In this document: positions 1 to 64,000 of the stretch, in pieces | How the letters are laid out: each line of letters begins with the position of its first letter | Position numbering within the stretch: position 1 is the stretch's first letter | Notes under the pieces: generated by a model | The model's input: only the letters and a program-made list of their open reading frames with translations | What the model was told of the DNA's origin: nothing | The model's database searches: none | Source: Pseudomonadales bacterium | GTDB lineage: Bacteria; Pseudomonadota; Gammaproteobacteria; Pseudomonadales; JANQJO01 | Assembly (NCBI GenBank): GCA_028281605.1 | Contig: JANQJO010000079.1 | Location: forward strand, 39,256 to 103,255 | Direction: 5' to 3' | Length of the DNA: 64,000 nucleotides | Program-made: the position numbers and the translations under genes

Positions 1-356
1 GCGAGTCATTGAGCCGAGCTTGCTGATCATGTTTTGTTTCAATTTGCCTTAAAGGCGAAACGTGTATAAATATAAAAGCGACAATCGTGCCAACTGAATT
101 TTTAAGTATGAGCATGTAAAAAATAATTAAAAACAATGGGTTACTGTTTTAGAAGTAGAGCCTATGGAGGTTAGCAAGATTTTGCTATGTGATTGTTGTG
201 ACGAGGAGAGGTTGTTTGGGTCGGTTTTTTGACATGATGGGTTTTTAGGGGGTCCACTTTAGTGAGCAGTTACTGATTTGGTTTCCTGTGATATGAGTAA
301 TGGTTTTATATTGCGTACTGTGGTACGCTACGGTATATTAATAATAGGATGGAATT

Positions 357-708
357 GTGACTAAACCTACAGAACCAAAATCGCTGATTTTTTATAGAGA
401 TCAATATGGTCTTGAACCATTTGAGGTTTGGCTAAACGCTTTAAAAGATCATAAAGGCAAACGGGCAGTTATTAAGTGACTGCGTCGGTTGGAACAAGGT
501 CTTTATGGCGGTTGTAAATCTGTTGGGGATGGCGTGTGTTATTGCTCGTATCAAAGGTATATCAGCGTTAGCGGAAGAAACCGGAATTACACGAAAAGGT
601 ATTCAAAAAGCACTATCCGAGCAAGGCAATCCGAAATTTGAAAGCGTAAATGCGATTATGAATGCTATGGGGTATCAGCTTGTTCCACAGCAAATTCATC
701 CGCAATAA
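357..708 (+). pseudogene. Degraded type II toxin-antitoxin locus (addiction-module killer / HigA-type antidote family). The toxin 5' part is stopped by an in-frame TGA and fused by deletion to the 3' half of the antitoxin.
   Basis: GTG at 357 follows AGGA. The translation VTKPTEPKSLIFYRDQYGLEPFEVWLNALKDHKGKRAVIK*LRRLEQGLYGGCKSVGDGV matches only the N-terminal half of killer proteins, with TGA at 477-479. ORF 505-708 (...IARIKGISALAEETGITRKGIQKALSEQGNPKFESVNAIMNAMGYQL) matches only the C-terminal HTH half of the antidote and is in a different frame. Confidence 0.55.
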
Positions 709-749
709 CCGTAGTACGGCTGCGCGCCCTTGTTTGACCCTATAAATAT

Positions 750-1412
750 CTAATCATTCTGAGTGTTGCTATAGGGCTGCTTCTCTGAAATTTTCTTAAG
801 GCGCATAATAGCTCTATCATATTTTGTTGTGATTTCGGTTTTTTCCTGTTCTTTTTCTTTGATGTACTCTTCAAACTCCGAAATTTGAGTTTCGAGTCTT
901 TCCATAATGGCTAATGATTTTTCAGGAACAGCCTTGCCTTCTCGTTCTAAGCTGGCGGCATTAGCGACTTCTCTGTCATGATCACTACGTAAAGCTGAGA
1001 TTTTTGCTTCGGTGATTTGTATCATGACATCGATCTGACTGGTCTTTCGATCACGTACCCGTATAGCATCTTTTGCACTGCTGTATGTCTTTAGTAGTTG
1101 TTGGTCCTTTTTTTCCTGTAATAGAGCTTGCCTTTTGGCTTTTTGCTCTTTAGATATTTTTTCTTGTTCTTGCTCGCTGGGAGCAGGTGGTACAATTTCA
1201 ATGACTCGGCCGCGTTTGTCTAAAGCTTCATAACCGTATTTGTAAAATTCAGGTGGTATTTGCTTAGAAATAGCGGTATTGCCTTGGGCGTTTTTATAAC
1301 GATACAGATGTGCTTTGGGGCCTTCCTCTTCCTTTTTTGCTGCTAAGGTCATGGTTGAGGCAATAGAGGATATAAAGAAAATATAAAAGAGCAAACGATG
1401 CAATTTAGTCAT
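750..1412 (-). CDS. DUF4124-like secreted coiled-coil protein
   Basis: Signal peptide, then LYRYKNAQGNTAISKQIPPEF (DUF4124-type motif), followed by a charged coiled-coil region. Confidence 0.6.
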   Translation of the reverse strand: MTKLHRLLFYIFFISSIASTMTLAAKKEEEGPKAHLYRYKNAQGNTAISKQIPPEFYKYGYEALDKRGRVIEIVPPAPSEQEQEKISKEQKAKRQALLQEKKDQQLLKTYSSAKDAIRVRDRKTSQIDVMIQITEAKISALRSDHDREVANAASLEREGKAVPEKSLAIMERLETQISEFEEYIKEKEQEKTEITTKYDRAIMRLKKISEKQPYSNTQND

Positions 1413-1597
1413 AAATGCCTTGTTGGTGAAATTTTAAACTTGATATGATCAAAGTTTATGAGCCATTTACCGTGAAAATGCCTTAAGCATCACTTGGGGT
1501 GATACTTAAGATATCGCTCATGGCTGTTTCTCATCTTTACTTTTCAGTTTAGCAATCCTTTTTTGGTTACAAAGGAGTAAACAGTTAAGATGTCAAT

Positions 1598-2242
1598 TTA
1601 TGTGCCATACTTCTCACGGTAATCGTGTAAAGATTGCCACTGCTCTGCATTGCCTGTTACCTTAAGGTATTCTAATAAATTCGAAAAAGTGATTATACTG
1701 TGGACAGGTATTTGATATTCAAGTTCCAATTTTTGTATTGTATTTTGGTCTTCATGGTCTTTTTCTTCTCGGTTTAAGGCAACCATTAAGCCGATTGGTT
1801 TGGCATTAGCGGCTTGTAGCTGCAAGAGCGCCTCCCGTACAGCGGTTCCTGCTGTTATGACATCATCCAGTAAAAGTACTTTTTGATGAGCCACTTTTCC
1901 TACTAAACGCCCCTTTTCACCATGATTTTTTTCTTCTTTTCGGTTGTAGACCACATTTTTGGAAACTCCAGTATGCTCATACCAAGCTAAAGCTGTACCA
2001 ATTGCTATTGGAATACCTTTGTAAGCTGGGCCAAAGATGATATCAAAATCAATACCTTGGTGTTGAATGGCTTGGGTATACAATGAGCATAGCTTGGCGA
2101 TGGCAGCGGCTGCTTCGAGCCGACCTAGATTAAAAAAATAAGGGCTTATGCGCCCGGATTTTAGTGTAAATTGACCAAATTCTAATACTTTGTGTTCAAT
2201 GATTAGTTCTATGAGATCAATCTGGAAGGGTTGTAAGCTCAT
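1598..2242 (-). CDS. pyrE: Orotate phosphoribosyltransferase
   Basis: 214 aa with PRPP-binding loop VLLLDDVITAGTA. Adjacent to rph, as in enterobacteria. Confidence 0.95.
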   Translation of the reverse strand: MSLQPFQIDLIELIIEHKVLEFGQFTLKSGRISPYFFNLGRLEAAAAIAKLCSLYTQAIQHQGIDFDIIFGPAYKGIPIAIGTALAWYEHTGVSKNVVYNRKEEKNHGEKGRLVGKVAHQKVLLLDDVITAGTAVREALLQLQAANAKPIGLMVALNREEKDHEDQNTIQKLELEYQIPVHSIITFSNLLEYLKVTGNAEQWQSLHDYREKYGT

Positions 2243-2297
2243 AGTGACATCCCTTATTGATACGGTATCTGTGATAAAGATAATGACATGGTTACCG

Positions 2298-3014
2298 TTA
2301 CCAGCCTAAAGCAGCTTGTTGTATTGAAAAAATACGTAGGATTCCTTGCTGAGCGAGCTCTATCATGTCAGTTAAATGCTGCTTTGATAAAGGCTCTCCT
2401 TCAGCAGTTCCTTGTAATTCTACAAAATCTCCTTTTTCTGTCATCACTACGTTCATGTCGGTTTCAGCTTTAGAGTCTTCAGGATAATCTAAATCGAGTA
2501 CAACTTCCCCTGAAACTAAACCGACTGAAGCAGAAGCAGTCAGCTGAACAAAAGGGTCTTCTTTGATAGCACCTTTTTCTAAGAGTTTGTTAAGTGCGTC
2601 GATTAATGCAACGCATCCTCCTGTGATTGCGGCAGTACGGGTACCACCATCGGCTTGTAAGACATCACAATCAACGGTGATAGTGTTTTCACCCAGCTTA
2701 GATAGGTTAACAACAGCACGCAGGGAACGAGCAATCAATCGTTGAATTTCCATGGTGCGACCAGTTTGTTTGCCACGAGCAGCTTCGCGTGCGGTACGTG
2801 TAGAGGTGGCACGTGGTAGCATGCCGTACTCTGCTGTAACCCAGCCTTTTCCTGCTCCTTTTAGAAAACGGGGGATGGTGTCTTCAATACTTGCATTACA
2901 TAGTACCACGGTGTTGCCATACTCAACCAGCACTGAGCCTTCAGCATGGCAGGTGTACTTTCGAGTTAATTTGATTTTTCTGAGTTCATTATTTGCTCGA
3001 CCGCTTGGACGCAT
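2298..3014 (-). CDS. rph: Ribonuclease PH
   Basis: 238 aa with N-terminus MRPSGR, and [13 protein letters not shown] and TMEIQRLI motifs. Confidence 0.95.
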
Positions 3015-3176
3015 GATTATTTCTCACTCTATAATCGTTTAATGTGTTGGCGATTATATCATTGCTATCATCCTAAGGTAATGAAAATTCATTTTTACAG
3101 CGAATGTAGTAAGATGTGTCTTCGTTATGTTTTATTGATTTGGTGAGTGTGATTAGATTAAGGTTTTGTTGTTTTG

Positions 3177-4097
3177 ATGATATACAGCATGACAGCTTTT
3201 AGTCGAATTCATGGGGTTGGGCAGGATCAGCAGTGGGTTTGGGAGCTTAAATCTGTTAACCATCGCTATTTAGATGTGGTGTTTCGTTTGCCTGAGCCAG
3301 TACGTGCTTTGGAGCAAACGTTAAGATCGGTTATTCGTTCTTATGTGCATAGAGGTAAATTGGAAGTTCACTTGTTTGGTTCCATGCAGATGTCTGGGTC
3401 TACGCTTATGTTGAATCAGTCTCTATTGCAGCAGATTTTTAAGTGCCTTAAGCAGATGCAGGCCTTGGGTCAGTCTTGTCATGTTTTTTCTACTCAATCA
3501 AATGATATTGATTGGATAGAACTCATGAAGTGGCCAGGGTTGATACAGGAAGTAGCTGAGCCAGCTGTGTCAGGGGAGATAGGGGCTCAAACTGCTTTAT
3601 TGGAATCTTTTGAAAAGGCTATGACCGAATTGGTCGAGGCTCGACGTGCTGAAGGGGAGACCATTAAGACGCATTTATTGAATAAACTGGGTTTGTTGTT
3701 GCAATATGTGCGTCAAGCAGCGGATTTGATGCCTGAGCTTATAGAGCAACAAAAATCTAAGCTTAAGCGAAAGTTTGCAGAGTTTGGCCCGTCTATTGGT
3801 GAGGAATGGGTTGGGCAAGAGTTGTTATGCTTTATTCAAAAAACTGATATTAGTGAAGAGCTGGAGCGATTGGCGGCTCATGCCCAGGAAGTGGAGCATA
3901 TTTTGCTTATGACTGGACCTAAAGTAAATGCCGAAGTCGGGCCTGTTGGGCGGCGTTTAGATTTTTTGATGCAAGAGCTTAATCGAGAGGCTAATACGTT
4001 GGGAGCAAAATCTGCGCACTTAAAGATCAGTCAAACGGCGGTGGATATAAAAGTTTGTATCGAGCAAATGCGAGAACAGATCCAAAATTTGGAATAA
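3177..4097 (+). CDS. yicC: YicC family stress-induced protein
   Basis: ATG at 3177 gives MIYSMTAF (E. coli YicC starts MIRSMTAY). C-terminal DISEELERLAAH and GRRLDFLMQELNREANTLGAKS motifs. Confidence 0.9.
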   Translation: MIYSMTAFSRIHGVGQDQQWVWELKSVNHRYLDVVFRLPEPVRALEQTLRSVIRSYVHRGKLEVHLFGSMQMSGSTLMLNQSLLQQIFKCLKQMQALGQSCHVFSTQSNDIDWIELMKWPGLIQEVAEPAVSGEIGAQTALLESFEKAMTELVEARRAEGETIKTHLLNKLGLLLQYVRQAADLMPELIEQQKSKLKRKFAEFGPSIGEEWVGQELLCFIQKTDISEELERLAAHAQEVEHILLMTGPKVNAEVGPVGRRLDFLMQELNREANTLGAKSAHLKISQTAVDIKVCIEQMREQIQNLE

Positions 4098-4150
4098 AAA
4101 GCTCAGCTATTCTGCTGACCTACTGACTTGAAACTGAAAGGCAAGCAGTA

Positions 4151-4765
4151 ATGGATGCAACATTATTTATAGTATCGGCTCCTTCAGGGGCAGGGAAAAC
4201 CAGCTTGGTAAAGTCCTTGGTAGAAGTACACAGTGATTTGGTTGTATCAGTTTCTCATACGACTCGTCCGAAGCGTGTTACTGAAATAGAGGGTTCTAAT
4301 TATTACTTTGTCAGTGATGTCGTTTTTCAGCAAATGATTGAGCGATCAGAGTTTCTAGAGCATGCTCATGTCTTTAATCATTGGTACGGTACTTCACGCG
4401 CTTGGGCTGAACAAACTTTAGCTCAAGGAATAGATGTGATTTTAGAAATTGACTGGCAAGGAGCGAGACAAGTAAGGCTTGCTTACCCACAGGTGGTAGG
4501 GATTTTTATTTTACCGCCTTCTTTGCAAGTGCTTAAAATGAGACTAGAAACCAGAGGTCTAGATGAGGTGCAGGAGATCGATCGCAGAATGCGAGAAGCT
4601 CAGTCTGAAATTGAGCATTATATTGATTATGATTATGTAGTGGTCAATGATAACTTTGAAATGGCTGCAGCTGATTTGGGTGCTATTATAAAAGCTGAAA
4701 GATTAAAGCGACGCAGGCATAATAGCCAAAACGGAGAAATTATTTCACAGTTACTTAATAAATAA
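4151..4765 (+). CDS. gmk: Guanylate kinase
   Basis: P-loop SAPSGAGKTS, TTRPKR motif, 204 aa. Conserved gmk-rpoZ-spoT order. Confidence 0.95.
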   Translation: MDATLFIVSAPSGAGKTSLVKSLVEVHSDLVVSVSHTTRPKRVTEIEGSNYYFVSDVVFQQMIERSEFLEHAHVFNHWYGTSRAWAEQTLAQGIDVILEIDWQGARQVRLAYPQVVGIFILPPSLQVLKMRLETRGLDEVQEIDRRMREAQSEIEHYIDYDYVVVNDNFEMAAADLGAIIKAERLKRRRHNSQNGEIISQLLNK

Positions 4766-4931
4766 TCGCTTATTTTTATAGAGCGCTTACAGCAAGTTTC
4801 GTTTGGTAAACAGTAATTAGATCTGTTAGGTATTGATCTGGGATTGAAACTTTCAGTACAATTTATTAGCTATTGCTATTCGTTTTTTTAAAACTAATGT
4901 ATAGTGTAAGTCGAGCTGGTTTATAACAAAA

Positions 4932-4940
4932 TGCTATAAT
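4932..4940 (+). promoter_or_regulatory. Extended -10 promoter element (TGCTATAAT) upstream of rpoZ
   Basis: Exact TGnTATAAT about 32 nt upstream of ATG 4972. GGGAGA Shine-Dalgarno in between. Confidence 0.4.
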
Positions 4941-4971
4941 TATTGCTTTTTTGTAGAGATTGGGAGATAAA

Positions 4972-5187
4972 ATGGCACGTATTACGATAGAGGACTGCCT
5001 AGAGCATGTTGACAACGCCTTTGAACTGGTATTGTTGGCCGCTAGACGTACCCGTCAGTTAGTGATGGGTAAAGAGCCTTTAGTTCCTTGGGATAATGAT
5101 AAACCCACCGTTGTTGCGTTAAGAGAGATTGCAGCAGGTCTTGTGACCCCTGAATTGTTAGGTCGCAAAGACGAAGATGAATTGTAG
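4972..5187 (+). CDS. rpoZ: DNA-directed RNA polymerase subunit omega
   Basis: MARITIEDC... N-terminus and LAARRTRQL motif. The start was moved from the ORF-track TTG (4960) to ATG 4972. Confidence 0.9.
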
Positions 5188-5241
5188 GCATGAGTGGGTA
5201 GTAGAAGATAGTGGAGCTTTAAGCAACTTTGGAAGGGTATA

Positions 5242-7383
5242 GTGGCCGAAGAAGGTGTGAGAAGTTTAGTTTCCGACCCTTTAAGAGAAGGGTTATTGGT
5301 GCAGATTGGCTACTTGAACCCTGAGCAAAGGCGCCAGATTTTACAAGCCTATGAGTTTGCTTGCAAAGCCCATGAGGGCCAATATCGTTTAAGTGGTGAG
5401 CCTTATATAACTCACCCAGTTGCTGTAGCTGGTATCTTAGCTAGTATTCGTCTTGATGCCCCTAGTGTCATGGCGGCTCTTCTGCATGATGTGATTGAGG
5501 ACTGTGCGGTTACTAAAGAAACCGTTGCTAAGCGATTTTCATCGGTGGTTGCTGAGTTGGTTGATGGCGTCAGTAAAATCTCTGCTATAAAATTCGAATC
5601 TAAAGCGATGGAACAAGCCGAAAACTTTCGTAAAATTGTTTTGGCTATGACCAAAGATATTCGGGTGATCTTGGTTAAATTGGCTGATCGCTTACACAAC
5701 ATGCGCACTCTATCAGTATTAAGCACCAAAAAAAGAAGGCGTATAGCAACTGAAACATTAGAGATTTATGCGCCCATAGCTAATCGTTTGGGAATGCATA
5801 GTTTTTGTACTGAGTTTGAAGATTTAGGGTTTGTTGCTCTATATCCTATGCGTGCTGAGCTTATTGGGCGGGCTGTTAAAGGTGCGCGCTCCAGTCGTAA
5901 GAAGACGATGGATCAATTATTACAAACCATTAAACAGTCTTTGGCTGAGTATGCTATTAATGGATATGCCTCCGGTCGTCAAAAGCATCTGTACAATATC
6001 TATCAGAAAATGAAAGCAAAAAGAAAGTCTTTTTCTGAAATTATGGATGTTTATGAGCTCAAGATTGTCGTTGATAGTATTGATATGTGTTACCGAGTTT
6101 TAGGTTTGGTGCATAATCTGTATAAGCCAGTTCCGGGGCGTTTTAAGGATTATATTGCGATTCCTAAAGTCAACGGTTATCAATCTTTGCATACGACGTT
6201 GATTGGACCTAAAGGTGTATCTATTGATGTTCAAATTCAAACGCAAGAAATGGAATGTATCACTCGTCATGGGATTGTAGCGCAGTGGTGTTATCAAGCG
6301 CCTATGAAGCAAGATCATCAAACTCATACTCGAGCACAGCAGTGGATGAATAGTTTGTTAGAGCTGCAACAGCATGCTGGAAGCTCTATTGAATTCATAG
6401 AAAATGTCAAAATCAACTTATTTCCTGATGAAGTTTACGTATTTACACCACAAGGAGATATTTATGAGTTACCTAGAGGGGCGACTCCGATTGATTTTGC
6501 ATACGCGGTTCATACTGATTTAGGCAATACTTGTATTGCTGCGCGTATTGATCAACGTTTATCGCCTTTAAGTACACCGCTTGACAGTGGTCAGACTGTG
6601 CAAATTATTACGGCGACAGGTTCTTCTCCGGTTTCCGCTTGGCTCAGCTTTGTGGTTACCAGCAAAGCTAGATCTAACATTCGGCATTATTTAAAGGTAC
6701 AACGCAAGTCAGAATCCATTCATTTAGGGCGTCGCCTGCTGGAAAAAGCTCTGGCTTCGCTTGGTGTTAAGCTTGAAGATGTGCAAGCAGAACAGTTCAG
6801 CCGTGCAGCAAAACAAGCTAATTGCACAGACTTTAATGATTTACTTGAGAAAATTGGTTTAGGTCATCGAGTAGCGCCTGTTGTGGCTCGGTATTTACGT
6901 CCGGGTGGTGCTATTGCGCCTGTTCAAGTGGTTGAGGAGCCGTTAGCGATTAAGGGCAGTGAAGGTGTGATTGTCAATTTTGCCAAGTGCTGTTATCCCA
7001 TACCGGGAGATTCGGTCGTGGGTTTTTTTGATATAGGCAGTGGTATGACTGTACATGTTGATAGCTGCCATAACGTAAGTCATGCTTTGAAAGACAATCC
7101 TGATAAATGTGTTGAAGTCAGTTGGGATATGAAGACTACGGGCTCTTTTGCTGTGAATGTAAGAATAGAAATGATTAACAAGCGTGGGGTTCTGGCTACA
7201 ATTGCTTATTGTATTGCTGAGTGTGATGCTAATATTGAGGCGATACATATGGGAGAGACGAACAGTCAATTGAGTGTTGTGGACTTAATTCTTGGAGTGA
7301 ACAACCGTGTTCACTTAGCGCGTATTATTAGGCGTCTTCGTGTGAGTAAGTCTGCGGTGAAAATTACACGAATGAAGCGCTAG
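5242..7383 (+). CDS. spoT: Bifunctional (p)ppGpp synthetase/hydrolase
   Basis: 713 aa with HD domain (HPVAVA...LHDVIEDC), RelA/SpoT synthetase core (YIAIPKVNGYQSLHTT), and TGS and ACT-like C-terminus. Follows rpoZ. Confidence 0.95.
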   Translation: MAEEGVRSLVSDPLREGLLVQIGYLNPEQRRQILQAYEFACKAHEGQYRLSGEPYITHPVAVAGILASIRLDAPSVMAALLHDVIEDCAVTKETVAKRFSSVVAELVDGVSKISAIKFESKAMEQAENFRKIVLAMTKDIRVILVKLADRLHNMRTLSVLSTKKRRRIATETLEIYAPIANRLGMHSFCTEFEDLGFVALYPMRAELIGRAVKGARSSRKKTMDQLLQTIKQSLAEYAINGYASGRQKHLYNIYQKMKAKRKSFSEIMDVYELKIVVDSIDMCYRVLGLVHNLYKPVPGRFKDYIAIPKVNGYQSLHTTLIGPKGVSIDVQIQTQEMECITRHGIVAQWCYQAPMKQDHQTHTRAQQWMNSLLELQQHAGSSIEFIENVKINLFPDEVYVFTPQGDIYELPRGATPIDFAYAVHTDLGNTCIAARIDQRLSPLSTPLDSGQTVQIITATGSSPVSAWLSFVVTSKARSNIRHYLKVQRKSESIHLGRRLLEKALASLGVKLEDVQAEQFSRAAKQANCTDFNDLLEKIGLGHRVAPVVARYLRPGGAIAPVQVVEEPLAIKGSEGVIVNFAKCCYPIPGDSVVGFFDIGSGMTVHVDSCHNVSHALKDNPDKCVEVSWDMKTTGSFAVNVRIEMINKRGVLATIAYCIAECDANIEAIHMGETNSQLSVVDLILGVNNRVHLARIIRRLRVSKSAVKITRMKR

Positions 7384-7412
7384 AGATGAAAAGAGTTATA
7401 TAGGGAGAACAT

Positions 7413-7802
7413 ATGATGAGACGGCGTCGAGCGATTAAAACGGATCAAGCGCCAGAGGCTATAGGCACTTATTCTCAAGCGATTGAGGTGAATAAAACGG
7501 TTTATTTATCAGGCCAGATAGCTTTGCAGCCAGGTATTATGACACTGCAGCAGTCTTCTATAGAAGCAGAAATCAAACAAGTTTTTTCTAATGTTAAAGC
7601 CGTGGTGGAAGCCAGTGGAGGTGGTTTGCAGGATGTGGTCAAACTCAATGTGTATCTGACAGATCTTGAGCATTTTGCAACAGTCAATACGATTATGGCG
7701 GAGTTTTTTGATGAGCCTTATCCGGCTCGGGCTGCAGTGCAGGTCGCTGCTTTGCCCAAGGGTGCTCGGGTGGAGGTCGATGGGGTTGTGGTATTAGCGT
7801 GA
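7413..7802 (+). CDS. ridA: RidA/YjgF family reactive-intermediate deaminase
   Basis: 129 aa with [12 protein letters not shown] and [18 protein letters not shown] motifs. Confidence 0.9.
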
Positions 7803-8061
7803 GCTGGATTCAAGTGATGATCCTAGGGGGAAAGGAACGTGCACGAAATAACTTTAACATTTGTCGCTCCTGAACTCGCTCGCTTTGTTCAAACATGCAT
7901 CAGCCTAGTCAGGGGTATTCTTTGGCCAAAGAAGCAGGTTGTTAGTATCTTATTGACTTTATAGAACTCTTGTATTTTAATATACACCCTACTTATGGAT
8001 AAGGGGGATTTGTACTGTATTGTAAGGAGGGGGTCATTTATTAGATTAATAAGAGGCAGTT

Positions 8062-8919
8062 ATGGCAGGTACAAGTGAAGTACAAGCGCTTCAGCAGCTC
8101 GGTATTATTAATATAGCTAATCGTGATCCTACTGACGAGAATAATGCTGATGCTTTTAAACTAGCAAAAATAAAAATTCTAACAAGAGTAATGCTTGAAC
8201 ATGCTAGATTTGTACGGAATTCAGAAGGGGCCCAAGCAGCTCGTCTATCAATCGGAGATTTAAAGATTCATTTCAAAGGTACAAATACTCTAGCTGAAGA
8301 ATGTTGTGATCGTGTAGAAAAAGAATTAGATAAAGAAGAAGAGATTCCTCTACTGATATATGATCGGTATGTAGATAGAATGAGGCGTGAAGATGGTTGG
8401 ATGCAGGTTAGAAGTGGTTTTTTAGTAGCCGTTTCATTTGGATTTTTTGTTGCTTACAATAATTTTATTGAAAGTAATGATATGAAAAAAGCTATTTCTT
8501 ACGCTGGTATGGCGACTGGTTTAGCATCAACTGTCTCACTTGCTTCTACAGCACATGCGTTACACTGCACACGACATAAAGCAGAAGTTGCAAGACAGGT
8601 TCTGCATAAATTTTTAGATTTAAAAAAACCGAGTATGTCCTTTACATTTTTCTCTCTACTTGCTGATACAAGGTCTTTTTTTGCTAGGCTTTTTTCAAAA
8701 GTCAGACATGTTATTTGTAGATCTGAAGATTCGAGTGTTATTGACAAAAAAGAAGAAATCAAATGGAACGATAACCTATCATTTCCTAGAGCCGGATCTC
8801 AACTGGCTAGACATTTAACAGGCTTATTTGGAACAATAGTATTAGCGTTAGCCCTTAATGTTATGTGGGTAGTTTTATTAGCAAAGCCTGGTATAATAAA
8901 TAGTGATACTGGTCTTTAG
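8062..8919 (+). CDS. Hypothetical membrane protein (central 2-TM hairpin plus C-terminal TM)
   Basis: AAGAGG Shine-Dalgarno. Hydrophobic segments VRSGFLVAVSFGFFVAY, ISYAGMATGLASTVSLAS and LFGTIVLALALNVMWVVLLA. No recognisable catalytic motif. Confidence 0.5.
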   Translation: MAGTSEVQALQQLGIINIANRDPTDENNADAFKLAKIKILTRVMLEHARFVRNSEGAQAARLSIGDLKIHFKGTNTLAEECCDRVEKELDKEEEIPLLIYDRYVDRMRREDGWMQVRSGFLVAVSFGFFVAYNNFIESNDMKKAISYAGMATGLASTVSLASTAHALHCTRHKAEVARQVLHKFLDLKKPSMSFTFFSLLADTRSFFARLFSKVRHVICRSEDSSVIDKKEEIKWNDNLSFPRAGSQLARHLTGLFGTIVLALALNVMWVVLLAKPGIINSDTGL

Positions 8920-9062
8920 CATTGTTTGGTGGATTAGTGCTGCAACCTGTAGTGATCCATAGGTTGAAGAAACACCGCTTGATAAAGTGATGATGACCAC
9001 CTCTTTGAGGTTACCGTTGCTATTGGATTTGAAATCAAAGTTATGTGTAGCTGATTGAGATA

Positions 9063-9962
9063 TTATTTAATATCCTTCCAATTAACCCCCCAAGGTGTGA
9101 CCAACCAGAACCATAAACGAGAGAAAAAATTGCGTTTTTTATTTGGAAATTCCAATGCGTCTAAATCCAAGGTTAATTCAAGCTCATTCGACTCTTCTTT
9201 ATCTGCTGTGGGTTCATTTTCTAAATCGTTATTGCTTCTGTTGTTTTGTCCAATCTCAACAATTTCTAGACTGTCAGAAAATTCTTCAATATCTTTGCCT
9301 GCGTCCAGATCACTTAGGACTTGCGTAAGCTGAGCGTTTAGATCTTCCATTTTTTCAAGCAAGGTATTGGGTAGGTCAGGATGATTGCGTATTTTATTGG
9401 TGTCAGCGATCAAGGTTTGTATTTCTTGGCGGATACGCCTACGACACTTGTTTTCCTTGCCCTTCATGTCATCGACATGTTGACTCAGTTTCTCTTGATC
9501 AATGGATAATCTTGAGCAATCTAGCATAACACCACGATCATGCAAAACGTAACGTACAGCCACATCTGTTTGGGCTTTGCGCCGAAAATTTTGTAGTTCT
9601 TTGACTAAGGCATCATAAGAGCTGGTAACTTTGCTCTCTGTGCCACTGATGTACAATTGAAAAAAATTTTCTTCACTGATTTGAGAGATTTTGACGATGC
9701 TTTCCATGTCATGTTTAACGGCATCGTCTAACTTACTCAGACTCGTTTTCAGTTGGGGGGTGCCGATATGAGCTAAGCGTTTGACTAATGCTCTCATCAA
9801 GGCAAAGTCTCTTTTTTTCGGTAATTGTGAGGGTTTAGCTATATGTTTAACGGCCTCTAGCCCTTTGGTCATTTGCTTAATTTGTTTAGTAAACGAGATG
9901 AGATTTTCTATCGCTTCACGTTTGCGATGTACGGATTTTAATTCTTCTGTGTAGCTGGTCAT
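9063..9962 (-). CDS. Hypothetical coiled-coil protein with acidic region and Trp-rich C-terminal tail
   Basis: 299 aa ORF, long and without internal stops. C-terminus is ...NFFSRLWFWLVTPWGVNWKDIK. No family recognised. Confidence 0.5.
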   Translation of the reverse strand: MTSYTEELKSVHRKREAIENLISFTKQIKQMTKGLEAVKHIAKPSQLPKKRDFALMRALVKRLAHIGTPQLKTSLSKLDDAVKHDMESIVKISQISEENFFQLYISGTESKVTSSYDALVKELQNFRRKAQTDVAVRYVLHDRGVMLDCSRLSIDQEKLSQHVDDMKGKENKCRRRIRQEIQTLIADTNKIRNHPDLPNTLLEKMEDLNAQLTQVLSDLDAGKDIEEFSDSLEIVEIGQNNRSNNDLENEPTADKEESNELELTLDLDALEFPNKKRNFFSRLWFWLVTPWGVNWKDIK

Positions 9963-10333
9963 AAAGTATTTACATATGTTAATTTAATATCATACCGTAG
10001 GCTGCTATAGTCATATAAGCCAAGTATAGTCAGGGTTTTCCAGTAAAGATAAGTGAAATGATATCAAGTATGTGAATCAATCACTTACAATGTTGATGTA
10101 TGGATTGGTAATGCATTTGCCACAAGATGACGATATTTTTATTAACTTGTCAAAGTCTATTTCAGTTGTTGAATCAATTCAGATAAGGGCATAATTCGAA
10201 GGCCAGCGCCCGCTTACGCAGTTACCAGCCTATTATTTACGAGGAAGAGTGTGTCAGGCAGTTGGGAGGCTTGCCGTTACCGTAATCCCAAAGGTTATTC
10301 CTGCTTCACGATCTCTTCCTTCACGGCAACTTA

Positions 10334-10606
10334 TTATTCAAAGGATATTCTAAGGTGCGTCCCTGTTGCATGCGCAATTCGTTGTAAGGTTTTAATTGTG
10401 GTATTTTGCCCACCACTTTCAAGACGCGCCACCAAAGATTGTTTGGCTTCCATTTTATCCGCTAATTCTTCCTGTGTTAACCCTGCTTGATCCCGTGCGG
10501 CAATAATTGCAGAAGCCAATTCAAACTCATCACTCATGCCTTGATAGGCTTCTTGATATTCTGGATCATCCAGCCATTTTTTATGTAAGTCTTTTACTTT
10601 GCTCAT
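10334..10606 (-). CDS. XRE-family HTH antitoxin (HigA-like)
   Basis: 90 aa with HTH GLTQEELADKMEAKQSLVARLESG. ATGA overlap with the upstream toxin reading frame. Confidence 0.8.
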   Translation of the reverse strand: MSKVKDLHKKWLDDPEYQEAYQGMSDEFELASAIIAARDQAGLTQEELADKMEAKQSLVARLESGGQNTTIKTLQRIAHATGTHLRISFE

Positions 10607-10930
10607 TGGTCTATCTCCTGTGCTCGTTTCAAAGCCAACTCAATTTCACGGCGTGGGGTCTTTTGAGTTTTTTTAATAAAAACCCTGACGACCACAACAC
10701 GCTTGAGCTTTGCTGTCACATAGAGCGCTCTGGATATACCATCCCTGCCCTTCATGCGGATTTCCCACAAAGAACCTTCCAAGTGCTTGACGTAAGGTTC
10801 CCTCACATTTTGCAAACTATGTTCTTCAATTAAGCTGACTGATCCAGACAAAGCGTGCCCGCATATCAGCCGGAAGTTTTGCTAACTCCTGATCCACTGT
10901 TTCATTTAATGTTTCGACAATCCAGCCCAT
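10603..10930 (-). pseudogene. Gp49/HigB-like (DUF891-type) toxin gene interrupted by a 1-nt frameshift near 10830
   Basis: ATG 10930 gives MGWIVETLNETVDQELAKLPADMRARFVWISQLN*. The rest (..SLIEEHSLQNVREPYVKHLEGSLWEIRMKGRDGISRALYVT...FIKKTQKTPRREIELALKRAQEI) continues in another frame (ORF 10603-10851). Removing one A from CTTAATT restores ...ISQLIEEHSL.... Confidence 0.7.
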
Positions 10931-10937
10931 GGTTTAA

Positions 10938-10955
10938 TATAACATATATGTTATA
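10938..10955. promoter_or_regulatory. Perfect 18-bp palindrome TATAACATATATGTTATA, probable operator of the TA promoter
   Basis: Self-complementary over all 18 nt. Lies 8 nt upstream of the toxin ATG (10930) and overlaps a TATAAT-like sequence. Confidence 0.5.
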
Positions 10956-11415
10956 ATATGCAAGATTAAAATTCAAGCAATGTAACACAATTGACTATAG
11001 TGTTACATTTTTACAAACCCAAGCCCCTAAAATCAGGGGATTTTTGGTTTTATTCGCCTCTCAGCCAACTCCGGGAATTGCTGATCATCTGTTCATTTCC
11101 TTGTTCCAAACGCTAAATCAGTTTACGATATTTTCCCAATGAGATGCGACGGAACCAAGCATTCTGTATACTTATTGTTCTGAAGACATTGATTTAGGTA
11201 AACCGCGTTGTAAATAAGTCATAGATAAGCAATTTTAGATCCGGTAGTATAGTAGTATATTGGAAAGGGCTTTATATTACTTGGTCTCTAACTTGCCGAT
11301 AACTAAGACGTTGTTTGTAGTGTGACTTCCAGCATCAAAATAAAATATTGGAAACAATTATTCGATTCAAGCTTTACTCTTAGTTGCGTACTATTGAATT
11401 AAAAGGCTAATTCAG

Positions 11416-13047
11416 ATGAGTCATTTTTTTAATGCATTCAAACGATTTTCCTTCCTACAGGCTACGTTTGTAGGAAGCCTCCTGTATTCAATTCCCACCT
11501 ATTCTGACTCAATGAGTATAATAAGTGTCGAAGAAAGCTCACCCGGTGAGACTTCGATTATTCTTGAGTTAGACGGAAACAATGCACCTCATGCCGATAA
11601 CTTTTTATTGCAGTTTCCTGATGATAGAAATGTTATTGCAACTGATGTCGAGAAAGTATTACCTGCGGGTAATGATTCTTGGATTGTTATTTGTTTAGAT
11701 AAAAGCGGATCAATGGGTGCTTTATTTACTGAAGTGCAAAATGCTTTAAAAAATGCTGTTCAGATAACTCGTCCACGTCAAATGGTTGAGTTGTTAACCT
11801 TTGGTACGGTATCTTCCACACCGGTTCCTTTTACTGATAATGCATTTGAATTAACTCAAGTAATTTCTACGTTATCACTGGAAACTGCGAGAGGCGGTAG
11901 TACGGTGTTGTTTGAATCGATTGACACGGCACTGTCACATTTAGAAGAAAAGAATAACGGTACTTATTCCACTGGTAGAATCATTTTGATTTCAGATGGT
12001 AAGGATGAAGGGAGTTCAAACAACCTCGAAGCCGTCATTAATCGCGCTAGATCGATTGCCGTCGAAATTGATGTGGTTGGTTATGGCAATGACGCACAAG
12101 TTTCTTCATCGTTTGGAGTTTTAAGAGATTTACCGCGAGCGACAGGCGGTAGTCTGGTTCTGCCTTCTAATAAGCAAGATTTAGAAAATGAGCTAACAAG
12201 CTTGCTTGATGCGTCGGCACCTAATCCAGTTTGGCAAGTATCATTCGACTATGAGGTAGCCAATCATGGTCGAAAAGTAGGGGCGACCTTGATAAGAAAG
12301 GATAGTGCGAACCCTGAAGCGTTATCCTTGCCACGCAGTATTTCGACTATGGCATTGGTTGAAGAAGCCATTGCAGAAATCCCACCGTTTAATATTGCAA
12401 ATATTCCTAACGAAAATAATTCTCAGAGAGAAGATAGTAGCGATTCAGATAGTGACGAAACTAAATGGTCGTTTACCTTATTTAATATAACTTTTGATAT
12501 TCATCTTTGGGAAATAGTACTCGCTTTGTTGGGCATTGGTGCGACTATAACCATCGTATATCGAGAAAAAATTGTTAGATATTTTTGGCCAATTGTGGTT
12601 CTAAAACCAAAATCCGTTAACCCCAAACCGCAAAAACCAAAACCCGGGAAACGAACAAGTATCGGCTACGCATTTAGTGCCCCAAGCAAGGAAAAACCAA
12701 CGGCCTTATTAAAATACATCGATGAAAGAAAAGTTGAAAGCCAATATGCCATTAATCAGAACAATATATTAATTGGTAATGATGCAGATAACGATATTGT
12801 TCTAACAGCCGATGACTATGTCTCTTCTAAACATGCCTGCATTCGATTTGACTCAGGCAGTCTCTACTTAAACGACCTCAACTCCAGTAACGGTACCTAT
12901 TTAAATGGTGAACGTATATATAGCACGCCAAGAGTGCTTAGCCCAGACGATGAGATCCGAATTGGAAAAACTATTTTCCGATTGAAAACTTATCGACAGC
13001 AAGTAATGGCAGTTAAGCCTAAACAATACGAAGAACCCGTTGTTTAA
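11416..13047 (+). CDS. Membrane protein: signal peptide, extracytoplasmic vWA domain, TM helix, Pro/Lys-rich linker, cytoplasmic FHA domain
   Basis: MIDAS DxSxS in IVICLDKSGSM, plus GGSTVLFESI and ILISDGKDEGS. TM is IVLALLGIGATITIVY. Linker is KPKSVNPKPQKPKPGKR. FHA is ILIGNDADNDIVL...SSKHACIRFD...NDLNSSNGTYLNGERI...IRIGKTIFRL. Confidence 0.85.
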   Translation: MSHFFNAFKRFSFLQATFVGSLLYSIPTYSDSMSIISVEESSPGETSIILELDGNNAPHADNFLLQFPDDRNVIATDVEKVLPAGNDSWIVICLDKSGSMGALFTEVQNALKNAVQITRPRQMVELLTFGTVSSTPVPFTDNAFELTQVISTLSLETARGGSTVLFESIDTALSHLEEKNNGTYSTGRIILISDGKDEGSSNNLEAVINRARSIAVEIDVVGYGNDAQVSSSFGVLRDLPRATGGSLVLPSNKQDLENELTSLLDASAPNPVWQVSFDYEVANHGRKVGATLIRKDSANPEALSLPRSISTMALVEEAIAEIPPFNIANIPNENNSQREDSSDSDSDETKWSFTLFNITFDIHLWEIVLALLGIGATITIVYREKIVRYFWPIVVLKPKSVNPKPQKPKPGKRTSIGYAFSAPSKEKPTALLKYIDERKVESQYAINQNNILIGNDADNDIVLTADDYVSSKHACIRFDSGSLYLNDLNSSNGTYLNGERIYSTPRVLSPDDEIRIGKTIFRLKTYRQQVMAVKPKQYEEPVV

Positions 13048-13089
13048 TTCGCTGAATTCTTAAGTCGCACGGACAAGATTTATATTATT

Positions 13090-13953
13090 GTGAATGCTTA
13101 TTCTGAAATGAAAACGATATTTTCACGCAGCACTGATTCAAAGGGCAAAAGAAAACAATGGCACTTTGGCGCTTGTTCGGAAACCGGATTTTTTCGCAAA
13201 GAAAATCAAGACCGCATGGGTAGAGCTAGCTATCACGGTGGTGAGATCTATGTGGTTTCAGACGGAATGGGCGGACACAAAGGCGGCAGCATTGCAGCTG
13301 AAATGACGGTGCAAACCTTACTTGATGAATTGAGTCATCAAGAGGAGCCGACATCATTGTTCGATTTGCTTAAGCATGCGTTTCAATATGCAAATCAAGT
13401 AGTATATGAACGCGGGCATTCCAATGAGAGTGTAACAAAAGGTATGGGTGCCACTGCGGTTGTCATGCTTACCAAAGGCGCGAAAATATTAGTTGGTCAT
13501 GTGGGTGACAGCCGGGCTTATCTTTTTGATAACAATAAAAGGCTGCATTTACTAACGAAGGACCATACGCGCGTTCAGAGGATGGTAGATGATGGTTTGT
13601 TATCTGAGGCTGAAGCAGAAAACCATCCTGACGCAAGCATACTGGAGCGTGCTATAGGCCATTTGCCAACAGTGAAAAGTACGATTTCAAAGTGGCGACG
13701 TCTACGTTGTGGTGAGCAAATACTACTGTGTTCAGATGGGTTGTCTGGATACGTGAGTGATAAAGAAATAGCGAATGCGTTAAGTATCTGTACAGAGCCG
13801 TCTGAATCGGCAGAACTGCTCACGGCGTTAGCGCTTAAGAAAGGAGGCGAAGATAACGTGACTGTGCAAGTAATACGCTATGGCGACCAGCCTAAGATTG
13901 CCGTATTTAAAAAGTTAAGTGCGGTGTTAAGTATACGGCTGCTATCTCGGTGA
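13090..13953 (+). CDS. PP2C-family Ser/Thr protein phosphatase
   Basis: Motifs RKENQDR, VSDGMGGHKGG, GATAVVM, VGDSRAYLF, LCSDGL and GGEDNVTVQVI. The start could be GTG 13090 or ATG 13108. Confidence 0.9.
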   Translation: MNAYSEMKTIFSRSTDSKGKRKQWHFGACSETGFFRKENQDRMGRASYHGGEIYVVSDGMGGHKGGSIAAEMTVQTLLDELSHQEEPTSLFDLLKHAFQYANQVVYERGHSNESVTKGMGATAVVMLTKGAKILVGHVGDSRAYLFDNNKRLHLLTKDHTRVQRMVDDGLLSEAEAENHPDASILERAIGHLPTVKSTISKWRRLRCGEQILLCSDGLSGYVSDKEIANALSICTEPSESAELLTALALKKGGEDNVTVQVIRYGDQPKIAVFKKLSAVLSIRLLSR

Positions 13954-14104
13954 TTGTTTGTTTAGCAACGATTTACGCGGTGTTTAATCCAAATGATTTT
14001 AGTTGTTTTAAAGTCGACTTCTAAAATAGCAGAGTCCGTGGTTGATGCTAGAAATTCCAATGAATGAGTACATTTGCTTTTTACATTAACAAGAGGTGGT
14101 TTTC

Positions 14105-14854
14105 ATGGCTACGAATAATATTTGGGAGGTTATAAAACGATGGTCTCGCCTTGAGGGAGTTGGGGACGCGAGGCGCATAACTCAATCGAGTACTTTATGT
14201 AAAGCTGGAAAGCACTCTGTTGACCCCAACTGGGAGGAGTGCCCTTTATGTAAGCACGAAATATTAAACAAGGATAAGAATCAAACTGGCACTGAACTAA
14301 ATGACAACACAAGCGCAAACGAAATAAGGAGCAACGTTATGACATCTCGTAAACAAACATCTGTTGGCGGTGGAGAAAGCATTGCCTCAAACCGTCGTGA
14401 AACAAAATTGGACACTTATGCTGGTGATTTTCAACCAGCTCACGATCCTTCACGAAAGATTGTCGGTGTGATGGTTACGTTTTCTTGGCACAAAGAGGGG
14501 CAGTTGTTCCGTATTTATGAAGGTAAGAATTATATTGGTCGTGGCACGGTCGAGAACGAAGGTGGGCGCCTTTGCGATGTGTTAATTGAAGACGACCAGA
14601 CGCTATCGAATGAGCATGCTCTGATTATCTATCGAGCCGGGCGTTATGAGTTATTTGATCAAAGAAGTACGACAGGCACTTTCTTAAATGATGAATATGT
14701 TGATGACAAAGCAACACTGTCTGATCGAGCAAAAATTAAAACAGGTGCCACCGTGTGGCAATTTTTAAAAATTGATTCTGATGTCTTTGAGAGCAGTAAG
14801 CCTCAAGAGGATTCATCAGTTTCAAAGAAAAGAACCGATACGGTCGTAGGTTAA
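14105..14854 (+). CDS. FHA-domain protein with N-terminal zinc-ribbon-like motif
   Basis: CKAGKH...CPLCKHE near the N-terminus, then a low-complexity linker. C-terminal FHA is NYIGRG...LSNEHALIIY...LFDQRSTTGTFLNDEYV...IKTGATVWQF. ATG 14105 follows AGAGGTGG. Confidence 0.8.
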   Translation: MATNNIWEVIKRWSRLEGVGDARRITQSSTLCKAGKHSVDPNWEECPLCKHEILNKDKNQTGTELNDNTSANEIRSNVMTSRKQTSVGGGESIASNRRETKLDTYAGDFQPAHDPSRKIVGVMVTFSWHKEGQLFRIYEGKNYIGRGTVENEGGRLCDVLIEDDQTLSNEHALIIYRAGRYELFDQRSTTGTFLNDEYVDDKATLSDRAKIKTGATVWQFLKIDSDVFESSKPQEDSSVSKKRTDTVVG

Positions 14855-14887
14855 TTAACTTGAACGAATTGGGATACAATATTCGTC

Positions 14888-15835
14888 ATGAGCGCTTTAT
14901 CTAAACAAAGTATTGGCCCTTACCAAATTGTCGACGAACTGGGCGTCGGTGGAATGGCGATGGTTTGGCGGGCATGGGATCAACGCAATCAATGTGATGT
15001 TGCGATTAAGGCGATTAAAAACGAATATCGTAATGATTCCTGCTTTGTTAAGCGTTTTCTAGATGAGTCTCGACGGCAGGCGCGTCTCGAACATCCCAAC
15101 ATTGTTAAAGTGCTCGATACTCTGCAAGTAGGTCATTTGCAATGTATGGTGATGCAGCTAATTGAAGGTGAATCACTCGAGGAGCGTTTGGATCGCTTGC
15201 CTGAAAAGCGCATCAATTTTGAGGAAGCCCTGCCAATCTTTTGCGATATATTGGATGCGCTTGATTATGCTCACCGTAAAGGTGTTACGCACCGTGACAT
15301 TAAACCTTCGAATATACTTATAGAGCGCGAAACTGGGCGAGCATACTTGTCTGATTTTGGTATTTCTTTAGCGATTGGTGAATTACGTCATACACGTGCA
15401 CATGTGCCCGTTGGAACGCCGGAATATATGAGCCCAGAACAGATTCGAACGCCGCAGAGTATCGACTTTCGTTCAGATGTGTATAGCTTAGGTTGCGTAT
15501 TATATGAAGCGCTCATCGGGCGGCCTCCTTTTACTGCACCAGAGTTGGGCGGAAATGCTTGGGAAGTGGCCATTCGATCTGCTCATGTGAAAAATTCACC
15601 CGTACCGCCGCATCGTCTATCGCATTCCGTTACAAAGTCAGTCAGTAAAATTATTATGTGGGCTTTAGAAAAAGACCCGGATAAGCGTCTTCCAGGCTGT
15701 GCTGAATTTGCTAGACAGTTAAATGCCAGTCGTGAATCTGGTGCGTCTCCGTTTAATAAATTTAAGCGAATTTTATTCTTATTTACGTCTGTTGTTGTCG
15801 TCATTGTTGGCTTTGTTTTTCTAATGAGCCGTTGA
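14888..15835 (+). CDS. Ser/Thr protein kinase (RD type) with C-terminal TM anchor
   Basis: Motifs LGVGGMAMVW, VAIKAI, HRDIKPSNIL, DFG and GTPEYMSPE. C-terminal TM is ILFLFTSVVVVIVGFVFLM. Confidence 0.9.
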   Translation: MSALSKQSIGPYQIVDELGVGGMAMVWRAWDQRNQCDVAIKAIKNEYRNDSCFVKRFLDESRRQARLEHPNIVKVLDTLQVGHLQCMVMQLIEGESLEERLDRLPEKRINFEEALPIFCDILDALDYAHRKGVTHRDIKPSNILIERETGRAYLSDFGISLAIGELRHTRAHVPVGTPEYMSPEQIRTPQSIDFRSDVYSLGCVLYEALIGRPPFTAPELGGNAWEVAIRSAHVKNSPVPPHRLSHSVTKSVSKIIMWALEKDPDKRLPGCAEFARQLNASRESGASPFNKFKRILFLFTSVVVVIVGFVFLMSR

Positions 15836-15863
15836 ATAGTTTTAAACTCATCTAAGGGGAAAA

Positions 15864-16517
15864 ATGAAAATGAAAGAATTGATTAATCCATTCGTTAACT
15901 TAAAAGTAATGACCATTGTAGCCTCTGCAACGATATTGAGTGGTTGTGAAACCTTAGAGCAAAATGCGGCTTTAGAGTGTGGCGCGGGTGCATCTGTGGG
16001 GAGTTATTTTTTATGTAAGGCTAGCGGAAAGTCTGCGAAGGAATGCAATAAAATTGCCCTGGCAGGCGGGTTGGTTGGCGGAGCGGTATGTTACGGATAT
16101 GCCTCGAAACTCAATAAACACAAGAAGGTATTGGAAGGCAAAGAAGATGATTTGGATGCACGCCTTCAGTACGTGAAAAACGTGAATGAGGAATCTCGAA
16201 AACTGAATGAAAAATTAGAAATGCAAGTAGCGACTCTTTCACAAGAGATTGATAAGGAAATATTTAAGCAAGAGCAACAAAAAACAGAATCCGCTGAGTT
16301 GGATAACTTAAGAAACAAACTCAAAAATAACATTGAAAAAGCCAATGAGCAACTCGATGCCTCAAAGGCTGCGTTAGAAGATATGAGACAGTTTAAGGTT
16401 CGTCAAACAAAGCGATCAGAAGAATTAGATGCACAAATCGTGACGCAGCAGAAATTGTATAATGATACGCAAAAGCTGATTGCAAATTTAACACAGCAAA
16501 GTCAGCGCATTGGTTAA
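15864..16517 (+). CDS. Coiled-coil lipoprotein
   Basis: Lipobox ILSGC, a Gly-rich segment LAGGLVGGAVCYGY, then about 130 aa of heptad-like charged sequence. Confidence 0.7.
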   Translation: MKMKELINPFVNLKVMTIVASATILSGCETLEQNAALECGAGASVGSYFLCKASGKSAKECNKIALAGGLVGGAVCYGYASKLNKHKKVLEGKEDDLDARLQYVKNVNEESRKLNEKLEMQVATLSQEIDKEIFKQEQQKTESAELDNLRNKLKNNIEKANEQLDASKAALEDMRQFKVRQTKRSEELDAQIVTQQKLYNDTQKLIANLTQQSQRIG

Positions 16518-16531
16518 TGGGGTAGTAGCTA

Positions 16532-17035
16532 ATGGATAAATTACATAATGGCCATACTAAAACTGGATTGCCTTCTGTGATGCATATGGTGTTCGCAGTA
16601 TCGGTCAGTCTACTATTTTTAGCTTCTTTGTCAAGTTGTACGATTGCGACGATTAGAGATGATATTGAAACGACAGAAGCCTCTATTGTTGTAAAAGAAG
16701 GTGAGCTTGTTGAGGAAAATAAAATATATTCACAATTGCAAAGCCAAATTCAACAGACGCAATCAATTCTTGATGATAAGGAAGCTGATTTAACCGAAGT
16801 GGCTTTTCAGATTGAAATGATGAAAAAACAGTTTGCGAATGCACTTGCTCAGACCGAGGCTGAAAAAGAACGTAAATTGAAAATTGATACGGAATTAAGT
16901 GCATTACTGGATGAGCTAAAGGAAGTTAAGTCAATTGAACAGCAACAATCGTTGTCCATACAAGAAAAACAAAAACGTTTAAGCTATCTCAGGAAGAAGA
17001 CCATCAAATCATTGAAGATCATTGAAGCTATTTAA
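16532..17035 (+). CDS. Coiled-coil lipoprotein
   Basis: Lipobox LSSC after a hydrophobic h-region, with coiled-coil-like remainder. The stop abuts the next ATG. Confidence 0.7.
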   Translation: MDKLHNGHTKTGLPSVMHMVFAVSVSLLFLASLSSCTIATIRDDIETTEASIVVKEGELVEENKIYSQLQSQIQQTQSILDDKEADLTEVAFQIEMMKKQFANALAQTEAEKERKLKIDTELSALLDELKEVKSIEQQQSLSIQEKQKRLSYLRKKTIKSLKIIEAI

Positions 17036-18478
17036 ATGAGTGAAGACAGATTGCTTGGCTCAGTCCTTGAGAATAAATACCGTATACTCAGATTGCTCGG
17101 TGAAGGCGCTATGGGGCGTGTTTATCTCGCGGAAAATATTCAACTGCCTGATATTCGTTATGCGATTAAGGTTCTGAAATCAGAGTTCACCGACAGTAAC
17201 CCGCAATTTAAGGAGGAGTTTACCAGAGAAGCCCAGCGCCATGCTAAGTTACAGCATCCTAATATTGTTCATGTGAATGACTACTCCAAAACGTCTTCGA
17301 ATTTTTTCCTAGTACTCGCTTTCGTTGATGGTCAGGCTTTGAGTGATTTACTTGATGATGCACAAGGTCCGTTACCGGAAAAGCGGGCATTGTCGATCAT
17401 CAAAGATGTATTAAGCGCACTTAACTTTGCACATGAAAATGCCTTGGTACATCAAGACGTTAAATCGCCTAATATTCTGATTGATTCGTTTTGCGCACGC
17501 ATAACCGATTTTGGAATTGCTAGAGAACTTGCCAATGTTGCGGAGTCTGATTCTCAAAAATGGATTGGCACGCCTGATTACATGAGCCCGGAACAATACA
17601 TTAGCCCAAATATGATTGATCATCGCTCCGATGTTTATTCGGCAGGCGTGGTTTTGTTTGAAATGCTAACGGGCCAATTACCATTTTCTGGAGAAACATC
17701 GGAAGAAATTCTGCGTAAGCACGTTGATGAAGATGTTCCTGATCCCCGGCGAATAGAAAAAAAGATTTCTAAGCCTTTGGCGCGTATTGTTTTGAAAGCG
17801 CTGGCTAAAGATCCTGAGCAGCGCTATCAAGGTTGCCAAGAATTCTTATTGGCGATCGAAGCTTATGAACGTCGAAACACGCTGATAAAAACAATCATTT
17901 TTATTTCGATCTTAACGGCGATAGGGGCAATGACTTACGCATATCTAAAACCGCAAAAGGATGCAGGAGTCAATGTGGTTGTGAAAACGGCTTTTGATAA
18001 CATGGAAAGTGTTTGTCTTGATGTCAAACTCATGCACGGAAATTTCAGCGGAATAAAAGAAATTGAAGGTGTCAGAAAGGCTATCCAGGAACAGCGTCAA
18101 TCATTGGTCGATTATGTTGAAGTCACAAATCCAGCTGATGTTCCCGAGTGGTATCACCAGGAAATTCAAGATATGGAACAAGAAATAGAAGCTCAAAATA
18201 GCTATATAAAAAATATCCAGAAACAAATTCAAGACAACGAGCGTACGATAAAAAATCGACTTAGAAAATACTCAGAGGCGATTGCCAACTTGCAGAAATT
18301 TGATAGTGAAAGCGTTGAGGAAGTGGTGAAAATGGAGCGGGCTGGTAGTGCCAACCGTACATTATATGGCGACTATATACTTGGGGATCGAGTTAGCTTT
18401 AATCCTAGCGGTGAAATATTATCAATTGATGGTGCGATTGAACGTTGCAAAATACGCTTTCCAGAATTGAGTTTTTGA
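17036..18478 (+). CDS. Ser/Thr protein kinase (non-RD, HQD) with TM helix and extracytoplasmic coiled-coil domain
   Basis: Motifs LGEGAMGRVY, YAIKVL, HQDVKSPNIL, DFG and GTPDYMSPE. TM is IIFISILTAIGAMTYAYL, followed by about 180 aa of charged coiled-coil-like sequence. Confidence 0.9.
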   Translation: MSEDRLLGSVLENKYRILRLLGEGAMGRVYLAENIQLPDIRYAIKVLKSEFTDSNPQFKEEFTREAQRHAKLQHPNIVHVNDYSKTSSNFFLVLAFVDGQALSDLLDDAQGPLPEKRALSIIKDVLSALNFAHENALVHQDVKSPNILIDSFCARITDFGIARELANVAESDSQKWIGTPDYMSPEQYISPNMIDHRSDVYSAGVVLFEMLTGQLPFSGETSEEILRKHVDEDVPDPRRIEKKISKPLARIVLKALAKDPEQRYQGCQEFLLAIEAYERRNTLIKTIIFISILTAIGAMTYAYLKPQKDAGVNVVVKTAFDNMESVCLDVKLMHGNFSGIKEIEGVRKAIQEQRQSLVDYVEVTNPADVPEWYHQEIQDMEQEIEAQNSYIKNIQKQIQDNERTIKNRLRKYSEAIANLQKFDSESVEEVVKMERAGSANRTLYGDYILGDRVSFNPSGEILSIDGAIERCKIRFPELSF

Positions 18479-18690
18479 ATCAACTTCAATCATCACATTC
18501 CCTTGGTGAACATCAGTATTCCCTACTATACGGTGTATGACCTCTAATTTTTCGAGTATTTTATGAGCTTCGTCTTGATATTTTTTTGGGATTTCATACA
18601 ATTTTTTCAGCTCCTCCCGGAACAATAATTGCTGTGTGATGACAGTGTTGTAATTTTTCTCCAGGTAATAGCAAATAAATAATCATAGTA

Positions 18691-21186
18691 TCAATTGATT
18701 TTTGGATTGTTTGGCTTTATCAATTGTTTTAGAGCAGTTTGCCGTTGACGGCTGTCCTCTTGTCGAATAGCCATGGCAAGCGCTTTGCGTGTACCTACAA
18801 ATATCGCCAACTTTTTTGCGCGTGTTAAACCGGTATATACAAGATTGCGATGCAGCATTTTAAAATGTTGAGTTAATACGGGAATAATCACCGCTTTAAA
18901 TTCACTCCCTTGTGATTTATGAATCGTAATTGCATAAGCTAAATCAAGCTCCATAAGGTCTTCTTTTTTATAGCGTACAGTGCGTGAGTTGGGATAAAAG
19001 CTGACTTCACAGGTTAGGTTTTCAGTGTCAATAGCTGTGATTTTTCCTATATCACCATTGAAGACATTCAAGTCATAATTATTACGCCGATGTATGACTC
19101 GATCTCCTTCTCGAAAAATACGTTCCCCTATTTGTAATTGATACTTTCCAGATTTGGATGGGTTAGCTTTTTCTTGTAACACTTTATTGAGATTAGCTGT
19201 GCCTAAGGAACCCCGAGTCATTGGCGTTAGAATTTGAATTTCAGTTTCTGTGCCATGATACTTCGGAATCCAATCCAAGTATAGTTTCACAATGACATCT
19301 AGACATGTCAAGTTATAATGCAGTGATGACCAAGGGTGAATTTTTTTAATAACAGCTTTGAAAGAGGCTATTTTGTTATCAGTTTTATGTAATCGATCTA
19401 GTTGTACATGTTCAAATTGCTTGGGGATGGTGAACTCTTGTTCATAAGCTGATTGGATGGTTTCTTGAGTGCGAAACTCAAATGGTGTTTCTTCTGTTGT
19501 GTTCAGTTGTTCAAGTTCTGATGTTTTCCAGTCAAAAAAACGTTTGACTCTAGTAATAAAGCCCAATTGTGCTTGGGTGGCTTCATCGGAATCAATAAAG
19601 AGACAGTCAGTTTTATTTTCCCAACTTTGGGGTTTTTTAAAAGGTGAGGTGATGGCTGGTAGTTGGCCTTGATTGATTTGATGAGCAAAGCGAATGATTG
19701 AAGACTGTTGTGCCTGTCGAAACACTTGAGTCAGATGAAAGCACGGTATTATATTCGAAGAAATGATATCCCGTAATACATTTCCTGCACCGATGGAAGG
19801 CAGTTGGTCGGCATCTCCTATAAAGAGTACCTGACAGCCTCCAGGAGTCGCTTTTAATAGGGCTGCAGACAGACTGATGTCGAGCATGGAGCATTCATCG
19901 ATAATTAAAAAATCAGCTTTGAGCGGAGTTTCTTCGTTTTTTTGGAAGGCCCCCATTTTCCATTCTAATAATCTGTGCAAGGTTTTTGCTTCTCGTCTGA
20001 TGACTTCACTCATTTTTTGAGTGGCACGTCCTGTGGGTGCAGCCAGTAAAACTTGTCTGCCCATGGATTCTAAAAGGCGAACAATCACGCGTGTGGTCGT
20101 TGTTTTGCCGCAGCCAGGCCCACCTGTCAGAATGGAAAATGGATGCTGTACGATTTCTGTTGCGGCGTGAGCTTGTTCTTCACTTAAGTGAATGCCTGTT
20201 GTGTGACAATAACGTTCAATCCATCGGGTAACTCGTTCGTGATCAACTGACACCATTGTACTTTGCATTTCGTTTAAGCGTTCTGCTACTGTAGATTCGT
20301 CGTAAAAGAGCGTTTTAGAATAGTAGGCAGTAATGTGTGTATGCTTTTCTTTGATGAGTGAACGGGTGCGTAGTTGGTTGTTCTGTTGTAGAGTCTCAAG
20401 GTGCTTATTCAGGACATCGCTTAAATCCAACTCGATCAGTTGTTTGGTGCCTTCTTGGATTTGTATCTGAGTTAAATAACAATGTCCTTGCTCACGGCTG
20501 GCTGATAATACTTGTTTAATAGCTGCCATAATTCGCTGATCACTGTCTTTGGCCAGTCCTAAACTGAGAGCGACTTTGTCTGCTGAGAAAAAACCTATAC
20601 CATAAATGTCATTGGCTAATTGATAAGGATCAGTGATGACTGTTTGAATAGCATTGTCGCCATATTCTTTATAAATACGTACAGCGAATAGAGAGCTGAT
20701 CCCGTGACTTTGTAGGAACATCATAACTTCTCGAATTGAGCGATGTTCACACCAGGCTGTCTCGATCATTTCTAATTTTTTTTGGGCGATGCCGGGTACT
20801 TCTGTGAGTCTTTCTATGTGGTGCTCAAAGACATCTAGGGTGTCTTTTTTAAAGTAGCCGACAATTTTTTTAGCCGTTTTAGGTCCAACGCCTTTGATTA
20901 AGCCAGAACCCAGATACTTTTCTAAGGAAGCTGCTGTTGCTGGTTTTTTTTCTAGTGCGTTGTTGGCTTGGAATTGGCGTCCGTACTTTTGATTGATGGT
21001 CCAGGTACCACTGAATTGCATGGTTGCCCCAGCAAATACTTGAGTTTGATGGACTGTCACTGTTTCTTGTTGTCCAGGCCTGTCCAGTGGCTGTACGCGT
21101 AGTACTGACCAACCGTTATCAGGGTTATGATAAGTGACTCGATTGACGATTCCAGTTAAGGTCTCTGCAATATCGCTCATTGCCAA
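18691..21186 (-). CDS. recD2: RecD2-like SF1B ATP-dependent DNA helicase
   Basis: Walker A GGPGCGKTT, Walker B LIIDECSMLD, GDADQLPSIGAGNVL, AITIHKSQGSEF, and an N-terminal HhH-like GVGPKTAKKI. Confidence 0.85.
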   Translation of the reverse strand: MAMSDIAETLTGIVNRVTYHNPDNGWSVLRVQPLDRPGQQETVTVHQTQVFAGATMQFSGTWTINQKYGRQFQANNALEKKPATAASLEKYLGSGLIKGVGPKTAKKIVGYFKKDTLDVFEHHIERLTEVPGIAQKKLEMIETAWCEHRSIREVMMFLQSHGISSLFAVRIYKEYGDNAIQTVITDPYQLANDIYGIGFFSADKVALSLGLAKDSDQRIMAAIKQVLSASREQGHCYLTQIQIQEGTKQLIELDLSDVLNKHLETLQQNNQLRTRSLIKEKHTHITAYYSKTLFYDESTVAERLNEMQSTMVSVDHERVTRWIERYCHTTGIHLSEEQAHAATEIVQHPFSILTGGPGCGKTTTTRVIVRLLESMGRQVLLAAPTGRATQKMSEVIRREAKTLHRLLEWKMGAFQKNEETPLKADFLIIDECSMLDISLSAALLKATPGGCQVLFIGDADQLPSIGAGNVLRDIISSNIIPCFHLTQVFRQAQQSSIIRFAHQINQGQLPAITSPFKKPQSWENKTDCLFIDSDEATQAQLGFITRVKRFFDWKTSELEQLNTTEETPFEFRTQETIQSAYEQEFTIPKQFEHVQLDRLHKTDNKIASFKAVIKKIHPWSSLHYNLTCLDVIVKLYLDWIPKYHGTETEIQILTPMTRGSLGTANLNKVLQEKANPSKSGKYQLQIGERIFREGDRVIHRRNNYDLNVFNGDIGKITAIDTENLTCEVSFYPNSRTVRYKKEDLMELDLAYAITIHKSQGSEFKAVIIPVLTQHFKMLHRNLVYTGLTRAKKLAIFVGTRKALAMAIRQEDSRQRQTALKQLIKPNNPKIN

Positions 21187-21623
21187 ATAAAATGCTCGAC
21201 AAAAGAAGAGCCGTCGTCAAATTGAAAAGTGAAGGGCACGGTTTTTTGGTCGAACCATTGTTGGTCAAAATTAAATACCATGATGTGATAACCCCCTGGT
21301 TTGAAAGTGACCTTGCTATGGCTGGGTATGAGGATAGAGTCTATGTGTTGCATAATGCTTAATCCATTTTTTTTTTCTATAGTATGTATTTCTATTTTTG
21401 CTGCTATTGGTGATGATATGTTGACTAAAATGCGATTTTTGTTTGACGTGTTTTTTATTTGAAAATAGGCGGCTGTGTGTGTGCTGATGGTTGGAACTTT
21501 CCGTATCCAAGCGTTGGTTATAGCAAGTTGTGTTTTATTATTCTGAGCCATGGCATGAGGTAGGCTCATATGCAATTGTATGAGTAACAATAAGGTTAAA
21601 TGGTATTGTATTAAACGTTTCAC
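21177..21623 (-). CDS. Copper chaperone PCu(A)C (DUF461 family)
   Basis: Signal peptide, YFQIKN, IEIHT...MQHI and FKPGGYHIMVFN motifs. Overlaps the upstream SCO gene by 4 nt. Confidence 0.75.
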   Translation of the reverse strand: MKRLIQYHLTLLLLIQLHMSLPHAMAQNNKTQLAITNAWIRKVPTISTHTAAYFQIKNTSNKNRILVNISSPIAAKIEIHTIEKKNGLSIMQHIDSILIPSHSKVTFKPGGYHIMVFNFDQQWFDQKTVPFTFQFDDGSSFVEHFIWQ

Positions 21624-22246
21624 TCTGCTAGTGCCATTTCAGCCAGTTTTTTCCACCAAGGCTGGCCTTTTAATAAGCTTCTTACATCGGCCACAATTTC
21701 GTCTATATTATGATCGCTCGCATAGAGTTTGCGAATGCGGTTTTTTTGGTCGAGTAAGTAAATATAATCACTGTGTGCGTACAGAACATCAGATTCAACG
21801 CTTGTTTGTTGTTTGGCAAAGATGGCTCCATATTGTTTAGCGACGGTTTTGAGCTCTGCTTTGGTACCAGTAAAACCGATGATATTTGAGTTAAAATGAG
21901 CAAGATACTGTTGTAGCTTATGGATGGTGTCGCGTTCATGGTCAAAGGATATGAATAATACTTGTACTTGATCGCTGTCTTCTTTTAGGCGTTTTAATGT
22001 TTGACTTAAACGGCTTAACACCATTGGGCATATATCTGGACAGGTAGTATAACCAAAATTCAATAATAGTACTTTGCCTTCATATTCATTGAGTGCGACT
22101 GGGCGATTTAGAGTACCGGGCAATTTAAAATGACCACCTAGTCGTGTGTTAATGGGCAGTTCCTTAGCGTGTATTGTATTGGTAAAAAGTGTTAGCGTGA
22201 TGATAATTAAGCTAAAGAGAAGGCTGGCAATCTGTTTTATGCGCAT
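21620..22246 (-). CDS. SCO1/SenC family copper-binding protein
   Basis: CPDICP motif in a thioredoxin-like fold context, with an N-terminal membrane anchor. Confidence 0.85.
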   Translation of the reverse strand: MRIKQIASLLFSLIIITLTLFTNTIHAKELPINTRLGGHFKLPGTLNRPVALNEYEGKVLLLNFGYTTCPDICPMVLSRLSQTLKRLKEDSDQVQVLFISFDHERDTIHKLQQYLAHFNSNIIGFTGTKAELKTVAKQYGAIFAKQQTSVESDVLYAHSDYIYLLDQKNRIRKLYASDHNIDEIVADVRSLLKGQPWWKKLAEMALAE

Positions 22247-22299
22247 TATTTGTCCATATGAGTGTTGTTTGAGGGTTTTGTAACCTTTGAGCAGGGTTG

Positions 22300-22764
22300 T
22301 TAAGTACTTTTTTCGTGTTGTAGTAAAAAGGCTTTACGGTCTATGCCTCCTGCATATCCCCCTAAAGTTCCGTCGGCGGCAATTACGCGGTGGCAGGGAA
22401 TAACAATTGAAATCGCATTTTTCCCGTTAGCGCTGCCAACAGCTCGCGCAGCTTTGGGATTGTTTATTTTTATTGCTAGTTCACTGTAGCTAATGGTTTT
22501 GTTGTATGGAATGCTCATTAATTCTTTCCATACAGACTGTTGAAACGGAGTTCCTTGTGGTTTGAGAGGTAAATTAAAGATTTTGCGAGAACCAGAAAAA
22601 TAGTCTTCTAACTGCTGTATTGCGTTTTGCAGTACAGTAGGTAGAGGTGAGTGCTTTTTGTCTGTGTAAATTGTTTTGCTCCAGTCGATTTGAATTATAT
22701 GAGTTTCCGTAGATTTCAGAATTAAAAGGCCTACTTTTGTTTGTAAGGTCGTTTGATAGATCAT
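22300..22764 (-). CDS. ogt: Methylated-DNA--protein-cysteine methyltransferase
   Basis: Active-site IPCHRVI and the preceding NGKNAISIV. 154 aa. Confidence 0.9.
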   Translation of the reverse strand: MIYQTTLQTKVGLLILKSTETHIIQIDWSKTIYTDKKHSPLPTVLQNAIQQLEDYFSGSRKIFNLPLKPQGTPFQQSVWKELMSIPYNKTISYSELAIKINNPKAARAVGSANGKNAISIVIPCHRVIAADGTLGGYAGGIDRKAFLLQHEKST

Positions 22765-22959
22765 ATTCTATCTCAGTTTGGTTATGATTAGTATGTTATC
22801 ACTATCGTGCTTTAGATACTTGTCTAGAATATATCGAAACTAATATTTTTTATCAAACTGAAAGTTGTTTTTATTTTTTTGAGTTGTAATAATGAAATGC
22901 ATTTAAAGTATATCGTGGTGTTTGTTTTGTAATCAAACAAGAAGAGGTGTCAATATTAT

Positions 22960-24450
22960 ATGGTTTCATTTGATCCAAATCGTAGAAGTTATAAAGATGC
23001 ATTGTTGTCTGGTTCTTCTGGAGCTTCTCAAAGATTGTCAGGTGCAGATTGTAGTAGTGGGGGTGCAGAGGGAAGCGGTTTGTTGAAAGCCCATGATATA
23101 AGAGACTTGAGATTATCGGCTTTGAATGATGCTAACTGGCAGTCAGTGCCTATAAATACTTTTGAGTTGATTTTAGATAAACTTTGTGAAATAAAGGAAG
23201 AGGGTTGTACTAATAAAGAAACTTTTTCTAATTTAAGGTTGGTTTGTTGCGGCTGGTCTGAGATGTTGGCGATTTTAATTGCTACACGATATGGTGTGTT
23301 TCTTACCTCAGAGGGTAGTCAATCCTTGATAGCTGATGCGAGTGTAACCTCCATAGTTAAGTTTATTTCTTTGGGTTTGAAGTGTGTTTATGCTCCCGTT
23401 CGGTTTGATGAAGAAGTACGCAGTTCACTGCTTGCATTATTTAAACAACATAGTATTGCGTTACGTTTTCATTCTGTAGAGTTTCCAACAAATATGGAAG
23501 ATGCAGAAATGGAAAAGGTATGCGGGCAGGAGGACTATAATATATGTGATGCGTCAAGTTTTTCTTTTTATAATTGTAGCAAATTGACAAAAGCAGGTTT
23601 TGGATATATAGGTGAAAAGTTATCTTTTTCTTCTGAGCTTATGAAGGTTGATTTTACTGGAACCAGTATTCGGAAGGAGGATTTGAGTTTTTTGGGAAGT
23701 TGTAAAAATATTTCGTTTTTGACTTTTGATGCATGTTATGAACTTGAAGGCTTGCCCGAAAGTATTTTTTCTTTGGAAAAATTGAGTTATATTTCTTTTA
23801 ATGGTTGTTATAACTTGGATACAAAAAGCTTTAAATTCACGGGACAGGAGGATTTTTTTTGTAGAGGGCTTGAGAAGATTGATTTTAGTGGCACCAAGAT
23901 TGAGAAGGAAGATTTGCAGTTTTGGGGAGATTGCCCCAAGTTGTCGTCTTTAGTTTTTCAAAATTGTGATTTACTTGAAGGTTTGCCTGGAGAGATTTTT
24001 AAGTCTCTGACGAGTTTGTTTTTAATAAAATGTGATAAAATAACTGTGGGGGAGATGGGTCGTATCCATGATTTTGGTAGAAATCAGTTGATAGACCTTA
24101 GGCTCAGCGTGTGTCCTCGTGTCAGTCGTGAGCATTTGAAAGGCTTGAAAGAATACGGTAGTCAGTTAAAAACTTTATATTTGTCTACGTGCGAGGAGAA
24201 ATTCAACACAGAAGATTTGAAAGTTTTGCAGGGTATGAAAGGTCTTGAAGAGTATGGTATTGCTTTTACTGGTAGTAAGTCTAAGCTTCATGAAAGACCA
24301 AAGTTGGGTTGCTTGTCTGAAAGTTATTTGTATCATGACAGGCATGGTGGGCGTGAGAGTGCTTCTGAATATTATTTGTTGTCAAGTAACGATGATCTTG
24401 AGAGTGATAGATACGATCTGACGAGTGCTATTTATTATTGTGGTTTATAG
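22960..24450 (+). CDS. Eukaryote-like F-box / cysteine-type leucine-rich-repeat protein (putative secreted effector)
   Basis: F-box-like VPINTFELILDKL...LRLVCCGWSEML. Repeated C-x-x-L LRR units (NCSKLT, ACYELEGLP, GCYNLD, NCDLLEGLP, KCDKIT, VCPRVS, STCEE). Internal duplication of about 77 aa (23644-23768 vs 23874-23999). Confidence 0.75.
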   Translation: MVSFDPNRRSYKDALLSGSSGASQRLSGADCSSGGAEGSGLLKAHDIRDLRLSALNDANWQSVPINTFELILDKLCEIKEEGCTNKETFSNLRLVCCGWSEMLAILIATRYGVFLTSEGSQSLIADASVTSIVKFISLGLKCVYAPVRFDEEVRSSLLALFKQHSIALRFHSVEFPTNMEDAEMEKVCGQEDYNICDASSFSFYNCSKLTKAGFGYIGEKLSFSSELMKVDFTGTSIRKEDLSFLGSCKNISFLTFDACYELEGLPESIFSLEKLSYISFNGCYNLDTKSFKFTGQEDFFCRGLEKIDFSGTKIEKEDLQFWGDCPKLSSLVFQNCDLLEGLPGEIFKSLTSLFLIKCDKITVGEMGRIHDFGRNQLIDLRLSVCPRVSREHLKGLKEYGSQLKTLYLSTCEEKFNTEDLKVLQGMKGLEEYGIAFTGSKSKLHERPKLGCLSESYLYHDRHGGRESASEYYLLSSNDDLESDRYDLTSAIYYCGL

Positions 24451-24583
24451 GTGTTTGCGGTTTTTTTTGCTTTAAGTCAGGGTGCTATTTGACCAGAAAA
24501 TTTAATTTTGCTTGAATTTTATTCTCAAAAAATGGCAAATATTTTGCTTGTCTGTAAATAATTCAATAAAACAGACAGTGTAG

Positions 24584-26739
<2,156 letters not shown>

Positions 26740-26768
26740 CTGTTGTGTAGCATGATGGGACCTCTGTT

Positions 26769-27653
26769 ATGAAGCTTGGTCTTGGTACTGTACAATTTGG
26801 ATTAGACTATGGTATTAGTAATAATCGAGGTAAAGTTCCATTTGAAAAAGCTTTGTCTTTACTTAAAACGGCTTATCATGATGGCGTGACAGTGTTGGAT
26901 ACGGCCTATCATTACGGTTCTGCTGAGGCTGTGTTGGGCCACTTAGATTGGCAGAAATATCCTTTTAAGATTATATCTAAAACAGCTAAAATTGAGGCCC
27001 CAATAGTTTCTGCACCAGCAATAGCTAAGGTTCGAACACAATTTTTATCTTCGTTAAAAAAATTAAAGCAAACTACTGTTTACGGATTACTGGTGCATCA
27101 TTTTCCTGATTTATGTCAGGTGGGCTCTGAAAAATTATGGCATATGCTGGAAACTTTAAAGTCTGAACAGATTGTGAAAAAAATAGGGGTATCAGTTTAT
27201 GATCCACAGGATGTTTGGTATGTGTTGGAGCATTTTGCTCCTGATTTGATTCAGCTGCCTTTTAATGTATTGGATCAAAGGGCAGATACGAGCGGTGTGT
27301 TTGCAGCATTGTGTTCGAGAGGCATTGAGTGCCATGTGCGCAGCGTATATTTGCAAGGATTGTTGCTGATGCCAGCTGATAAAATTTTTAATGTTTTGCC
27401 TAGAGCTTTAATGGCTGTCAAGCGTTTTCAAGCTTTATGCCAGGATTATAAAATCAGTCCGATGGGAATGGCTTTGCATTTTGTTGATCAATACGAAGAA
27501 ATTGCGCATATGATTGTAGGTGTTACCTGTTTACAAGAATTGAGACAAGCTATGAATGCGCTTGCTGATTCAAGGAGTACGACGGTGTTAGAAGAATTAA
27601 AACAGTTAGCCGTATATGATAATCATGTCATTAACCCGTCATTATGGCCTTAA
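26769..27653 (+). CDS. Aldo/keto reductase family oxidoreductase
   Basis: MKLGLGTVQFGLDYG... and LDTAYHYGSAE motifs. 294 aa. Confidence 0.75.
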   Translation: MKLGLGTVQFGLDYGISNNRGKVPFEKALSLLKTAYHDGVTVLDTAYHYGSAEAVLGHLDWQKYPFKIISKTAKIEAPIVSAPAIAKVRTQFLSSLKKLKQTTVYGLLVHHFPDLCQVGSEKLWHMLETLKSEQIVKKIGVSVYDPQDVWYVLEHFAPDLIQLPFNVLDQRADTSGVFAALCSRGIECHVRSVYLQGLLLMPADKIFNVLPRALMAVKRFQALCQDYKISPMGMALHFVDQYEEIAHMIVGVTCLQELRQAMNALADSRSTTVLEELKQLAVYDNHVINPSLWP

Positions 27654-27670
27654 AGAGAGCGTGATGAGTC

Positions 27671-28729
27671 ATGATTTTTATAGATGATCGACCTATTGAT
27701 ACTGATCAAGGGGTTTTTATTGTTGCAGAACTTTCAGCTAATCATAATCAAGATTTTGATTGCGCAATTGAAACGATTAGGGCGGCAAAAGAGGCAGGAG
27801 CCGATGCTATTAAATTACAAACTTATACAGCTGATACTATCACTCTAGCATGCGATAATGAGTATTTTCGAGTACAGCACGGTACAATTTGGGATGGGGA
27901 AACGCTGCATAGTTTGTATGAAAAAGCTCATACCCCATGGGAATGGCATGTTCCGCTTAAAGCGGAAGCAGAGCGTTTAGGGTTGTTGTTCTTTTCATCC
28001 CCTTTTGACCAAACAGCTATTGATTTGTTAGAGTCTTTATCGGTGCCTGTATATAAGATAGCTTCTCCAGAAATTACGGATGTGCATCTGATTCGTGCAG
28101 TGGCTGCAACAGGAAAACCAGTCATTTTATCAACAGGCATTGCTACATTATCTGATATTGAGTCTGCTATTGAAGTATGCCATATGGAAGGCAATGATCA
28201 AATTATTTTATTAAAATGTGTCTCTGCCTATCCGACGCCGATGGAACAAGTGAATTTGAAAGCCTTGCGCATTTTGCGTGAAACTTTTAATGTGGTTGTA
28301 GGTTTATCAGATCATACTTTGGGATCGACTGTCGCGATTGCTGCGGTTGCTTTGGGGGCTTGTATGATCGAGAAACATTTTATTTTGGATAGAGCTCAGG
28401 GAGGGCCAGATGCGGCTTTTTCAATGGAGCCAAATGAATTTAAGAGTATGGTTACAGCGGTTAGAGACGTGGAATCTGCACTAGGGCATGTTGCCTGGTC
28501 TGTTGAGGGAGCCTCAAAGACAGCAAGAGATTTTTCCAGATCTTTGTTTGTTTGTCAAGATCTGGTTGTCGGTGATGTTTTGACAAAAGACAATGTGCGC
28601 TCTATTCGACCAGGTTATGGTTTGCATCCTAAATACTTGGAACATATTTTAGGAAGTCAAGTTCGGTTTGATATTGCTAAAGGAAGCCCGTTGTCGTGGG
28701 ATATGATTGTCAATGTAAAAGAAAGTTAA
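27671..28729 (+). CDS. pseI: Nonulosonic acid synthase (NeuB/PseI family)
   Basis: FIVAELSANHNQD, KLQTY, YKIASPEITD and LSDHT motifs, with a C-terminal SAF-like domain. The pseB/pseC context favours PseI over NeuB/LegI. Confidence 0.8.
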   Translation: MIFIDDRPIDTDQGVFIVAELSANHNQDFDCAIETIRAAKEAGADAIKLQTYTADTITLACDNEYFRVQHGTIWDGETLHSLYEKAHTPWEWHVPLKAEAERLGLLFFSSPFDQTAIDLLESLSVPVYKIASPEITDVHLIRAVAATGKPVILSTGIATLSDIESAIEVCHMEGNDQIILLKCVSAYPTPMEQVNLKALRILRETFNVVVGLSDHTLGSTVAIAAVALGACMIEKHFILDRAQGGPDAAFSMEPNEFKSMVTAVRDVESALGHVAWSVEGASKTARDFSRSLFVCQDLVVGDVLTKDNVRSIRPGYGLHPKYLEHILGSQVRFDIAKGSPLSWDMIVNVKES

Positions 28730-28739
28730 GGTGTGTTAT

Positions 28740-29648
28740 ATGGAAAAAAAGCCATTTGAATTAACTGAAAATAAAAAATATGGTTTTTTACAAATTGATC
28801 CGACACCGAGCGCAGAGGAAATTGCTCGGTTTTATGCTGAAGAATTTTATGCTTCTGACTATCCTAGGCTTAATGATTCCAAAGTTAAAGTACAGCAGCA
28901 AGATAAAGCATTCTACGACAGTCGTTGGCAAGATATGTGTGAGACTGTTTTTGAACACTTTAATTTAAAAGAAAAAGGAATAGGGGCGGGGGTTAAAGTG
29001 TTAGATGTAGGTTGTGGTTGGGGTCAAGCGTTATTGTACTTTAAAGCCAAAGATTTTGATTGTTATGGTTTTGATCCGGCGCTTGAGGCAGTAGAATACG
29101 CGCAGCATCAAGGGCTCAATGTGGTACAGGCGAACATGGAGACCATGCAAGTGTTTCCTGGAATAAAATTTGAGGTAGTGACACTGATCAATGTGTTAGA
29201 GCATTTGGCAGACCCTATTACTGTTATTCAAACCATTAGAGATGAAGTTTTGTCCAGTAATGGTTTGTTAATTATTGATGTACCAAATGAGTTTAATGAT
29301 TTTCAGGTGGCGGGTCAGCAGGCGCATGATTTACCACAGTGGTGGGTGGTGCCACCGGCGCATCTCAATTATTTTAGCCGATCTTCTTTGCAAAGTTTGT
29401 TAGAAGGAGAGGGTTTTACCGTGTTTGATGCACAGGCTTCTTTTCCTTTAGAAATGTTTTTATTGTTTGGTGATAATTATGTACAGAACTCTAAGTTGGG
29501 TCGATCTTGTCATTTGAAAAGAGTGCGGTTTGAAACGAATTTAAGAAAGCAAAACAAGGCAGATAAGCTAAAAGCATTTAATCGTGCTATGGCCGAGCTT
29601 GATTTGGGACGTCAGATTGTTATGTACGCTTGTATAAGCAAGGTGTAG
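28740..29648 (+). CDS. Class I SAM-dependent methyltransferase
   Basis: SAM motif I VLDVGCGWGQAL. ATG 28740 (MEKKPFEL) is preferred over GTG 28731. Confidence 0.75.
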   Translation: MEKKPFELTENKKYGFLQIDPTPSAEEIARFYAEEFYASDYPRLNDSKVKVQQQDKAFYDSRWQDMCETVFEHFNLKEKGIGAGVKVLDVGCGWGQALLYFKAKDFDCYGFDPALEAVEYAQHQGLNVVQANMETMQVFPGIKFEVVTLINVLEHLADPITVIQTIRDEVLSSNGLLIIDVPNEFNDFQVAGQQAHDLPQWWVVPPAHLNYFSRSSLQSLLEGEGFTVFDAQASFPLEMFLLFGDNYVQNSKLGRSCHLKRVRFETNLRKQNKADKLKAFNRAMAELDLGRQIVMYACISKV

Positions 29649-29674
29649 AGCATCTTTGAGTGATTGATGGCTTA

Positions 29675-29845
29675 TTATATATCTGACACTAAATCAATAA
29701 TAATTTGATTGCCTTTAAATTTAGCAATATCTAGAGCAGTGTTTCCATTGTGATTTTTTTCTTTTAAACTGATGCCTCTATCCAAAAGAGAAAGAATGGC
29801 TTTTTCTTTCCAAGCATCAGGTAAAAAAGATGTAATCACAGACAT
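29675..29845 (-). CDS. Mini-ORF (56 aa) containing a single ankyrin repeat
   Basis: My translation is MSVITSFLPDAWKEKAILSLLDRGISLKEKNHNGNTALDIAKFKGNQIIIDLVSDI*, below the ORF-track cutoff. GGAGA Shine-Dalgarno and TATAAT (forward 29871-29876) lie upstream. It could be a remnant. Confidence 0.35.
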   Translation of the reverse strand: MSVITSFLPDAWKEKAILSLLDRGISLKEKNHNGNTALDIAKFKGNQIIIDLVSDI

Positions 29846-30079
29846 AAGTAAATTATCTCCATTATAGCGGATTTCATATTTATTATTATTTTTCCTCGCT
29901 TTTTTACAAGTGGGAAGAGTGCACTACTTTTTCTGGAGAATATACAGATATTACTTGCTCAATAGATTAGCATGGACTCTGAATAGCTGAAAAATAGCAG
30001 GACCATTCATATGATCACTTATGCTTTCTCACAGAAAGCTATTGCATCATCATGAAAGTGAATCAAGGGTTTTAAATCC

Positions 30080-31213
30080 CTAATTTTTGCTAATTTTCAC
30101 GCTATGATGGTCAATATTGAGATAGTACCGTGTGTGTTTACGCTCTCCTGTTTTGGTCAGAGCACCAATCTCAACAAGCTTTTGCAAATCCCTGGTGGCA
30201 GTGGCTCTAGCTGCACCTGAAATTGAAATATAGTTTTCTGCGCTTAAGCCACCTTTAAATCCGTCAATGCCCGCATCAAACAATCTCCCGATAACTTTGG
30301 CTTGTCGTTCATTAAACTTATCTTCGTGCCGACCATAGAATTTGCTTTTTTCAATCAAGAAGTCGATCATGCTTTGCGTATAATCCTGCGCACTCAGCGT
30401 AGCCAAGCAAAAATATTCAAGCCAGTCCTGAATATCCAGTTCCCTACTCACATTATGTAAGGCTGTATAATACTCTTTTTTCGTACGTTCAATGCTCTGC
30501 GCTAGTGCAATCAGCGTTGGACCTTTCAAGCCCTGGGACAAAGCTTTTTCAGCAATGGCACGCCCTATCCGCCCATTACCGTCTTCAAATGGATGAATAC
30601 TTTCAAAATAAATATGAGCAATGCCAGCTTGCAGTAATATGGGCATACCGACCACATCCTGATTTTGGTTGTCATGATTAAACCACTGCATAAACGCATC
30701 CATTTCCTTGGAAACCGCTTGGGAAGGCGGCGCTTCAAAATGAACTTTGGGCTTATGAACAGGGCCGGATACAATTTGCATGGGTTCTTCGTGCGTGCGA
30801 TAACATCCAATCTCATGCAAATCACGCCGACCATTGGTCAGCATTTTATGCCAGTCAAACACCATCTCATGTGTTAAAGGGGCATTATAGGTCTGATACA
30901 GATTAACAACCATTTCAGCAATCCCCTGTTCCGCCGGTGGAACGCGCCTGTTATCATTTTTCAGACCAAAATGCTTGCGAATTGACGATTGCAGGGAATC
31001 ACGATTGAGGATTTCGCCTTCGATCTTCGAGGTTTTATAGGCCTCTTCACTGATGAGTGTAACGCGAAGACTTTCCTTGTCATCATCGGCAATATGTTTG
31101 AGACTACCGTGCATGATGCCAGCTTTGTGCAAAAACCGGCTTTCATAGTCTGAAAGCGCGGATGCATCGTAAGTAAATTCAGGCCAATTTTTATGTTGCC
31201 AATTCCAAATCAT
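30080..31213 (-). CDS. Fic family protein with DUF4172-type N-terminus and C-terminal winged-helix domain
   Basis: MIWNWQHKNWPEFTY (DUF4172-like), the Fic motif HPFEDGNGRIGR, and a C-terminal wHTH-like ATATRDLQKLVEIGALTKTGERKHTRYYL. Confidence 0.85.
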   Translation of the reverse strand: MIWNWQHKNWPEFTYDASALSDYESRFLHKAGIMHGSLKHIADDDKESLRVTLISEEAYKTSKIEGEILNRDSLQSSIRKHFGLKNDNRRVPPAEQGIAEMVVNLYQTYNAPLTHEMVFDWHKMLTNGRRDLHEIGCYRTHEEPMQIVSGPVHKPKVHFEAPPSQAVSKEMDAFMQWFNHDNQNQDVVGMPILLQAGIAHIYFESIHPFEDGNGRIGRAIAEKALSQGLKGPTLIALAQSIERTKKEYYTALHNVSRELDIQDWLEYFCLATLSAQDYTQSMIDFLIEKSKFYGRHEDKFNERQAKVIGRLFDAGIDGFKGGLSAENYISISGAARATATRDLQKLVEIGALTKTGERKHTRYYLNIDHHSVKISKN

Positions 31214-31231
31214 GAGCTATAGCACCTCTCA

Positions 31232-31267
31232 TTATAACTCACTATAGCATTTAATTATGAGTTATAA
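31232..31267. promoter_or_regulatory. 10-bp perfect inverted repeat TTATAACTCA-N16-TGAGTTATAA upstream of fic, with three CTATAGC copies nearby
   Basis: Arms at 31232-31241 and 31258-31267 are exact reverse complements and lie 19-54 nt upstream of the fic ATG (31213). The arm coordinates give a 16-nt spacer. Confidence 0.4.
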
Positions 31268-31638
31268 AACCGGCTTCTATAGCTCAGAATAAGATAATTC
31301 AATCAGGGAATCAAAGACAATCAATTGAAAAGTATAAGATTTTGTCAGCAATTTCCAGAACAAAAATTGCATTCTCCAGAGCGAATACAGTTCAAATACT
31401 AACCACCACTAATGCCATGATAAATCGTTCAGAATTTAGTATCTTACTACTAATTCTAGTGGGAGCGGCTGACACATTAGACTCAATTTTGCAAATTGGT
31501 ATAACAAGCTGTTAGTATTGAAGATCGAGTTCATGAATAATTTTGTTTGTTTTTTTATTCTTTTGGGTGTGTTGTCAGGCAGAGTGGTTCGAATATATGG
31601 GCGTAAGATGTGACTGAAAAGATTTTGTTCACTGTTTT

Positions 31639-32193
31639 ATGAATATTAACTTTTTCAGGGTCTGTTTTTTGATCTTTAGTTTCCTATTTTTCAGTTTGAT
31701 CACTACATCATCGTTACTGCAAGCGACGCCATCTTTTGTCAATCATCCGTTGGATCATCAAAGTCTATATCGTGTATTATCACTGGGTAGTTTGGGCGCA
31801 CCTTTGCCTAAGCTGCCTCAGACAACAGAGTCTCCAATATTGCTACAATTTTGGGCCAGTTGGTGTCATAGTTGCAGCACTGTGATGTGGGATTTAGACA
31901 ATTTAACGCAAGCTCATAAAGAGCTTCATTATTATGCTGTTAGTATTGATAAAGATAAAAAGCAGGCATTCAATTACATCCAGCCTCATGCCTTATTTCA
32001 AAAACACCCAGATCGTTTTTTTTATGATTATGATCAACAGTTGTCAAGTCGTTTTCAGGTTAAAAGTGTTCCAACTTTGTTAGTATTTGGGCGTAAGGGT
32101 TTACTTAAATATAGACATACCGGGCACTTGAATGCAATGGACTTACAACGGTTGAGAATAGCTCTTGAAGATCAGATAAAAAGGCCGAAGTAA
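31639..32193 (+). CDS. TlpA-like thiol:disulfide oxidoreductase (redoxin)
   Basis: Signal or anchor sequence, a WASWCHSC CxxC motif, and VPTLLVF. Confidence 0.8.
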   Translation: MNINFFRVCFLIFSFLFFSLITTSSLLQATPSFVNHPLDHQSLYRVLSLGSLGAPLPKLPQTTESPILLQFWASWCHSCSTVMWDLDNLTQAHKELHYYAVSIDKDKKQAFNYIQPHALFQKHPDRFFYDYDQQLSSRFQVKSVPTLLVFGRKGLLKYRHTGHLNAMDLQRLRIALEDQIKRPK

Positions 32194-32195
32194 CG

Positions 32196-33629
32196 ATGAA
32201 ATACGATTACTATGATTTGCTCTTGTTTCTAGGCGCTGCTGTTAGTATTTTGTTTGCTCCAATTGGTTCTATTGTGCAAGCAGCTCCTACTTATTATGAT
32301 GATATCCGTCCTATCATTGAGCAAAAATGTATAGCTTGTCATTCTGAGCAGGGTGTATCCTTTTCTTTTGAAAATACGCAGGCCACTTATTCTTTTAAAG
32401 CAGCTATTGTTGATGCAATAGTTAATCGACGTATGCCACCATGGTTAGCAGAAGCTGGCCACCAAAATTATGCGGATGATTATTCGTTAACACAGTACCA
32501 AGTGGATGCCGTTGCTAAATGGGCTGAAACTGGTTATCAAAAAGGTCATCAGCAAGCAGTAGCGTTTAATCTGCAAAAGAAAAAGCAAGGACTAACGCAT
32601 GGCTTCAAACCAGATATTCGGTTACCTATTTTGAAACAAGTTTCCTATCTACCCAATCAAAATCGTAAAGATGATTATCGTTGCTTTCTGGTGGATTGGC
32701 CCCAACAAGAAAAATCATATATTACTGGCTTTCAAGCAAAACCGGGTAATTTACGAGTTGCTCATCATTTGGTTATTTTTTTAGTGCAACCTGAAATAGC
32801 AGAGCATTTTAAAAAGCTGGCAGCTGAGGAGACTGGAGAAGGATACTCGTGCTTTGGGGGAGCTATACCAGACCGTTTGGCAATGTCTCCGGCCAAAGAT
32901 TCATTTGAATCTCAGCATCCTGGTCTTTTGGAAAAGTTAAACGAAAACACCCATTGGTTGGCTCATTGGGCGCCAGGGATGGAAGGGTATAAGTTTCCTA
33001 AAGATACAGGTATTCCAGTGCGTCCAGGTGCGCTATTGATTGTGCAAATGCACTATTATTCAGGGTTTGCTCCTGGTGAGCCCGATCGAGATACTGAGAT
33101 GTTATTTCAAGTCAAAGACCAGGTGGCTAAACCTGCGTTGAACGTTGCGCTGACTCATCGGCCTTGGTTGTTGGGTCGGCAAAATGGTAGCATGAGCGTA
33201 CAGGTAGGGCAAAAAGCCCATTATGAAACCAGTGTACAATTTGACAAAGTTGCTCAAGCCCTGTCTCATCGATTAGAGATCCCCCTCGATGAGATTGGAC
33301 AGATAGAGATACATTCAACTAATTTACATATGCATAGCTATGGTGTATCAGGTAGGGTTCGTCTTATTGATCAATATGGTCGTCAAGAGACCTTATTATC
33401 TATTCCTGATTGGAATTTGCATTGGCAGCGTGATTTTACTTTTACGGTTCCAAAAGTGCTATCGGCAAATGCATTTGGGCAAGCGGCTTTGCGTGTAGAG
33501 TGTGATTTTACTAACCCAACTCAGAAAGTCGTATACGGTGGTTTTGGTTCTGACGATGAAATGTGTTTTAATTTTTCTTATTTGTCTATCGTGTCAAAAA
33601 AGCAGTTGCAGGCAGCAAAAAGTAATTGA
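32196..33629 (+). CDS. Copper type II (PHM/DBH-like) monooxygenase-fold protein with N-terminal CxxCH haem-c motif
   Basis: IRPIIEQKCIACH (32328-32342) resembles a Planctomycete-type cytochrome c motif. Candidate Cu ligands are AHHLVIF, IVQMHYY, NLHMHSYG and DDEMCFNFSY. The gene starts 2 nt after the redoxin stop. Confidence 0.65.
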   Translation: MKYDYYDLLLFLGAAVSILFAPIGSIVQAAPTYYDDIRPIIEQKCIACHSEQGVSFSFENTQATYSFKAAIVDAIVNRRMPPWLAEAGHQNYADDYSLTQYQVDAVAKWAETGYQKGHQQAVAFNLQKKKQGLTHGFKPDIRLPILKQVSYLPNQNRKDDYRCFLVDWPQQEKSYITGFQAKPGNLRVAHHLVIFLVQPEIAEHFKKLAAEETGEGYSCFGGAIPDRLAMSPAKDSFESQHPGLLEKLNENTHWLAHWAPGMEGYKFPKDTGIPVRPGALLIVQMHYYSGFAPGEPDRDTEMLFQVKDQVAKPALNVALTHRPWLLGRQNGSMSVQVGQKAHYETSVQFDKVAQALSHRLEIPLDEIGQIEIHSTNLHMHSYGVSGRVRLIDQYGRQETLLSIPDWNLHWQRDFTFTVPKVLSANAFGQAALRVECDFTNPTQKVVYGGFGSDDEMCFNFSYLSIVSKKQLQAAKSN

Positions 33630-33658
33630 ATTGTACTGACTACCATTGAGATGAAATT

Positions 33659-35341
33659 TTGAGAAAGGTCAATCCTACCAAGACAAAAAGTTGGGTCAAG
33701 CTTAAAGAGCATTATCAGTCTATTAGTCAGTTAGCACTGAGAGATTTGTTTGCAAGAGATGCACATCGATTTTCGAATTTTTCTTTGCGATTTAATAATA
33801 TACTTATCGATTATTCAAAAAATTTTTGTGAGCAAAAAACCATTGGCCTGCTTGTGAGTTTGGCTCAGGAAATTGGTTTGGGTGAATTGATTGATGATCT
33901 GTTTCAAGGCCAAAAAATTAACGAAACGGAAGAAAGAGCGGTGTTGCATACGGCTCTGAGAAATAAACGCATTAATAATCAGAATCTGAATGTGATTCAT
34001 CAAGAAATCCAAGTCGTTTTAGAGAGAATGCGTGTTTTTTCTGAGAAAATTCGAAATGGATTCTGGCTTGGTTATTCTAATCAGCCTATAAAAAATATTG
34101 TTAACATAGGAATTGGTGGTTCCGATTTGGGGCCGGCTATGGTTGCTGAGGCTTTAAAATTTTATGCCAGTGATAGGATAAATATTTACTTTATTTCTAA
34201 TGTGGATGGTGAAGTAATAGCAAATACTTTAGATAAGCTGACTCCAGATACAACGCTTTTTATGATTTCTTCAAAAAGTTTTTCTACCGCAGAGACATTA
34301 ATGAACGCGGGTACGGCAAAAAAGTGGTTTTTGCGTGTAGCAAAAAATGAATCTTATGTTTCTAAGCACTTTGTTGCAATGACTTCTAATCAGCAGAAAG
34401 CAATTGAGTTTGGGATAGCGCGAGAAAATATATATCCGTTGTGGGATTTTGTTGGAGGTCGATTCTCGTTGTGGTCAGCTGTTGGTTTGCCGATCGCTTG
34501 TTATCTTGGATTTGAGTATTATGCTCAATTGTTGCAAGGTGCCTTTGAAGCTGACGAGCATTTTAGAACAGCAGCCTTTGATCGAAATATACCTGTCATT
34601 TTAGGGCTGCTTGGCATTTGGTATAACAATTTTTATGGAGCTGAAACAGAAGCTATTTTTCCGTATGATCAAAGCTTGCATAGGTTGCCTGCTTATTTGC
34701 AACAAGCGAGTATGGAAAGTAATGGTAAAAGTGTTGATCGGTCTGGCAACCAAGTTTCCTATCAAACAGGAGCTATTTTATGGGGAGAGCCGGGCACTAA
34801 TGGTCAGCATGCTTTTTTCCAATTGATACATCAAGGTACTAAATTAATACCCTCTACATTTTTGGTGGCAGCAAAGCCAAGATGTGGGGATAGTGTTCAC
34901 CATAAAGCTTTGGTTTCTAATTGTTTTGCACAGACACAAGCTTTGATGAATGGTAGAACAAAAGAAGAAGTGTATGAGCATCTTAAAGTAAGTGGCCTGT
35001 CAAAGGAACGTATTGAAAAAATTCTTCCCTTTAAAGTATTTTCAGGTAATAAGCCTACTACGACTATTTTATATGATCAGCTAACACCTAAATGCCTTGG
35101 TAGTCTTATTGCAATGTTTGAGCATAAAATTTTTGTACAAGGAGCTGTATGGAATATTTTTAGTTTTGATCAGTGGGGGGTTGAGTTGGGCAAACAATTG
35201 GCTGATAACATATTTCAAGAGTTAACCGGGTCTGGAAAGAAAAAGAAAGCGTGTATTGAGGACAAGATAGGGCAAGGCGACCGTTCTTGCTATGATACTT
35301 CAACACAAGGTTTGTTAGCAGCGTATTATCAATATTTATGA
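33659..35341 (+). CDS. pgi: Glucose-6-phosphate isomerase
   Basis: 560 aa with IGIGGSDLGP, ETLMNA, QQASMESNGK and GTNGQHAFFQLIHQG motifs. Apparent TTG start. Confidence 0.95.
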   Translation: MRKVNPTKTKSWVKLKEHYQSISQLALRDLFARDAHRFSNFSLRFNNILIDYSKNFCEQKTIGLLVSLAQEIGLGELIDDLFQGQKINETEERAVLHTALRNKRINNQNLNVIHQEIQVVLERMRVFSEKIRNGFWLGYSNQPIKNIVNIGIGGSDLGPAMVAEALKFYASDRINIYFISNVDGEVIANTLDKLTPDTTLFMISSKSFSTAETLMNAGTAKKWFLRVAKNESYVSKHFVAMTSNQQKAIEFGIARENIYPLWDFVGGRFSLWSAVGLPIACYLGFEYYAQLLQGAFEADEHFRTAAFDRNIPVILGLLGIWYNNFYGAETEAIFPYDQSLHRLPAYLQQASMESNGKSVDRSGNQVSYQTGAILWGEPGTNGQHAFFQLIHQGTKLIPSTFLVAAKPRCGDSVHHKALVSNCFAQTQALMNGRTKEEVYEHLKVSGLSKERIEKILPFKVFSGNKPTTTILYDQLTPKCLGSLIAMFEHKIFVQGAVWNIFSFDQWGVELGKQLADNIFQELTGSGKKKKACIEDKIGQGDRSCYDTSTQGLLAAYYQYL

Positions 35342-35750
35342 TGCTCGCGTATGACTGTTTTGCGAGGAGCAAAGAGGACATTTCATGATCGGGACCATCC
35401 GTGAAATTTGAATATTATAATCAAAAATGGCTCAAGTTAGCCAGTGATATCAACTGGGTTTTGACAAAGCCTACGTGTTGACCCTATATTGTTCATTGTG
35501 CTTTCCTTGACTGGATTAAACTCACTCAATACATCCATCAAAATTTCAAATATCCTAACAGGGCTTCAAAGCCAAGTCGATAACCAACTATAAAAGGTGA
35601 CATACCTCTGAGTCTTATCATCCAATAAACCCATTAACTCTAACGGTTGAAATAAAATTTAAATTCACTAAAATGAGACATCTGACTTTATTATTTAATC
35701 GGTTAAATCATAACAGGGGCTCTTGCCAGAATGCTTTTTCTTTAGAATTT

Positions 35751-35904
35751 GATTCCGTAGTTTTTTGCTTGACAATGAATACCTGCCATTTTATCGGAAA
35801 ACGCATATAAAGCAGCTAAATGTTCCTTAAAAATGCTTTATTTTCGATCGTTTTTACTGAAATTTTAATGGTAAGCCATGTCAAGCAGAAAAAACTACGG
35901 AATC
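35751..35904. repeat. Imperfect inverted repeat of about 24-26 nt flanking about 100 nt, inside a 750-bp non-coding gap
   Basis: Left arm GATTCCGTAGTTTTTTGCTTGACA (35751-35774). The right arm (35879-35904) reverse-complements to GATTCCGTAGTTTTTTCTGCTTGACA, identical except for a 2-nt CT insertion. Confidence 0.6.
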
Positions 35905-36091
35905 GAGTTATTACTAGAAGTTATCGAAAAAAACGAGAGTTTACGACAGGTTCACCTGATTTTTTTTATTCGATATGGATGTCGATTTAGCCAAAGGTGG
36001 TCCAGGATGGGCCATTTTGGCTTAAAAATAAAAAAATCAAGTGAACCTGTTGTAAGCTCTCAAAAAAACAATCTAACAAGTATATTAAAAG

Positions 36092-36856
36092 ATGAATTGC
36101 TATATCAATTTCAAACCCACTGAGAACGCCTTTTCAAAACGAACATATTTAGTCACTGGTGCTAGCCAGGGCATTGGCTATGCCTTAGCTTTAGCCATCG
36201 CTCAATTCGGAGGGGAATTGATTTTATTGGCACGCAATGAAAATAAACTCAACCAGCTTTACGATCAAATCTTAGCAACAGAGGCACCAACGCCTCTGAT
36301 TATTCCGCTTGATCTTGCCAAACTGGATACAGAAGAGGCTGAGACACTCGCCCGACATATCGAAGCACAATGCGGCCAACTCAATGGGTTAATACACAAC
36401 GCAAGCATTCTCGGCAAGCTCACCCCTTTAGATCAGTATCCAATACCACTGTGGGAACAAGTATTGAAAGTCAACACAACCAGTTGCTTCACATTGACAC
36501 AAGCATTGACCCCTTTAATGCAAAAAAGTAAGCCCACGTCCGTCATTTTTAGTTCTTCTTCTGTAGGTAGAGAACCAAGAGCCTATTGGGGCGCCTATAG
36601 CATCAGCAAATGTGCTACTGAAGCCTTAATGCAAATATGGGCAAACGAATGGGCCAACACCAGTCACATTCGAGTGAACTCTATTAACCCTGGTGGCACA
36701 CGAACACAAATGCGAAGACAGGCCTACCCTGCTGAGAATCCTCTATCTTGTCCAAAACCCGAGGCAATCCTAGGTACTTACCTCTATTTACTGGCCGATG
36801 AAAGTGAACACATCTCTGGAAAGCAATTTAGCGCCCAACCTTCACAAAGCAAATAG
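36092..36856 (+). CDS. Short-chain dehydrogenase/reductase (YciK-like)
   Basis: LVTGASQGIG NAD(P) motif and YSISKCATEAL (the YxxxK catalytic motif). Confidence 0.85.
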   Translation: MNCYINFKPTENAFSKRTYLVTGASQGIGYALALAIAQFGGELILLARNENKLNQLYDQILATEAPTPLIIPLDLAKLDTEEAETLARHIEAQCGQLNGLIHNASILGKLTPLDQYPIPLWEQVLKVNTTSCFTLTQALTPLMQKSKPTSVIFSSSSVGREPRAYWGAYSISKCATEALMQIWANEWANTSHIRVNSINPGGTRTQMRRQAYPAENPLSCPKPEAILGTYLYLLADESEHISGKQFSAQPSQSK

Positions 36857-37082
36857 AGATCTAAACCACAGCACTCATTACTTATTGCCTGACGGAAAGA
36901 GTGAGACCTTGCTGTGATGTAGTCATGCAAGATACTATTTTGTTTTCAGCAATCAATTTGTCCCAGAAAATTGTTGTAGTTTAATGTGAATCTGTCGTAA
37001 GCTCTCAAAGAAGATGTAGTGAGTCTAGTGTTAGACAAAAACTATACTTACAAAGAGGCTTGCAAGGCCTAAGCTCTCGTTT

Positions 37083-38435
37083 TCAATCAGGACTCATGTT
37101 GTATTTGTTCATCAGGTTGTATAAAGTTGGGCGAGTGACACCCAGTAGTCTAGCTGCTTCTGCTATGTTGTTTTTACATCCGTTGATCGCCTTTTGTATA
37201 GTATCACGCTCGGCACGTTCTCTGACCTCTCTAAGATTAAATGCCTGTTGAGATTCACTTGTCTCTAAACCCATGTCTTTAGCGGTAATGAGATTTTTGT
37301 CTGCTAAGATAATTGCACGTTTGACTTTGCTTTCAAGCTCTCTTACATTGCCACGCCATGGATGTTGTTCTATAGCTAAAATCGCTTCTTTTGTAAAGCC
37401 CGTTGCTTTTTGTTTGAGCTTGGCTATGTACTTTTCTAAGAAAGTGTGTGCTAAGAGCATGGCATCGCCTTCTCTATCTTTTAGAGCAGGTACTTCTAGG
37501 GTGATTTCTCCAATCCTATAGAATAAATCTTCCCTAAACGTTTCTTCTAGTATCATTGTATTGATGTTACGATGGGTTGCACATAATACACGAACATCAA
37601 CCGCAATGGCTTGATGGCCTCCAATACGTTCAATGACGCGTTCTTGCAAAAATCTTAGTAGTTTGGCTTGCAAAGCCAGGGGCATATCACCTATTTCATC
37701 AAGAAATAAAGTGCCTCCATGAGCAGACTCTACTTTCCCTTTTTTTTGTTTGATCGCTCCAGTAAACGCCCCTTTTTCATAACCAAACAGCTCGCTTTCT
37801 AAAAGATTTTCTGGAATAGCAGCACAATTGATTGCACAAAAAGGTTTATCTTTACGTTCACTTAAGTTGTGTAAAGCTTTTGCAATCAGCTCTTTTCCTG
37901 TTCCGGTTTCACCTGTAATCAGTGCTGTTAAATCAGTGGGTGCTATTTTTTCTATGGTTTTGCACAGCTCTAACATCTTTGGACTGCTGGCAATGATGCC
38001 ACAAAGGCCGGGAGTAGATTGATTTTTATAAAAACGACTTTGATCCTCTAGAGCGAATAAACGAAAAGCTCTTTCAACTATAAATGATAAAATTTCTGAG
38101 TCTATCGGTTTTTGATAAAAATCTTCAGCGCCTAAGCTGATTGCTTTGACGGCATTAGTTTTGTCTTCTTGCCCGGTAATAACAATAATTTTTAAGTTAG
38201 GGTTGAGTTTGAGTAATTCTGATAGCAGTTCAAAGCCCGCACTGCTGCCACCTGGATCTGGTGGTAATCCTAGATCTAAGGTGACCACTTGGGGTTCAAA
38301 GCGTCTTAATTGTTCTAAGGCGCTCTTTTGATCTTGTGCCGTTAAAGCTTCAATGCTTGAATCAAAACACCATTTCATTTGATTTTGTAGGCCAGGATCA
38401 TCTTCGATGATCAGTAGTTTTTTTTCTAAGGTCAT
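37083..38435 (-). CDS. prsR: Sigma-54-dependent response regulator, PEP-CTERM-box type (PrsR)
   Basis: Receiver LLIIEDDPGLQ...VVTLDLGLPPD, AAA+ GETGTGKE, the sigma-54 contact loop EKGAFTGA, and a C-terminal Fis-type HTH. Overlaps prsK by 4 nt. Confidence 0.85.
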   Translation of the reverse strand: MTLEKKLLIIEDDPGLQNQMKWCFDSSIEALTAQDQKSALEQLRRFEPQVVTLDLGLPPDPGGSSAGFELLSELLKLNPNLKIIVITGQEDKTNAVKAISLGAEDFYQKPIDSEILSFIVERAFRLFALEDQSRFYKNQSTPGLCGIIASSPKMLELCKTIEKIAPTDLTALITGETGTGKELIAKALHNLSERKDKPFCAINCAAIPENLLESELFGYEKGAFTGAIKQKKGKVESAHGGTLFLDEIGDMPLALQAKLLRFLQERVIERIGGHQAIAVDVRVLCATHRNINTMILEETFREDLFYRIGEITLEVPALKDREGDAMLLAHTFLEKYIAKLKQKATGFTKEAILAIEQHPWRGNVRELESKVKRAIILADKNLITAKDMGLETSESQQAFNLREVRERAERDTIQKAINGCKNNIAEAARLLGVTRPTLYNLMNKYNMSPD

Positions 38436-40540
38436 GTTGAGCTCTCTTGCAAGTGTTTATTAGGGGGGCTGCTAGGCAGTAAGATGCTGAATACGGTTCC
38501 TTGATTTTCTAAACTTTCAACGAAGAGTTCTCCGTTGCAGTGTTGTATATATTGTTTGGCCTGGAACATGCCAAGCCCCATGCCGGTTAAACCTTTAGTG
38601 CTATAAAATGGTTTAAACAGTTGTGTTTGAATGAATTCAGAGCTCATCCCGTGTCCAGAGTCTGTAATGGTAATAAGGTTGCTGCTTTGATTATATTGTT
38701 TTAAGGTGATGGTGACTGTGCCGTTGATGTGGGCAGCTTCTTGGGCATTAATGATTAAATTCAGAAAGGCTGTTTTTAATTCTTGTCTGTTGCCCTGGGT
38801 AAAGGCTTGTGGTATTTCTTCATTGCTGAATTGTGGTATGGGTTGTTTGTGTTTGAGTTCTGATATTAACTCTGTCAGTAGTGGTTTAAGGTCAATAATC
38901 TCTGTTTTCAATTGAGTTTCAGGGGCTTTTAGATGCCCTAAAATACGTTGCATTTTAGTGATTGTATGCTCAATGGTTTGTATCATATCTTGGATGAAAT
39001 GAGGATTGTCAAGGTGCTTATGAGCATTTTGGGTCAACATAGACAGTTGGCTGATTATGGTTTTAAGATCGTGAACAAAAAAAGCTGACATTTGATGTAC
39101 CGCATCAAAACGCTGAGCGCGTGCTAATTGTTCAGAAGCAGTGGCTAAATACAAATGTCCGGCACCTTGTCTGGCAACGGTTTTGATAAAGTCGTAATTC
39201 TCCCAGTTGAGTTGGAGTTTGGCTCTGGGCTTGGCTAAGATGACGAATCCGCTCAGACGATTATGTACTGGCAGGGGAATTAATAACCAAGCATTGTCGT
39301 TTTTTGTCAGCCAATTAGGTAATGTGGGCAAGTGATTGTTGGAGTGTTCTGATTGCTCGTGTAAATTCAGTACTCGATCGCTTGTTTGCCAATATTGTAC
39401 CAGCTGCAAGAAATCACAACTGGGCATGATTTTGGGAAGTGAAAAAATTGTATTGTAGGCTAGTTCGTATTGATCTTTCTCGTTTTTATACCACAGTGCG
39501 CCTCCAGTGCTTTCAACACAGTTGGCCAATAGTTTGATGATTTGGTGTGACATTTGCCACAAGTCAATAGCGTCACTTAAGCTGTGGGTGACTTCTAGCC
39601 ATTGTTCACGATAATCGTATTGATAGGGCAGAAAATGTCGATTGAGAAAGATTGATACTTTTGCTCTCACTTTGCCTGAGAATAACAAGCAGAAGAGAAA
39701 AATTGTGCTGCTTGCTAAGAACAGTATTTGTAAGAATTGACCCCATGAACCACCAAATAGTTTGAAATAGTAACCAGCTAAAGCCATCAGTATTAAATAT
39801 AAACTGGCGATAAGTAAAATGCTGGTGTGAAAGACGATTTTGTGTGATAGCGCTAAGGTTTGATTGCGATACTTTCTTCTAGAAAATGAAATGTAAAACA
39901 AAGGAATAACCAGTGAGTAAACGGCACCCCTGGCTTGCCACCAATTGTTTTGGAGCTCGTTAGATAAAACGGTGTAAGAATACAGTAAGAAATCGTAAGA
40001 ATACAGCGCGCCCAGACCTAAGCAAAAAAACTTAATATGCCATACTTCTGCAGGGTCTGCATTACGTATTACTTGCTCTATTAACACGAGAAAGGTTATT
40101 GCGGTGAGTAGTAATGAAAAGGCTAGAGCTTTGTGATTCCACCAGAATATTGGATGATTTTGAGTGGTGAACCATTGGAGTAATACAATCAGTGTTTGTA
40201 TTGCAATAAGAATGAAGCCAAATCGGAGCCAGCGCCTGATCGGGCTTTTTGCATCTGTGGTGATGGGGCGCAGTAAACCCGATAGGGCTATTAGCCAGAA
40301 ACAGTTGCGTAATGCTTCAAAGGATTGTGACAGTGTTAATAGTTGTGAGTGTTGAGTGTGCTGGGGTAATAAGAAAATACAAGCAGTGACGATGCCCCAG
40401 ATGCCTGTCGTAGTGACAGCGATGAGTATGGGCTTCTCAGGCAATGGTTTGCTTTTAAGCGGCCAAAGCATGATGCCAACCAATGCCATATAAAGGAAAC
40501 CACCGGCAAAGTGACTGATTAAACCGACGAGATGTTCCAT
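38432..40540 (-). CDS. prsK: Multi-TM sensor histidine kinase, PEP-CTERM system type (PrsK)
   Basis: About 300 aa of polytopic N-terminus, a GAF-like middle, H-box FFVHDLKT, N-box NLIINAQEA, and G-boxes DSGHGM / GMGLGMF. 702 aa. Confidence 0.8.
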   Translation of the reverse strand: MEHLVGLISHFAGGFLYMALVGIMLWPLKSKPLPEKPILIAVTTTGIWGIVTACIFLLPQHTQHSQLLTLSQSFEALRNCFWLIALSGLLRPITTDAKSPIRRWLRFGFILIAIQTLIVLLQWFTTQNHPIFWWNHKALAFSLLLTAITFLVLIEQVIRNADPAEVWHIKFFCLGLGALYSYDFLLYSYTVLSNELQNNWWQARGAVYSLVIPLFYISFSRRKYRNQTLALSHKIVFHTSILLIASLYLILMALAGYYFKLFGGSWGQFLQILFLASSTIFLFCLLFSGKVRAKVSIFLNRHFLPYQYDYREQWLEVTHSLSDAIDLWQMSHQIIKLLANCVESTGGALWYKNEKDQYELAYNTIFSLPKIMPSCDFLQLVQYWQTSDRVLNLHEQSEHSNNHLPTLPNWLTKNDNAWLLIPLPVHNRLSGFVILAKPRAKLQLNWENYDFIKTVARQGAGHLYLATASEQLARAQRFDAVHQMSAFFVHDLKTIISQLSMLTQNAHKHLDNPHFIQDMIQTIEHTITKMQRILGHLKAPETQLKTEIIDLKPLLTELISELKHKQPIPQFSNEEIPQAFTQGNRQELKTAFLNLIINAQEAAHINGTVTITLKQYNQSSNLITITDSGHGMSSEFIQTQLFKPFYSTKGLTGMGLGMFQAKQYIQHCNGELFVESLENQGTVFSILLPSSPPNKHLQESST

Positions 40541-40582
40541 GTGTTAGTGTTAATAGTCAATTTTTAAAGAAAGTGTTGAATG

Positions 40583-40608
40583 TGCCGGTGCCAGTGTTGG
40601 CACCGGTA
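40583..40608 (-). other. GC-rich stem-loop between prsT and prsK
   Basis: CCGGTGCC (40585-40592) and GGCACCGG (40599-40606) are exact complements around a 6-nt loop, with two more flanking pairs. No clear U-tract follows on the minus strand. Confidence 0.5.
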
Positions 40609-40626
40609 AAGTAAGTTCTATCCTTT

Positions 40627-42993
40627 TCATTGTTGAGTCAAGGCGGTTTTTTGTGTTTTTGATGCTTGCTCGTAATGTTTTTTAATTTCTGGATGGTTGG
40701 GGGCTTTTTCAAGTGCTTTTTTCAAGTGAGGGATGGCCTCTTCATGATAGCCATTTTTAAAGAGAATCCAGCCATAGGTATCGAGTATGTTGGGGTCTTC
40801 TGGTGCTAGTTTGTAAGCTTTTTCTGCCGTGTCCAGTGCTTTATTATCTGATTTTTCAAAGTATAACCAGGCTAAATTATTATAAACTAAAGCTGATTTT
40901 ATTTTTTGTTCTACTAGTTGTTCGTACATATGTATGGCTGACCCTTTAATACCAACACGCTGGTAAGCTAAAGCTAGAGCTAATTTGGCATTGGCGTTTT
41001 CTGGTTCAGTTTCGACCCAGGTTTCTAGATGTTTTAAGCTGGCGTGGCTTTTGGTGCCGTGTTCTAGTTGTGCATTAAACAATCTTAGGCCCAAAGTGTG
41101 ATTTTTTGACAGATCCCAAGCTGCTTTGTAGGCGGTGATGGCTTCAGGTAAATGTTTCCCTTGAAGTTTTAAATCTCCTAGTAAAGTTTGCCCTACTCCA
41201 GAGTTAGGGTGTGCTTTGATAATATTAGAAATGGCTTGTTCACTGGCTTGTTCACCACCTATTTTGTAGGCTAGCTTAGATTTGTAAACCAGCATTTTTA
41301 GGTTATTTTCATCATAACTTAGCGCCTGTTTTAGTGTGTCCATTGCTTGACTCCAGTTTTTTTGGCTGGCATAAACTTGGGTTTGGGCAAAGTAGGCCGC
41401 TGTAAGAGCTTTAGTGGTTTTTTCTTCCTTTGGAAACTGTTGATATACTTTTTGTGCATTTGAGATGGCTTGTTGAAATTGATTTTTTAAAATTAATGCT
41501 GCAATATGGCTCACACGTGGTTGCAAGACTTTGGGGTGTTTTTTTATAACTTCTTGTAGAGCTGAAGGGGAATCTGTTTTCAGTAGGTGCTCAACTTGAA
41601 TAATACCTTGAAGTGCACGTACGTCATTGGGATTCTCTAAAGCTATTTTTAAGTAGTTGTCTTTGGCTTGTTGATAGTGTTTGCCTTTTATTTGAATAAA
41701 GGCTAAGGCGTTTAAAGCTTGTCGGTGATTTGGGTCTTTTGTCAAGGTCTTAGTTAGAAGAGATTCTGCGTCTTCGTATTTTCCTGATTGAACGTGTGCG
41801 GTTGCCAACATAGCCTGCACATCCAAGTCGTCTGGTTGTTTTTCGAGAATTTCTTTTAAATGAGTGATTGCTTGTTCTGATTTTCCTGATTTAAGATAAG
41901 TGATTGCTAGGAGTTTTGCTGAATTTTCGGCGACATAGTCTGTGCCTGCTGAAGACTCTAGCAGTATTTCTGCGTTTTCATAATCACCTTGTGTGAGTTT
42001 GATCATGCCCAATGCAGCTGTGATAGTTGGGTTGTTTGGGGTTAAGGCCAGCAGCTCTTCTAGTTGCGCCACCGCTTCAGTAGCTTCACCTGATTTATAA
42101 CGATTGATGGCCTCAGCATATTGAGAAATGATGCGTTTTTGTGGCGTTTCATTGAGTGTCTTGGAAAAACGGATGGCGTCTTCTGATTTGCCTTGGGCAA
42201 TGAGTGCGTTGACGATGCCTTCAAGGGCTATGTACTTATGTGCTGTAATAACATCATAATGTCCTACTTGTAAGAGTATGTCTGAATAGTGTTGTTCTGC
42301 ATCGGGCCAGTTTTCTTTAAGCGTGTCTATGCGTGCTTGCAGTAGCATAATATTGATATTTTCAGAGTCGTGTTCTGCGGCTGTCATTAAATATTTATCG
42401 GCTTCACGAAGCTTTTTTTGGCTAAAAGCAATTTCGGCTTTACCTAGCCAGGCTTGCGAATTTTCAGGGTGTTGATCAAGAATGGCTTGATAAAGGCGTA
42501 AGGCGGTTTCGTTATTTTGTTTACCTTGAGTTATTTTGGCTTGTAAGAGCTTAGCCGCCTCACTGGTTTTGAAGGTACTAGGTTGTTGATCCAAAGCTTG
42601 TTCAACATCGTCAATGTGATTGGATAGTAGCATTGATTCTGCCCACTTTAAAAACACTGTAGTGTCGTTTGGTTTCTTTTTCAGCACATTGTCATAATGC
42701 TGCTGAGCCTGTTTATGGCTGCTCATGGTTTGAAAAATATCACCCAGAGTTTCCATAGCTTTGAGGTCAGTGGGGTCTTTTTGTAAAGCATTTTTAGCTT
42801 CAATAATACTGGCCTGAAACTGTCCTTGGCTGAGGTAAGATTGAGCTAAGTGAATGTGATGTTGAGCTTGGCTTTGTGTGTTTTCTTCTTCACTACAGCC
42901 TGTGATCAAGAAAAGTAAAGTGAGTGCTAGAGTGCGGATTTTAAAAAGTTGGGCAAAGGAGTTTTGTTGAGAAGTGGCTTGATCGATCATCAT
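40627..42993 (-). CDS. prsT: TPR-repeat lipoprotein, PEP-CTERM system type (PrsT)
   Basis: Lipobox LITGC, then about 750 aa of consecutive TPR-like repeats. The prsT-prsK-prsR gene order matches the described system. Confidence 0.75.
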   Translation of the reverse strand: MMIDQATSQQNSFAQLFKIRTLALTLLFLITGCSEEENTQSQAQHHIHLAQSYLSQGQFQASIIEAKNALQKDPTDLKAMETLGDIFQTMSSHKQAQQHYDNVLKKKPNDTTVFLKWAESMLLSNHIDDVEQALDQQPSTFKTSEAAKLLQAKITQGKQNNETALRLYQAILDQHPENSQAWLGKAEIAFSQKKLREADKYLMTAAEHDSENINIMLLQARIDTLKENWPDAEQHYSDILLQVGHYDVITAHKYIALEGIVNALIAQGKSEDAIRFSKTLNETPQKRIISQYAEAINRYKSGEATEAVAQLEELLALTPNNPTITAALGMIKLTQGDYENAEILLESSAGTDYVAENSAKLLAITYLKSGKSEQAITHLKEILEKQPDDLDVQAMLATAHVQSGKYEDAESLLTKTLTKDPNHRQALNALAFIQIKGKHYQQAKDNYLKIALENPNDVRALQGIIQVEHLLKTDSPSALQEVIKKHPKVLQPRVSHIAALILKNQFQQAISNAQKVYQQFPKEEKTTKALTAAYFAQTQVYASQKNWSQAMDTLKQALSYDENNLKMLVYKSKLAYKIGGEQASEQAISNIIKAHPNSGVGQTLLGDLKLQGKHLPEAITAYKAAWDLSKNHTLGLRLFNAQLEHGTKSHASLKHLETWVETEPENANAKLALALAYQRVGIKGSAIHMYEQLVEQKIKSALVYNNLAWLYFEKSDNKALDTAEKAYKLAPEDPNILDTYGWILFKNGYHEEAIPHLKKALEKAPNHPEIKKHYEQASKTQKTALTQQ

Positions 42994-43134
42994 ATTGATT
43001 ATTCCGTAATCAGCATTGGTTGATTTATGCTTTGTAAATAGGGGTTTTATGATAACTAGTTAAAGGTTAGAAGTCACGTTGTAAGAATTAAGTCAATGGG
43101 TATGCTTTCAGGCTATAACAATGGCGTGTCATGG

Positions 43135-43143
43135 TGATATAAT
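43135..43143 (+). promoter_or_regulatory. Extended -10 promoter element (TGATATAAT) upstream of the BNR-protein gene
   Basis: Exact TGnTATAAT about 75 nt upstream of ATG 43219. Confidence 0.35.
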
Positions 43144-43218
43144 CGGCACTTTTTTTGTAGTTTACTGTTAAGAAGTTGAGAAGAGGAGTTTGCAATCGTA
43201 TTAAGTACGCAAAAATTT

Positions 43219-44424
43219 ATGAGTCTTAGGGCTTTAGGGTGTTTGTGGGTCATAGCCAGTGTGTTTGGGTTTGTGGATGTGGCGCATTGGTCGACTGAGG
43301 GTCTTTATGCGAGTTATCAGGTTACGTCTTTGCCTTCATCAAAACAGAGATCGGGTTTGCATAAGGAGGAGCCAAAGTATTTAGAGCGTATGATAGGCGC
43401 GGCTGGTCAGCCACTGGTGCACAGTGCTACTTTGGCCTGGATGTCTGCTACGAAAGAGCTATATGCTTATTGGTATGGGGGCAGCCGTGAAGGCGCCAGA
43501 GACGTTGCTATTTATACAGCAAAGTATCGGTTGGGTGAGGATCAGTGGAGTGAACCTAAGCAACTGTTGACAACTCAAAGAGTACAAGTCCAACTACAAC
43601 GTTTTATTAAAAAGTTGGGTAACCCTGTGGCGTTTACTGATGCTGAGCAGAGGATTTGGTTGTTTTTTGTCACTGTTTCTGTAGGGGGATGGGCCGGCAG
43701 TGCTGTTAATTATATGGTCTCGGATGATGGAGGCCAAAGCTTTGGCCCCATTCAGCGCTTGGTAACGACACCTTTTTTAAATATCAGCACGCTGGTTAAA
43801 AACCATCCTGTTATGGTGCAAAATGGCAATATAGTATTGCCTGTGTATCATGAGTTTATGGGTAAGTTTGCTGAATTGTTGCTGCTAAGTGATCAGGGCC
43901 AAGTGCTGACTAAGAAGCGCCTTACTTGGGGGAGAGATGCTTTGCAGCCTGTATTGTTGCCTTTGAATGAGCAAGAGGCGGTGGTGTATATGCGTTTTGC
44001 CGGTATTGAGCCTAACAGAATATTGTATGTTGCCACACAAGATGCGGGTGTTCATTTTTCTAAGCCAACTAAGCTTGCATTACCTAATCCGAATGCGGCC
44101 GTAGCAGCAGTGCGGTTGAACAGTCAAGAGTTGTTGATGGTTTACAATAATTCTCTGACTCATCGTAATGTTTTATCTTTGTCTTTTGCTGAGGGTTCTG
44201 CATTGGCTGAGGGCTCTCTTGAACGGTGGTTTTGGTTGTACGACTTTGAGCGTACGGAAAATGAGCTTGATCGTTTTTCTTATCCAGTTTTGTTGCAAGA
44301 CGATGAGGGCTCGATACACGTGATGTACTCTTATAATCGAAGAAACATTAAGCATGTAGAGTTTAATGAGGCTTGGTTACGGCAACAGGTCGTACGCCAT
44401 CAGTTACAGAGAGAGGAACGATAA
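43219..44424 (+). CDS. BNR/Asp-box repeat protein (sialidase-like beta-propeller)
   Basis: Signal-like N-terminus, with Asp-boxes VSDDGGQSFG and TQDAGVHFS. 401 aa. Confidence 0.6.
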   Translation: MSLRALGCLWVIASVFGFVDVAHWSTEGLYASYQVTSLPSSKQRSGLHKEEPKYLERMIGAAGQPLVHSATLAWMSATKELYAYWYGGSREGARDVAIYTAKYRLGEDQWSEPKQLLTTQRVQVQLQRFIKKLGNPVAFTDAEQRIWLFFVTVSVGGWAGSAVNYMVSDDGGQSFGPIQRLVTTPFLNISTLVKNHPVMVQNGNIVLPVYHEFMGKFAELLLLSDQGQVLTKKRLTWGRDALQPVLLPLNEQEAVVYMRFAGIEPNRILYVATQDAGVHFSKPTKLALPNPNAAVAAVRLNSQELLMVYNNSLTHRNVLSLSFAEGSALAEGSLERWFWLYDFERTENELDRFSYPVLLQDDEGSIHVMYSYNRRNIKHVEFNEAWLRQQVVRHQLQREER

Positions 44425-44429
44425 ATTTC

Positions 44430-45029
44430 GTGGATATACTTTGGTATGTGTATGTGACTTGGTTGCCTGTATTGTTTGCTTGTTGTTGGGCATTATTGTG
44501 TTCTATTAGCCAGTTGAACCTTCGTTTGTGCTTGTGCATGGTTTGTATGGGGCTTGTTTTTACAGTATCGATTGCGAATGCCAGTGTATTTTATCATTTG
44601 CGGGGATTGTTGAGTGAGCCGAGTTGGGCTCTGGTGGGTTTCAGCTTATTGTATTTAGCAAGGGAGTTAAGTAACCGGCAGCTGCAAAAGCGAACCGTTT
44701 ACACTTTTTCTTGGGCTGTTGTTTTTTTTGGCTATAGTTTATACCCTTTGGCTTTGGGGTTAACTTACATGGATTCCTATGCCTTGGGGTATGAGCCATG
44801 GGTGGCTTTGGTATTGGCAGGGGGGTTGTTGCTTGCCTGGTGGTTTACCAGAACGCTTATTGTGCCACTTTGGCTGACAACGGCTTTATTTGCTTATGCT
44901 TACCAATTCGGTGAGAGTCCAAATCTGTGGGATTATATTATTGACCCTTTTGCTTTTATTGTAGCCCATATGTATATTGCTCGAAGTTTATGGGCTCACT
45001 ATAAAAAACGGCGTGAGGTGATTGAGTAG
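44430..45029 (+). CDS. Polytopic membrane protein, unknown function
   Basis: Five or six hydrophobic segments. The start is uncertain: GTG 44430 lies just after the upstream stop, while the ORF track begins at 44373. Confidence 0.5.
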   Translation: MDILWYVYVTWLPVLFACCWALLCSISQLNLRLCLCMVCMGLVFTVSIANASVFYHLRGLLSEPSWALVGFSLLYLARELSNRQLQKRTVYTFSWAVVFFGYSLYPLALGLTYMDSYALGYEPWVALVLAGGLLLAWWFTRTLIVPLWLTTALFAYAYQFGESPNLWDYIIDPFAFIVAHMYIARSLWAHYKKRREVIE

Positions 45030-45703
45030 TGACTGTATTAGAGAAAGTTGTGTTGATTTATGGTGGTATTTTTTTGGGTTTGGGGGTTATATTGTCTGTA
45101 GTTAATCAACCTTATTTTGATACTATTTATACATTAGAAGATGGTGTTTTAGAGTGGTTGACGGTGATGGCGTTGGCTACGGTGTTTGCTGTTACCGTGA
45201 AACGCTTGTATGTTGGTTTTGTTCGTTTTAGTGGGATGCAGAGAGTTGTGTTGGTTTTAATTGCTTTGTTGTTTTGTTTTGGTGCAGGGGAAGAAATCTC
45301 TTGGGGGCAACGTTTATTTCAAATTGAAAGTGGTGCATTTTTCCAAAAATATAATTCGCAGGGTGAAACAAATTTGCATAATTTGATGCTGGGAGAGACC
45401 AAGGTGAACAAGTTGGTTTTTGGTAAAATGTTGGCTTTGATTTTTTCATTTTATTTGTTGGTTTTGACGCCGCTTTATCACAGGTCCGACCGTGTTCGCC
45501 TGTTTATTGATGCGTGGGCCATTCCTATTCCACAGCGTTACCAATGGATAGGGTACTTAGTAGTGGTGTTGACAGTTGAGGGGGTCGTTAATGTGTTATC
45601 AGAAACATCTAAGCGAGGTGAGTTGACAGAATTTTCAGCAGCTTTGATTGTTATGTTGAATCTGCTTTATCCGTATAATTCCAAAGCGCTAGAGCCTGTT
45701 TGA
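45029..45703 (+). CDS. Polytopic membrane protein with GEEISWGQR motif, unknown function
   Basis: The GTG start overlaps the upstream TAG by 1 nt (TAGTG). Several TM segments. Confidence 0.55.
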   Translation: MTVLEKVVLIYGGIFLGLGVILSVVNQPYFDTIYTLEDGVLEWLTVMALATVFAVTVKRLYVGFVRFSGMQRVVLVLIALLFCFGAGEEISWGQRLFQIESGAFFQKYNSQGETNLHNLMLGETKVNKLVFGKMLALIFSFYLLVLTPLYHRSDRVRLFIDAWAIPIPQRYQWIGYLVVVLTVEGVVNVLSETSKRGELTEFSAALIVMLNLLYPYNSKALEPV

Positions 45704-45871
45704 TTTTTCTATTTATCGAAGATCATGGCATGTAACAGATACACGACTTTCTGTATATAATCTTTATTTGTTTTTCATGTGCAGATAGATAATTGTCATG
45801 CGAATACAAGTGATATTTTGGACAATATTATTTTGGCGCTTGATGCATAGGAATTTATTTCGTGTTCGTTC

Positions 45872-47167
45872 CTAAGTGAAATTTAAGTCGTTGTATGAAT
45901 CTAAGTTCAATCGTTTGTGCGCCAATAGCATGCTCCATATACTGTGTATAATAATTCCTGCACAAAAGATTAGAGTGGCAATTTCAACAGTACCTATTTT
46001 TATAATCGTTAGATTTAAGAAGATACTGAGTAAACTTGTCCATAAAGTAATATGAAGCATGTCTTTTTCATGACCTGTCATTAATAGTAAAGAGCTAAAC
46101 TGGCTGTTCCAAATTAAAACAAATAAAGCAGCACAAAAAAATTGTAGACATACTTTTGCTTGTAAAAATTCAGGGCCAAATAAGCTGAGGGTTATTTCTG
46201 GGAATAAAAAAATCAAAGTTGAAATAGGTAGTAAAAAAGCACGTAATAAAAAACTGTTTTTTTTTACTTGTTTATACAGTGTTTGATATTTTTTAGCATT
46301 AAAAGATTCAGCATATTGTCTGTAGCTAATGCAGTTCATAGAAGAAATAAAGATAGTAATAAAACCAAAAATAGTGCTGCAAGCACCGATTAAACCGATA
46401 GCATGATTGTCTAAATATAATACCCATAATAGGCTCGATGATACAAAGCCAAGATAAGACAAAAGGTCAATTAACATGTGCCGAAAAGACCTTGGTATTA
46501 ATTGTTTAGGCATGAGTGTTTTTGCGGGAATTTTAGATTGAATTTTTTTAACGATCAGTATTGTCGATAATAGAGCCAATAGAGTTATAGATCCGGTAAA
46601 ATATAATAAGAGAGTATAAAAGTCTAATGTTTGCTGAACTTGGAGGTGTGTTAAGCATAGGCATAAAGTAGCTAAAGGGATAAGAAGCGTTTCCAGTAAA
46701 AAAGCGCTGTATACAGCATTAAGTGCTTTGAGTACACAGTAATTGAAAAGATGTAGAAGATTTGCGAGGAAAATCCAAGCAATTAACTTAATAATTTTTT
46801 TTTCATTAGGGTGTTTAAAAAATAATTGCGTTAAAGGGTCTGTGAATAAAAAGAAAAAAGTGGAGATAATTGCGCCAAGTATAAAGATTATTTTTAAACA
46901 CCGTGTGTATAGCTGAAAAACAAAGGTTAAGTCAGTCTCTGCAAAAGGTTTGCTTGCATAAAAAATGAACGAAGTGCCAAGGCCGAATCGGCCTAACATA
47001 CCAAAAAAAGCCAATAAGCTGATTGTGATGTTGAAACTACCTATACCCCAAGGTCCAAATTGGCGACTGATCAGTGCTGCTAACACGATGCTGATGCTTT
47101 TACCAATAAGGCCTAATGTTGATAAATACAGCAATTGTTTGGTTGGGGCGGTGTCATCATTTGGCAT
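45872..47167 (-). CDS. MOP-superfamily (Wzx-like) polysaccharide/oligosaccharide flippase
   Basis: 431 aa with about 12 hydrophobic segments. N-terminal LSTLGLIGKSISIVLAALISRQFG is typical of polysaccharide biosynthesis (Polysacc_synt) proteins. Confidence 0.6.
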   Translation of the reverse strand: MPNDDTAPTKQLLYLSTLGLIGKSISIVLAALISRQFGPWGIGSFNITISLLAFFGMLGRFGLGTSFIFYASKPFAETDLTFVFQLYTRCLKIIFILGAIISTFFFLFTDPLTQLFFKHPNEKKIIKLIAWIFLANLLHLFNYCVLKALNAVYSAFLLETLLIPLATLCLCLTHLQVQQTLDFYTLLLYFTGSITLLALLSTILIVKKIQSKIPAKTLMPKQLIPRSFRHMLIDLLSYLGFVSSSLLWVLYLDNHAIGLIGACSTIFGFITIFISSMNCISYRQYAESFNAKKYQTLYKQVKKNSFLLRAFLLPISTLIFLFPEITLSLFGPEFLQAKVCLQFFCAALFVLIWNSQFSSLLLMTGHEKDMLHITLWTSLLSIFLNLTIIKIGTVEIATLIFCAGIIIHSIWSMLLAHKRLNLDSYNDLNFT

Positions 47168-47558
47168 GTGTTAGCGAATCATTCAGTATTTTTTGTAACG
47201 CAGATTTGTAATCTGTTTGCTGAATTTGCTGGAAATGTTGATTGGCAAAAATAGATCCAAAAAAATACTGGTCGTAAATTTTTATAGAATGGCTTAGATT
47301 AATTTTGAATTCTTCAAAGCCTTTTGTAAAAGCTTTGAAGTGAGGATGTTCAGTATTTATTTGTTTGTCTGTATTGATAAATTTTATAGAGGTAACAGGG
47401 AAAAGTTTAGCTATTTTGATGAAAAGTATTTGAAGGTTTGTGGGTTGAAAGTGCAAATGAGAACTGATTTTGCTGCCTGCGGTGAAAAAATTCCCTTTTT
47501 GTAACAGGTCAGTTGATTCTTTTATTAGAAATTTCAGTGCTGTATTGCTTGTTTGCAT
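47157..47558 (-). CDS. Hypothetical protein
   Basis: 133-aa ORF overlapping the flippase start by 11 nt. No motif recognised. Confidence 0.35.
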   Translation of the reverse strand: MQTSNTALKFLIKESTDLLQKGNFFTAGSKISSHLHFQPTNLQILFIKIAKLFPVTSIKFINTDKQINTEHPHFKAFTKGFEEFKINLSHSIKIYDQYFFGSIFANQHFQQIQQTDYKSALQKILNDSLTHAK

Positions 47559-48027
47559 AGTTTTTATTGGCCTATTGGTTATTTTAAAGTCTCTTAATTT
47601 TAAGTGTACCTGTATGTGTTGTTGTATTTCAAATTATTCATGAATCAATCATGATGTGATTAGGTAGACTTTTTCTTAAGGTTTGTATATCTTGGTCAGT
47701 TCTCCATTTTTTTCTCCAACTGAACAGATTGATAAAGTTCATCGGCAGAAATTGTGTAGAGTTAATTAAAAAGGTGCGTGAAGTAGAAGATGCGTTTTGG
47801 AAAAGTGATGCGATTTTAGATAACGACACCTAAAGAAAATGTGGTCGCTTTATGAGCAGAAACTTCTGTCAGGTCAATTCCAGGCCCCTATAGTCTAGCG
47901 GGAGTGGCTGTAATTTTGCTTTTAATATTGACAATTGATTAGCCAGATGCTTTGTTATCAGTATTGAATTCAATATGCACTTAAGTGAGATTTTAGTGAT
48001 TAAATAATGTTCTAAGGATGCTATACT

Positions 48028-48444
48028 ATGGAAACAGCTGTAGATTCTTTGTATGGACTTGCCGATTTCGGGTTGTACTTTGCTATCGGGTTGGGGCTCT
48101 TGCTCCTATTTAAGTTGGCTTATACCTTTGTGACTCCACATGATGAATGGAAATTGGTAAAAGATGAACAAAACATCGCGGCCGCTTGGGGGCTTGTTGG
48201 TGCGGTGATTGGTTTTAGTTTAGCGCTTGCTGGGGCTGCTTCTAATTCCGTCTCCATTATAGATTTTGTCATCTGGGGTGTGGTCGCTCTTTTGGCGCAA
48301 GTTGTCGCATTTGCTATCGTCAGGTTTATTTTTATGCCTAAAATTGTCCAGCGTATTCATGACCAAGAAGTCTCTGCTGGTATCATATTAGGGGGCATCT
48401 CAATAGCAGTTGGTATACTCAATGCTGCTTGTATGACATATTAG
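48028..48444 (+). CDS. yjfL: DUF350 family membrane protein (YjfL-like)
   Basis: 138 aa with four hydrophobic segments. Precedes yjfM/yjfC homologues, as in E. coli. Confidence 0.7.
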   Translation: METAVDSLYGLADFGLYFAIGLGLLLLFKLAYTFVTPHDEWKLVKDEQNIAAAWGLVGAVIGFSLALAGAASNSVSIIDFVIWGVVALLAQVVAFAIVRFIFMPKIVQRIHDQEVSAGIILGGISIAVGILNAACMTY

Positions 48445-48465
48445 TAGTGGGTGAGGGTAAAATTC

Positions 48466-49074
48466 ATGAAACGAACTAAACACATAAGCCTCAATAATAT
48501 GCGTAAAAAAACTCGAAGGCAGCAGCTTAAACCACTGAGCCTACTGGTGAGTACATTGCTACTCACATCTTGTAGCAGTACTGAGCAAACTCAAGTTTAT
48601 CGAGATGAGTTTGATTGTATGGAGAAAAATCCAGGGATGCAAGAAGAGTGTAAAACAGCTTTTGCAAATGCTCAGGCAGAAGCAGTTAAAACAGCACCTA
48701 AATTCGAAAATCGTAACGATTGTGAAGAGATGTTTGGTCGAAACAACTGTACCTCTTATCAAGGGAGTTCAGGGTCAAGTTGGTTCATGCCAGCTATGGC
48801 AGGGTTTTTATTGGGTCGAGCTTTGGATGGCCCTGGGTTTGGCCATTACCAACCTATGTTTACTTCCTATTCTTATCGCTCTCCCTACCGAGATCGTTGG
48901 ATCACGGCAGATGGTCGTTCCTATGGTAACCGCATGCAAAAAAATATTCGTACCCGAACAGACACATTCAAACGCAAACCAGTCATCGCCAAAACACTTT
49001 CTCGAGGTGGTTTCGGTTCGATTGCTAGCGCCAAGTCCAAGTGGGGCAGTTCTAGAGGTGGTTGGGGTGGCTGA
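48466..49074 (+). CDS. yjfM: DUF1190 family lipoprotein (YjfM-like)
   Basis: ATG 48466 gives MKRTKHISLNNMRKK, which I recall E. coli YjfM resembling at its start (MKRTKSI). Lipobox LLTSC and Gly/Ser-rich C-terminus. Confidence 0.75.
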   Translation: MKRTKHISLNNMRKKTRRQQLKPLSLLVSTLLLTSCSSTEQTQVYRDEFDCMEKNPGMQEECKTAFANAQAEAVKTAPKFENRNDCEEMFGRNNCTSYQGSSGSSWFMPAMAGFLLGRALDGPGFGHYQPMFTSYSYRSPYRDRWITADGRSYGNRMQKNIRTRTDTFKRKPVIAKTLSRGGFGSIASAKSKWGSSRGGWGG

Positions 49075-49093
49075 CTGAGCGTTTATTTCTTTA

Positions 49094-50257
49094 GTGTTGC
49101 GAAAAACCTGTAGTCCTCGTCTGAACTGGAAAGCATTGGCCGAAGAATATGGCTTTAGATTCCATACGCTCTATGGACATCCTTATTGGGATGAAAGCGC
49201 GTATTATCAATTCAGTTTGAAACAAATTGAAAAAGATTTGGAAGCGCCAACCGAAGAGCTTCATCAAATGTGTTTGTTTGTTGTCGAAAAAGTTGTAAAT
49301 GATGAAGAGTTGCTCTGCAAATTCAAAATCCCTGCAGAGCACTGGGACAATACCAGAGCCTCTTGGCTCGCTAAAGAGCCTAGCCTTTATTCCAGGTTAG
49401 ATCTTTGTTATAGCGGCATTGGAGTTGCTAAGCTCTATGAAAATAATGCTGATACACCCACCAGTTTGTACGAAACAGGTTTTTGGCAATGGTTATGGTT
49501 AGAGAATAAAATTGAGCAAAGTGAATTCCCTAAAAAAACAGATCAATTTAATTCATTACAAGAAAAATTGATTGCACGACTACAGTGTATTGCTGAAAAG
49601 CATCCGCAAGAAATTTTATATTTTAGCTGCTGTAAAAACTCTGAAGAAGATCGTGGCACTGTACAATATCTCATGGACTGCGCTTGCGAGGCAGAGATTC
49701 CGTCACGATTCATATATGTCGAAGACATCGGGCATGGTGAAGGTGATGTGTTTACCGATTTAAACAATCAAGCGATCACTTGGATTTTTAAACTCTATCC
49801 TTGGGAATTCATGCTGAGGGAAGACTATGGACGTTACCTCGATATTAATAATGTTAGCTGGCTGGAGCCTCTTTGGAAAGGGGTACTGTCCAATAAAGCT
49901 TTATTAGCCATGCTGTGGCATCTTTTTCCTAATCACCCTAATCTTTTACCTGCTTATTTTGAAGAAGATTTGTGTAAGTCAAGTCTAAAAAACTATGTCA
50001 AAAAACCTCTTTACTCACGAGAAGGTGCTAACATCACGTTCTACAAAGATGGTAAAGCACACAAAAATGTCCAAGGCCCTTATGGAGAAGAGGGCTATAT
50101 TTATCAAGCTTATCACCCTCTGCCTCAGTTTGGACCTAACCATACTTTAGTTGGTTCTTGGCTTGTTAATGATAAAGCCGCAGGCATTTCAATACGCGAA
50201 GATTATAATCCGATTACTCAAGACTTATCGCGCTATTTGCCTCATATTATTTTATAA
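49094..50257 (+). CDS. yjfC: Glutathionylspermidine synthase-like ATP-grasp protein (YjfC-like)
   Basis: 387 aa. N-terminal MLRK...YGFRFHT and C-terminal KKPLYSREGANI are typical of the GSP-synthase preATP-grasp family. Confidence 0.8.
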   Translation: MLRKTCSPRLNWKALAEEYGFRFHTLYGHPYWDESAYYQFSLKQIEKDLEAPTEELHQMCLFVVEKVVNDEELLCKFKIPAEHWDNTRASWLAKEPSLYSRLDLCYSGIGVAKLYENNADTPTSLYETGFWQWLWLENKIEQSEFPKKTDQFNSLQEKLIARLQCIAEKHPQEILYFSCCKNSEEDRGTVQYLMDCACEAEIPSRFIYVEDIGHGEGDVFTDLNNQAITWIFKLYPWEFMLREDYGRYLDINNVSWLEPLWKGVLSNKALLAMLWHLFPNHPNLLPAYFEEDLCKSSLKNYVKKPLYSREGANITFYKDGKAHKNVQGPYGEEGYIYQAYHPLPQFGPNHTLVGSWLVNDKAAGISIREDYNPITQDLSRYLPHIIL

Positions 50258-51117
50258 TTTTGACATATTTTAACGGCTTTATTGATAAATCCTACAGCTA
50301 AGCCTATTAAAGCTAATATCAAAGCAGAAGGCTCAGATATCGATGAAGGTTTAATCACTGATCGATTTGTACCACCAGGTGTCAACATGAAATTGGGGTC
50401 AAGTGAAACCGTTACACCTAAGTGATTAGAAATGTTATTAGGATTAGCAGTATAAGGTCCTTGACCTGCACCGTGTACATCCATTACATAGGCATTCCCA
50501 TTCATTCCAGACACATATGCATCGGGAATAAAGCCATTAGGATCAATATCCACTCCGCCCAGCTGAGACCCATACGCAAGATCATTTGCACCGCCATCAA
50601 CCCATGCAATAGTTTCTATCACTGACGTCCATGGTAGTAATGCATCAAGTACTCCATCATTGTTTGTATCAAGATCATCGCCTAAAGCACCAAAAAAATC
50701 TTTTACTAAAAGAAAAGTAATGGTTCCGTTTTCAAGGTCATTCGTAAAAAGAGTTTGGGGTTCAGGCTCTACAATCACTGTTGTAGCGGGTTCGGGTATA
50801 GGGTTTAAAACCGCAGTCGTATCACGTAGCAACAATAATCCATTGTCACCCAAGGTATCAGTGGAATCAAAAGTGTGATATCGGTCAATTTTACCCGCAC
50901 TATTACCATCACCTTCTATTAATACGATAGAAAGGCCATTAAGAGATTCACCAGCAGCACCAGAGAGTTCAATAAATTCTTTGCCGTTATCAGCACCTGG
51001 AGCATTAATTAATATTTCATTAATACTCACTGCGCGAGCATTAGAGACAAATATTATCACATATAATAATGTTAATATTTTTGATTTTTTTATAAAAATA
51101 TCTTTGCGAAATTTCAT
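50242..51117 (-). CDS. Secreted lamin-tail-domain (LTD) protein with PEP-CTERM-like (SEP) C-terminal sorting signal
   Basis: Signal peptide ...SNARA. LTD motif INEILINAPGADNGKEFIELSG. C-terminal ISEPSALILALIGLAVGFINKAVK has a xEP motif, a TM helix and a basic tail. Confidence 0.65.
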   Translation of the reverse strand: MKFRKDIFIKKSKILTLLYVIIFVSNARAVSINEILINAPGADNGKEFIELSGAAGESLNGLSIVLIEGDGNSAGKIDRYHTFDSTDTLGDNGLLLLRDTTAVLNPIPEPATTVIVEPEPQTLFTNDLENGTITFLLVKDFFGALGDDLDTNNDGVLDALLPWTSVIETIAWVDGGANDLAYGSQLGGVDIDPNGFIPDAYVSGMNGNAYVMDVHGAGQGPYTANPNNISNHLGVTVSLDPNFMLTPGGTNRSVIKPSSISEPSALILALIGLAVGFINKAVKICQNYKII

Positions 51118-51452
51118 TTTTTTACCTCTTCAATATGTAATTGTCACTGTTTAATTTTTTATGGCTTCATAAAGTAATGTAAAAAATTGCAAAATGAAAG
51201 CTGGCGCTCATTAACGCAAATTTCATACCGACAAAAGTAGCTATGTTATTTTTCAGTAATGTATGGATACAAGGTGCTATCGGGAGGATACGCTATGTAA
51301 AGTAAGCTGACATTCACATACACAATTTTTATTTTGTTAATGAATTGTGACTTAATTTATTATTTTTTGCTTTTTTTGTAACAGCGTGTTAGCATCTCCT
51401 GTTTCAAATTTTGAAGTAATCATAAGACTATGTATTAAGTTAGGTTCAATCT

Positions 51453-51824
51453 ATGAGAGAAATAATTGACATGTCAAAGAGAGTGCTATCTATTATCTCT
51501 TCATTATTACCAGTATTGTGTATATGCTTATTGAACTATCAAGAAGTACATGCTTACCCAGATGATCGTGATTTCATACAATATGCTTTCAAATATTATG
51601 GCCATGTCCAACATACCAGTATGCATTCTGGCCGACGCCAGATTTATTTGCTTCCTAGATTTCAGATTCCAAGAAACACAAAAATTAAATTAGCTCAAAT
51701 CCCAAAAGCCAGCAATGAAAAAAGAGCTCTTCTATTAAAGGCAAACTTGAAAAATAAAAATGTCTTTTCGTGTGTGCCGCCTGAACTAGCTGCTGTAGTC
51801 ACATTCAGCGAAGATCCGTGCTAA
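51453..51824 (+). CDS. Hypothetical small secreted protein
   Basis: Signal-like SIISSLLPVLCICLLNYQEVHA. No family recognised. Confidence 0.4.
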   Translation: MREIIDMSKRVLSIISSLLPVLCICLLNYQEVHAYPDDRDFIQYAFKYYGHVQHTSMHSGRRQIYLLPRFQIPRNTKIKLAQIPKASNEKRALLLKANLKNKNVFSCVPPELAAVVTFSEDPC

Positions 51825-51975
51825 ACAGAAATAGAGGTGAGTCTTGCGCTTTCTATAGTTAAATTTATTTGGCAAAAGCGATTGCAATATAAAACCGCAG
51901 ATTTTTTTCTAAATGCGATGAAGACAGAAGCTGTGCAATATCCTGTTATAGTATCTGTTTTACCTGGAAGTTAGC

Positions 51976-53445
51976 ATGGCCAAACGGTATGATACGCTCA
52001 TGAAATTTCTTTTTAATCTTAGGGTGAAAACTTTTAATTTGCTTTTGTTTGCCTGCGTTTTGGATTTGAATGCTTGTGCGATAAAATCAAACGGCCCATT
52101 AATTGTTCAGCAGGTGAAAAGTGAGCAAGAATTATCTTTGCCTGCTGTGAAGCAAATGCAGGAGTATTTAAAAAATCAGCCTTTTGAAACCGAAGCAGCA
52201 CAGCGATGGTGGTTATCGTTTGCAGATCCCGTTCTGCAGCAACTGGTTGATGTGGCTCTTGAGCAAGCTTATCAAGTTCGTACGGCCTTAGCAAATTTAG
52301 AGGCAGCGAAAAGTCAGTTACGTGCTTCAAATGCGGATTTGTTGCCTTCGGTTGAGTTGGGTATAGATGCTTCGGTGACGGACTTTGATGTTGAGCGTAA
52401 TGATTTTGCTGGGGATACCTTAAGCCACAGGTTTGGTGTGAGTGCACTGATGCAATGGCAAGTTGATGTTTCAGGACGAGCACGTTCGCTGGTTGCCTCG
52501 TCCCGTGCTGATGTGGTTTCGACGGCTGCTTTATTAAGAGATGTGCAACGTTTGGTGGTGCAGCAGGTTGTTGGTACTTATGTTGAATTGCGTGCAGCTC
52601 AGCAGCGCTTACTCCTGGCTCAACAAAGTGTGCAGCGTCGAGAACAGCATGTAGAAAGGATAGAGCGCTTGTTGCAAAAAGGTTACGCTACGGCATTGGA
52701 TAAGAGTAGAACTGATAATCAACTGTATGAGTCAAAAGCAGACGCTTACGTGCAGGAAATTGAAATGGTGCGTTTGACTAATGCGCTTGCGTTGTTGCTG
52801 GGTCTCAACTTGATTGAAACGAGAGCATTAGTGCATGAGCCTAGACAGCTGCCGGTTTTGGTGGATGATGTGCCTTTGCCGAACGTATCGCAATTAATTC
52901 ATCACCGTCCTGATATTCGAGCAGTAGAATTGCGATTGCTTGCAGTTGCTTTTGAACTAAATGCAGCGAAAGCTTCATTGTACCCATCTTTTAGCGTAGG
53001 TGTTAATGTGTTTAAGCAAGGAGAGCGATTGGGTAAATGGCCTGATTTAAGTGATGTTGTTGGGCGTGTATTTTCTAATTTAGCGGTCCCTATATTGGGT
53101 CGAGGGCGTTTGCTGGCAGCTGTTGATTCACAGTCTGCTCGATTGAAAGAAGCTCATATTAGTTATGAGGAGACGATTGCTAGGGCTCTAGCAGAGCTGG
53201 ATTCATCTGTAGTGTCTGTGGTGAAAACACGACAAATTTATGAGCAAAGAAAGTTGGCTGCTGAAAGTGCGAAGGTGGCTGCTGAGTCTTCTTATGCTTT
53301 ATTTCAGTCAGGTGAAATTGATTATACTTCAGTGATTGTGGCTGAACAAACGCGAACTTTTGCTGAGCAAGCAGCTATAGTAGCCCATAGGACAGCTGTT
53401 GTAACCTATGTTGGATATTTGTCAGCTGTTGTGCCAGTTTGGTAG
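51976..53445 (+). CDS. Outer-membrane efflux protein (TolC/NodT family lipoprotein)
   Basis: Lipobox LNAC. Two repeated helical halves with the typical LLPSVELG... and LYPSFSVG... segments. 489 aa. Confidence 0.8.
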   Translation: MAKRYDTLMKFLFNLRVKTFNLLLFACVLDLNACAIKSNGPLIVQQVKSEQELSLPAVKQMQEYLKNQPFETEAAQRWWLSFADPVLQQLVDVALEQAYQVRTALANLEAAKSQLRASNADLLPSVELGIDASVTDFDVERNDFAGDTLSHRFGVSALMQWQVDVSGRARSLVASSRADVVSTAALLRDVQRLVVQQVVGTYVELRAAQQRLLLAQQSVQRREQHVERIERLLQKGYATALDKSRTDNQLYESKADAYVQEIEMVRLTNALALLLGLNLIETRALVHEPRQLPVLVDDVPLPNVSQLIHHRPDIRAVELRLLAVAFELNAAKASLYPSFSVGVNVFKQGERLGKWPDLSDVVGRVFSNLAVPILGRGRLLAAVDSQSARLKEAHISYEETIARALAELDSSVVSVVKTRQIYEQRKLAAESAKVAAESSYALFQSGEIDYTSVIVAEQTRTFAEQAAIVAHRTAVVTYVGYLSAVVPVW

Positions 53446-53469
53446 AAAGTTATTCGTATTGTCTGGTCT

Positions 53470-54756
53470 CTATTGATATGGTTTAAATCGTCCCTGTGAT
53501 ACTCTTGGGTCCCAACGTGGTACAGCTAGGTGTTTACTTTGATTGGGCTTCAATTGCTGTTTAGAATTTTGTATGTCTTTTGCTTTGTTTTGCTGTAAGT
53601 TTTTGTACCTTTGTTCGAGTTTTTGCTCTGCCCTGATAGAGTTGTACTTTAATTCAGGTTCGATAAATTCCTCAGGCAGTTCTGTAAAACGAGGATAGGT
53701 GACAGAGTCGAAATCCCAAGCATACTTATTGCCATACATGATTTCTTTGTAGAGTTTGAAATCAATCGATTGAGTGCCGTTATTAAAACTATTTAAGCTG
53801 TATAGATTCCGATAATACTCTAACGCTAAATAAGTTTTCCGATCCAATATTCCGTGAGTGGCTCCATGATAGTAATTAAATTGTTTTAACCGCATTTGTA
53901 TACTCTTGATGAGTTTATGGCGATCTTTGCTGTAGCGAACGTATTCTTCTCTAATTTTGGCTAAGACTTCAGGATTTTCATAATCTAGAGGTAGGCATGT
54001 CATATAAGGTATGTCTAATAATTTTCCTATTAATTCTATCAGTCCAAGGTCTACTAAATTACGAATGGCTTGGCCAAGGCCATCACGCCGATCTAGACCA
54101 AAATCAAAGAAAGTACCCACTGAATTAATGCGGCCTCCTAAATCTGTACCGGCACCTTTGTCATAAACGGCTAATACATTATTCGATGTGACGCCTGGTA
54201 TCATTTGTAAAGAACTGACCTGCCCGACATTTAAATCAAGTGCTGCATATGAAATGCCTTGTCCGCCTGTGAATGCTGCATTCCAATCTTCGCTGTTTAA
54301 GGCTGTGCCGAAGCGTGAGGATATGACATTTTTATCAAGCTGAGTGATACCGCCTCTGATAAAATAATCGGGCGTAATGAAATTTTCTTTTGCATCGTGT
54401 GCTTTGTGTAATAGGATAATATCTCTTAAATCAGTGCCATAAGAAACAAAACGAATACGCTGGCTTTTGCTGCCTATTTTAGACATGGATGTGATGAGCA
54501 TTTCTTTGCCACCAACTAATTGTTCTCCTTCTCCTGTCATATTTGGAATGTCTTGTGCTGTAATAGTAATGGTTGGAATATCGTATTGTATTAATAGATT
54601 ATCCATACAGGCTAAAGAGTTTGAGAAATTTGTTACGTTAACCACAGGATTTTCTATAGGGTTTCTGTTGAATGTTTTATTTCCCAATAGAAAATTAGCA
54701 CAGCCGCTGAGCTGGCTTGTGATGAACAGTGTAATTAATGCTACTTTTTTTGTCAT
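53470..54756 (-). CDS. CsgG/HfaB-like outer-membrane secretion-channel lipoprotein with C-terminal extension
   Basis: ATG 54756 gives MTKKVALITLFITSQLSGC (lipobox). ITAQDIPNMTGEG, YFIRGGITQLDKNV and GQAIRNLVDLGLIELIGKL align by eye with CsgG VSVYNIQDETGQF, IMVEGSIIGYESNV and MSAIETGVIFLINDGI. An extra region of about 150 aa includes FNYYHGATHGILDRKTYLALEYY (like PG-binding domain 1). Confidence 0.65.
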   Translation of the reverse strand: MTKKVALITLFITSQLSGCANFLLGNKTFNRNPIENPVVNVTNFSNSLACMDNLLIQYDIPTITITAQDIPNMTGEGEQLVGGKEMLITSMSKIGSKSQRIRFVSYGTDLRDIILLHKAHDAKENFITPDYFIRGGITQLDKNVISSRFGTALNSEDWNAAFTGGQGISYAALDLNVGQVSSLQMIPGVTSNNVLAVYDKGAGTDLGGRINSVGTFFDFGLDRRDGLGQAIRNLVDLGLIELIGKLLDIPYMTCLPLDYENPEVLAKIREEYVRYSKDRHKLIKSIQMRLKQFNYYHGATHGILDRKTYLALEYYRNLYSLNSFNNGTQSIDFKLYKEIMYGNKYAWDFDSVTYPRFTELPEEFIEPELKYNSIRAEQKLEQRYKNLQQNKAKDIQNSKQQLKPNQSKHLAVPRWDPRVSQGRFKPYQ

Positions 54757-54763
54757 TTTATAT

Positions 54764-55114
54764 TTAACTTCCGCAGTCGCTTGCATTGACAACATCCCCG
54801 TCAATAAATACTGTAGTTTCAACGTCATTAAATTGATCGCTACCGAACTGCCCTGGAACAACGTTACCTATGTTTATGGAGCAATTGTTAAATACCTGCG
54901 GCATGCCGAGATCGAAAGGTGGTTTTTCGCTTTTATCCGCCGTTTCTGCGGCATATCGGTTTTTTTGTGCTTGTAATTTATATAAAGGTGTTCGGGCGTG
55001 TATAGGTATAAAGTGGTTAAGCCCAGAAAATGCTTGGCTTTGAATTTCACCAAAGTTGATATTAGGGAGAGTTGCTAATATCAATAGAAATTTTGGATGA
55101 AACTTTAAAAACAT
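54764..55114 (-). CDS. Small secreted protein C (paralogue set, C-terminal Cys pair)
   Basis: Signal-like MFLKFHPKFLLILATLPNINFG. NNCSINIGNVVPG...SDCGS. The stop lies 7 nt before the CsgG-like start. Confidence 0.5.
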   Translation of the reverse strand: MFLKFHPKFLLILATLPNINFGEIQSQAFSGLNHFIPIHARTPLYKLQAQKNRYAAETADKSEKPPFDLGMPQVFNNCSINIGNVVPGQFGSDQFNDVETTVFIDGDVVNASDCGS

Positions 55115-55130
55115 TTTTTGAACCCTATAT

Positions 55131-55469
55131 CTATTGTGTTGGATTGCATGCTGTGCTGCCTACTACAGATCCAATGATTATTTGACTGCAGCTGTTATCT
55201 GCATCAGCAATAGCCGATAGATTACCTGTTCCAACCAGTACTTCAAAACTGTTTGCTTCCCCTTCTAGAAATGAACCAACAATTACTTGTGAAACACCAC
55301 TGTCAGCTGAAGAAATGGTTGAGACGCTTTCAACAGTGACATTGATGGCAACTCTCCCATTGATTGAAGGTGCTTCCGCTATGCTGGTAAGATTGATGCT
55401 AGTCAAGTAACACAAGCTGAACAACTTTAAGCATTGCTTTAGCTTTTTTTTAGTGGTTTGTACGGTCAT
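55131..55469 (-). CDS. Small secreted Ser/Gly/Val/Ile-rich protein B (imperfect repeats, C-terminal Cys pair)
   Basis: Signal-like N-terminus ending SIAEA. Repeats are DSGVSQVIVGSF / SFEVLVGTG / NSCSQIIIGSVVGSTAC. Confidence 0.55.
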   Translation of the reverse strand: MTVQTTKKKLKQCLKLFSLCYLTSINLTSIAEAPSINGRVAINVTVESVSTISSADSGVSQVIVGSFLEGEANSFEVLVGTGNLSAIADADNSCSQIIIGSVVGSTACNPTQ

Positions 55470-55490
55470 GTTCTAAGGGTTCGTCAGTTT

Positions 55491-55856
55491 TTATTGTTCG
55501 TCGTAAGTGCAAGTGCTTGCACCGATTGACCCAACAGATGTTTTAACGCACAAAGTACCCTGCCAAGAAAGACCTGCGTTGACAATAGATATTCCCCCTA
55601 AGAGGCCGTCAATTAAAATTTGGTTGGTGAGACTTCCAGAAATTACAGAGTTTCCATGTACAGTACCAACACTAACTTCCATTTCAACGTCACCACCTTT
55701 CAGGCCGCCAACGCTAAGACCGGCATTTAAAATAGCGCCTCTTAAGGCGATTTCGTTGACAACATCTCCGCCAATATTAGCTATAGGGGCATCTGCATAA
55801 ATGAACTGTGTTGTGCTTAGATAAAGTGCGATTGCAGTTAATGTTTTCTTAATCAT
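55491..55856 (-). CDS. Small secreted Gly/Ser/Val/Ile-rich protein A (imperfect repeats, C-terminal Cys pair)
   Basis: AAGGAA Shine-Dalgarno and signal peptide ...QFIYA/DAP. Repeats are ILNAGLSVGG / IVNAGLSWQG and VSVGTV / TSVGSI, ending LCVKTSVGSIGASTC. Confidence 0.6.
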   Translation of the reverse strand: MIKKTLTAIALYLSTTQFIYADAPIANIGGDVVNEIALRGAILNAGLSVGGLKGGDVEMEVSVGTVHGNSVISGSLTNQILIDGLLGGISIVNAGLSWQGTLCVKTSVGSIGASTCTYDEQ

Positions 55857-56058
55857 GACATGTTCCTTTGCGATTTGTTTTTTTGATTTATTTATAATTT
55901 TTAGTTAGTTTTTTTATGACGCTTTTCTTTTGTAATGAAATTATTTTTTCTTATGTAGTATTTTTGATGGGTCCAGGTTAACATAAATTAAAACAATATT
56001 CATATAATTTTACAATTGTGGCATATTTTATAAATTGATTAATTAATATTTTTGGAGG

Positions 56059-56751
56059 GTGTCTGTGTACCAGGTTCAAAAAATTGCTATCTTTTTGTTT
56101 TTTTTGCTGTGCTGTTTTTTATCGTCTTGCCAGATTCAATATGCTGATTCTTATAATGGCGAATACGACAGTAGAAAAGATTTTGCTAGTGAGGGTTTGG
56201 TCACTTCTATTTACCATGTTTTAGCAGTGGGTAAGTTAGATAGGCCTTTGTCTAAGAGTAAGCTTCCCAAGTATACTGATAATAAAAGATGTTCCGAAAT
56301 TGAAAGTGTTAATTGGGACTTGCTTGTTAAAATAGAACAAGACTTGCGTAGAGATTTTGCTGGAGATTGGATTGATGTACAGAGAAGAAGGGATACTTTG
56401 TTAGTTCATATGCCCGGAAGAAATTATTATGAAATTGGCCATGAGCATGTGAACCCTGATTTTTATCCCGTTATGGATCGTTTAATAGCAAGATTGAAAC
56501 AGTATAGATATGTTAGAGTCGAATTTATTGGACATACAGATTCTTGGGATACGAAAGAGTATAACCAAGATCTATCCAAGCATCGAGCGAACAATATGGA
56601 GCGTTATTTTAATAGGTACAGTATCTCTGGTTCAGCTACTGTTTCTAGTGGAAAAGGGGAAACAGACTTTTTGGTTTCTAATGCAACCTCATTGGGTCGT
56701 TCTCTTAATCGAAGAGTGACATTGTTAATTTGTACCACAGATTATGTATGA
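56059..56751 (+). CDS. OmpA-family (peptidoglycan-associating) lipoprotein
   Basis: Lipobox LSSC. OmpA_C-like FIGHTDSWDTKEYNQDLSKHRANNMERYF...LNRRVTLLI. Confidence 0.75.
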   Translation: MSVYQVQKIAIFLFFLLCCFLSSCQIQYADSYNGEYDSRKDFASEGLVTSIYHVLAVGKLDRPLSKSKLPKYTDNKRCSEIESVNWDLLVKIEQDLRRDFAGDWIDVQRRRDTLLVHMPGRNYYEIGHEHVNPDFYPVMDRLIARLKQYRYVRVEFIGHTDSWDTKEYNQDLSKHRANNMERYFNRYSISGSATVSSGKGETDFLVSNATSLGRSLNRRVTLLICTTDYV

Positions 56752-56762
56752 AATGTAAGACC

Positions 56763-57635
56763 CTAGCGTTTGAATGAAGTCTTGTTGATTACTTTTTCTG
56801 CTGTTAGAAGTGGTTTGCTGGATAGATGCTTTTTCCAGGCAAATTCTACTATTAAGCTGTTGCGCTTGGTTTTTTTTCTGAAAGGTTTGATGCTTTTTAA
56901 GTTGACTCCAGCTCGCATGAGTGTGAGCGCTATGACTTTTACATCGTAAGGCTTTACTCGAGACCCTACGTTCAGCAAATTGGCTCTTGCTAGTTTTGGT
57001 CGTTCTAAGGGTGGGAGGAATTTTGATTGTCTCTCAAAGTTTAAGGAAATTTTTATGTCTTCTGAGTCTGTTTCTTCTTCGTCTTTTGCTTTGTTTTCCT
57101 CGTCATTGTTTTTGGAGTTTGAATCACCAAACATGTTATGATAATAGGCTTTGTAACCTCGGCTTTCTAATAGTTGAGTAATGAGCGGTTGATTAATTTC
57201 TTCTGGGATACGATACACTTCAACGTTGGTTTTAATTCTTACATCAATATTATTTTCTAACAGTTCAATTAATGCTTGGTTGGCTGTGCTCATGTGTTGA
57301 AATAAGGGGTTTTGTAAGCTCATGCCGGCATGTGTGGCTTTTTGGAGAAAATTGCTTGTGGCATCTGGGTCGACTTTCGCTTGCTGAGCAAGAAGCAGTT
57401 GTTTGGCAATATTTTGTTTGAGAAATAATTCTTGATCGTCTATTTTAGCAAGGAGCTGATTGTGGTCTTCTCCCAATTGATGGCTTAGGTACAGTTGGCT
57501 TACTAGGACGATTAAACTAATTAGGGCTATCGCAGTTGCACCGATCCAGCCTTTGGGGCTTTTGATATCTATGAATAGAAAGCCTAAGCAAATTAAAAAC
57601 AGTAATAATGGTAATATATACAATAATGAATTCAT
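56763..57635 (-). CDS. Hypothetical membrane protein (two N-terminal TM segments, acidic internal tract)
   Basis: 290-aa ORF with no family recognised. Confidence 0.45.
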   Translation of the reverse strand: MNSLLYILPLLLFLICLGFLFIDIKSPKGWIGATAIALISLIVLVSQLYLSHQLGEDHNQLLAKIDDQELFLKQNIAKQLLLAQQAKVDPDATSNFLQKATHAGMSLQNPLFQHMSTANQALIELLENNIDVRIKTNVEVYRIPEEINQPLITQLLESRGYKAYYHNMFGDSNSKNNDEENKAKDEEETDSEDIKISLNFERQSKFLPPLERPKLARANLLNVGSRVKPYDVKVIALTLMRAGVNLKSIKPFRKKTKRNSLIVEFAWKKHLSSKPLLTAEKVINKTSFKR

Positions 57636-57818
57636 CTAAGGTGATATGATGCCTGCAACTCGTTTACGTTTAGATTAGAGAGTTTCTTAGATAACTATAG
57701 AACATATACTTATCACAGACGAATTTTAGGTATTGGTATGCTACCTTAATGATTCTCAGCAGTTTATGGTGGCTGGCGTCTTGCTATGTTTGGGTGGTGT
57801 TGCCCAATATTGTGTCTT

Positions 57819-58286
57819 TTAAAGCATTTGGCTTTGTAGGTAATTGTGTATCCCTACTTGATTGATCAGTTCAAGTTGTGTTTCTATCCAGTCGGTGTGC
57901 TCTTCTTCGCTCTTTAAGATATCTTGGAGTATATCTCGGCTGACATAGTCTTTAAGGGCTTCACATTCAGTAATAGCTGCTTGCAATGTTGGTATTGCTG
58001 CAAGTTCTAATTTTAAGTCACACTCAAGCATTTCTTTTGGATCTTCTCCGATCATTAGTTTGCCTAGATCTTGGAGATTGGGTAGACCCTCTAAAAATAG
58101 AACGCGTTCGGTTAATATGTCCGCATGCTTCATTTCATCAATGGATTCTTTGTGGACTAAATCAGCTAGGCGTTTAAAGCCCCAGTTTTGGAGCATTTTT
58201 GCGTGAAGAAAATATTGATTAATGGCTATTAGTTCGTTGCCAAGAACAGCATTGAGGTGTTTGATGATTTTTGCGTCACCCTTCAT
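57819..58286 (-). CDS. bfr: Bacterioferritin
   Basis: [31 protein letters not shown]... 155 aa with ferroxidase-centre E/H pattern. Confidence 0.95.
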
Positions 58287-58446
58287 TACCAGTATTCCTC
58301 GTTATAGGTTTTAAATAAACAAAAGTGTCTCCTATCTTAACTGGAAAATGCTTTTACGTCACTATAGTGTTATTTTCATATTCTAGGAGATCTGATTGGT
58401 ATTCGATTGTTTTGTTGTAATGATGAGTATGGTTTGAGTGAGTGTT

Positions 58447-58629
58447 TTATTTCTGCTTATTTTTATTTTCTAAGTCTCGTAAAAGTGATTTGGCGTGGGG
58501 GACACATTTGCCGCACTGTGTGGCAATGCCTAGTTTACAGCATAGATCTTTCATGGAGTGGCACTGCTTTTGTGATATAGCCTGTGCAATATGACGGTTA
58601 GTGATTGCTTTGCAAAGACATATATACAT
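58447..58629 (-). CDS. bfd: Bacterioferritin-associated ferredoxin (2Fe-2S)
   Basis: MYICLCKAITNRHI... and C-terminal CGKCV. The start was moved to the internal Met (58629), the typical Bfd N-terminus. Confidence 0.85.
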   Translation of the reverse strand: MYICLCKAITNRHIAQAISQKQCHSMKDLCCKLGIATQCGKCVPHAKSLLRDLENKNKQK

Positions 58630-58697
58630 AGTAAGATTGGTTCTCATAGTTGTGTTTTTGGATCGACAGATGTATTATCTTTAACCTTATACTGAAT

Positions 58698-58716
58698 GAG
58701 AATGATTGTCAATCAT
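58698..58716. promoter_or_regulatory. Fur-box-like sequence upstream of bfd-bfr
   Basis: GAGAATGATTGTCAATCAT matches 12/19 positions of GATAATGATAATCATTATC. The core TGATTG-T-CAATCA is a perfect 6-1-6 palindrome (58703-58715). Confidence 0.4.
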
Positions 58717-58947
58717 AAAAGTTAATAATTCTGATTTGACTGTGTTGTATTGCATCTATGTTTAAGGGCTTGCTATAAAATTTCACTTGCTAAAGTTATC
58801 AATTTGTGATTTATTGCTATGGCAACGTGCTTACTGCAAATTGAGCACAGTTACTGTGAAAATTCTATCTTTCATGGCTGTTTTAATTATAGAGGTGAGT
58901 TTTCGAGGGTTTGTGGAAGAGATTTAGGTTTAGAGGGGTTGTGAGTC

Positions 58948-59727
58948 ATGGGTGATCGAAATAGTTATTTAGATGGTACTTTCTGTTGGGTTGATTTGGC
59001 AACGACAGATAGCATGGCTGCTAAAGATTTCTATTCACGATTGCTGGGCTGGCGTTTTGAAGATGTGCCTGTTGATCGTGGAGGTGTTTACTCAAAAGCT
59101 TTTTTAGGTGATAAAAAAGTGGCAGCATTATATCAAAATGACTTTGATAAGAACTCCATCCCTTGCTGGCAAAGTTATATCTCGGTCTCTGATGTGGATG
59201 ATATTTGCAAGAAGGCAGGAAGCTTGGGTGGGGCTTTGTTGATGCCTGTTATGGATGTGATGCAAGCTGGGCGTATGGCTGTTATAAAAGACCCTTCAGG
59301 GGCGCATGTGAGTTTCTGGCAGCCGAAGGATCACTTTGGTTCAGAACGCGTTAATGATGCAAGTTGTTTTTGTTGGAATGAACTGTTGACCCGTAATTTG
59401 GCTTTAGCAAAAGACTTTTATAGCAAGTTACTGGGTTGGCAATATGAGGAGCAAGTGAGTCCAGACCCTTATACAGTTATTCTCAATCATGCCAAGATGA
59501 ACGGTGGTATGATGCAAATGCCGCAGGAAATGCCAGTGCATGTACCGCCTTATTGGAATGTGTATTTCAATGTAAGTCATATTGACGATGTGCTTGAAAA
59601 GTTGCAGAAGCTGGGTGGAAAAGTTTGTAATTCTATAATGGATTTACCCGTTGGGCGTATGGCTGTTGTAGAGGATGCTCAAGGAGCTTGTTTTGCATTG
59701 ATAGAGTTGGTCAGTGTAGATAATTGA
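58948..59727 (+). CDS. VOC (glyoxalase/bleomycin-resistance) family protein, two tandem domains
   Basis: Duplicated FYSRLLGWRFE / FYSKLLGWQYE modules. Both halves end with G(R)MAV(I/V)(K/E)D..GA. Confidence 0.75.
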   Translation: MGDRNSYLDGTFCWVDLATTDSMAAKDFYSRLLGWRFEDVPVDRGGVYSKAFLGDKKVAALYQNDFDKNSIPCWQSYISVSDVDDICKKAGSLGGALLMPVMDVMQAGRMAVIKDPSGAHVSFWQPKDHFGSERVNDASCFCWNELLTRNLALAKDFYSKLLGWQYEEQVSPDPYTVILNHAKMNGGMMQMPQEMPVHVPPYWNVYFNVSHIDDVLEKLQKLGGKVCNSIMDLPVGRMAVVEDAQGACFALIELVSVDN

Positions 59728-59771
59728 TTTAAGTTTATTTTCGCTATAAAGTATTAAAGGAGATAGGTACG

Positions 59772-60374
59772 ATGGCAGTATTGGTAGGGCAAGAAGCACC
59801 GGATTTTACAGTGCCTGCTGTTTTGGGTAATGGTGAGATTGTTGATGAGTTTACTTTATTTGAAGCACTTAAAGGAAAGTACGGTTTGCTTTTCTTTTAT
59901 CCCCTGGATTTTACCTTCGTGTGCCCGTCAGAACTGATCGCTTTAGACCATAGAATCGAAGCATTCCAGTCTAGAAATGTCGAAGTGATTGGGGTGTCTG
60001 TGGATTCTCATTTTACTCATAATGCTTGGCGTAATACTCCAGTTGAAAAGGGTGGTATTGGTCCTGTTAAATACACTTTGGCTGCTGATATTGACCATGG
60101 CATTTGTAAGGCTTATGACGTTGAATCTAGCGGTGGGGTGGCCTTTAGAGGTGTGTTTGTGATTGGCCAAGATAGAATTATATATTCTCAAACTGTCAAT
60201 CATTTACCTTTAGGTCGTAATATCGATGAGTTGATTAGAGTGGTTGATGCTTTGCAATTTCATGAGGAGCACGGTGAGGTATGTCCAGCTGGTTGGCAAA
60301 AGGGGGATGAGGGTATGCAGGCTTCTCCGACTGGTGTGGCCAGCTATCTTTCAGAAAATGCTGAAAATCTGTAG
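59772..60374 (+). CDS. ahpC: Typical 2-Cys peroxiredoxin (AhpC/Tsa family)
   Basis: Peroxidatic DFTFVCPSE and resolving EVCPAGW motifs. 200 aa. Confidence 0.9.
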   Translation: MAVLVGQEAPDFTVPAVLGNGEIVDEFTLFEALKGKYGLLFFYPLDFTFVCPSELIALDHRIEAFQSRNVEVIGVSVDSHFTHNAWRNTPVEKGGIGPVKYTLAADIDHGICKAYDVESSGGVAFRGVFVIGQDRIIYSQTVNHLPLGRNIDELIRVVDALQFHEEHGEVCPAGWQKGDEGMQASPTGVASYLSENAENL

Positions 60375-60428
60375 CTGAAAATCTGTACGAGATACGTGTA
60401 AAATTTTAAGAGGGGTGAAAAGATAAAA

Positions 60429-60470
60429 GGAGGGGTGTAATGTCCACCATTCGACCCCTCTTATCGTTAT
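60429..60470. terminator. Possible bidirectional terminator hairpin between convergent genes
   Basis: GAGGGGT (60430-60436) pairs with ACCCCTC (60454-60460) and is followed by TTATCGTTATT. An alternative upstream arm AAGAGGGGT lies at 60408-60416. The loop is long (17 nt). Confidence 0.3.
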
Positions 60471-60475
60471 TAGTG

Positions 60476-60745
60476 TTAGGCTGCCATAGCATGTGCTTGT
60501 TGTAAACATATTAACATGCGCTTATGCGAATTGAGTAATGTAATCATTGTGGGCATGACCAGTTCTTCAGAGCCTTCATTTGTCTGTTTTAGTTTTTCTT
60601 CCATTTTCTTTATTTTGCTTTTTATTTTATGCTCAAGCAGGTCGAACTCGCTGGCTTCCTGCATTAAAGTAGGTGCTTGGTCTAATACATTGCTTTTTAA
60701 TTGATATGATATGTATTGCATAAAAAATCTCCCATCCTCAGCCAC
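60476..60745 (-). CDS. Hypothetical small helical protein
   Basis: 89-aa ORF (start possibly the internal Met MQYISYQL). No family recognised. Confidence 0.35.
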   Translation of the reverse strand: MAEDGRFFMQYISYQLKSNVLDQAPTLMQEASEFDLLEHKIKSKIKKMEEKLKQTNEGSEELVMPTMITLLNSHKRMLICLQQAHAMAA

Positions 60746-61000
60746 TTTCTGTTCGATATATTTAGATAGATGCTTGTGTTAAGTGTTTTTGAAAGTGTTA
60801 ATTTGACTATAGCATTGGGAGTTCATGCTGAAACTGGTAATAGTTACACTCTAAAGTAGTGGATGGTGGTAACTGCTAATTTAGATCGTTAGCTCTTTGT
60901 AACTCATTGATTGTTATGGTTTATTTTGATCTGCGGAGTGTGTCACAGTTTGGCGGTGTATTTTTACCAAAACCATGAATTGTTGGATTTAGGAGGAATA

Positions 61001-61321
61001 GTGTATAAACTGTGTTTTTATGTGCCTGAATCTCATCTGGAGATAGTGAAGAGCGCTCTTTTTGAGGTGGGCGCAGGTCAAATAGGTAATTATGACCAGT
61101 GCTGTTGGCAAACTCTAGGGCAAGGGCAGTATCGTCCATTGCCGGGTGCTGTGCCTTATTTGGGTCAGGTAGGGCAAGAAGAGGCTGAGAGAGTTGATGA
61201 ATATAAAGTCGAGCTGGTGGTAGCTGATGCGTTAGTGCGAAATGTTATTAGTGCCCTTAAAGAAGCCCATCCGTATGAAGAGCCTGCTTATGATGTTTGG
61301 TGTCTTGATTCGCTTTTGTAA
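61001..61321 (+). CDS. YqfO/Nif3-associated C-terminal-domain family protein
   Basis: AGGAGG then GTG 61001 gives VYKLCFYVPESHLEIVKSALFEVGAGQIGNYDQCCWQ...KEAHPYEEPAYDVW, typical of this roughly 105-aa family. The upstream part of ORF 60911 is probably not translated. Confidence 0.75.
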   Translation: MYKLCFYVPESHLEIVKSALFEVGAGQIGNYDQCCWQTLGQGQYRPLPGAVPYLGQVGQEEAERVDEYKVELVVADALVRNVISALKEAHPYEEPAYDVWCLDSLL

Positions 61322-61358
61322 AGTTGCCTTACCTTATTTGCCTTAATGGAAGTTTTTC

Positions 61359-61904
61359 TTATTGGGCTGAAGGTATTCGAATGTCTTCTTTTCGAAAGAT
61401 AAAATTACCTTTAGAGCGGTCTTTTAGAAAGTAAGTTAGCGTTTTGCGTACAGTAGTGAATGCCAGCTCGTCCCACGGAATATCGTCAGGTTTAAATAAG
61501 TCGACTTCTAAACTTTCAGTGCCTGAGCTGTAATGGGTGTCTTTGAGTTTGCCGCGGTAAAAAAAATAGACTTGATTGATGTGAGGTAAGTTAAATAGGC
61601 AATATAAATCGTCTATTGCAATCCTAGCATTGGCTTCTTCGAGTGTTTCCCTTTCTGCAGCTTCCTGTGTGGTTTCATTGTTTTCCATAAAGCCGGCGGG
61701 AAGTGTCCAATAACCTTGGCGAGGCTCAATGGCTCTTTTGCACAGTAAAATGCGATTCTCCCAAAGTGGTAGGCAGCCACAGATAATACGTGGGTTTTGG
61801 TAATGTATAAAGCCACAGTCACAACAGACGTGCCGATATCTGTTGTCACCTGCTGGTATTTTATATTCGACTTTATGGCTGCCGCAGTGGCTGCAGAAGT
61901 TCAT
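61359..61904 (-). CDS. NUDIX hydrolase with N-terminal zinc ribbon
   Basis: CSHCGS...CCDCG zinc-ribbon motifs, and Nudix box GFMENNETTQEAAERETLEEANA. Confidence 0.85.
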   Translation of the reverse strand: MNFCSHCGSHKVEYKIPAGDNRYRHVCCDCGFIHYQNPRIICGCLPLWENRILLCKRAIEPRQGYWTLPAGFMENNETTQEAAERETLEEANARIAIDDLYCLFNLPHINQVYFFYRGKLKDTHYSSGTESLEVDLFKPDDIPWDELAFTTVRKTLTYFLKDRSKGNFIFRKEDIRIPSAQ

Positions 61905-62082
61905 GTTTAACCTTAGTTAACGGGTTAAGTGGATATTTAAAAATAGAGGTGATTATACTGTAAGTTAACGGTGATGTGTGAATTTTAGAGTGAGAAATAA
62001 TTTGTGTAGTAGTTTGAGTGTGTAGAACCCCCTTTTTTTGTTTTGATTGTACAAATTTTAAAGGGGGTAAAAAAGTGTTTTC

Positions 62083-62484
62083 TTATTGAATAGGAAATTC
62101 AATGATATCTGCTCGCTGTTCTTTGGCTATTTGTGTCAGTGTGCTTTGTTCAGTGTTGGTTGAAGTGTTGTCATGGTTTTGACCTTTAACCAGTTTGCGA
62201 ATAGATTGTGTTGGAATGCCTTGAAAGTTGTTTAAAGATTCGCGTAACTGGGTAAAAGATTCGTGCATCATTTGTGATAATTTGATGCATGATGCCATAG
62301 GAGTCTTTGCTCTTCGGCGTTCCATGTCAATTTTAAATTGAAGTCCACGTAGTTTGCGTTGATAGGCCATTGGTGCTTCTGAAATGAGTTGTTCGCACAT
62401 TTCCCTACGTAATTTTTCAAGTGCTTCAGGATTTTCCTTTGCCATTTTAGCCATTTCATCAAAACTTGGAAGAGTTTTTGGCAT
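62083..62484 (-). CDS. DUF3135 family protein
   Basis: LPSFDEMAKMAKENPEALEKLRREMCEQLI...QRKLRGLQFKID pattern. Confidence 0.65.
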   Translation of the reverse strand: MPKTLPSFDEMAKMAKENPEALEKLRREMCEQLISEAPMAYQRKLRGLQFKIDMERRRAKTPMASCIKLSQMMHESFTQLRESLNNFQGIPTQSIRKLVKGQNHDNTSTNTEQSTLTQIAKEQRADIIEFPIQ

Positions 62485-62897
62485 TGTACTACCTCTATTA
62501 GATATGACATGAGTTAATGACTTGCTTACGGTTTTTTTATAGTAGGTGCTGTAAGTTAAGAGATGGTTGCTTATAACACCTTTGTATTTACCGTAATGAT
62601 TGCAATAAACAAAGTTAAGCTAAGATTGTTACTATTTTACCAAGTTTTTGATGGCTCTTAATGTGAACTCTGTTCAGTCATAATGTTTATATCGATCCAA
62701 TCTATGCGATCAATGTCACTATGTTACAGATAATTGATATGCGTTTGAAACCTTGTTTTATTATAAAATTGAGTTATATCTGTGTGTTTTTATGAGTGTT
62801 ATGTAACTGTATAGTGATTTGTTGTAATAAAATAGTCATTTATAGTCAAATAAACCTACCGTAAGTTCCCGCAAATAAATACTGAGGAAGTTGTTAA

Positions 62898-63425
62898 ATG
62901 ATTTATGAGTTAGGTGAGTGTAAGCCAACCTTGGTTGGAAATGAACATTTTATTGCACCTACAGCATCTGTGCTTGGGTCTGTTGTGGTGCAAAATTTAG
63001 TGAGTGTTTGGTTTAATGTTGTGATCAGAGCTGACAATGATTGTATTACGCTCGGTGAACGTACGAATGTACAAGATGGTGCAATTCTGCATACTGATCC
63101 AGGTTATGCTCTAACGTTGGGGCGAGGTGTTACCGTTGGCCACTGTGCTATGCTGCATGGTTGTTGTGTGGGGGATTACTCTTTGATTGGGATTAATGCT
63201 GTTGTTTTAAATGGCGCTCAGATTGGTTCTCATTGTTTGATTGGTGCAAATGCCTTGGTCACTGAGAATCAAAAAATCCCTGAGGGCTCTTTGGTGTTAG
63301 GGTCGCCTGCAAAGGTCGTGAAAAGTTTAAGTGTTGCACAGATAGAGCAGCTTGAGTTGAGTGCAGAGGTGTATGTTGCTAATTTGCGTCGCTATCGTCA
63401 GCAGTTAAATCCTTGTGCTGTATAA
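62898..63425 (+). CDS. Gamma-class carbonic anhydrase-like / hexapeptide-repeat (LbH) protein (YrdA/PaaY-like)
   Basis: [31 protein letters not shown] and hexapeptide repeats. 175 aa. Confidence 0.85.
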
Positions 63426-64000
63426 GTTTTGCTGTTTTGACAGTGTTGTCTTTGACCTGAACAACTTCAATGCGGTAATTTTCAAGATTTAAGCTGACAG
63501 CAGAATTTGGAATGAACTCTAAGTGCTCGATGATCAAGCCGCTGAGTGTTTTCGGCCCTTGAGTAGGTAAGTGCCATTTGAGTGCTTTGTTGATGCTGCG
63601 GATAGTTGTTGTACCGTCAATAATAAAGGAACCATCTTGCTGGGGGTGAATGTCTTTACTGGAGGCTGCTAAGTCCGTGGTGAACTCTCCGACAATTTCT
63701 TCGAGGATGTCCTCTAAAGTTACCATGCCTTTAACGTCACCATATTCGTCAACAACCAGCCCCAGCCTTCTTTTTGCTTTTTGGAAATTAGACAGCTGAA
63801 TGTGTAAAGGGGTGCCTTCTAGGACAAAGTAGGGCTCGACCGTGTATTGCATCAGGTTGGCACGATTTTTTTCATCGTGTGATGCTAAAAATTGCCCCCA
63901 CTTGCGCATATGTAAAATAGCAATGGGTTTGTTCATGCTGCTTTTAAAGATGGGAATGCGGGTATGTTGACATGAGCGCAGCTGTTGGGCGATTTCGTCA
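63379..64000 (-). CDS. CBS-pair / CorC_HlyC domain protein (CorC/TlyC family), 5'-partial at window edge
   Basis: The reading frame stays open to position 64000 ([18 protein letters not shown]...). [26 protein letters not shown] and a C-terminal transporter-associated domain. Confidence 0.8.

What the first reader, a model, noticed from the sequence alone, without database searches (positions are those of the whole stretch)
11416..18478. Seven-gene trans-envelope Ser/Thr phospho-signalling operon (vWA-TM-FHA, PP2C, ZnR-FHA, two kinases, two lipoproteins) with no recognisable output machinery
Seen in the sequence: seven co-directional ORFs with gaps of 42, 151, 33, 28, 14 and 0 nt. Every canonical motif is intact: MIDAS DxSxS, PP2C metal motifs, two FHA cores, two full Hanks kinase motif sets, and two lipoboxes. 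Established knowledge: the same domain vocabulary (a kinase with a periplasmic vWA domain, PP2C, FHA, lipoproteins) makes up the PpkA/PppA/Fha1/TagQR threonine-phosphorylation pathway that triggers the P. aeruginosa H1-T6SS. A vWA(TerY)+PP2C+STK triad ('TerY-P') was defined by comparative genomics, and as far as I recall it was later reported as an anti-phage system; that needs verifying. Inference: here the parts are wired differently. The vWA domain is fused to FHA rather than to a kinase, there are two kinases, and there are two coiled-coil lipoproteins. No T6SS, pilus or other effector machinery lies within 64 kb. The operon sits in an accessory segment beside an inactivated TA locus. It may be a stand-alone envelope- or phage-sensing system whose output is unknown.
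Basis: partly seen in the sequence, partly recalled or inferred. Interest (0 to 1): 0.85.

Follow-up and report, generated by a model that had tools for sequence, protein, structure and literature searches.

The report
Orphan copy of injection-system signalling cassette
The seven genes are real and form a membrane-spanning protein-phosphorylation signalling cassette; in other bacteria this cassette almost always sits next to a phage-tail-like injection machine, which suggests an undescribed control pathway for those machines, but this copy has no machine nearby.

Summary
The seven co-directional ORFs at 11416-18478 are real and carry the stated domains: signal peptide-vWA-TM-FHA, PP2C, Zn-ribbon-FHA, tail-anchored kinase, two lipoproteins, and kinase-TM-periplasmic domain. 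Two motif claims need correcting. The vWA-TM-FHA protein's FHA lacks the canonical phosphate-binding Arg, and kinase 2 has HQD instead of HRD.

The cassette is not a one-off. The same gene order recurs in Paraburkholderia, Caballeronia, Nitrosovibrio/Nitrosospira-type and other proteobacterial contigs. In 11 independent loci it lies head-to-head with an Afp/PVC-type contractile injection system (CIS; Pvc16 cap, two sheaths, gp19-like tubes, spike). Eight more loci carry a CIS-associated gene (PAAR-like DUF4280, eCIS_core, Afp15-like ATPase). Most relatives also add an S41 protease.

The window has none of these in 64 kb. Its cassette is nested phylogenetically among CIS-linked ones.

Best reading: it is an unlinked or orphan member of an undescribed CIS-associated threonine-phosphorylation cassette, functionally analogous to the T6SS PpkA/PppA/Fha1 pathway. 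It is not TerY-P and matches no known defence system. The eCIS surveys I could search mention no such regulators.

The parts
11416..13047 (+). W1: signal peptide, periplasmic beta-sandwich + vWA (MIDAS intact), TM helix (~358-390), cytoplasmic FHA (430-525) lacking the canonical GR arginine
   Evidence: Foldseek top hit is ArnB of the ArnAB complex (8s05_A, E 4.7e-12). Best sequence hits for the FHA end are ArnA and GarA.
13090..13953 (+). W2: PP2C Ser/Thr phosphatase, catalytic domain only. Many relatives add a TM helix and a periplasmic coiled-coil/Pro-Ala-rich tail; some CIS-linked relatives are equally short.
   Evidence: (Stp1-type, 217 bits, below the 230 cutoff).
14105..14854 (+). W3: soluble Zn-ribbon (C-x2-G-x-H...W...CPxC), Ser/Thr-rich linker with an invariant Thr (T100, RRETKLD = pT-x-x-D type), then FHA. 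Likely phospho-acceptor/adaptor. An alternative GTG start lies at 14096.
14888..15835 (+). W4: Hanks-type Ser/Thr kinase 1 (K41, HRD, DFG, SPE) with a C-terminal TM tail anchor
15864..16517 (+). W5: lipoprotein (LSGC) with a Cys-rich glycine-zipper segment, the conserved L-x-G-x-E-[ND]-D-L-D-A-R motif and a helical bundle. It is the marker protein of the cassette family.
   Evidence: >=126 clusters at 90% identity; AF2 pLDDT 79; no significant fold match; 419 clusters at 50% identity with E<=1e-10.
16532..17035 (+). W6: lipoprotein (LSSC) with a coiled coil
17036..18478 (+). W7: Ser/Thr kinase 2 (non-RD: HQD), TM helix (~281-305), periplasmic helical domain with two family-conserved Cys
10334..10851 (-). 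Upstream neighbour, not part of the cassette: HigA-like HTH antitoxin (10334-10606) and an N-terminally truncated Gp49/HigB-like toxin ORF (10603-10851)
11024..11039 (.). Bidirectional terminator-like hairpin between the TA locus and the cassette

Best explanation
The seven genes are one operon encoding a trans-envelope Ser/Thr phospho-signalling cassette. It belongs to a conserved, so far unnamed family that is normally encoded head-to-head with an Afp/PVC-type contractile injection system (CIS). In relatives the operon usually also encodes an S41 protease and a PAAR-like spike tip (DUF4280). The window holds a stripped-down, unlinked ('orphan') copy.

Proposed mechanism (inferred): the periplasmic vWA/MIDAS domain of W1, the two lipoproteins W5 and W6, and the periplasmic domain of kinase 2 form an envelope sensor. 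A cue at the envelope, such as contact, damage or stress, activates kinase 2 and/or the tail-anchored kinase 1. The kinases phosphorylate the invariant linker threonine of the soluble ZnR-FHA protein W3 (T100, a pT-x-x-D motif) and possibly the juxtamembrane linker of W1. FHA-phosphothreonine interactions then assemble or release an adaptor complex, and the PP2C resets it.

In relatives the output is most likely assembly, firing or release of the adjacent CIS, by analogy with PpkA/PppA/Fha1 in T6SS. In this genome the output is either a CIS encoded outside the 64 kb or a different, unknown target.

Shown: gene content, topology signals, conserved synteny, CIS linkage in relatives, and absence of a CIS in the window. 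Inferred: everything about signal, substrate and output.
For: Domains and topology.

Conserved W1..W7 gene order was found in more than 15 loci from Paraburkholderia, Caballeronia, Burkholderiaceae, Nitrosovibrio/Nitrosospira-type and metagenomic contigs.

CIS structural genes (Pvc16_N, two Phage_sheath_1, T4_gp19 tubes, CIS_tube, Phage_GPD) lie divergently adjacent in 11 loci: L004, L007, L012, L014, L017, L018, L022, L072, L075, the JGI 3300048101 contig and L076.

CIS-associated genes occur in further loci. These are Pvc16+DUF4280 (L024), DUF4280 plus a WHD-AAA Afp15-like ATPase (L020), eCIS_core (L026, L074), and DUF4280 alone (L009/L025, L015, L021, P0094 contig).

NJ trees of four families place window+L001 among CIS-linked clades. 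An invariant Thr in a pTxxD context lies in the W3 linker. No CIS, S41 or DUF4280 is present in the window (plus Pfam). The T6SS precedent for STK/PP2C/FHA control of a contractile machine is PMC13584744.
Against: The window has no CIS within 11 kb upstream or 45 kb downstream, and the rest of the genome could not be inspected. Some relatives (L013 Variovorax, L019, L023, and L073, which has a partial cassette) also show no CIS gene within 10 kb, so the cassette may work independently. Co-location does not show regulation; the proteins could instead be structural anchors. The FHA of W1 lacks the canonical phosphate-binding Arg, and the Arg is not conserved in the W3 family, so classical pThr reading is not assured. 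The NJ trees have no support values. No experimental data exist for any member.
Confidence: 0.6

Rival explanations
1. Stand-alone envelope-stress or phage-sensing system. The cassette is autonomous, its output is a cytoplasmic target unrelated to any injection machine, and the CIS linkage elsewhere is secondary recruitment.
For: No CIS lies in the 64 kb. All seven ORFs are intact. A few relatives lack CIS genes within 10 kb: L013, L019, L023, L073. The window/L001 lineage lacks the S41 and DUF4280 genes that tie relatives to the CIS.
Against: The window clade is nested among CIS-linked clades. The majority of informative loci are CIS-linked. No effector-like domain (nuclease, TIR, pore and so on) is present in the cassette. 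PADLOC gives only generic kinase/PP2C hits.
Confidence: 0.2
2. Structural membrane adaptor or anchor rather than a regulator. The envelope proteins (W1, W5, W6, W7, the PP2C tail) tether the CIS baseplate to the envelope, as CisA does for the Streptomyces CIS or TssJLM for T6SS, with phosphorylation only fine-tuning.
For: Five or six of the proteins are envelope-located. The operon co-encodes a PAAR-like spike tip in relatives. A membrane protein is required for firing of a non-T6SS CIS (PMC12237407).
Against: Two active-looking kinases and a phosphatase are hallmarks of signalling. The cassette persists intact without a nearby CIS in the window. There is no similarity to TssJ/L/M or CisA; none was detected in the Pfam or NCBIfam scans, and CisA itself was not compared directly.
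Confidence: 0.12
3. TerY-P-like or another anti-phage defence system built from vWA + PP2C + STK.
For: Shared domain vocabulary. The kinases score highly against PADLOC PD-T4-6 and MADS6 kinase models, and the PP2C hits PDC-M21C weakly. A TA locus lies next door.
Against: TerY-P is defined as a TerY-like vWA, a PP2C and an STK fused C-terminally to a Zn-ribbon or OB fold, all cytoplasmic (PMC11090510). Here the vWA is exported and fused to FHA, the kinases end in TM segments, and the Zn-ribbon is on an FHA protein. W1, W3, W5 and W6 have no meaningful PADLOC hit. The kinase hits reflect the generic Hanks domain. Relatives sit beside a CIS rather than in defence islands; the exception is L020, which has TIR-STAND and CHAT genes upstream.
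Confidence: 0.04
4. Cell-envelope growth or division regulator analogous to the actinobacterial FhaA-FhaB-PstP-RodA-PbpA-PknA-PknB cluster.
For: The same count of parts: two FHA proteins (one TM-anchored), a PP2C that is TM-anchored in relatives, and two STKs. The best NCBIfam hit for W1's C-terminal half is FhaB/FipA, and the kinases hit PknB.
Against: All scores are below the curated cutoffs (78 vs 125; 274-295 vs 450). There are no PASTA domains and no RodA or PbpA. The distribution is sporadic and CIS-linked rather than core-genome.
Confidence: 0.04

Closest known systems
T6SS threonine phosphorylation pathway (TagE/PpkA, TagG/PppA, TagH/Fha1, TagQRST) of the P. aeruginosa H1-T6SS
   Same: A Hanks kinase, a PP2C and an FHA protein sit next to a contractile injection machine. 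A periplasmic vWA sensor domain and lipoprotein(s) lie upstream. Control is post-translational (PMC13584744).
   Different: The vWA is fused to FHA rather than to the kinase. There are two kinases and two FHA domains, and no TagR or TagST. The lipoproteins show no recognised family. TagH (TIGR03354) scores 43 and 18 bits against a 120 cutoff. The associated machine in relatives is Afp/PVC-type (Pvc16, Phage_sheath_1, gp19 tubes), not a TssA-M T6SS. In the window no machine is nearby.
ArnA/ArnB (Zn-finger FHA protein + vWA protein) phospho-regulated complex of Sulfolobus acidocaldarius
   Same: W1's exported part is structurally closest to ArnB (Foldseek 8s05_A, E 4.7e-12). W1's FHA is closest in sequence to ArnA and GarA. 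W3 has ArnA's Zn-ribbon + FHA layout. The partners are Hanks kinases and a phosphatase (PMC7472852).
   Different: ArnA and ArnB are separate cytoplasmic proteins that repress archaellum genes. Here vWA and FHA are in one polypeptide on opposite sides of the membrane, and the context is a bacterial CIS.
TerY-P triad (TerY-like vWA + PP2C + STK-ZnR/OB)
   Same: The vWA + PP2C + STK vocabulary, and a Zn-ribbon somewhere in the system.
   Different: The architecture and topology differ in every component. There are no PADLOC TerY-P hits, and FHA domains and lipoproteins are absent from TerY-P.
Known eCIS regulators and accessories (GerE/LuxR, BTAD, RfaH-like, histidine kinases; CisA in Streptomyces)
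   Same: They are encoded next to Afp/PVC-type CIS loci and are proposed to control expression or firing (PMC8213781; PMC12237407).
   Different: Those are transcription factors or a single membrane protein. Neither eCIS census searched (PMC8213781, PMC6899500) nor a metagenome survey (PMC12210884) mentions FHA, PP2C or Ser/Thr kinases.
Deinococcus radiodurans DRA0331-DRA0334 operon (vWA, STPK, FHA, PP2C)
   Same: The operon combines vWA, STK, FHA and PP2C (bioRxiv 10.64898/2026.01.23.701218).
   Different: It is a cytoplasmic, four-gene, DNA-damage-linked operon with no lipoproteins, no second kinase and no CIS context. No sequence comparison was made.

Membership tests
T6SS threonine phosphorylation pathway (PpkA/PppA/Fha1/TagQRST) | Kinase with a periplasmic vWA domain (PpkA/TagE architecture) | tested here: not met
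   The vWA is on W1 with FHA. The kinases carry a TM tail (W4) or a TM plus a helical periplasmic domain (W7).
T6SS threonine phosphorylation pathway (PpkA/PppA/Fha1/TagQRST) | TagH/Fha1-type FHA protein | tested here: not met
   TIGR03354 scores 43.2 bits (W1) and 18 bits (W3) against a cutoff of 120.25.
T6SS threonine phosphorylation pathway (PpkA/PppA/Fha1/TagQRST) | Encoded within a TssA-M T6SS cluster | tested here: not met
   No T6SS genes in the window. Relatives flank Afp/PVC-type CIS genes instead.
T6SS threonine phosphorylation pathway (PpkA/PppA/Fha1/TagQRST) | PP2C phosphatase antagonist | tested here: met
   PP2C_2 7e-19; all metal motifs present.
TerY-P triad | Cytoplasmic TerY-like vWA protein | tested here: not met
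   W1 has a signal peptide, and a TM separates vWA from FHA. It has no PADLOC hit.
TerY-P triad | STK fused C-terminally to a Zn-ribbon (or OB fold) | tested here: not met
   Both kinases end in TM or periplasmic segments. The Zn-ribbon is N-terminal on the FHA protein W3. Definition taken from PMC11090510.
   All seven have orthologues in the same order in L001, L004, L007, L012, L014, L017, L022, L020, L025, L072 and L076.
   None in the 64 kb by phmmer, jackhmmer or Pfam. The rest of the genome was not available.
   Absent in the window. S41 is also absent in the closest relative, L001.
ArnA/ArnB-type FHA-vWA pair | Zn-ribbon FHA protein plus vWA/beta-sandwich protein | tested here: met
   The Zn-ribbon + FHA of W3 is conserved. 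The W1 model's top Foldseek hit is ArnB, 8s05_A. This is a structural resemblance only.
ArnA/ArnB-type FHA-vWA pair | Cytoplasmic heterodimer controlling archaellum transcription | not testable with these tools
   This is a bacterial system and the vWA is predicted to be periplasmic.
Actinobacterial FhaA/FhaB-PstP-PknA/PknB cluster | Equivalog-level match to FhaB/FipA and PASTA kinase PknB; RodA and PbpA in the operon | tested here: not met
   FhaB_Rv0019c scores 78 against 125. PknB_PASTA scores 274 and 295 against 450. There are no PASTA, RodA or PbpA genes.
PD-T4-6 / MADS6 defence kinases (PADLOC) | Match specific to the defence kinase beyond the generic Hanks domain, in a matching system context | tested here: inconclusive
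   Scores are high (up to 274 bits) but cover only the kinase domain, and both kinases hit dozens of models alike. The context differs.

The most novel reading that the evidence does not exclude
The cassette family is a previously unrecognised threonine-phosphorylation pathway with its own trans-envelope sensor, and it gates assembly, firing or release of Afp/PVC-type ('extracellular') contractile injection systems in diderm bacteria. That would mean these machines are triggered post-translationally at the envelope, much like T6SS. The window's CIS-less copy would show that the sensor module can be re-used for another, unknown output.
Probability: 0.4. Interest if true: 0.8.

Novelty: new variant of a known kind. 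Interest (0 to 1): 0.62.

Why it matters
How Afp/PVC-type contractile injection systems are switched on, positioned or released is largely unknown. The census papers I could search list only transcription factors and occasional histidine kinases. A conserved kinase/phosphatase/FHA cassette with periplasmic sensor parts lies head-to-head with such systems in cultivable Paraburkholderia, Caballeronia and Nitrosovibrio. That gives a directly testable post-translational control pathway and a parallel to T6SS regulation. It would also matter for engineering eCIS as delivery tools. For this window specifically, it turns an apparently unique 'system without output' into an orphan member of a recognisable family. 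It also poses a sharp question: what does the cassette control when no injection system is next to it?

Tried and rejected
- PADLOC and NCBIfam gave no system-level assignment. Only generic kinase and PP2C hits appeared, all below curated cutoffs.
- TerY-P was rejected on architecture.
- The viral-contig scan found one irrelevant vWA hit.
- The metagenome-contig scan failed with a tool error and still consumed the cap, so association statistics rest on about 25 loci rather than a census.
- The window's own genome is not in the genome collection, and the 115.5-kb NCBI contig was not retrievable; only a 9-kb Logan contig came back. A CIS elsewhere in the genome could therefore not be checked.
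- Taxonomy could be narrowed only to a poorly sampled gammaproteobacterium: the best non-self SpoT hit is 63% identical.
- Promoter/terminator and sigma-54 scans were uninformative.
- I first read the short PP2C (no TM or tail) as decay. I dropped that because CIS-linked Nitrosospira-type loci have equally short PP2Cs.
- The AF2 model of W5 gave a confident helical bundle but no significant PDB fold match.
- The periplasmic domain of W7 has no meaningful PDB sequence match.

Full report
**Observation**

The third gap is 142 nt from a GTG start or 151 nt from the ATG at 14105. I call the proteins W1 to W7.

- Pfam finds VWA plus FHA in W1, PP2C in W2, FHA in W3, and Pkinase in W4 and W7. W5 and W6 match no family.
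- W1 has a signal-peptide-like N-terminus that is conserved in relatives, a single strong TM segment at about residues 358-390, and a C-terminal FHA domain. An AlphaFold2 model (mean pLDDT 69.5) shows a beta-sandwich plus vWA, a disordered linker, the TM helix and the FHA domain.
- W4 ends in a TM tail anchor. W7 has a TM segment and a ~175-aa periplasmic helical domain with two family-conserved cysteines.
- W5 and W6 have lipoboxes (LSGC, LSSC) followed by coiled coils.
- The MIDAS residues, the PP2C metal motifs and the kinase catalytic residues are present.

Two details of 'every canonical motif is intact' are not accurate. In alignments with GarA and ArnA, the FHA of W1 has Asn where the phosphate-binding Arg of the G-R motif should be, and relatives have Ser or Ala there. 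Kinase 2 is a non-RD kinase with HQD, while relatives have HRD or HCD.

**Surroundings**

Nearly every ORF of 120 aa or more in the 64 kb was scanned with Pfam.

- Upstream lie RNase PH, YicC, Gmk, SpoT, RidA, two unknown proteins and a HigA-like/HigB-like pair. The toxin ORF of that pair lacks its N-terminal part.
- Downstream lie RecD2, PCuAC, SCO1, Ogt, a nonulosonic-acid-type sugar cluster, Fic, PGI, an NtrC-type two-component system and other housekeeping genes.
- There are no T6SS, pilus, CIS or toxin genes. There are also no tRNAs and no Rfam hits.
- GC content across the cassette (0.39-0.43) matches its flanks.
- The best non-self SpoT hit is only 63% identical, and the named hits are Gammaproteobacteria. 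The host is therefore a poorly sampled gammaproteobacterium.

**Relatives**

W1 is rare in a word-indexed search of 5.8 billion proteins: one hit is the window's own protein and five are full-length relatives. The contigs of those relatives were decisive.

In L004/L005 and L007/L008 the gene order is W1, PP2C, ZnR-FHA, STK1, W5, W6, an S41 protease with a PDZ domain, STK2 and DUF4280 (PAAR-like). This block lies divergently next to Pvc16_N, two Phage_sheath_1 genes, two T4_gp19 tube genes, a CIS_tube gene and a Phage_GPD spike gene. That set is an Afp/PVC-type contractile injection system.

A scan of species-representative genomes, followed by phmmer mapping, found the same arrangement in five more genomes: Paraburkholderia sp. 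GAS42, Caballeronia humi, P. ribeironis, Burkholderia sp. H160 and Caballeronia calidae.

I then used the W5 lipoprotein as a specific marker. It has at least 126 clusters at 90% identity, all annotated as hypothetical, and 419 representatives at 50% identity with E<=1e-10 among 1.84 billion proteins. Four further CIS-adjacent loci turned up this way: a Nitrosovibrio tenuis-like contig (L072), L075, a JGI 3300048101 contig and L076.

The tally across informative loci is as follows.

| Linkage | Loci |
|---|---|
| CIS structural genes directly adjacent (11 loci) | L004, L007, L012, L014, L017, L018, L022, L072, L075, JGI 3300048101 contig, L076 |
| CIS-associated gene within 10 kb (8 loci) | L024 (Pvc16 + DUF4280); L020 (DUF4280 + WHD-AAA, Afp15-like ATPase); L026 and L074 (eCIS_core); L009/L025, L015, L021 and the P0094 contig (DUF4280) |
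| No CIS link found | L013 Variovorax, L019, L023, L073 (a W5-W6-STK2 remnant) |
| Contig too short to judge | L001-L003 (closest relative, 40% identity), L016, L029 |

Iterative profile searches with every CIS component, S41 and DUF4280 found nothing in the window.

Neighbour-joining trees of four families (W1, W3, W5, W7) place the window+L001 clade among CIS-linked clades. In the W3 and W7 trees it is sister to the CIS-adjacent Paraburkholderia/Caballeronia group. These trees have no support values.

**What it is**

The cassette is a member of a conserved, unnamed family of trans-envelope Ser/Thr signalling operons that are characteristically coupled to Afp/PVC-type CIS. The window's copy and its nearest relative lack the S41 protease. 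The window also lacks DUF4280 and any CIS within 11 kb upstream or 45 kb downstream. All seven ORFs are intact. The short PP2C, which lacks the TM and periplasmic tail seen in many relatives, is not a sign of decay, because CIS-linked Nitrosospira-type loci have equally short PP2Cs.

**Mechanism (inferred)**

- The exported vWA/MIDAS domain of W1, the two lipoproteins and the periplasmic domain of STK2 are the plausible sensor.
- The two kinases and the PP2C set the phosphorylation state of cytoplasmic partners.
- The only soluble non-enzymatic protein, W3, is the likely phospho-acceptor or adaptor. It has a conserved Zn-ribbon and a Ser/Thr-rich linker. That linker contains a threonine invariant in all 13 aligned orthologues, in an R-x-T-x-x-D context in most of them (window T100, RRETKLD). 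pT-x-x-D is a classical FHA ligand type (established knowledge), and the layout resembles the GarA/OdhI intramolecular switch.
- In relatives, the shared divergent promoter region and the PAAR-like gene in the same gene string argue that the output is the CIS. By analogy with PpkA/PppA/Fha1 (PMC13584744), that output would be assembly, firing or release.
- The non-canonical FHA residues are a caveat for classical pThr recognition.

**Comparison with known systems**

- *T6SS threonine-phosphorylation pathway:* the closest in how it would work, but no defining architectural feature other than the PP2C is met. The vWA is not on the kinase, the TagH model scores far below cutoff, there is no T6SS, and there is no TagRST.
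- *ArnA/ArnB:* the closest in structure. W1's exported part best matches ArnB (Foldseek 8s05_A, E 4.7e-12), and its FHA best matches ArnA and GarA. W3 shares ArnA's Zn-ribbon-FHA layout. ArnA/ArnB form a cytoplasmic archaeal pair (PMC7472852).
- *TerY-P (definition in PMC11090510):* not met in any component beyond domain names, and PADLOC offers no TerY-P hit.
- *Actinobacterial FhaA/FhaB-PstP-PknA/PknB cluster:* it shares the parts count but not the equivalog scores or the cell-wall genes.

**Novelty**

Full-text searches found no paper linking eCIS or CIS loci with FHA, PP2C or Ser/Thr kinases. The two eCIS censuses and a metagenome survey mention none. They describe GerE, BTAD, RfaH-like regulators and occasional histidine kinases. 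A membrane accessory protein, CisA, is known for the Streptomyces CIS. The held library is incomplete, so prior description elsewhere cannot be excluded.

I rate this as a new variant of a known kind: Ser/Thr phosphorylation control of contractile injection machines, with a different architecture and a different class of machine.

**Verdict**

Interest is moderate to high because of the family-level implication rather than this particular copy.

Noticed in passing
window 10334-10851 (-): HigA-like HTH antitoxin plus a Gp49/HigB-like toxin ORF. The toxin ORF starts at TTG, lacks about 17 N-terminal profile positions and has an in-frame stop just upstream, so the toxin is probably inactivated.
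   Followed up: partly
window 31639-33629 (+): A thioredoxin-like protein is followed by a 477-aa protein with both domains of copper type II ascorbate-dependent monooxygenase (PHM/DBH-like). This family is unusual in bacteria. PCuAC and SCO1 copper chaperones lie at 21177-22246.
   Followed up: no
window 24596-29648 (+): A nonulosonic-acid-type (pseudaminic/legionaminic-like) sugar cluster: Polysacc_synt_2 dehydratase, DegT aminotransferase, aldo-keto reductase, NeuB synthase and a methyltransferase. A 496-aa protein with no Pfam hit precedes it at 22960-24450.
   Followed up: no
window 8062-9962: Two proteins with no Pfam family (285 aa on +, 299 aa coiled-coil-like on -) lie between RidA and the TA locus, directly upstream of the cassette region.
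   Followed up: no
window 30080-31213 (-): A Fic/DOC protein with an N-terminal DUF4172 domain.
   Followed up: no
L072 13933-14845; L075 13775-14716; L076 13849-14824; JGI 3300048101 and 3300071325 contigs: In Nitrosospira/Nitrosovibrio-type loci, STK2 is followed by DUF5675 plus an unknown ~170-190-aa protein. On the two JGI contigs, a DUF4280 gene and a sigma-54 activator follow those genes. This may be a transcriptional arm of the same system.
   Followed up: no
L073 9439-12532: A partial cassette (unknown 179 aa, W5, W6, STK2 only) sits beside HipA fragments on a 1.48-Mb contig with no CIS within 10 kb. It shows that degenerate or minimal versions exist.
   Followed up: partly
L020 1-9239: Upstream of a complete cassette lie a TIR-nSTAND1-WD40 protein, a CHAT protease and a PG_binding_1 protein, which are conflict-system genes. 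L013 (Variovorax) has an AHH nuclease toxin and a Trypsin_2+TPR-S protein upstream.
   Followed up: no
L004 13021-13164; L001 3586-3687: A small ORF of 33-47 aa is called between the PP2C and ZnR-FHA genes in some relatives. The corresponding 142-151-nt gap in the window (13954-14104) has no counterpart.
   Followed up: partly
tool behaviour: The metagenome-contig scan returned 'unexpected contig name' and still counted against the cap, so no metagenome-wide locus set was obtained.
   Followed up: yes

Follow-up and report, generated by a model that had tools for sequence, protein, structure and literature searches.

The window analysed here, a stretch of 64,000 nucleotides from a Pseudomonadales bacterium, contains four co-directional open reading frames on the minus strand, which we call genes A (55491..55856), B (55131..55469), C (54764..55114) and D (53470..54756) and which are separated by gaps of 21, 16 and 7 nt. 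A and B encode putative secreted precursors of 121 and 112 aa, C a putative secreted protein of 116 aa, and D a lipoprotein of 428 aa counted from its ATG. Besides the reading frames themselves, gene A is supported by homologues in syntenic position, B and C by family alignments, and D by profiles and a structural model. The start of D is ambiguous: the frame is open up to a TTG at 54861, and in the database copy of the protein (P0001, 438 aa) translation begins 10 codons before the ATG adopted in this analysis. The 7-nt spacing between C and D therefore depends on which start is chosen. All four proteins have signal-like N-termini, as assessed only from charge, hydrophobicity and aligned homologues. 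A preliminary description of this DNA had reported the same coordinates and gaps, signal-like N-termini in the small proteins, the motifs VSVGTV and TSVGSI in A, VIVGSF, VLVGTG and IIIGSV in B and INIGNV in C, and three C-terminal Cys strings with exactly two cysteines per mature part; the open reading frame list, the sequence and, for the N-termini, the homologues bear all of this out. The cysteine pairs are C103/C116 in A, C94/C108 in B and C78/C114 in C, and B has two further cysteines, both within its signal peptide. A and B are rich in G, S, V, I and L with just 10–11% charged residues; C has 17.6%.

Upstream of gene A lies an AT-rich region of 202 bp (55857..56058), which we presume to be the promoter region of both gene A and a divergent gene on the plus strand (56059..56751). 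Sigma-70-like hexamers occur on both strands of this region and are no commoner than in shuffled sequence, so the promoter assignment is a positional inference only. The divergent gene encodes an OmpA-family lipoprotein of 230 aa with the lipobox FLSS-C (Pfam OmpA, E 3.5e-11; NCBIfam YiaD-like, E 3e-29, below the cut-off). Its homologues take the same divergent position at loci L001, L003 and L006–L010, and an OmpA-family gene is present in 20 of 77 scored loci; the lipoprotein is often found with the operon and counts as a conserved companion. Next to it on the minus strand, a gene for a 290-aa protein with two N-terminal membrane segments (56763..57635) resembles L001:2209-3144 (BLASTP, 30% identity, E 2e-35). 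Since it holds the same relative position in the closest relatives only (L001, L002 and L007), a link to the cluster is possible but unproven.

Protein A begins with the putative signal peptide MIKKTLTAIALYLSTTQFIYA, followed by a mature part that starts with DAP and comprises two beta-rich repeats of ~44 aa and a terminal cysteine loop, C103-VKTSVGSIGAST-C116. B has two 35-aa repeats (period 35) with the pattern …N-A-x-x-x-S-x-A-Q-V-x-I-G-S… and the loop C94-SQIIIGSVVGSTA-C108, the cysteines of which are invariant in the B-family alignment (A5, C93 and C107). When the A family (alignments A4 and A6) was compared with the B family by hhalign, a probability of 98.3% was obtained (E 1.2e-14, 102 columns); judged by these profiles, A and B are true paralogues. 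Proteins of the A/B type have repeats of 31–44 aa, with periods of 31–39 aa across the family, a conserved mature N-terminus, P-x-I-x-G, and the terminal motif C-x-ΦG[NS]ΦG-x-C, which A and B have in common with large repeat proteins of related loci; together with the signal-like N-termini, the low charge and the all-beta model of A, these features resemble those of a cargo. The AlphaFold model of A (pLDDT 67.8) is all-beta, with six strands arranged as 2x3. It is moderately confident only, and Foldseek found no significant structural neighbour for it, the best match being FapC (E 0.76). Neither the three small proteins nor the large ones matched anything in Pfam, NCBIfam or PDB, nor did they match CsgA/B/E/F or curlin repeats. 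As had been noted from the sequence, the subunits lack the curlin repeat: the Curlin_rpt model (PF07012) matched neither A and B nor any of 41 A/B-family members. Comparison of the A and B families with CsgA by hhalign likewise showed no similarity, the aligned stretches lying in the signal-peptide region only.

The claim that all three small proteins are paralogous stands for A and B, but C has no significant similarity to either (hhalign), and from this comparison we regard it as a distinct family. Its conserved N-terminal segment includes a basic helix-like stretch, …LYKLQAQKNR…, and its C-terminal domain is bounded by the two cysteines, C-SINIGNV…VFIDGDVVNASD-C. In the C-family alignment (A2), G82 and G105 are invariant and C77, V101, N109 and C113 are conserved at 90% or more; the terminal domain follows the pattern C-x3-ΦG[NS]…ΦΦΦxG[DP]ΦΦN…C. 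The cysteine pair is 29–37 residues apart in 72 of 73 members, and in 69 of these 72 the last cysteine lies 0–2 residues from the C-terminus. The existence of a disulfide in A, B or C, and any role of it, is inferred. The C family belongs to no Pfam family, had no NCBIfam match at E ≤ 0.1 (47 members) and gave hhalign probabilities of 0.3% or less against CsgF, CsgE and CsgB, in keeping with the earlier remark that homologues of these three are missing.

D is classed as an outer-membrane lipoprotein on the basis of its lipobox, LSG-C19, and the Ala at position +2, both judged by eye; the lipobox cysteine is at least 90% conserved in alignment A1. Residues ~35–255 (53992..54654, minus strand) make up a CsgG/HfaB-like domain according to Foldseek, hhalign and the NCBIfam HfaB model, and the alignment with CsgG that the preliminary description had made by eye is thereby supported. 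When the AlphaFold model of D (pLDDT 76) was compared with the PDB by Foldseek, ranks 1–23 were all CsgG (best E 5.8e-7, probability 1.0; CsgG entries among the matches were 4uv2, 4uv3, 4q79, 6l7a, 6si7 and 7brm), with modest target-normalised TM-scores of 0.39–0.48. A 47-member D profile aligned with the single E. coli CsgG sequence over 200 columns (hhalign, probability 74%, E 2.8e-5; CsgG residues 48–274). The Pfam CsgG model (PF03783) did not match D at E ≤ 0.1 and matched only 4 of 47 relatives, weakly (best E 0.0022). NCBIfam HfaB (NF037935) matched D with 30.6 bits (E 1.8e-7), not reaching the equivalog cut-off of 300 bits; the match spans D residues 130–247 and model positions 143–261 of 264, and 26 of the 47 relatives match weakly. 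By model and profiles, D is distantly related to CsgG and HfaB at the fold level, and by HMM it is nearer to HfaB than to CsgG.

CsgG contributes two transmembrane beta-hairpins per protomer to an oligomeric barrel (nonameric, 36-strand), and its constriction loop carries stacked Tyr/Asn/Phe rings (Y51, N55 and F56 in the E. coli protein). Segments ~144–163 and ~195–221 of D are candidate amphipathic hairpins with alternating hydrophobicity and align with TM1 and TM2 of CsgG; the TM1-equivalent segment has a pLDDT below 50 in the monomer model. In the hhalign alignment, the D equivalent of the constriction loop, …DIPNMTGEGEQLVGG…, is ~10–12 residues shorter than that of CsgG, …DETGQFKPYPASNFSTAVPQS…, and the Tyr/Asn/Phe motif is missing from it. 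C50 and C254 are invariant in the D family. Lower in the Foldseek list are FlgT, PelC, LptE and GNA1162, non-channel lipoproteins with a CsgG-like fold. That this fold is common to such lipoproteins, and that the constriction loop of D is shortened and without the motif, both speak against a channel, the formation of which by D is an inference.

A PG_binding_1-like domain follows in D (residues ~262–341; 53734..53973, minus strand), helical with pLDDT above 90 and supported by profile matches. The domain is present in the family of D, with Pfam PG_binding_1 matching 27 of 47 relatives at E ≤ 0.01 (best 2.8e-14), and is sub-threshold in D of the window (E 0.058); the D profile also matches the PG-binding domain of SleB in the PDB. 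The tail (residues 342–428; 53473..53733, minus strand) is low-complexity, rich in K, Q, E and N and of low pLDDT, and varies in length and sequence among homologues (alignment A1). At the tail position, 22 of the 47 relatives carry DUF4384, which D of the window lacks.

The D family comprises 329 cluster representatives at E ≤ 1e-30. A C-family gene lies directly upstream of the D homologue in 60 of 69 informative loci and two genes further up in five more, making C the partner most tightly linked to D. A/B-type repeat proteins are encoded upstream of D in 61 of the 69 loci, and the full set, with C adjoining D and at least one A/B-type repeat protein, is found in 54, as it is in the window. 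The joint conservation of the small open reading frames with D, which the preliminary description had named as a check, was observed across alpha-, beta- and gammaproteobacteria, the carriers being mostly beta- and gammaproteobacteria; the arrangement is not due to chance, because it recurs in dozens of unrelated genomes. Downstream of D, 20 of 64 loci have a large A/B-type repeat protein of 250–1430 aa, which is absent from the operon of the window. The order AB-C-D-large is retained in L087 although D there has no PG-binding domain. At least one D homologue, on an Azospirillum plasmid (36% identity), lies beside unrelated DUF4399 proteins, without A, B or C.

The gene set was not found in the family libraries or the literature searched, and on that ground the operon probably encodes a surface fibre or anchor system not described before. 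We lean, with limited confidence, towards a conserved and uncharacterised envelope system centred on a protein that belongs distantly to the CsgG/HfaB superfamily of type VIII secretion, in which A and B form a fibre or adhesive layer. The earlier proposal of a distinct CsgG-dependent fibre or adhesin with novel subunits is supported in its fold, linkage and N-termini, while the passage of A and B through D and the fibre itself are inferences. CsgG secretes CsgA. In the system proposed here, A, B and C would be exported to the periplasm by Sec, and D would be lipidated, sorted to the outer membrane and assembled into a channel with two amphipathic beta-hairpins per subunit, as in CsgG. Two tethers would hold D to peptidoglycan, namely its PG-binding domain and the OmpA-like lipoprotein encoded nearby. 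After crossing D, the two-rung proteins A and B, built from the 31–44-residue beta repeat, would stack up outside the cell as a fibre of beta-solenoid type or as an adhesive layer; such polymerisation, and any amyloid character, is inferred. C would be the universal partner of D, with a C-terminal domain like a single rung shut by a disulfide; located at the channel, it could act as a coupling, nucleating or capping factor comparable to CsgF/CsgB in curli and possibly to HfaA in the holdfast anchor. Against secretion of a fibre, there is no experiment for any member of the family, and a CsgG-type constriction of ~1 nm would hardly admit a disulfide-closed loop if the cysteines are oxidised in the periplasm. 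The failure of D against the Pfam CsgG model, its low HfaB score, the modest TM-scores, the low pLDDT of the TM1-equivalent segment, the only moderately confident model of A without a significant neighbour and the Azospirillum homologue without A, B or C also weigh against it.

The alternative that survives best, which we nevertheless regard as unlikely, is a distant homologue of the Caulobacterales HfaA-HfaB-HfaD(-HfaE) system, in which secretion is the same and the polymer anchors an exopolysaccharide or other matrix to the outer membrane instead of forming a free fibre. HfaB is needed for surface localisation of HfaA and HfaD, a cysteine-containing cargo considered to assemble into stable multimers (bioRxiv 10.1101/2022.07.20.500906; PMC6707917), those of HfaA and HfaD being SDS-resistant (bioRxiv 10.1101/2022.07.20.500906). 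By HMM no curated family is nearer to D than HfaB, double tethering to peptidoglycan suits a load-bearing anchor, and the order and sizes of C, D and the large protein in many relatives mirror hfaA-hfaB-hfaD, as in L087 (121, 296 and 404 aa), following the same logic of small secreted protein, lipoprotein and larger surface protein. However, the HfaB score of D is ten-fold under the equivalog cut-off and only the C-terminal half of the HfaB model aligns; no relatives of HfaA or HfaD were detected through NCBIfam at E ≤ 0.1 among 47 C-family members or the large proteins tested, and the operon of the window has no large downstream protein. Most D proteins also carry PG-binding and/or DUF4384 domains, unlike Hfa, and carriers of the D system include beta- and gammaproteobacteria for which no holdfast is known. 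In the window, PEP-CTERM/exopolysaccharide-type regulators and a flippase-like gene lie 6–16 kb from the operon, which would suit a matrix anchor; the regulators were deemed unrelated when an association with holdfast polysaccharide (hfs) genes was considered. Because the genes flanking the operon differ between loci, no link to polysaccharide genes is conserved, and, with carriers mostly beta- and gammaproteobacteria, no association with hfs genes or a stalked lifestyle was found.

It is also conceivable, and in our view improbable, that D is a peptidoglycan-bound scaffold like LpoB, FlgT, PelC or GNA1162, and that A, B and C are disulfide-bonded partners, periplasmic or in the inner leaflet, which never cross the outer membrane. 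The non-channel lipoproteins in the Foldseek list, the truncated constriction loop together with a periplasmic PG-binding domain, and the conserved cysteine pairs, which suggest DsbA-dependent periplasmic folding, are all compatible with this. So is the CsgG-DUF4810-DUF799 (GNA1162-like) cluster of three lipoproteins, which is widespread and poorly understood and in Acinetobacter baumannii, for example in strain UPAB1, has no known secreted substrate (bioRxiv 10.1101/2021.05.19.444899). That cluster resembles the operon in having a CsgG/HfaB-family lipoprotein at its core outside curli, but its partners are two lipoproteins and those of D are secreted repeat proteins; no DUF4810 or DUF799 gene was found among the operon neighbours with Pfam and NCBIfam, and GNA1162 is merely a weak fold neighbour of D. 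Against the scaffold reading, nothing matches D structurally nearly as well as CsgG, and both hairpin segments are aligned and of alternating hydrophobicity. The partners are repeat proteins as long as 1430 aa, fibre- or adhesin-like in composition, which would be hard to fit in the periplasm. Among relatives that have small beta-rich proteins as operon partners, the only two that have been characterised, curli and Hfa, both serve secretion.

That this is merely a curli (csg) operon of the usual kind, with subunits drifted past recognition, is barely credible and largely refuted: a CsgG-like outer-membrane lipoprotein is encoded beside small Sec-dependent, low-charge, Gly/Ser/Asn/Gln-rich beta-repeat proteins, some relatives have repeats like Q-x-G-x-x-N-x-Q that look curlin-like by eye, and Acidovorax-type loci have a divergent gene for a LuxR-family response regulator, as csgD is, but the A and B families match neither Curlin_rpt nor, by hhalign, CsgA, D falls short of the Pfam CsgG model, the repeats are 31–44 aa instead of ~22 and end in a Cys loop, equivalents of CsgE, CsgF, CsgB and CsgC are missing from the operon, and D has domains foreign to CsgG (a PG-binding domain and, in many relatives, DUF4384). 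The Fap system of Pseudomonas (FapC fibre, FapF channel) likewise secretes proteins with imperfect repeats of ~30–40 aa; however, its channel is the trimeric beta-barrel FapF and not a CsgG-like lipoprotein, and it has no sequence or significant structural similarity to the operon proteins.

Returning to the proposed secretion of a surface fibre or adhesive layer, we tentatively suggest, as a hypothesis that may well not hold, that type-VIII-like secretion has a third branch next to curli and the holdfast anchor, represented by this operon and widespread in alpha-, beta- and gammaproteobacteria. This branch would have its own beta-solenoid cargo superfamily (2 to more than 30 rungs, 31–44-aa repeats and a terminal disulfide loop), an obligatory C, a disulfide-locked single rung templating or capping at the pore, and a peptidoglycan-bolted channel with a shortened constriction loop that might let partly folded, disulfide-containing substrates pass. 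Apart from CsgG-type channels, no Gram-negative route is known that exports subunits of amyloid-like fibres without drawing on energy at the outer membrane; curli and, less so, Hfa are the only such systems known to have been studied. A third lineage, whose cargo is built differently, whose accessory protein is another and whose channel is tethered to peptidoglycan, would widen the knowledge of type VIII secretion, and its study would reveal which features are general. It would also provide new determinants of biofilm formation or adhesion among environmental and symbiotic bacteria, self-assembling building blocks of a new beta-solenoid kind, and names for no fewer than three protein families that at present are annotated as hypothetical or just as 'DUF4384 domain-containing'. 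A CsgG-like pore with a different geometry is a further possible yield, which matters because CsgG serves as a sequencing nanopore. The D system is present in hundreds of protein clusters, including those of culturable Acidovorax, Comamonas, Polaromonas, Xenophilus, Vibrio and Buttiauxella.

The operon consists of four co-directional genes on the minus strand, as both the six-frame ORF list and the sequence bear out: gene A (window positions 55491-55856, 121 aa), gene B (55131-55469, 112 aa), gene C (54764-55114, 116 aa), and gene D (53470-54756, 428 aa counted from the ATG), separated by gaps of 21, 16, and 7 nt. Every motif quoted in the preliminary description, which had proposed a CsgG-dependent fibre or adhesin system here, was found in the sequence. 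The open frame of D continues upstream of its ATG, and the database copy of the protein, P0001 (438 aa), begins 10 codons earlier; thus, the 7-nt gap between C and D depends on the choice of start. The G+C content of the operon (0.38) equals that of the window, which contains no further members of the A/B or C families, and a promoter and terminator scan of the operon region gave nothing better than shuffled sequence. Several antisense ORFs of 50-170 aa lie over genes A-D, e.g. at 54467-54976 (+) and 55507-55800 (+); none is homologous to anything in the conserved families found, and all are most probably spurious.

Protein D begins with MTKKVALITLFITSQLSG-C19-A, a lipobox with a non-Asp residue at position +2, and is related at the fold level to CsgG, the curli secretion channel, and HfaB, the holdfast-anchor lipoprotein. 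A Pfam scan of D gave no CsgG match, a sub-threshold PG_binding_1 being the sole hit. PDB searches with the D sequence and profiles returned only PG-binding domains and no CsgG; therefore, the link to CsgG rests on the fold and on profile-sequence comparison. Both uphold the CsgG-like nature first proposed for D. The AlphaFold model of D, built from 26 homologues (pLDDT 76), matched CsgG structures at ranks 1-23 in a Foldseek search of the PDB (best E 5.8e-7, probability 1.0; target-normalised TM 0.39-0.48), followed at much weaker E values by lipoproteins of the same fold class, namely FlgT, XCC0632, PelC, GNA1162, and LptE. The 47-member D-family profile was aligned by hhalign with Escherichia coli CsgG, taken from NC_000913 and used as a single-sequence template, over 200 columns covering CsgG 48-274 (E 2.8e-5, probability 74%). 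In this alignment the two transmembrane hairpins of CsgG correspond to D residues ~144-163 and ~195-221, where alternating hydrophobicity is found family-wide, and the loop that in D corresponds to the CsgG constriction has ~10-12 fewer residues and no Tyr/Asn/Phe motif. The NCBIfam HfaB model matched D only weakly (E 1.8e-7, 30.6 bits against a cut-off of 300, residues 130-247); as judged by HMM, D is closer to HfaB than to CsgG.

C-terminal to the CsgG-like domain, a helical PG_binding_1 domain was confidently modelled by AlphaFold. This domain is a feature of the D family, reaching E<=0.01 in 27 of 47 relatives (best 2.8e-14), and remains sub-threshold in the D protein of the window. A variable tail follows, which is DUF4384 in 22 of the 47 relatives and not in the window protein. 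Residues C50 and C254 are invariant across the family, and a D profile search of 1.84 billion cluster representatives yielded 329 at E<=1e-30 and 1155 at E<=1e-10.

The small proteins have signal-like N-termini, as had been suggested: in A and B a basic and then hydrophobic stretch leads to A-x-A-like sites (…IYA|DAP and …AEA|PS), and the weaker site of C (…NFG|EIQ) is aligned with canonical sites of its homologues. Each mature protein also has exactly two Cys, as first read (A 103/116, B 94/108, C 78/114). The three had been described as paralogous, which holds for A and B but not for C. The A and B family alignments matched each other over 102 columns (hhalign probability 98.3%, E 1.2e-14), and on this comparison A and B are paralogues. 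Each comprises two copies of one repeat, with a unit of ~44 aa in A (Φ-x-Φ-x-G-x-Φ-Φ-N-A-G-…-x-Φ-S-V-G-[ST]-Φ, where Φ is a hydrophobic position) and of 35 aa in B (…N-A-x-x-x-S-x-A-Q-V-x-I-G-S-Φ), and in the second copy the two Cys bracket a ΦG[ST]ΦG motif. The AlphaFold model of A (46 sequences) is all-beta with 2x3 strands, at moderate confidence only (pLDDT 67.8), and had no significant Foldseek match; thus, a three-sided beta-solenoid is plausible for A, not demonstrated. The top matches, FapC, bactofilin, and HET-s, have a beta-solenoid or amyloid flavour that we do not count as evidence.

Protein C represents a separate family, with a conserved N-terminal part that includes a basic helix-like stretch and a C-terminal domain of the form C-x3-Φ-G-[NS]…Φ-Φ-Φ-x-G-[DP]-Φ-Φ-N-x(0-4)-C, ending <=2 residues from the C-terminus; its Cys pair is present in 72 of 73 members. 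Comparison of C with A and B by hhalign gave nothing significant (probability about 10%), only motif matches of 7-15 residues such as GDVVN with GAILN and C-SINIGN with C-SQIIIGS, which rules C out as a third paralogue. A reading of C as one A/B repeat rung in circularly permuted form is speculation. None of A, B, and C has a relative in Pfam, NCBIfam, or the PDB, and the same is true of 47 C-family members, 41 A/B-family members, and the large homologues tested, for which Pfam and NCBIfam returned nothing beyond sporadic chance matches.

The gene set is conserved as a unit. The A-B-C-D order is kept on contigs whose D homologues are 49-65% identical, usually together with a divergent OmpA-like lipoprotein gene. 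Scanning GTDB with a single genome per species turned up 155 D relatives; 80 loci were fetched, and iterated HMM searches of all their ORFs were combined with a position analysis. At the 69 loci with at least 1.2 kb upstream of D, a C-family gene lies immediately upstream on the same strand in 60 and two genes further up in 5 more, and at least one A/B-type protein is encoded upstream in 61; the small ORFs are thus conserved with D, as the preliminary description required, and C is its most constant partner. An A/B-type protein of at least 250 aa follows D at 20 of 64 loci. The OmpA-like lipoprotein is a conserved companion of the operon, an OmpA-family gene being present at 20 of 77 scored loci; the 290-aa membrane protein adjoining it is syntenic in the closest relatives only. 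Carriers among the fetched loci include gammaproteobacterial MAGs, Thiodiazotropha symbionts, Vibrio sp. HA2012, Buttiauxella izardii, Thiothrix, Lysobacteraceae, many Comamonadaceae (Acidovorax, Polaromonas, Comamonas, Xenophilus, Caenimonas), Rhodocyclaceae, and several alphaproteobacterial MAGs. Acidovorax-type loci additionally encode a divergent LuxR-type response regulator with a histidine kinase and a Sel1-repeat protein.

With D CsgG-like and the set conserved, a novel CsgG-dependent system is supported as the best hypothesis, although its function is entirely inferred. By analogy with what CsgG and HfaB are established to do (bioRxiv 10.1101/2022.07.20.500906; PMC6707917), we infer that D would oligomerise into an outer-membrane channel, which the PG-binding domain of D and the OmpA-like lipoprotein may tether to peptidoglycan. 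Through this channel A and B, and elsewhere also large repeat proteins, would reach the surface and build a beta-solenoid-type fibre or layer by stacking, and C may serve at the pore in coupling, nucleation, or capping. The Cys pairs could cap the last rung intramolecularly, make intersubunit cross-links, or be part of a recognition signal. Oxidation of these Cys before export would speak either for a pore wider than that of CsgG, in keeping with the shortened constriction loop of D, or against any export.

The most weighty alternative, an Hfa-like anchor for polysaccharide, shares this mechanism and differs in role. PEP-CTERM-type EPS regulators lie near the operon in the window; however, flanks are not conserved between loci. 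By Pfam, the gene content at 37083-47167 is of the kind usual in PEP-CTERM/exosortase-type exopolysaccharide loci: a sigma-54 response regulator (37083-38435, -), a histidine kinase (38432-40540, -), a 788-aa TPR protein (40627-42993, -), a BNR_2 protein (43219-44424, +), and a MatE/flippase-like protein (45872-47167, -). This stretch could be relevant to an anchor role, and it is not kept beside the operon in other genomes. Second in weight is a non-secretory periplasmic complex. Last comes a drifted curli operon, which is largely refuted, since curlin repeats, CsgE, CsgF, and CsgB are all absent, as first noted: hhalign comparisons of C with CsgE, CsgF, and CsgB and of A and B with CsgA were null, and no Pfam or NCBIfam family matched.

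In its working, the preferred CsgG-dependent system is most like curli and Hfa, but it does not satisfy the membership tests for either. D falls under the Pfam CsgG threshold and scores ten-fold below the HfaB cut-off, and relatives of HfaA and HfaD were not detected, though this is indirect, without direct sequence comparison. The system differs, too, from the CsgG-DUF4810-DUF799 cluster that has been studied in A. baumannii, and a full-text literature search found no description of the gene set. We therefore place it in the CsgG/HfaB superfamily, as a system that brings cargo and accessory families of its own and a putative PG-tethered channel. It is widely distributed, related loci encode large A/B-family repeat proteins, and the existence of culturable carriers makes the hypothesis directly testable.

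The A/B family is highly diverse. Certain members have Q-x-G-x-x-N-x-Q repeats that look curlin-like by eye, and the period holds at 31-39 aa in these too. Most of the inspected small members have the terminal motif C-x-ΦG[NS]ΦG-x-C, and most large proteins have it at their C-terminus or close to it. At one locus, a short D homologue without the PG-binding domain (P0027, 296 aa) stands in the order AB(119)-C(121)-D(296)-large(404), which resembles hfaA-hfaB-hfaD. Large proteins of a first class, encoded downstream of D (L004:7331-9340, L023:7451-9562, L020, L021, L026, L027, L032, L036), carry a four-Cys motif, …AACVxxIGCLSELxGKKNCxMIGNxGLxxxCG, followed by an E/K/A/G/V/I-rich segment of 45-120 residues, helical by eye (…EAIKELEKLGYEI…HFF), that might be a membrane or anchor module; those of a second class (L019, L033, L042, L047, L087) stop exactly at the last Cys. 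Two extra A-type paralogues, one with a 50-residue Gly/Ala-rich C-terminal extension beyond the Cys loop, lie on the opposite strand past the OmpA-like gene at L006:2598-3924 (-).

On plasmids, D homologues were found only in Azospirillum (n=2), in a different gene context. That of Azospirillum ramasamyi (L086, NZ_CP029832.1, 347719-360678) is 36% identical and named in RefSeq only 'DUF4384 domain-containing protein'. Its neighbours are two DUF4399 proteins, another DUF4384 protein, an OmpA-family protein, and an ECF sigma/anti-sigma pair, whereas A, B, and C are all missing; D-family lipoproteins thus occur in another gene setting too. In one close relative (L003:7293-13092), a two-partner secretion pair, an ShlB-type transporter and a TPS-domain exoprotein, directly follows A-B-C-D, placing a second adhesin-type secretion system beside the operon.

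In the window, the gene for a NodT-family outer-membrane efflux lipoprotein (51976-53445, +; TIGR01845 E 4e-58, just under the cut-off) converges on D with stop codons 24 bp apart and no recognisable terminator in this gap. Beyond it, a 291-aa secreted protein (50242-51117, -) without Pfam or NCBIfam match has, by eye, a lamin-tail-like N-terminal part (INEILINAPGADNGKEFIELSG) and a C-terminus (…SEPSALILALIGLAVGFINKAVK) resembling a PEP-CTERM sorting signal. On the other side, by eye only, lie a bacterioferritin-like 155-aa ORF with a Cys-rich 66-aa Bfd-like ORF (57819-58647, -) and a peroxiredoxin-like protein (59772-60374). The bacterioferritin-like, peroxiredoxin-like, and NodT proteins are singletons at 90% identity among ~15 billion proteins, indicating an organism without close sequenced relatives.
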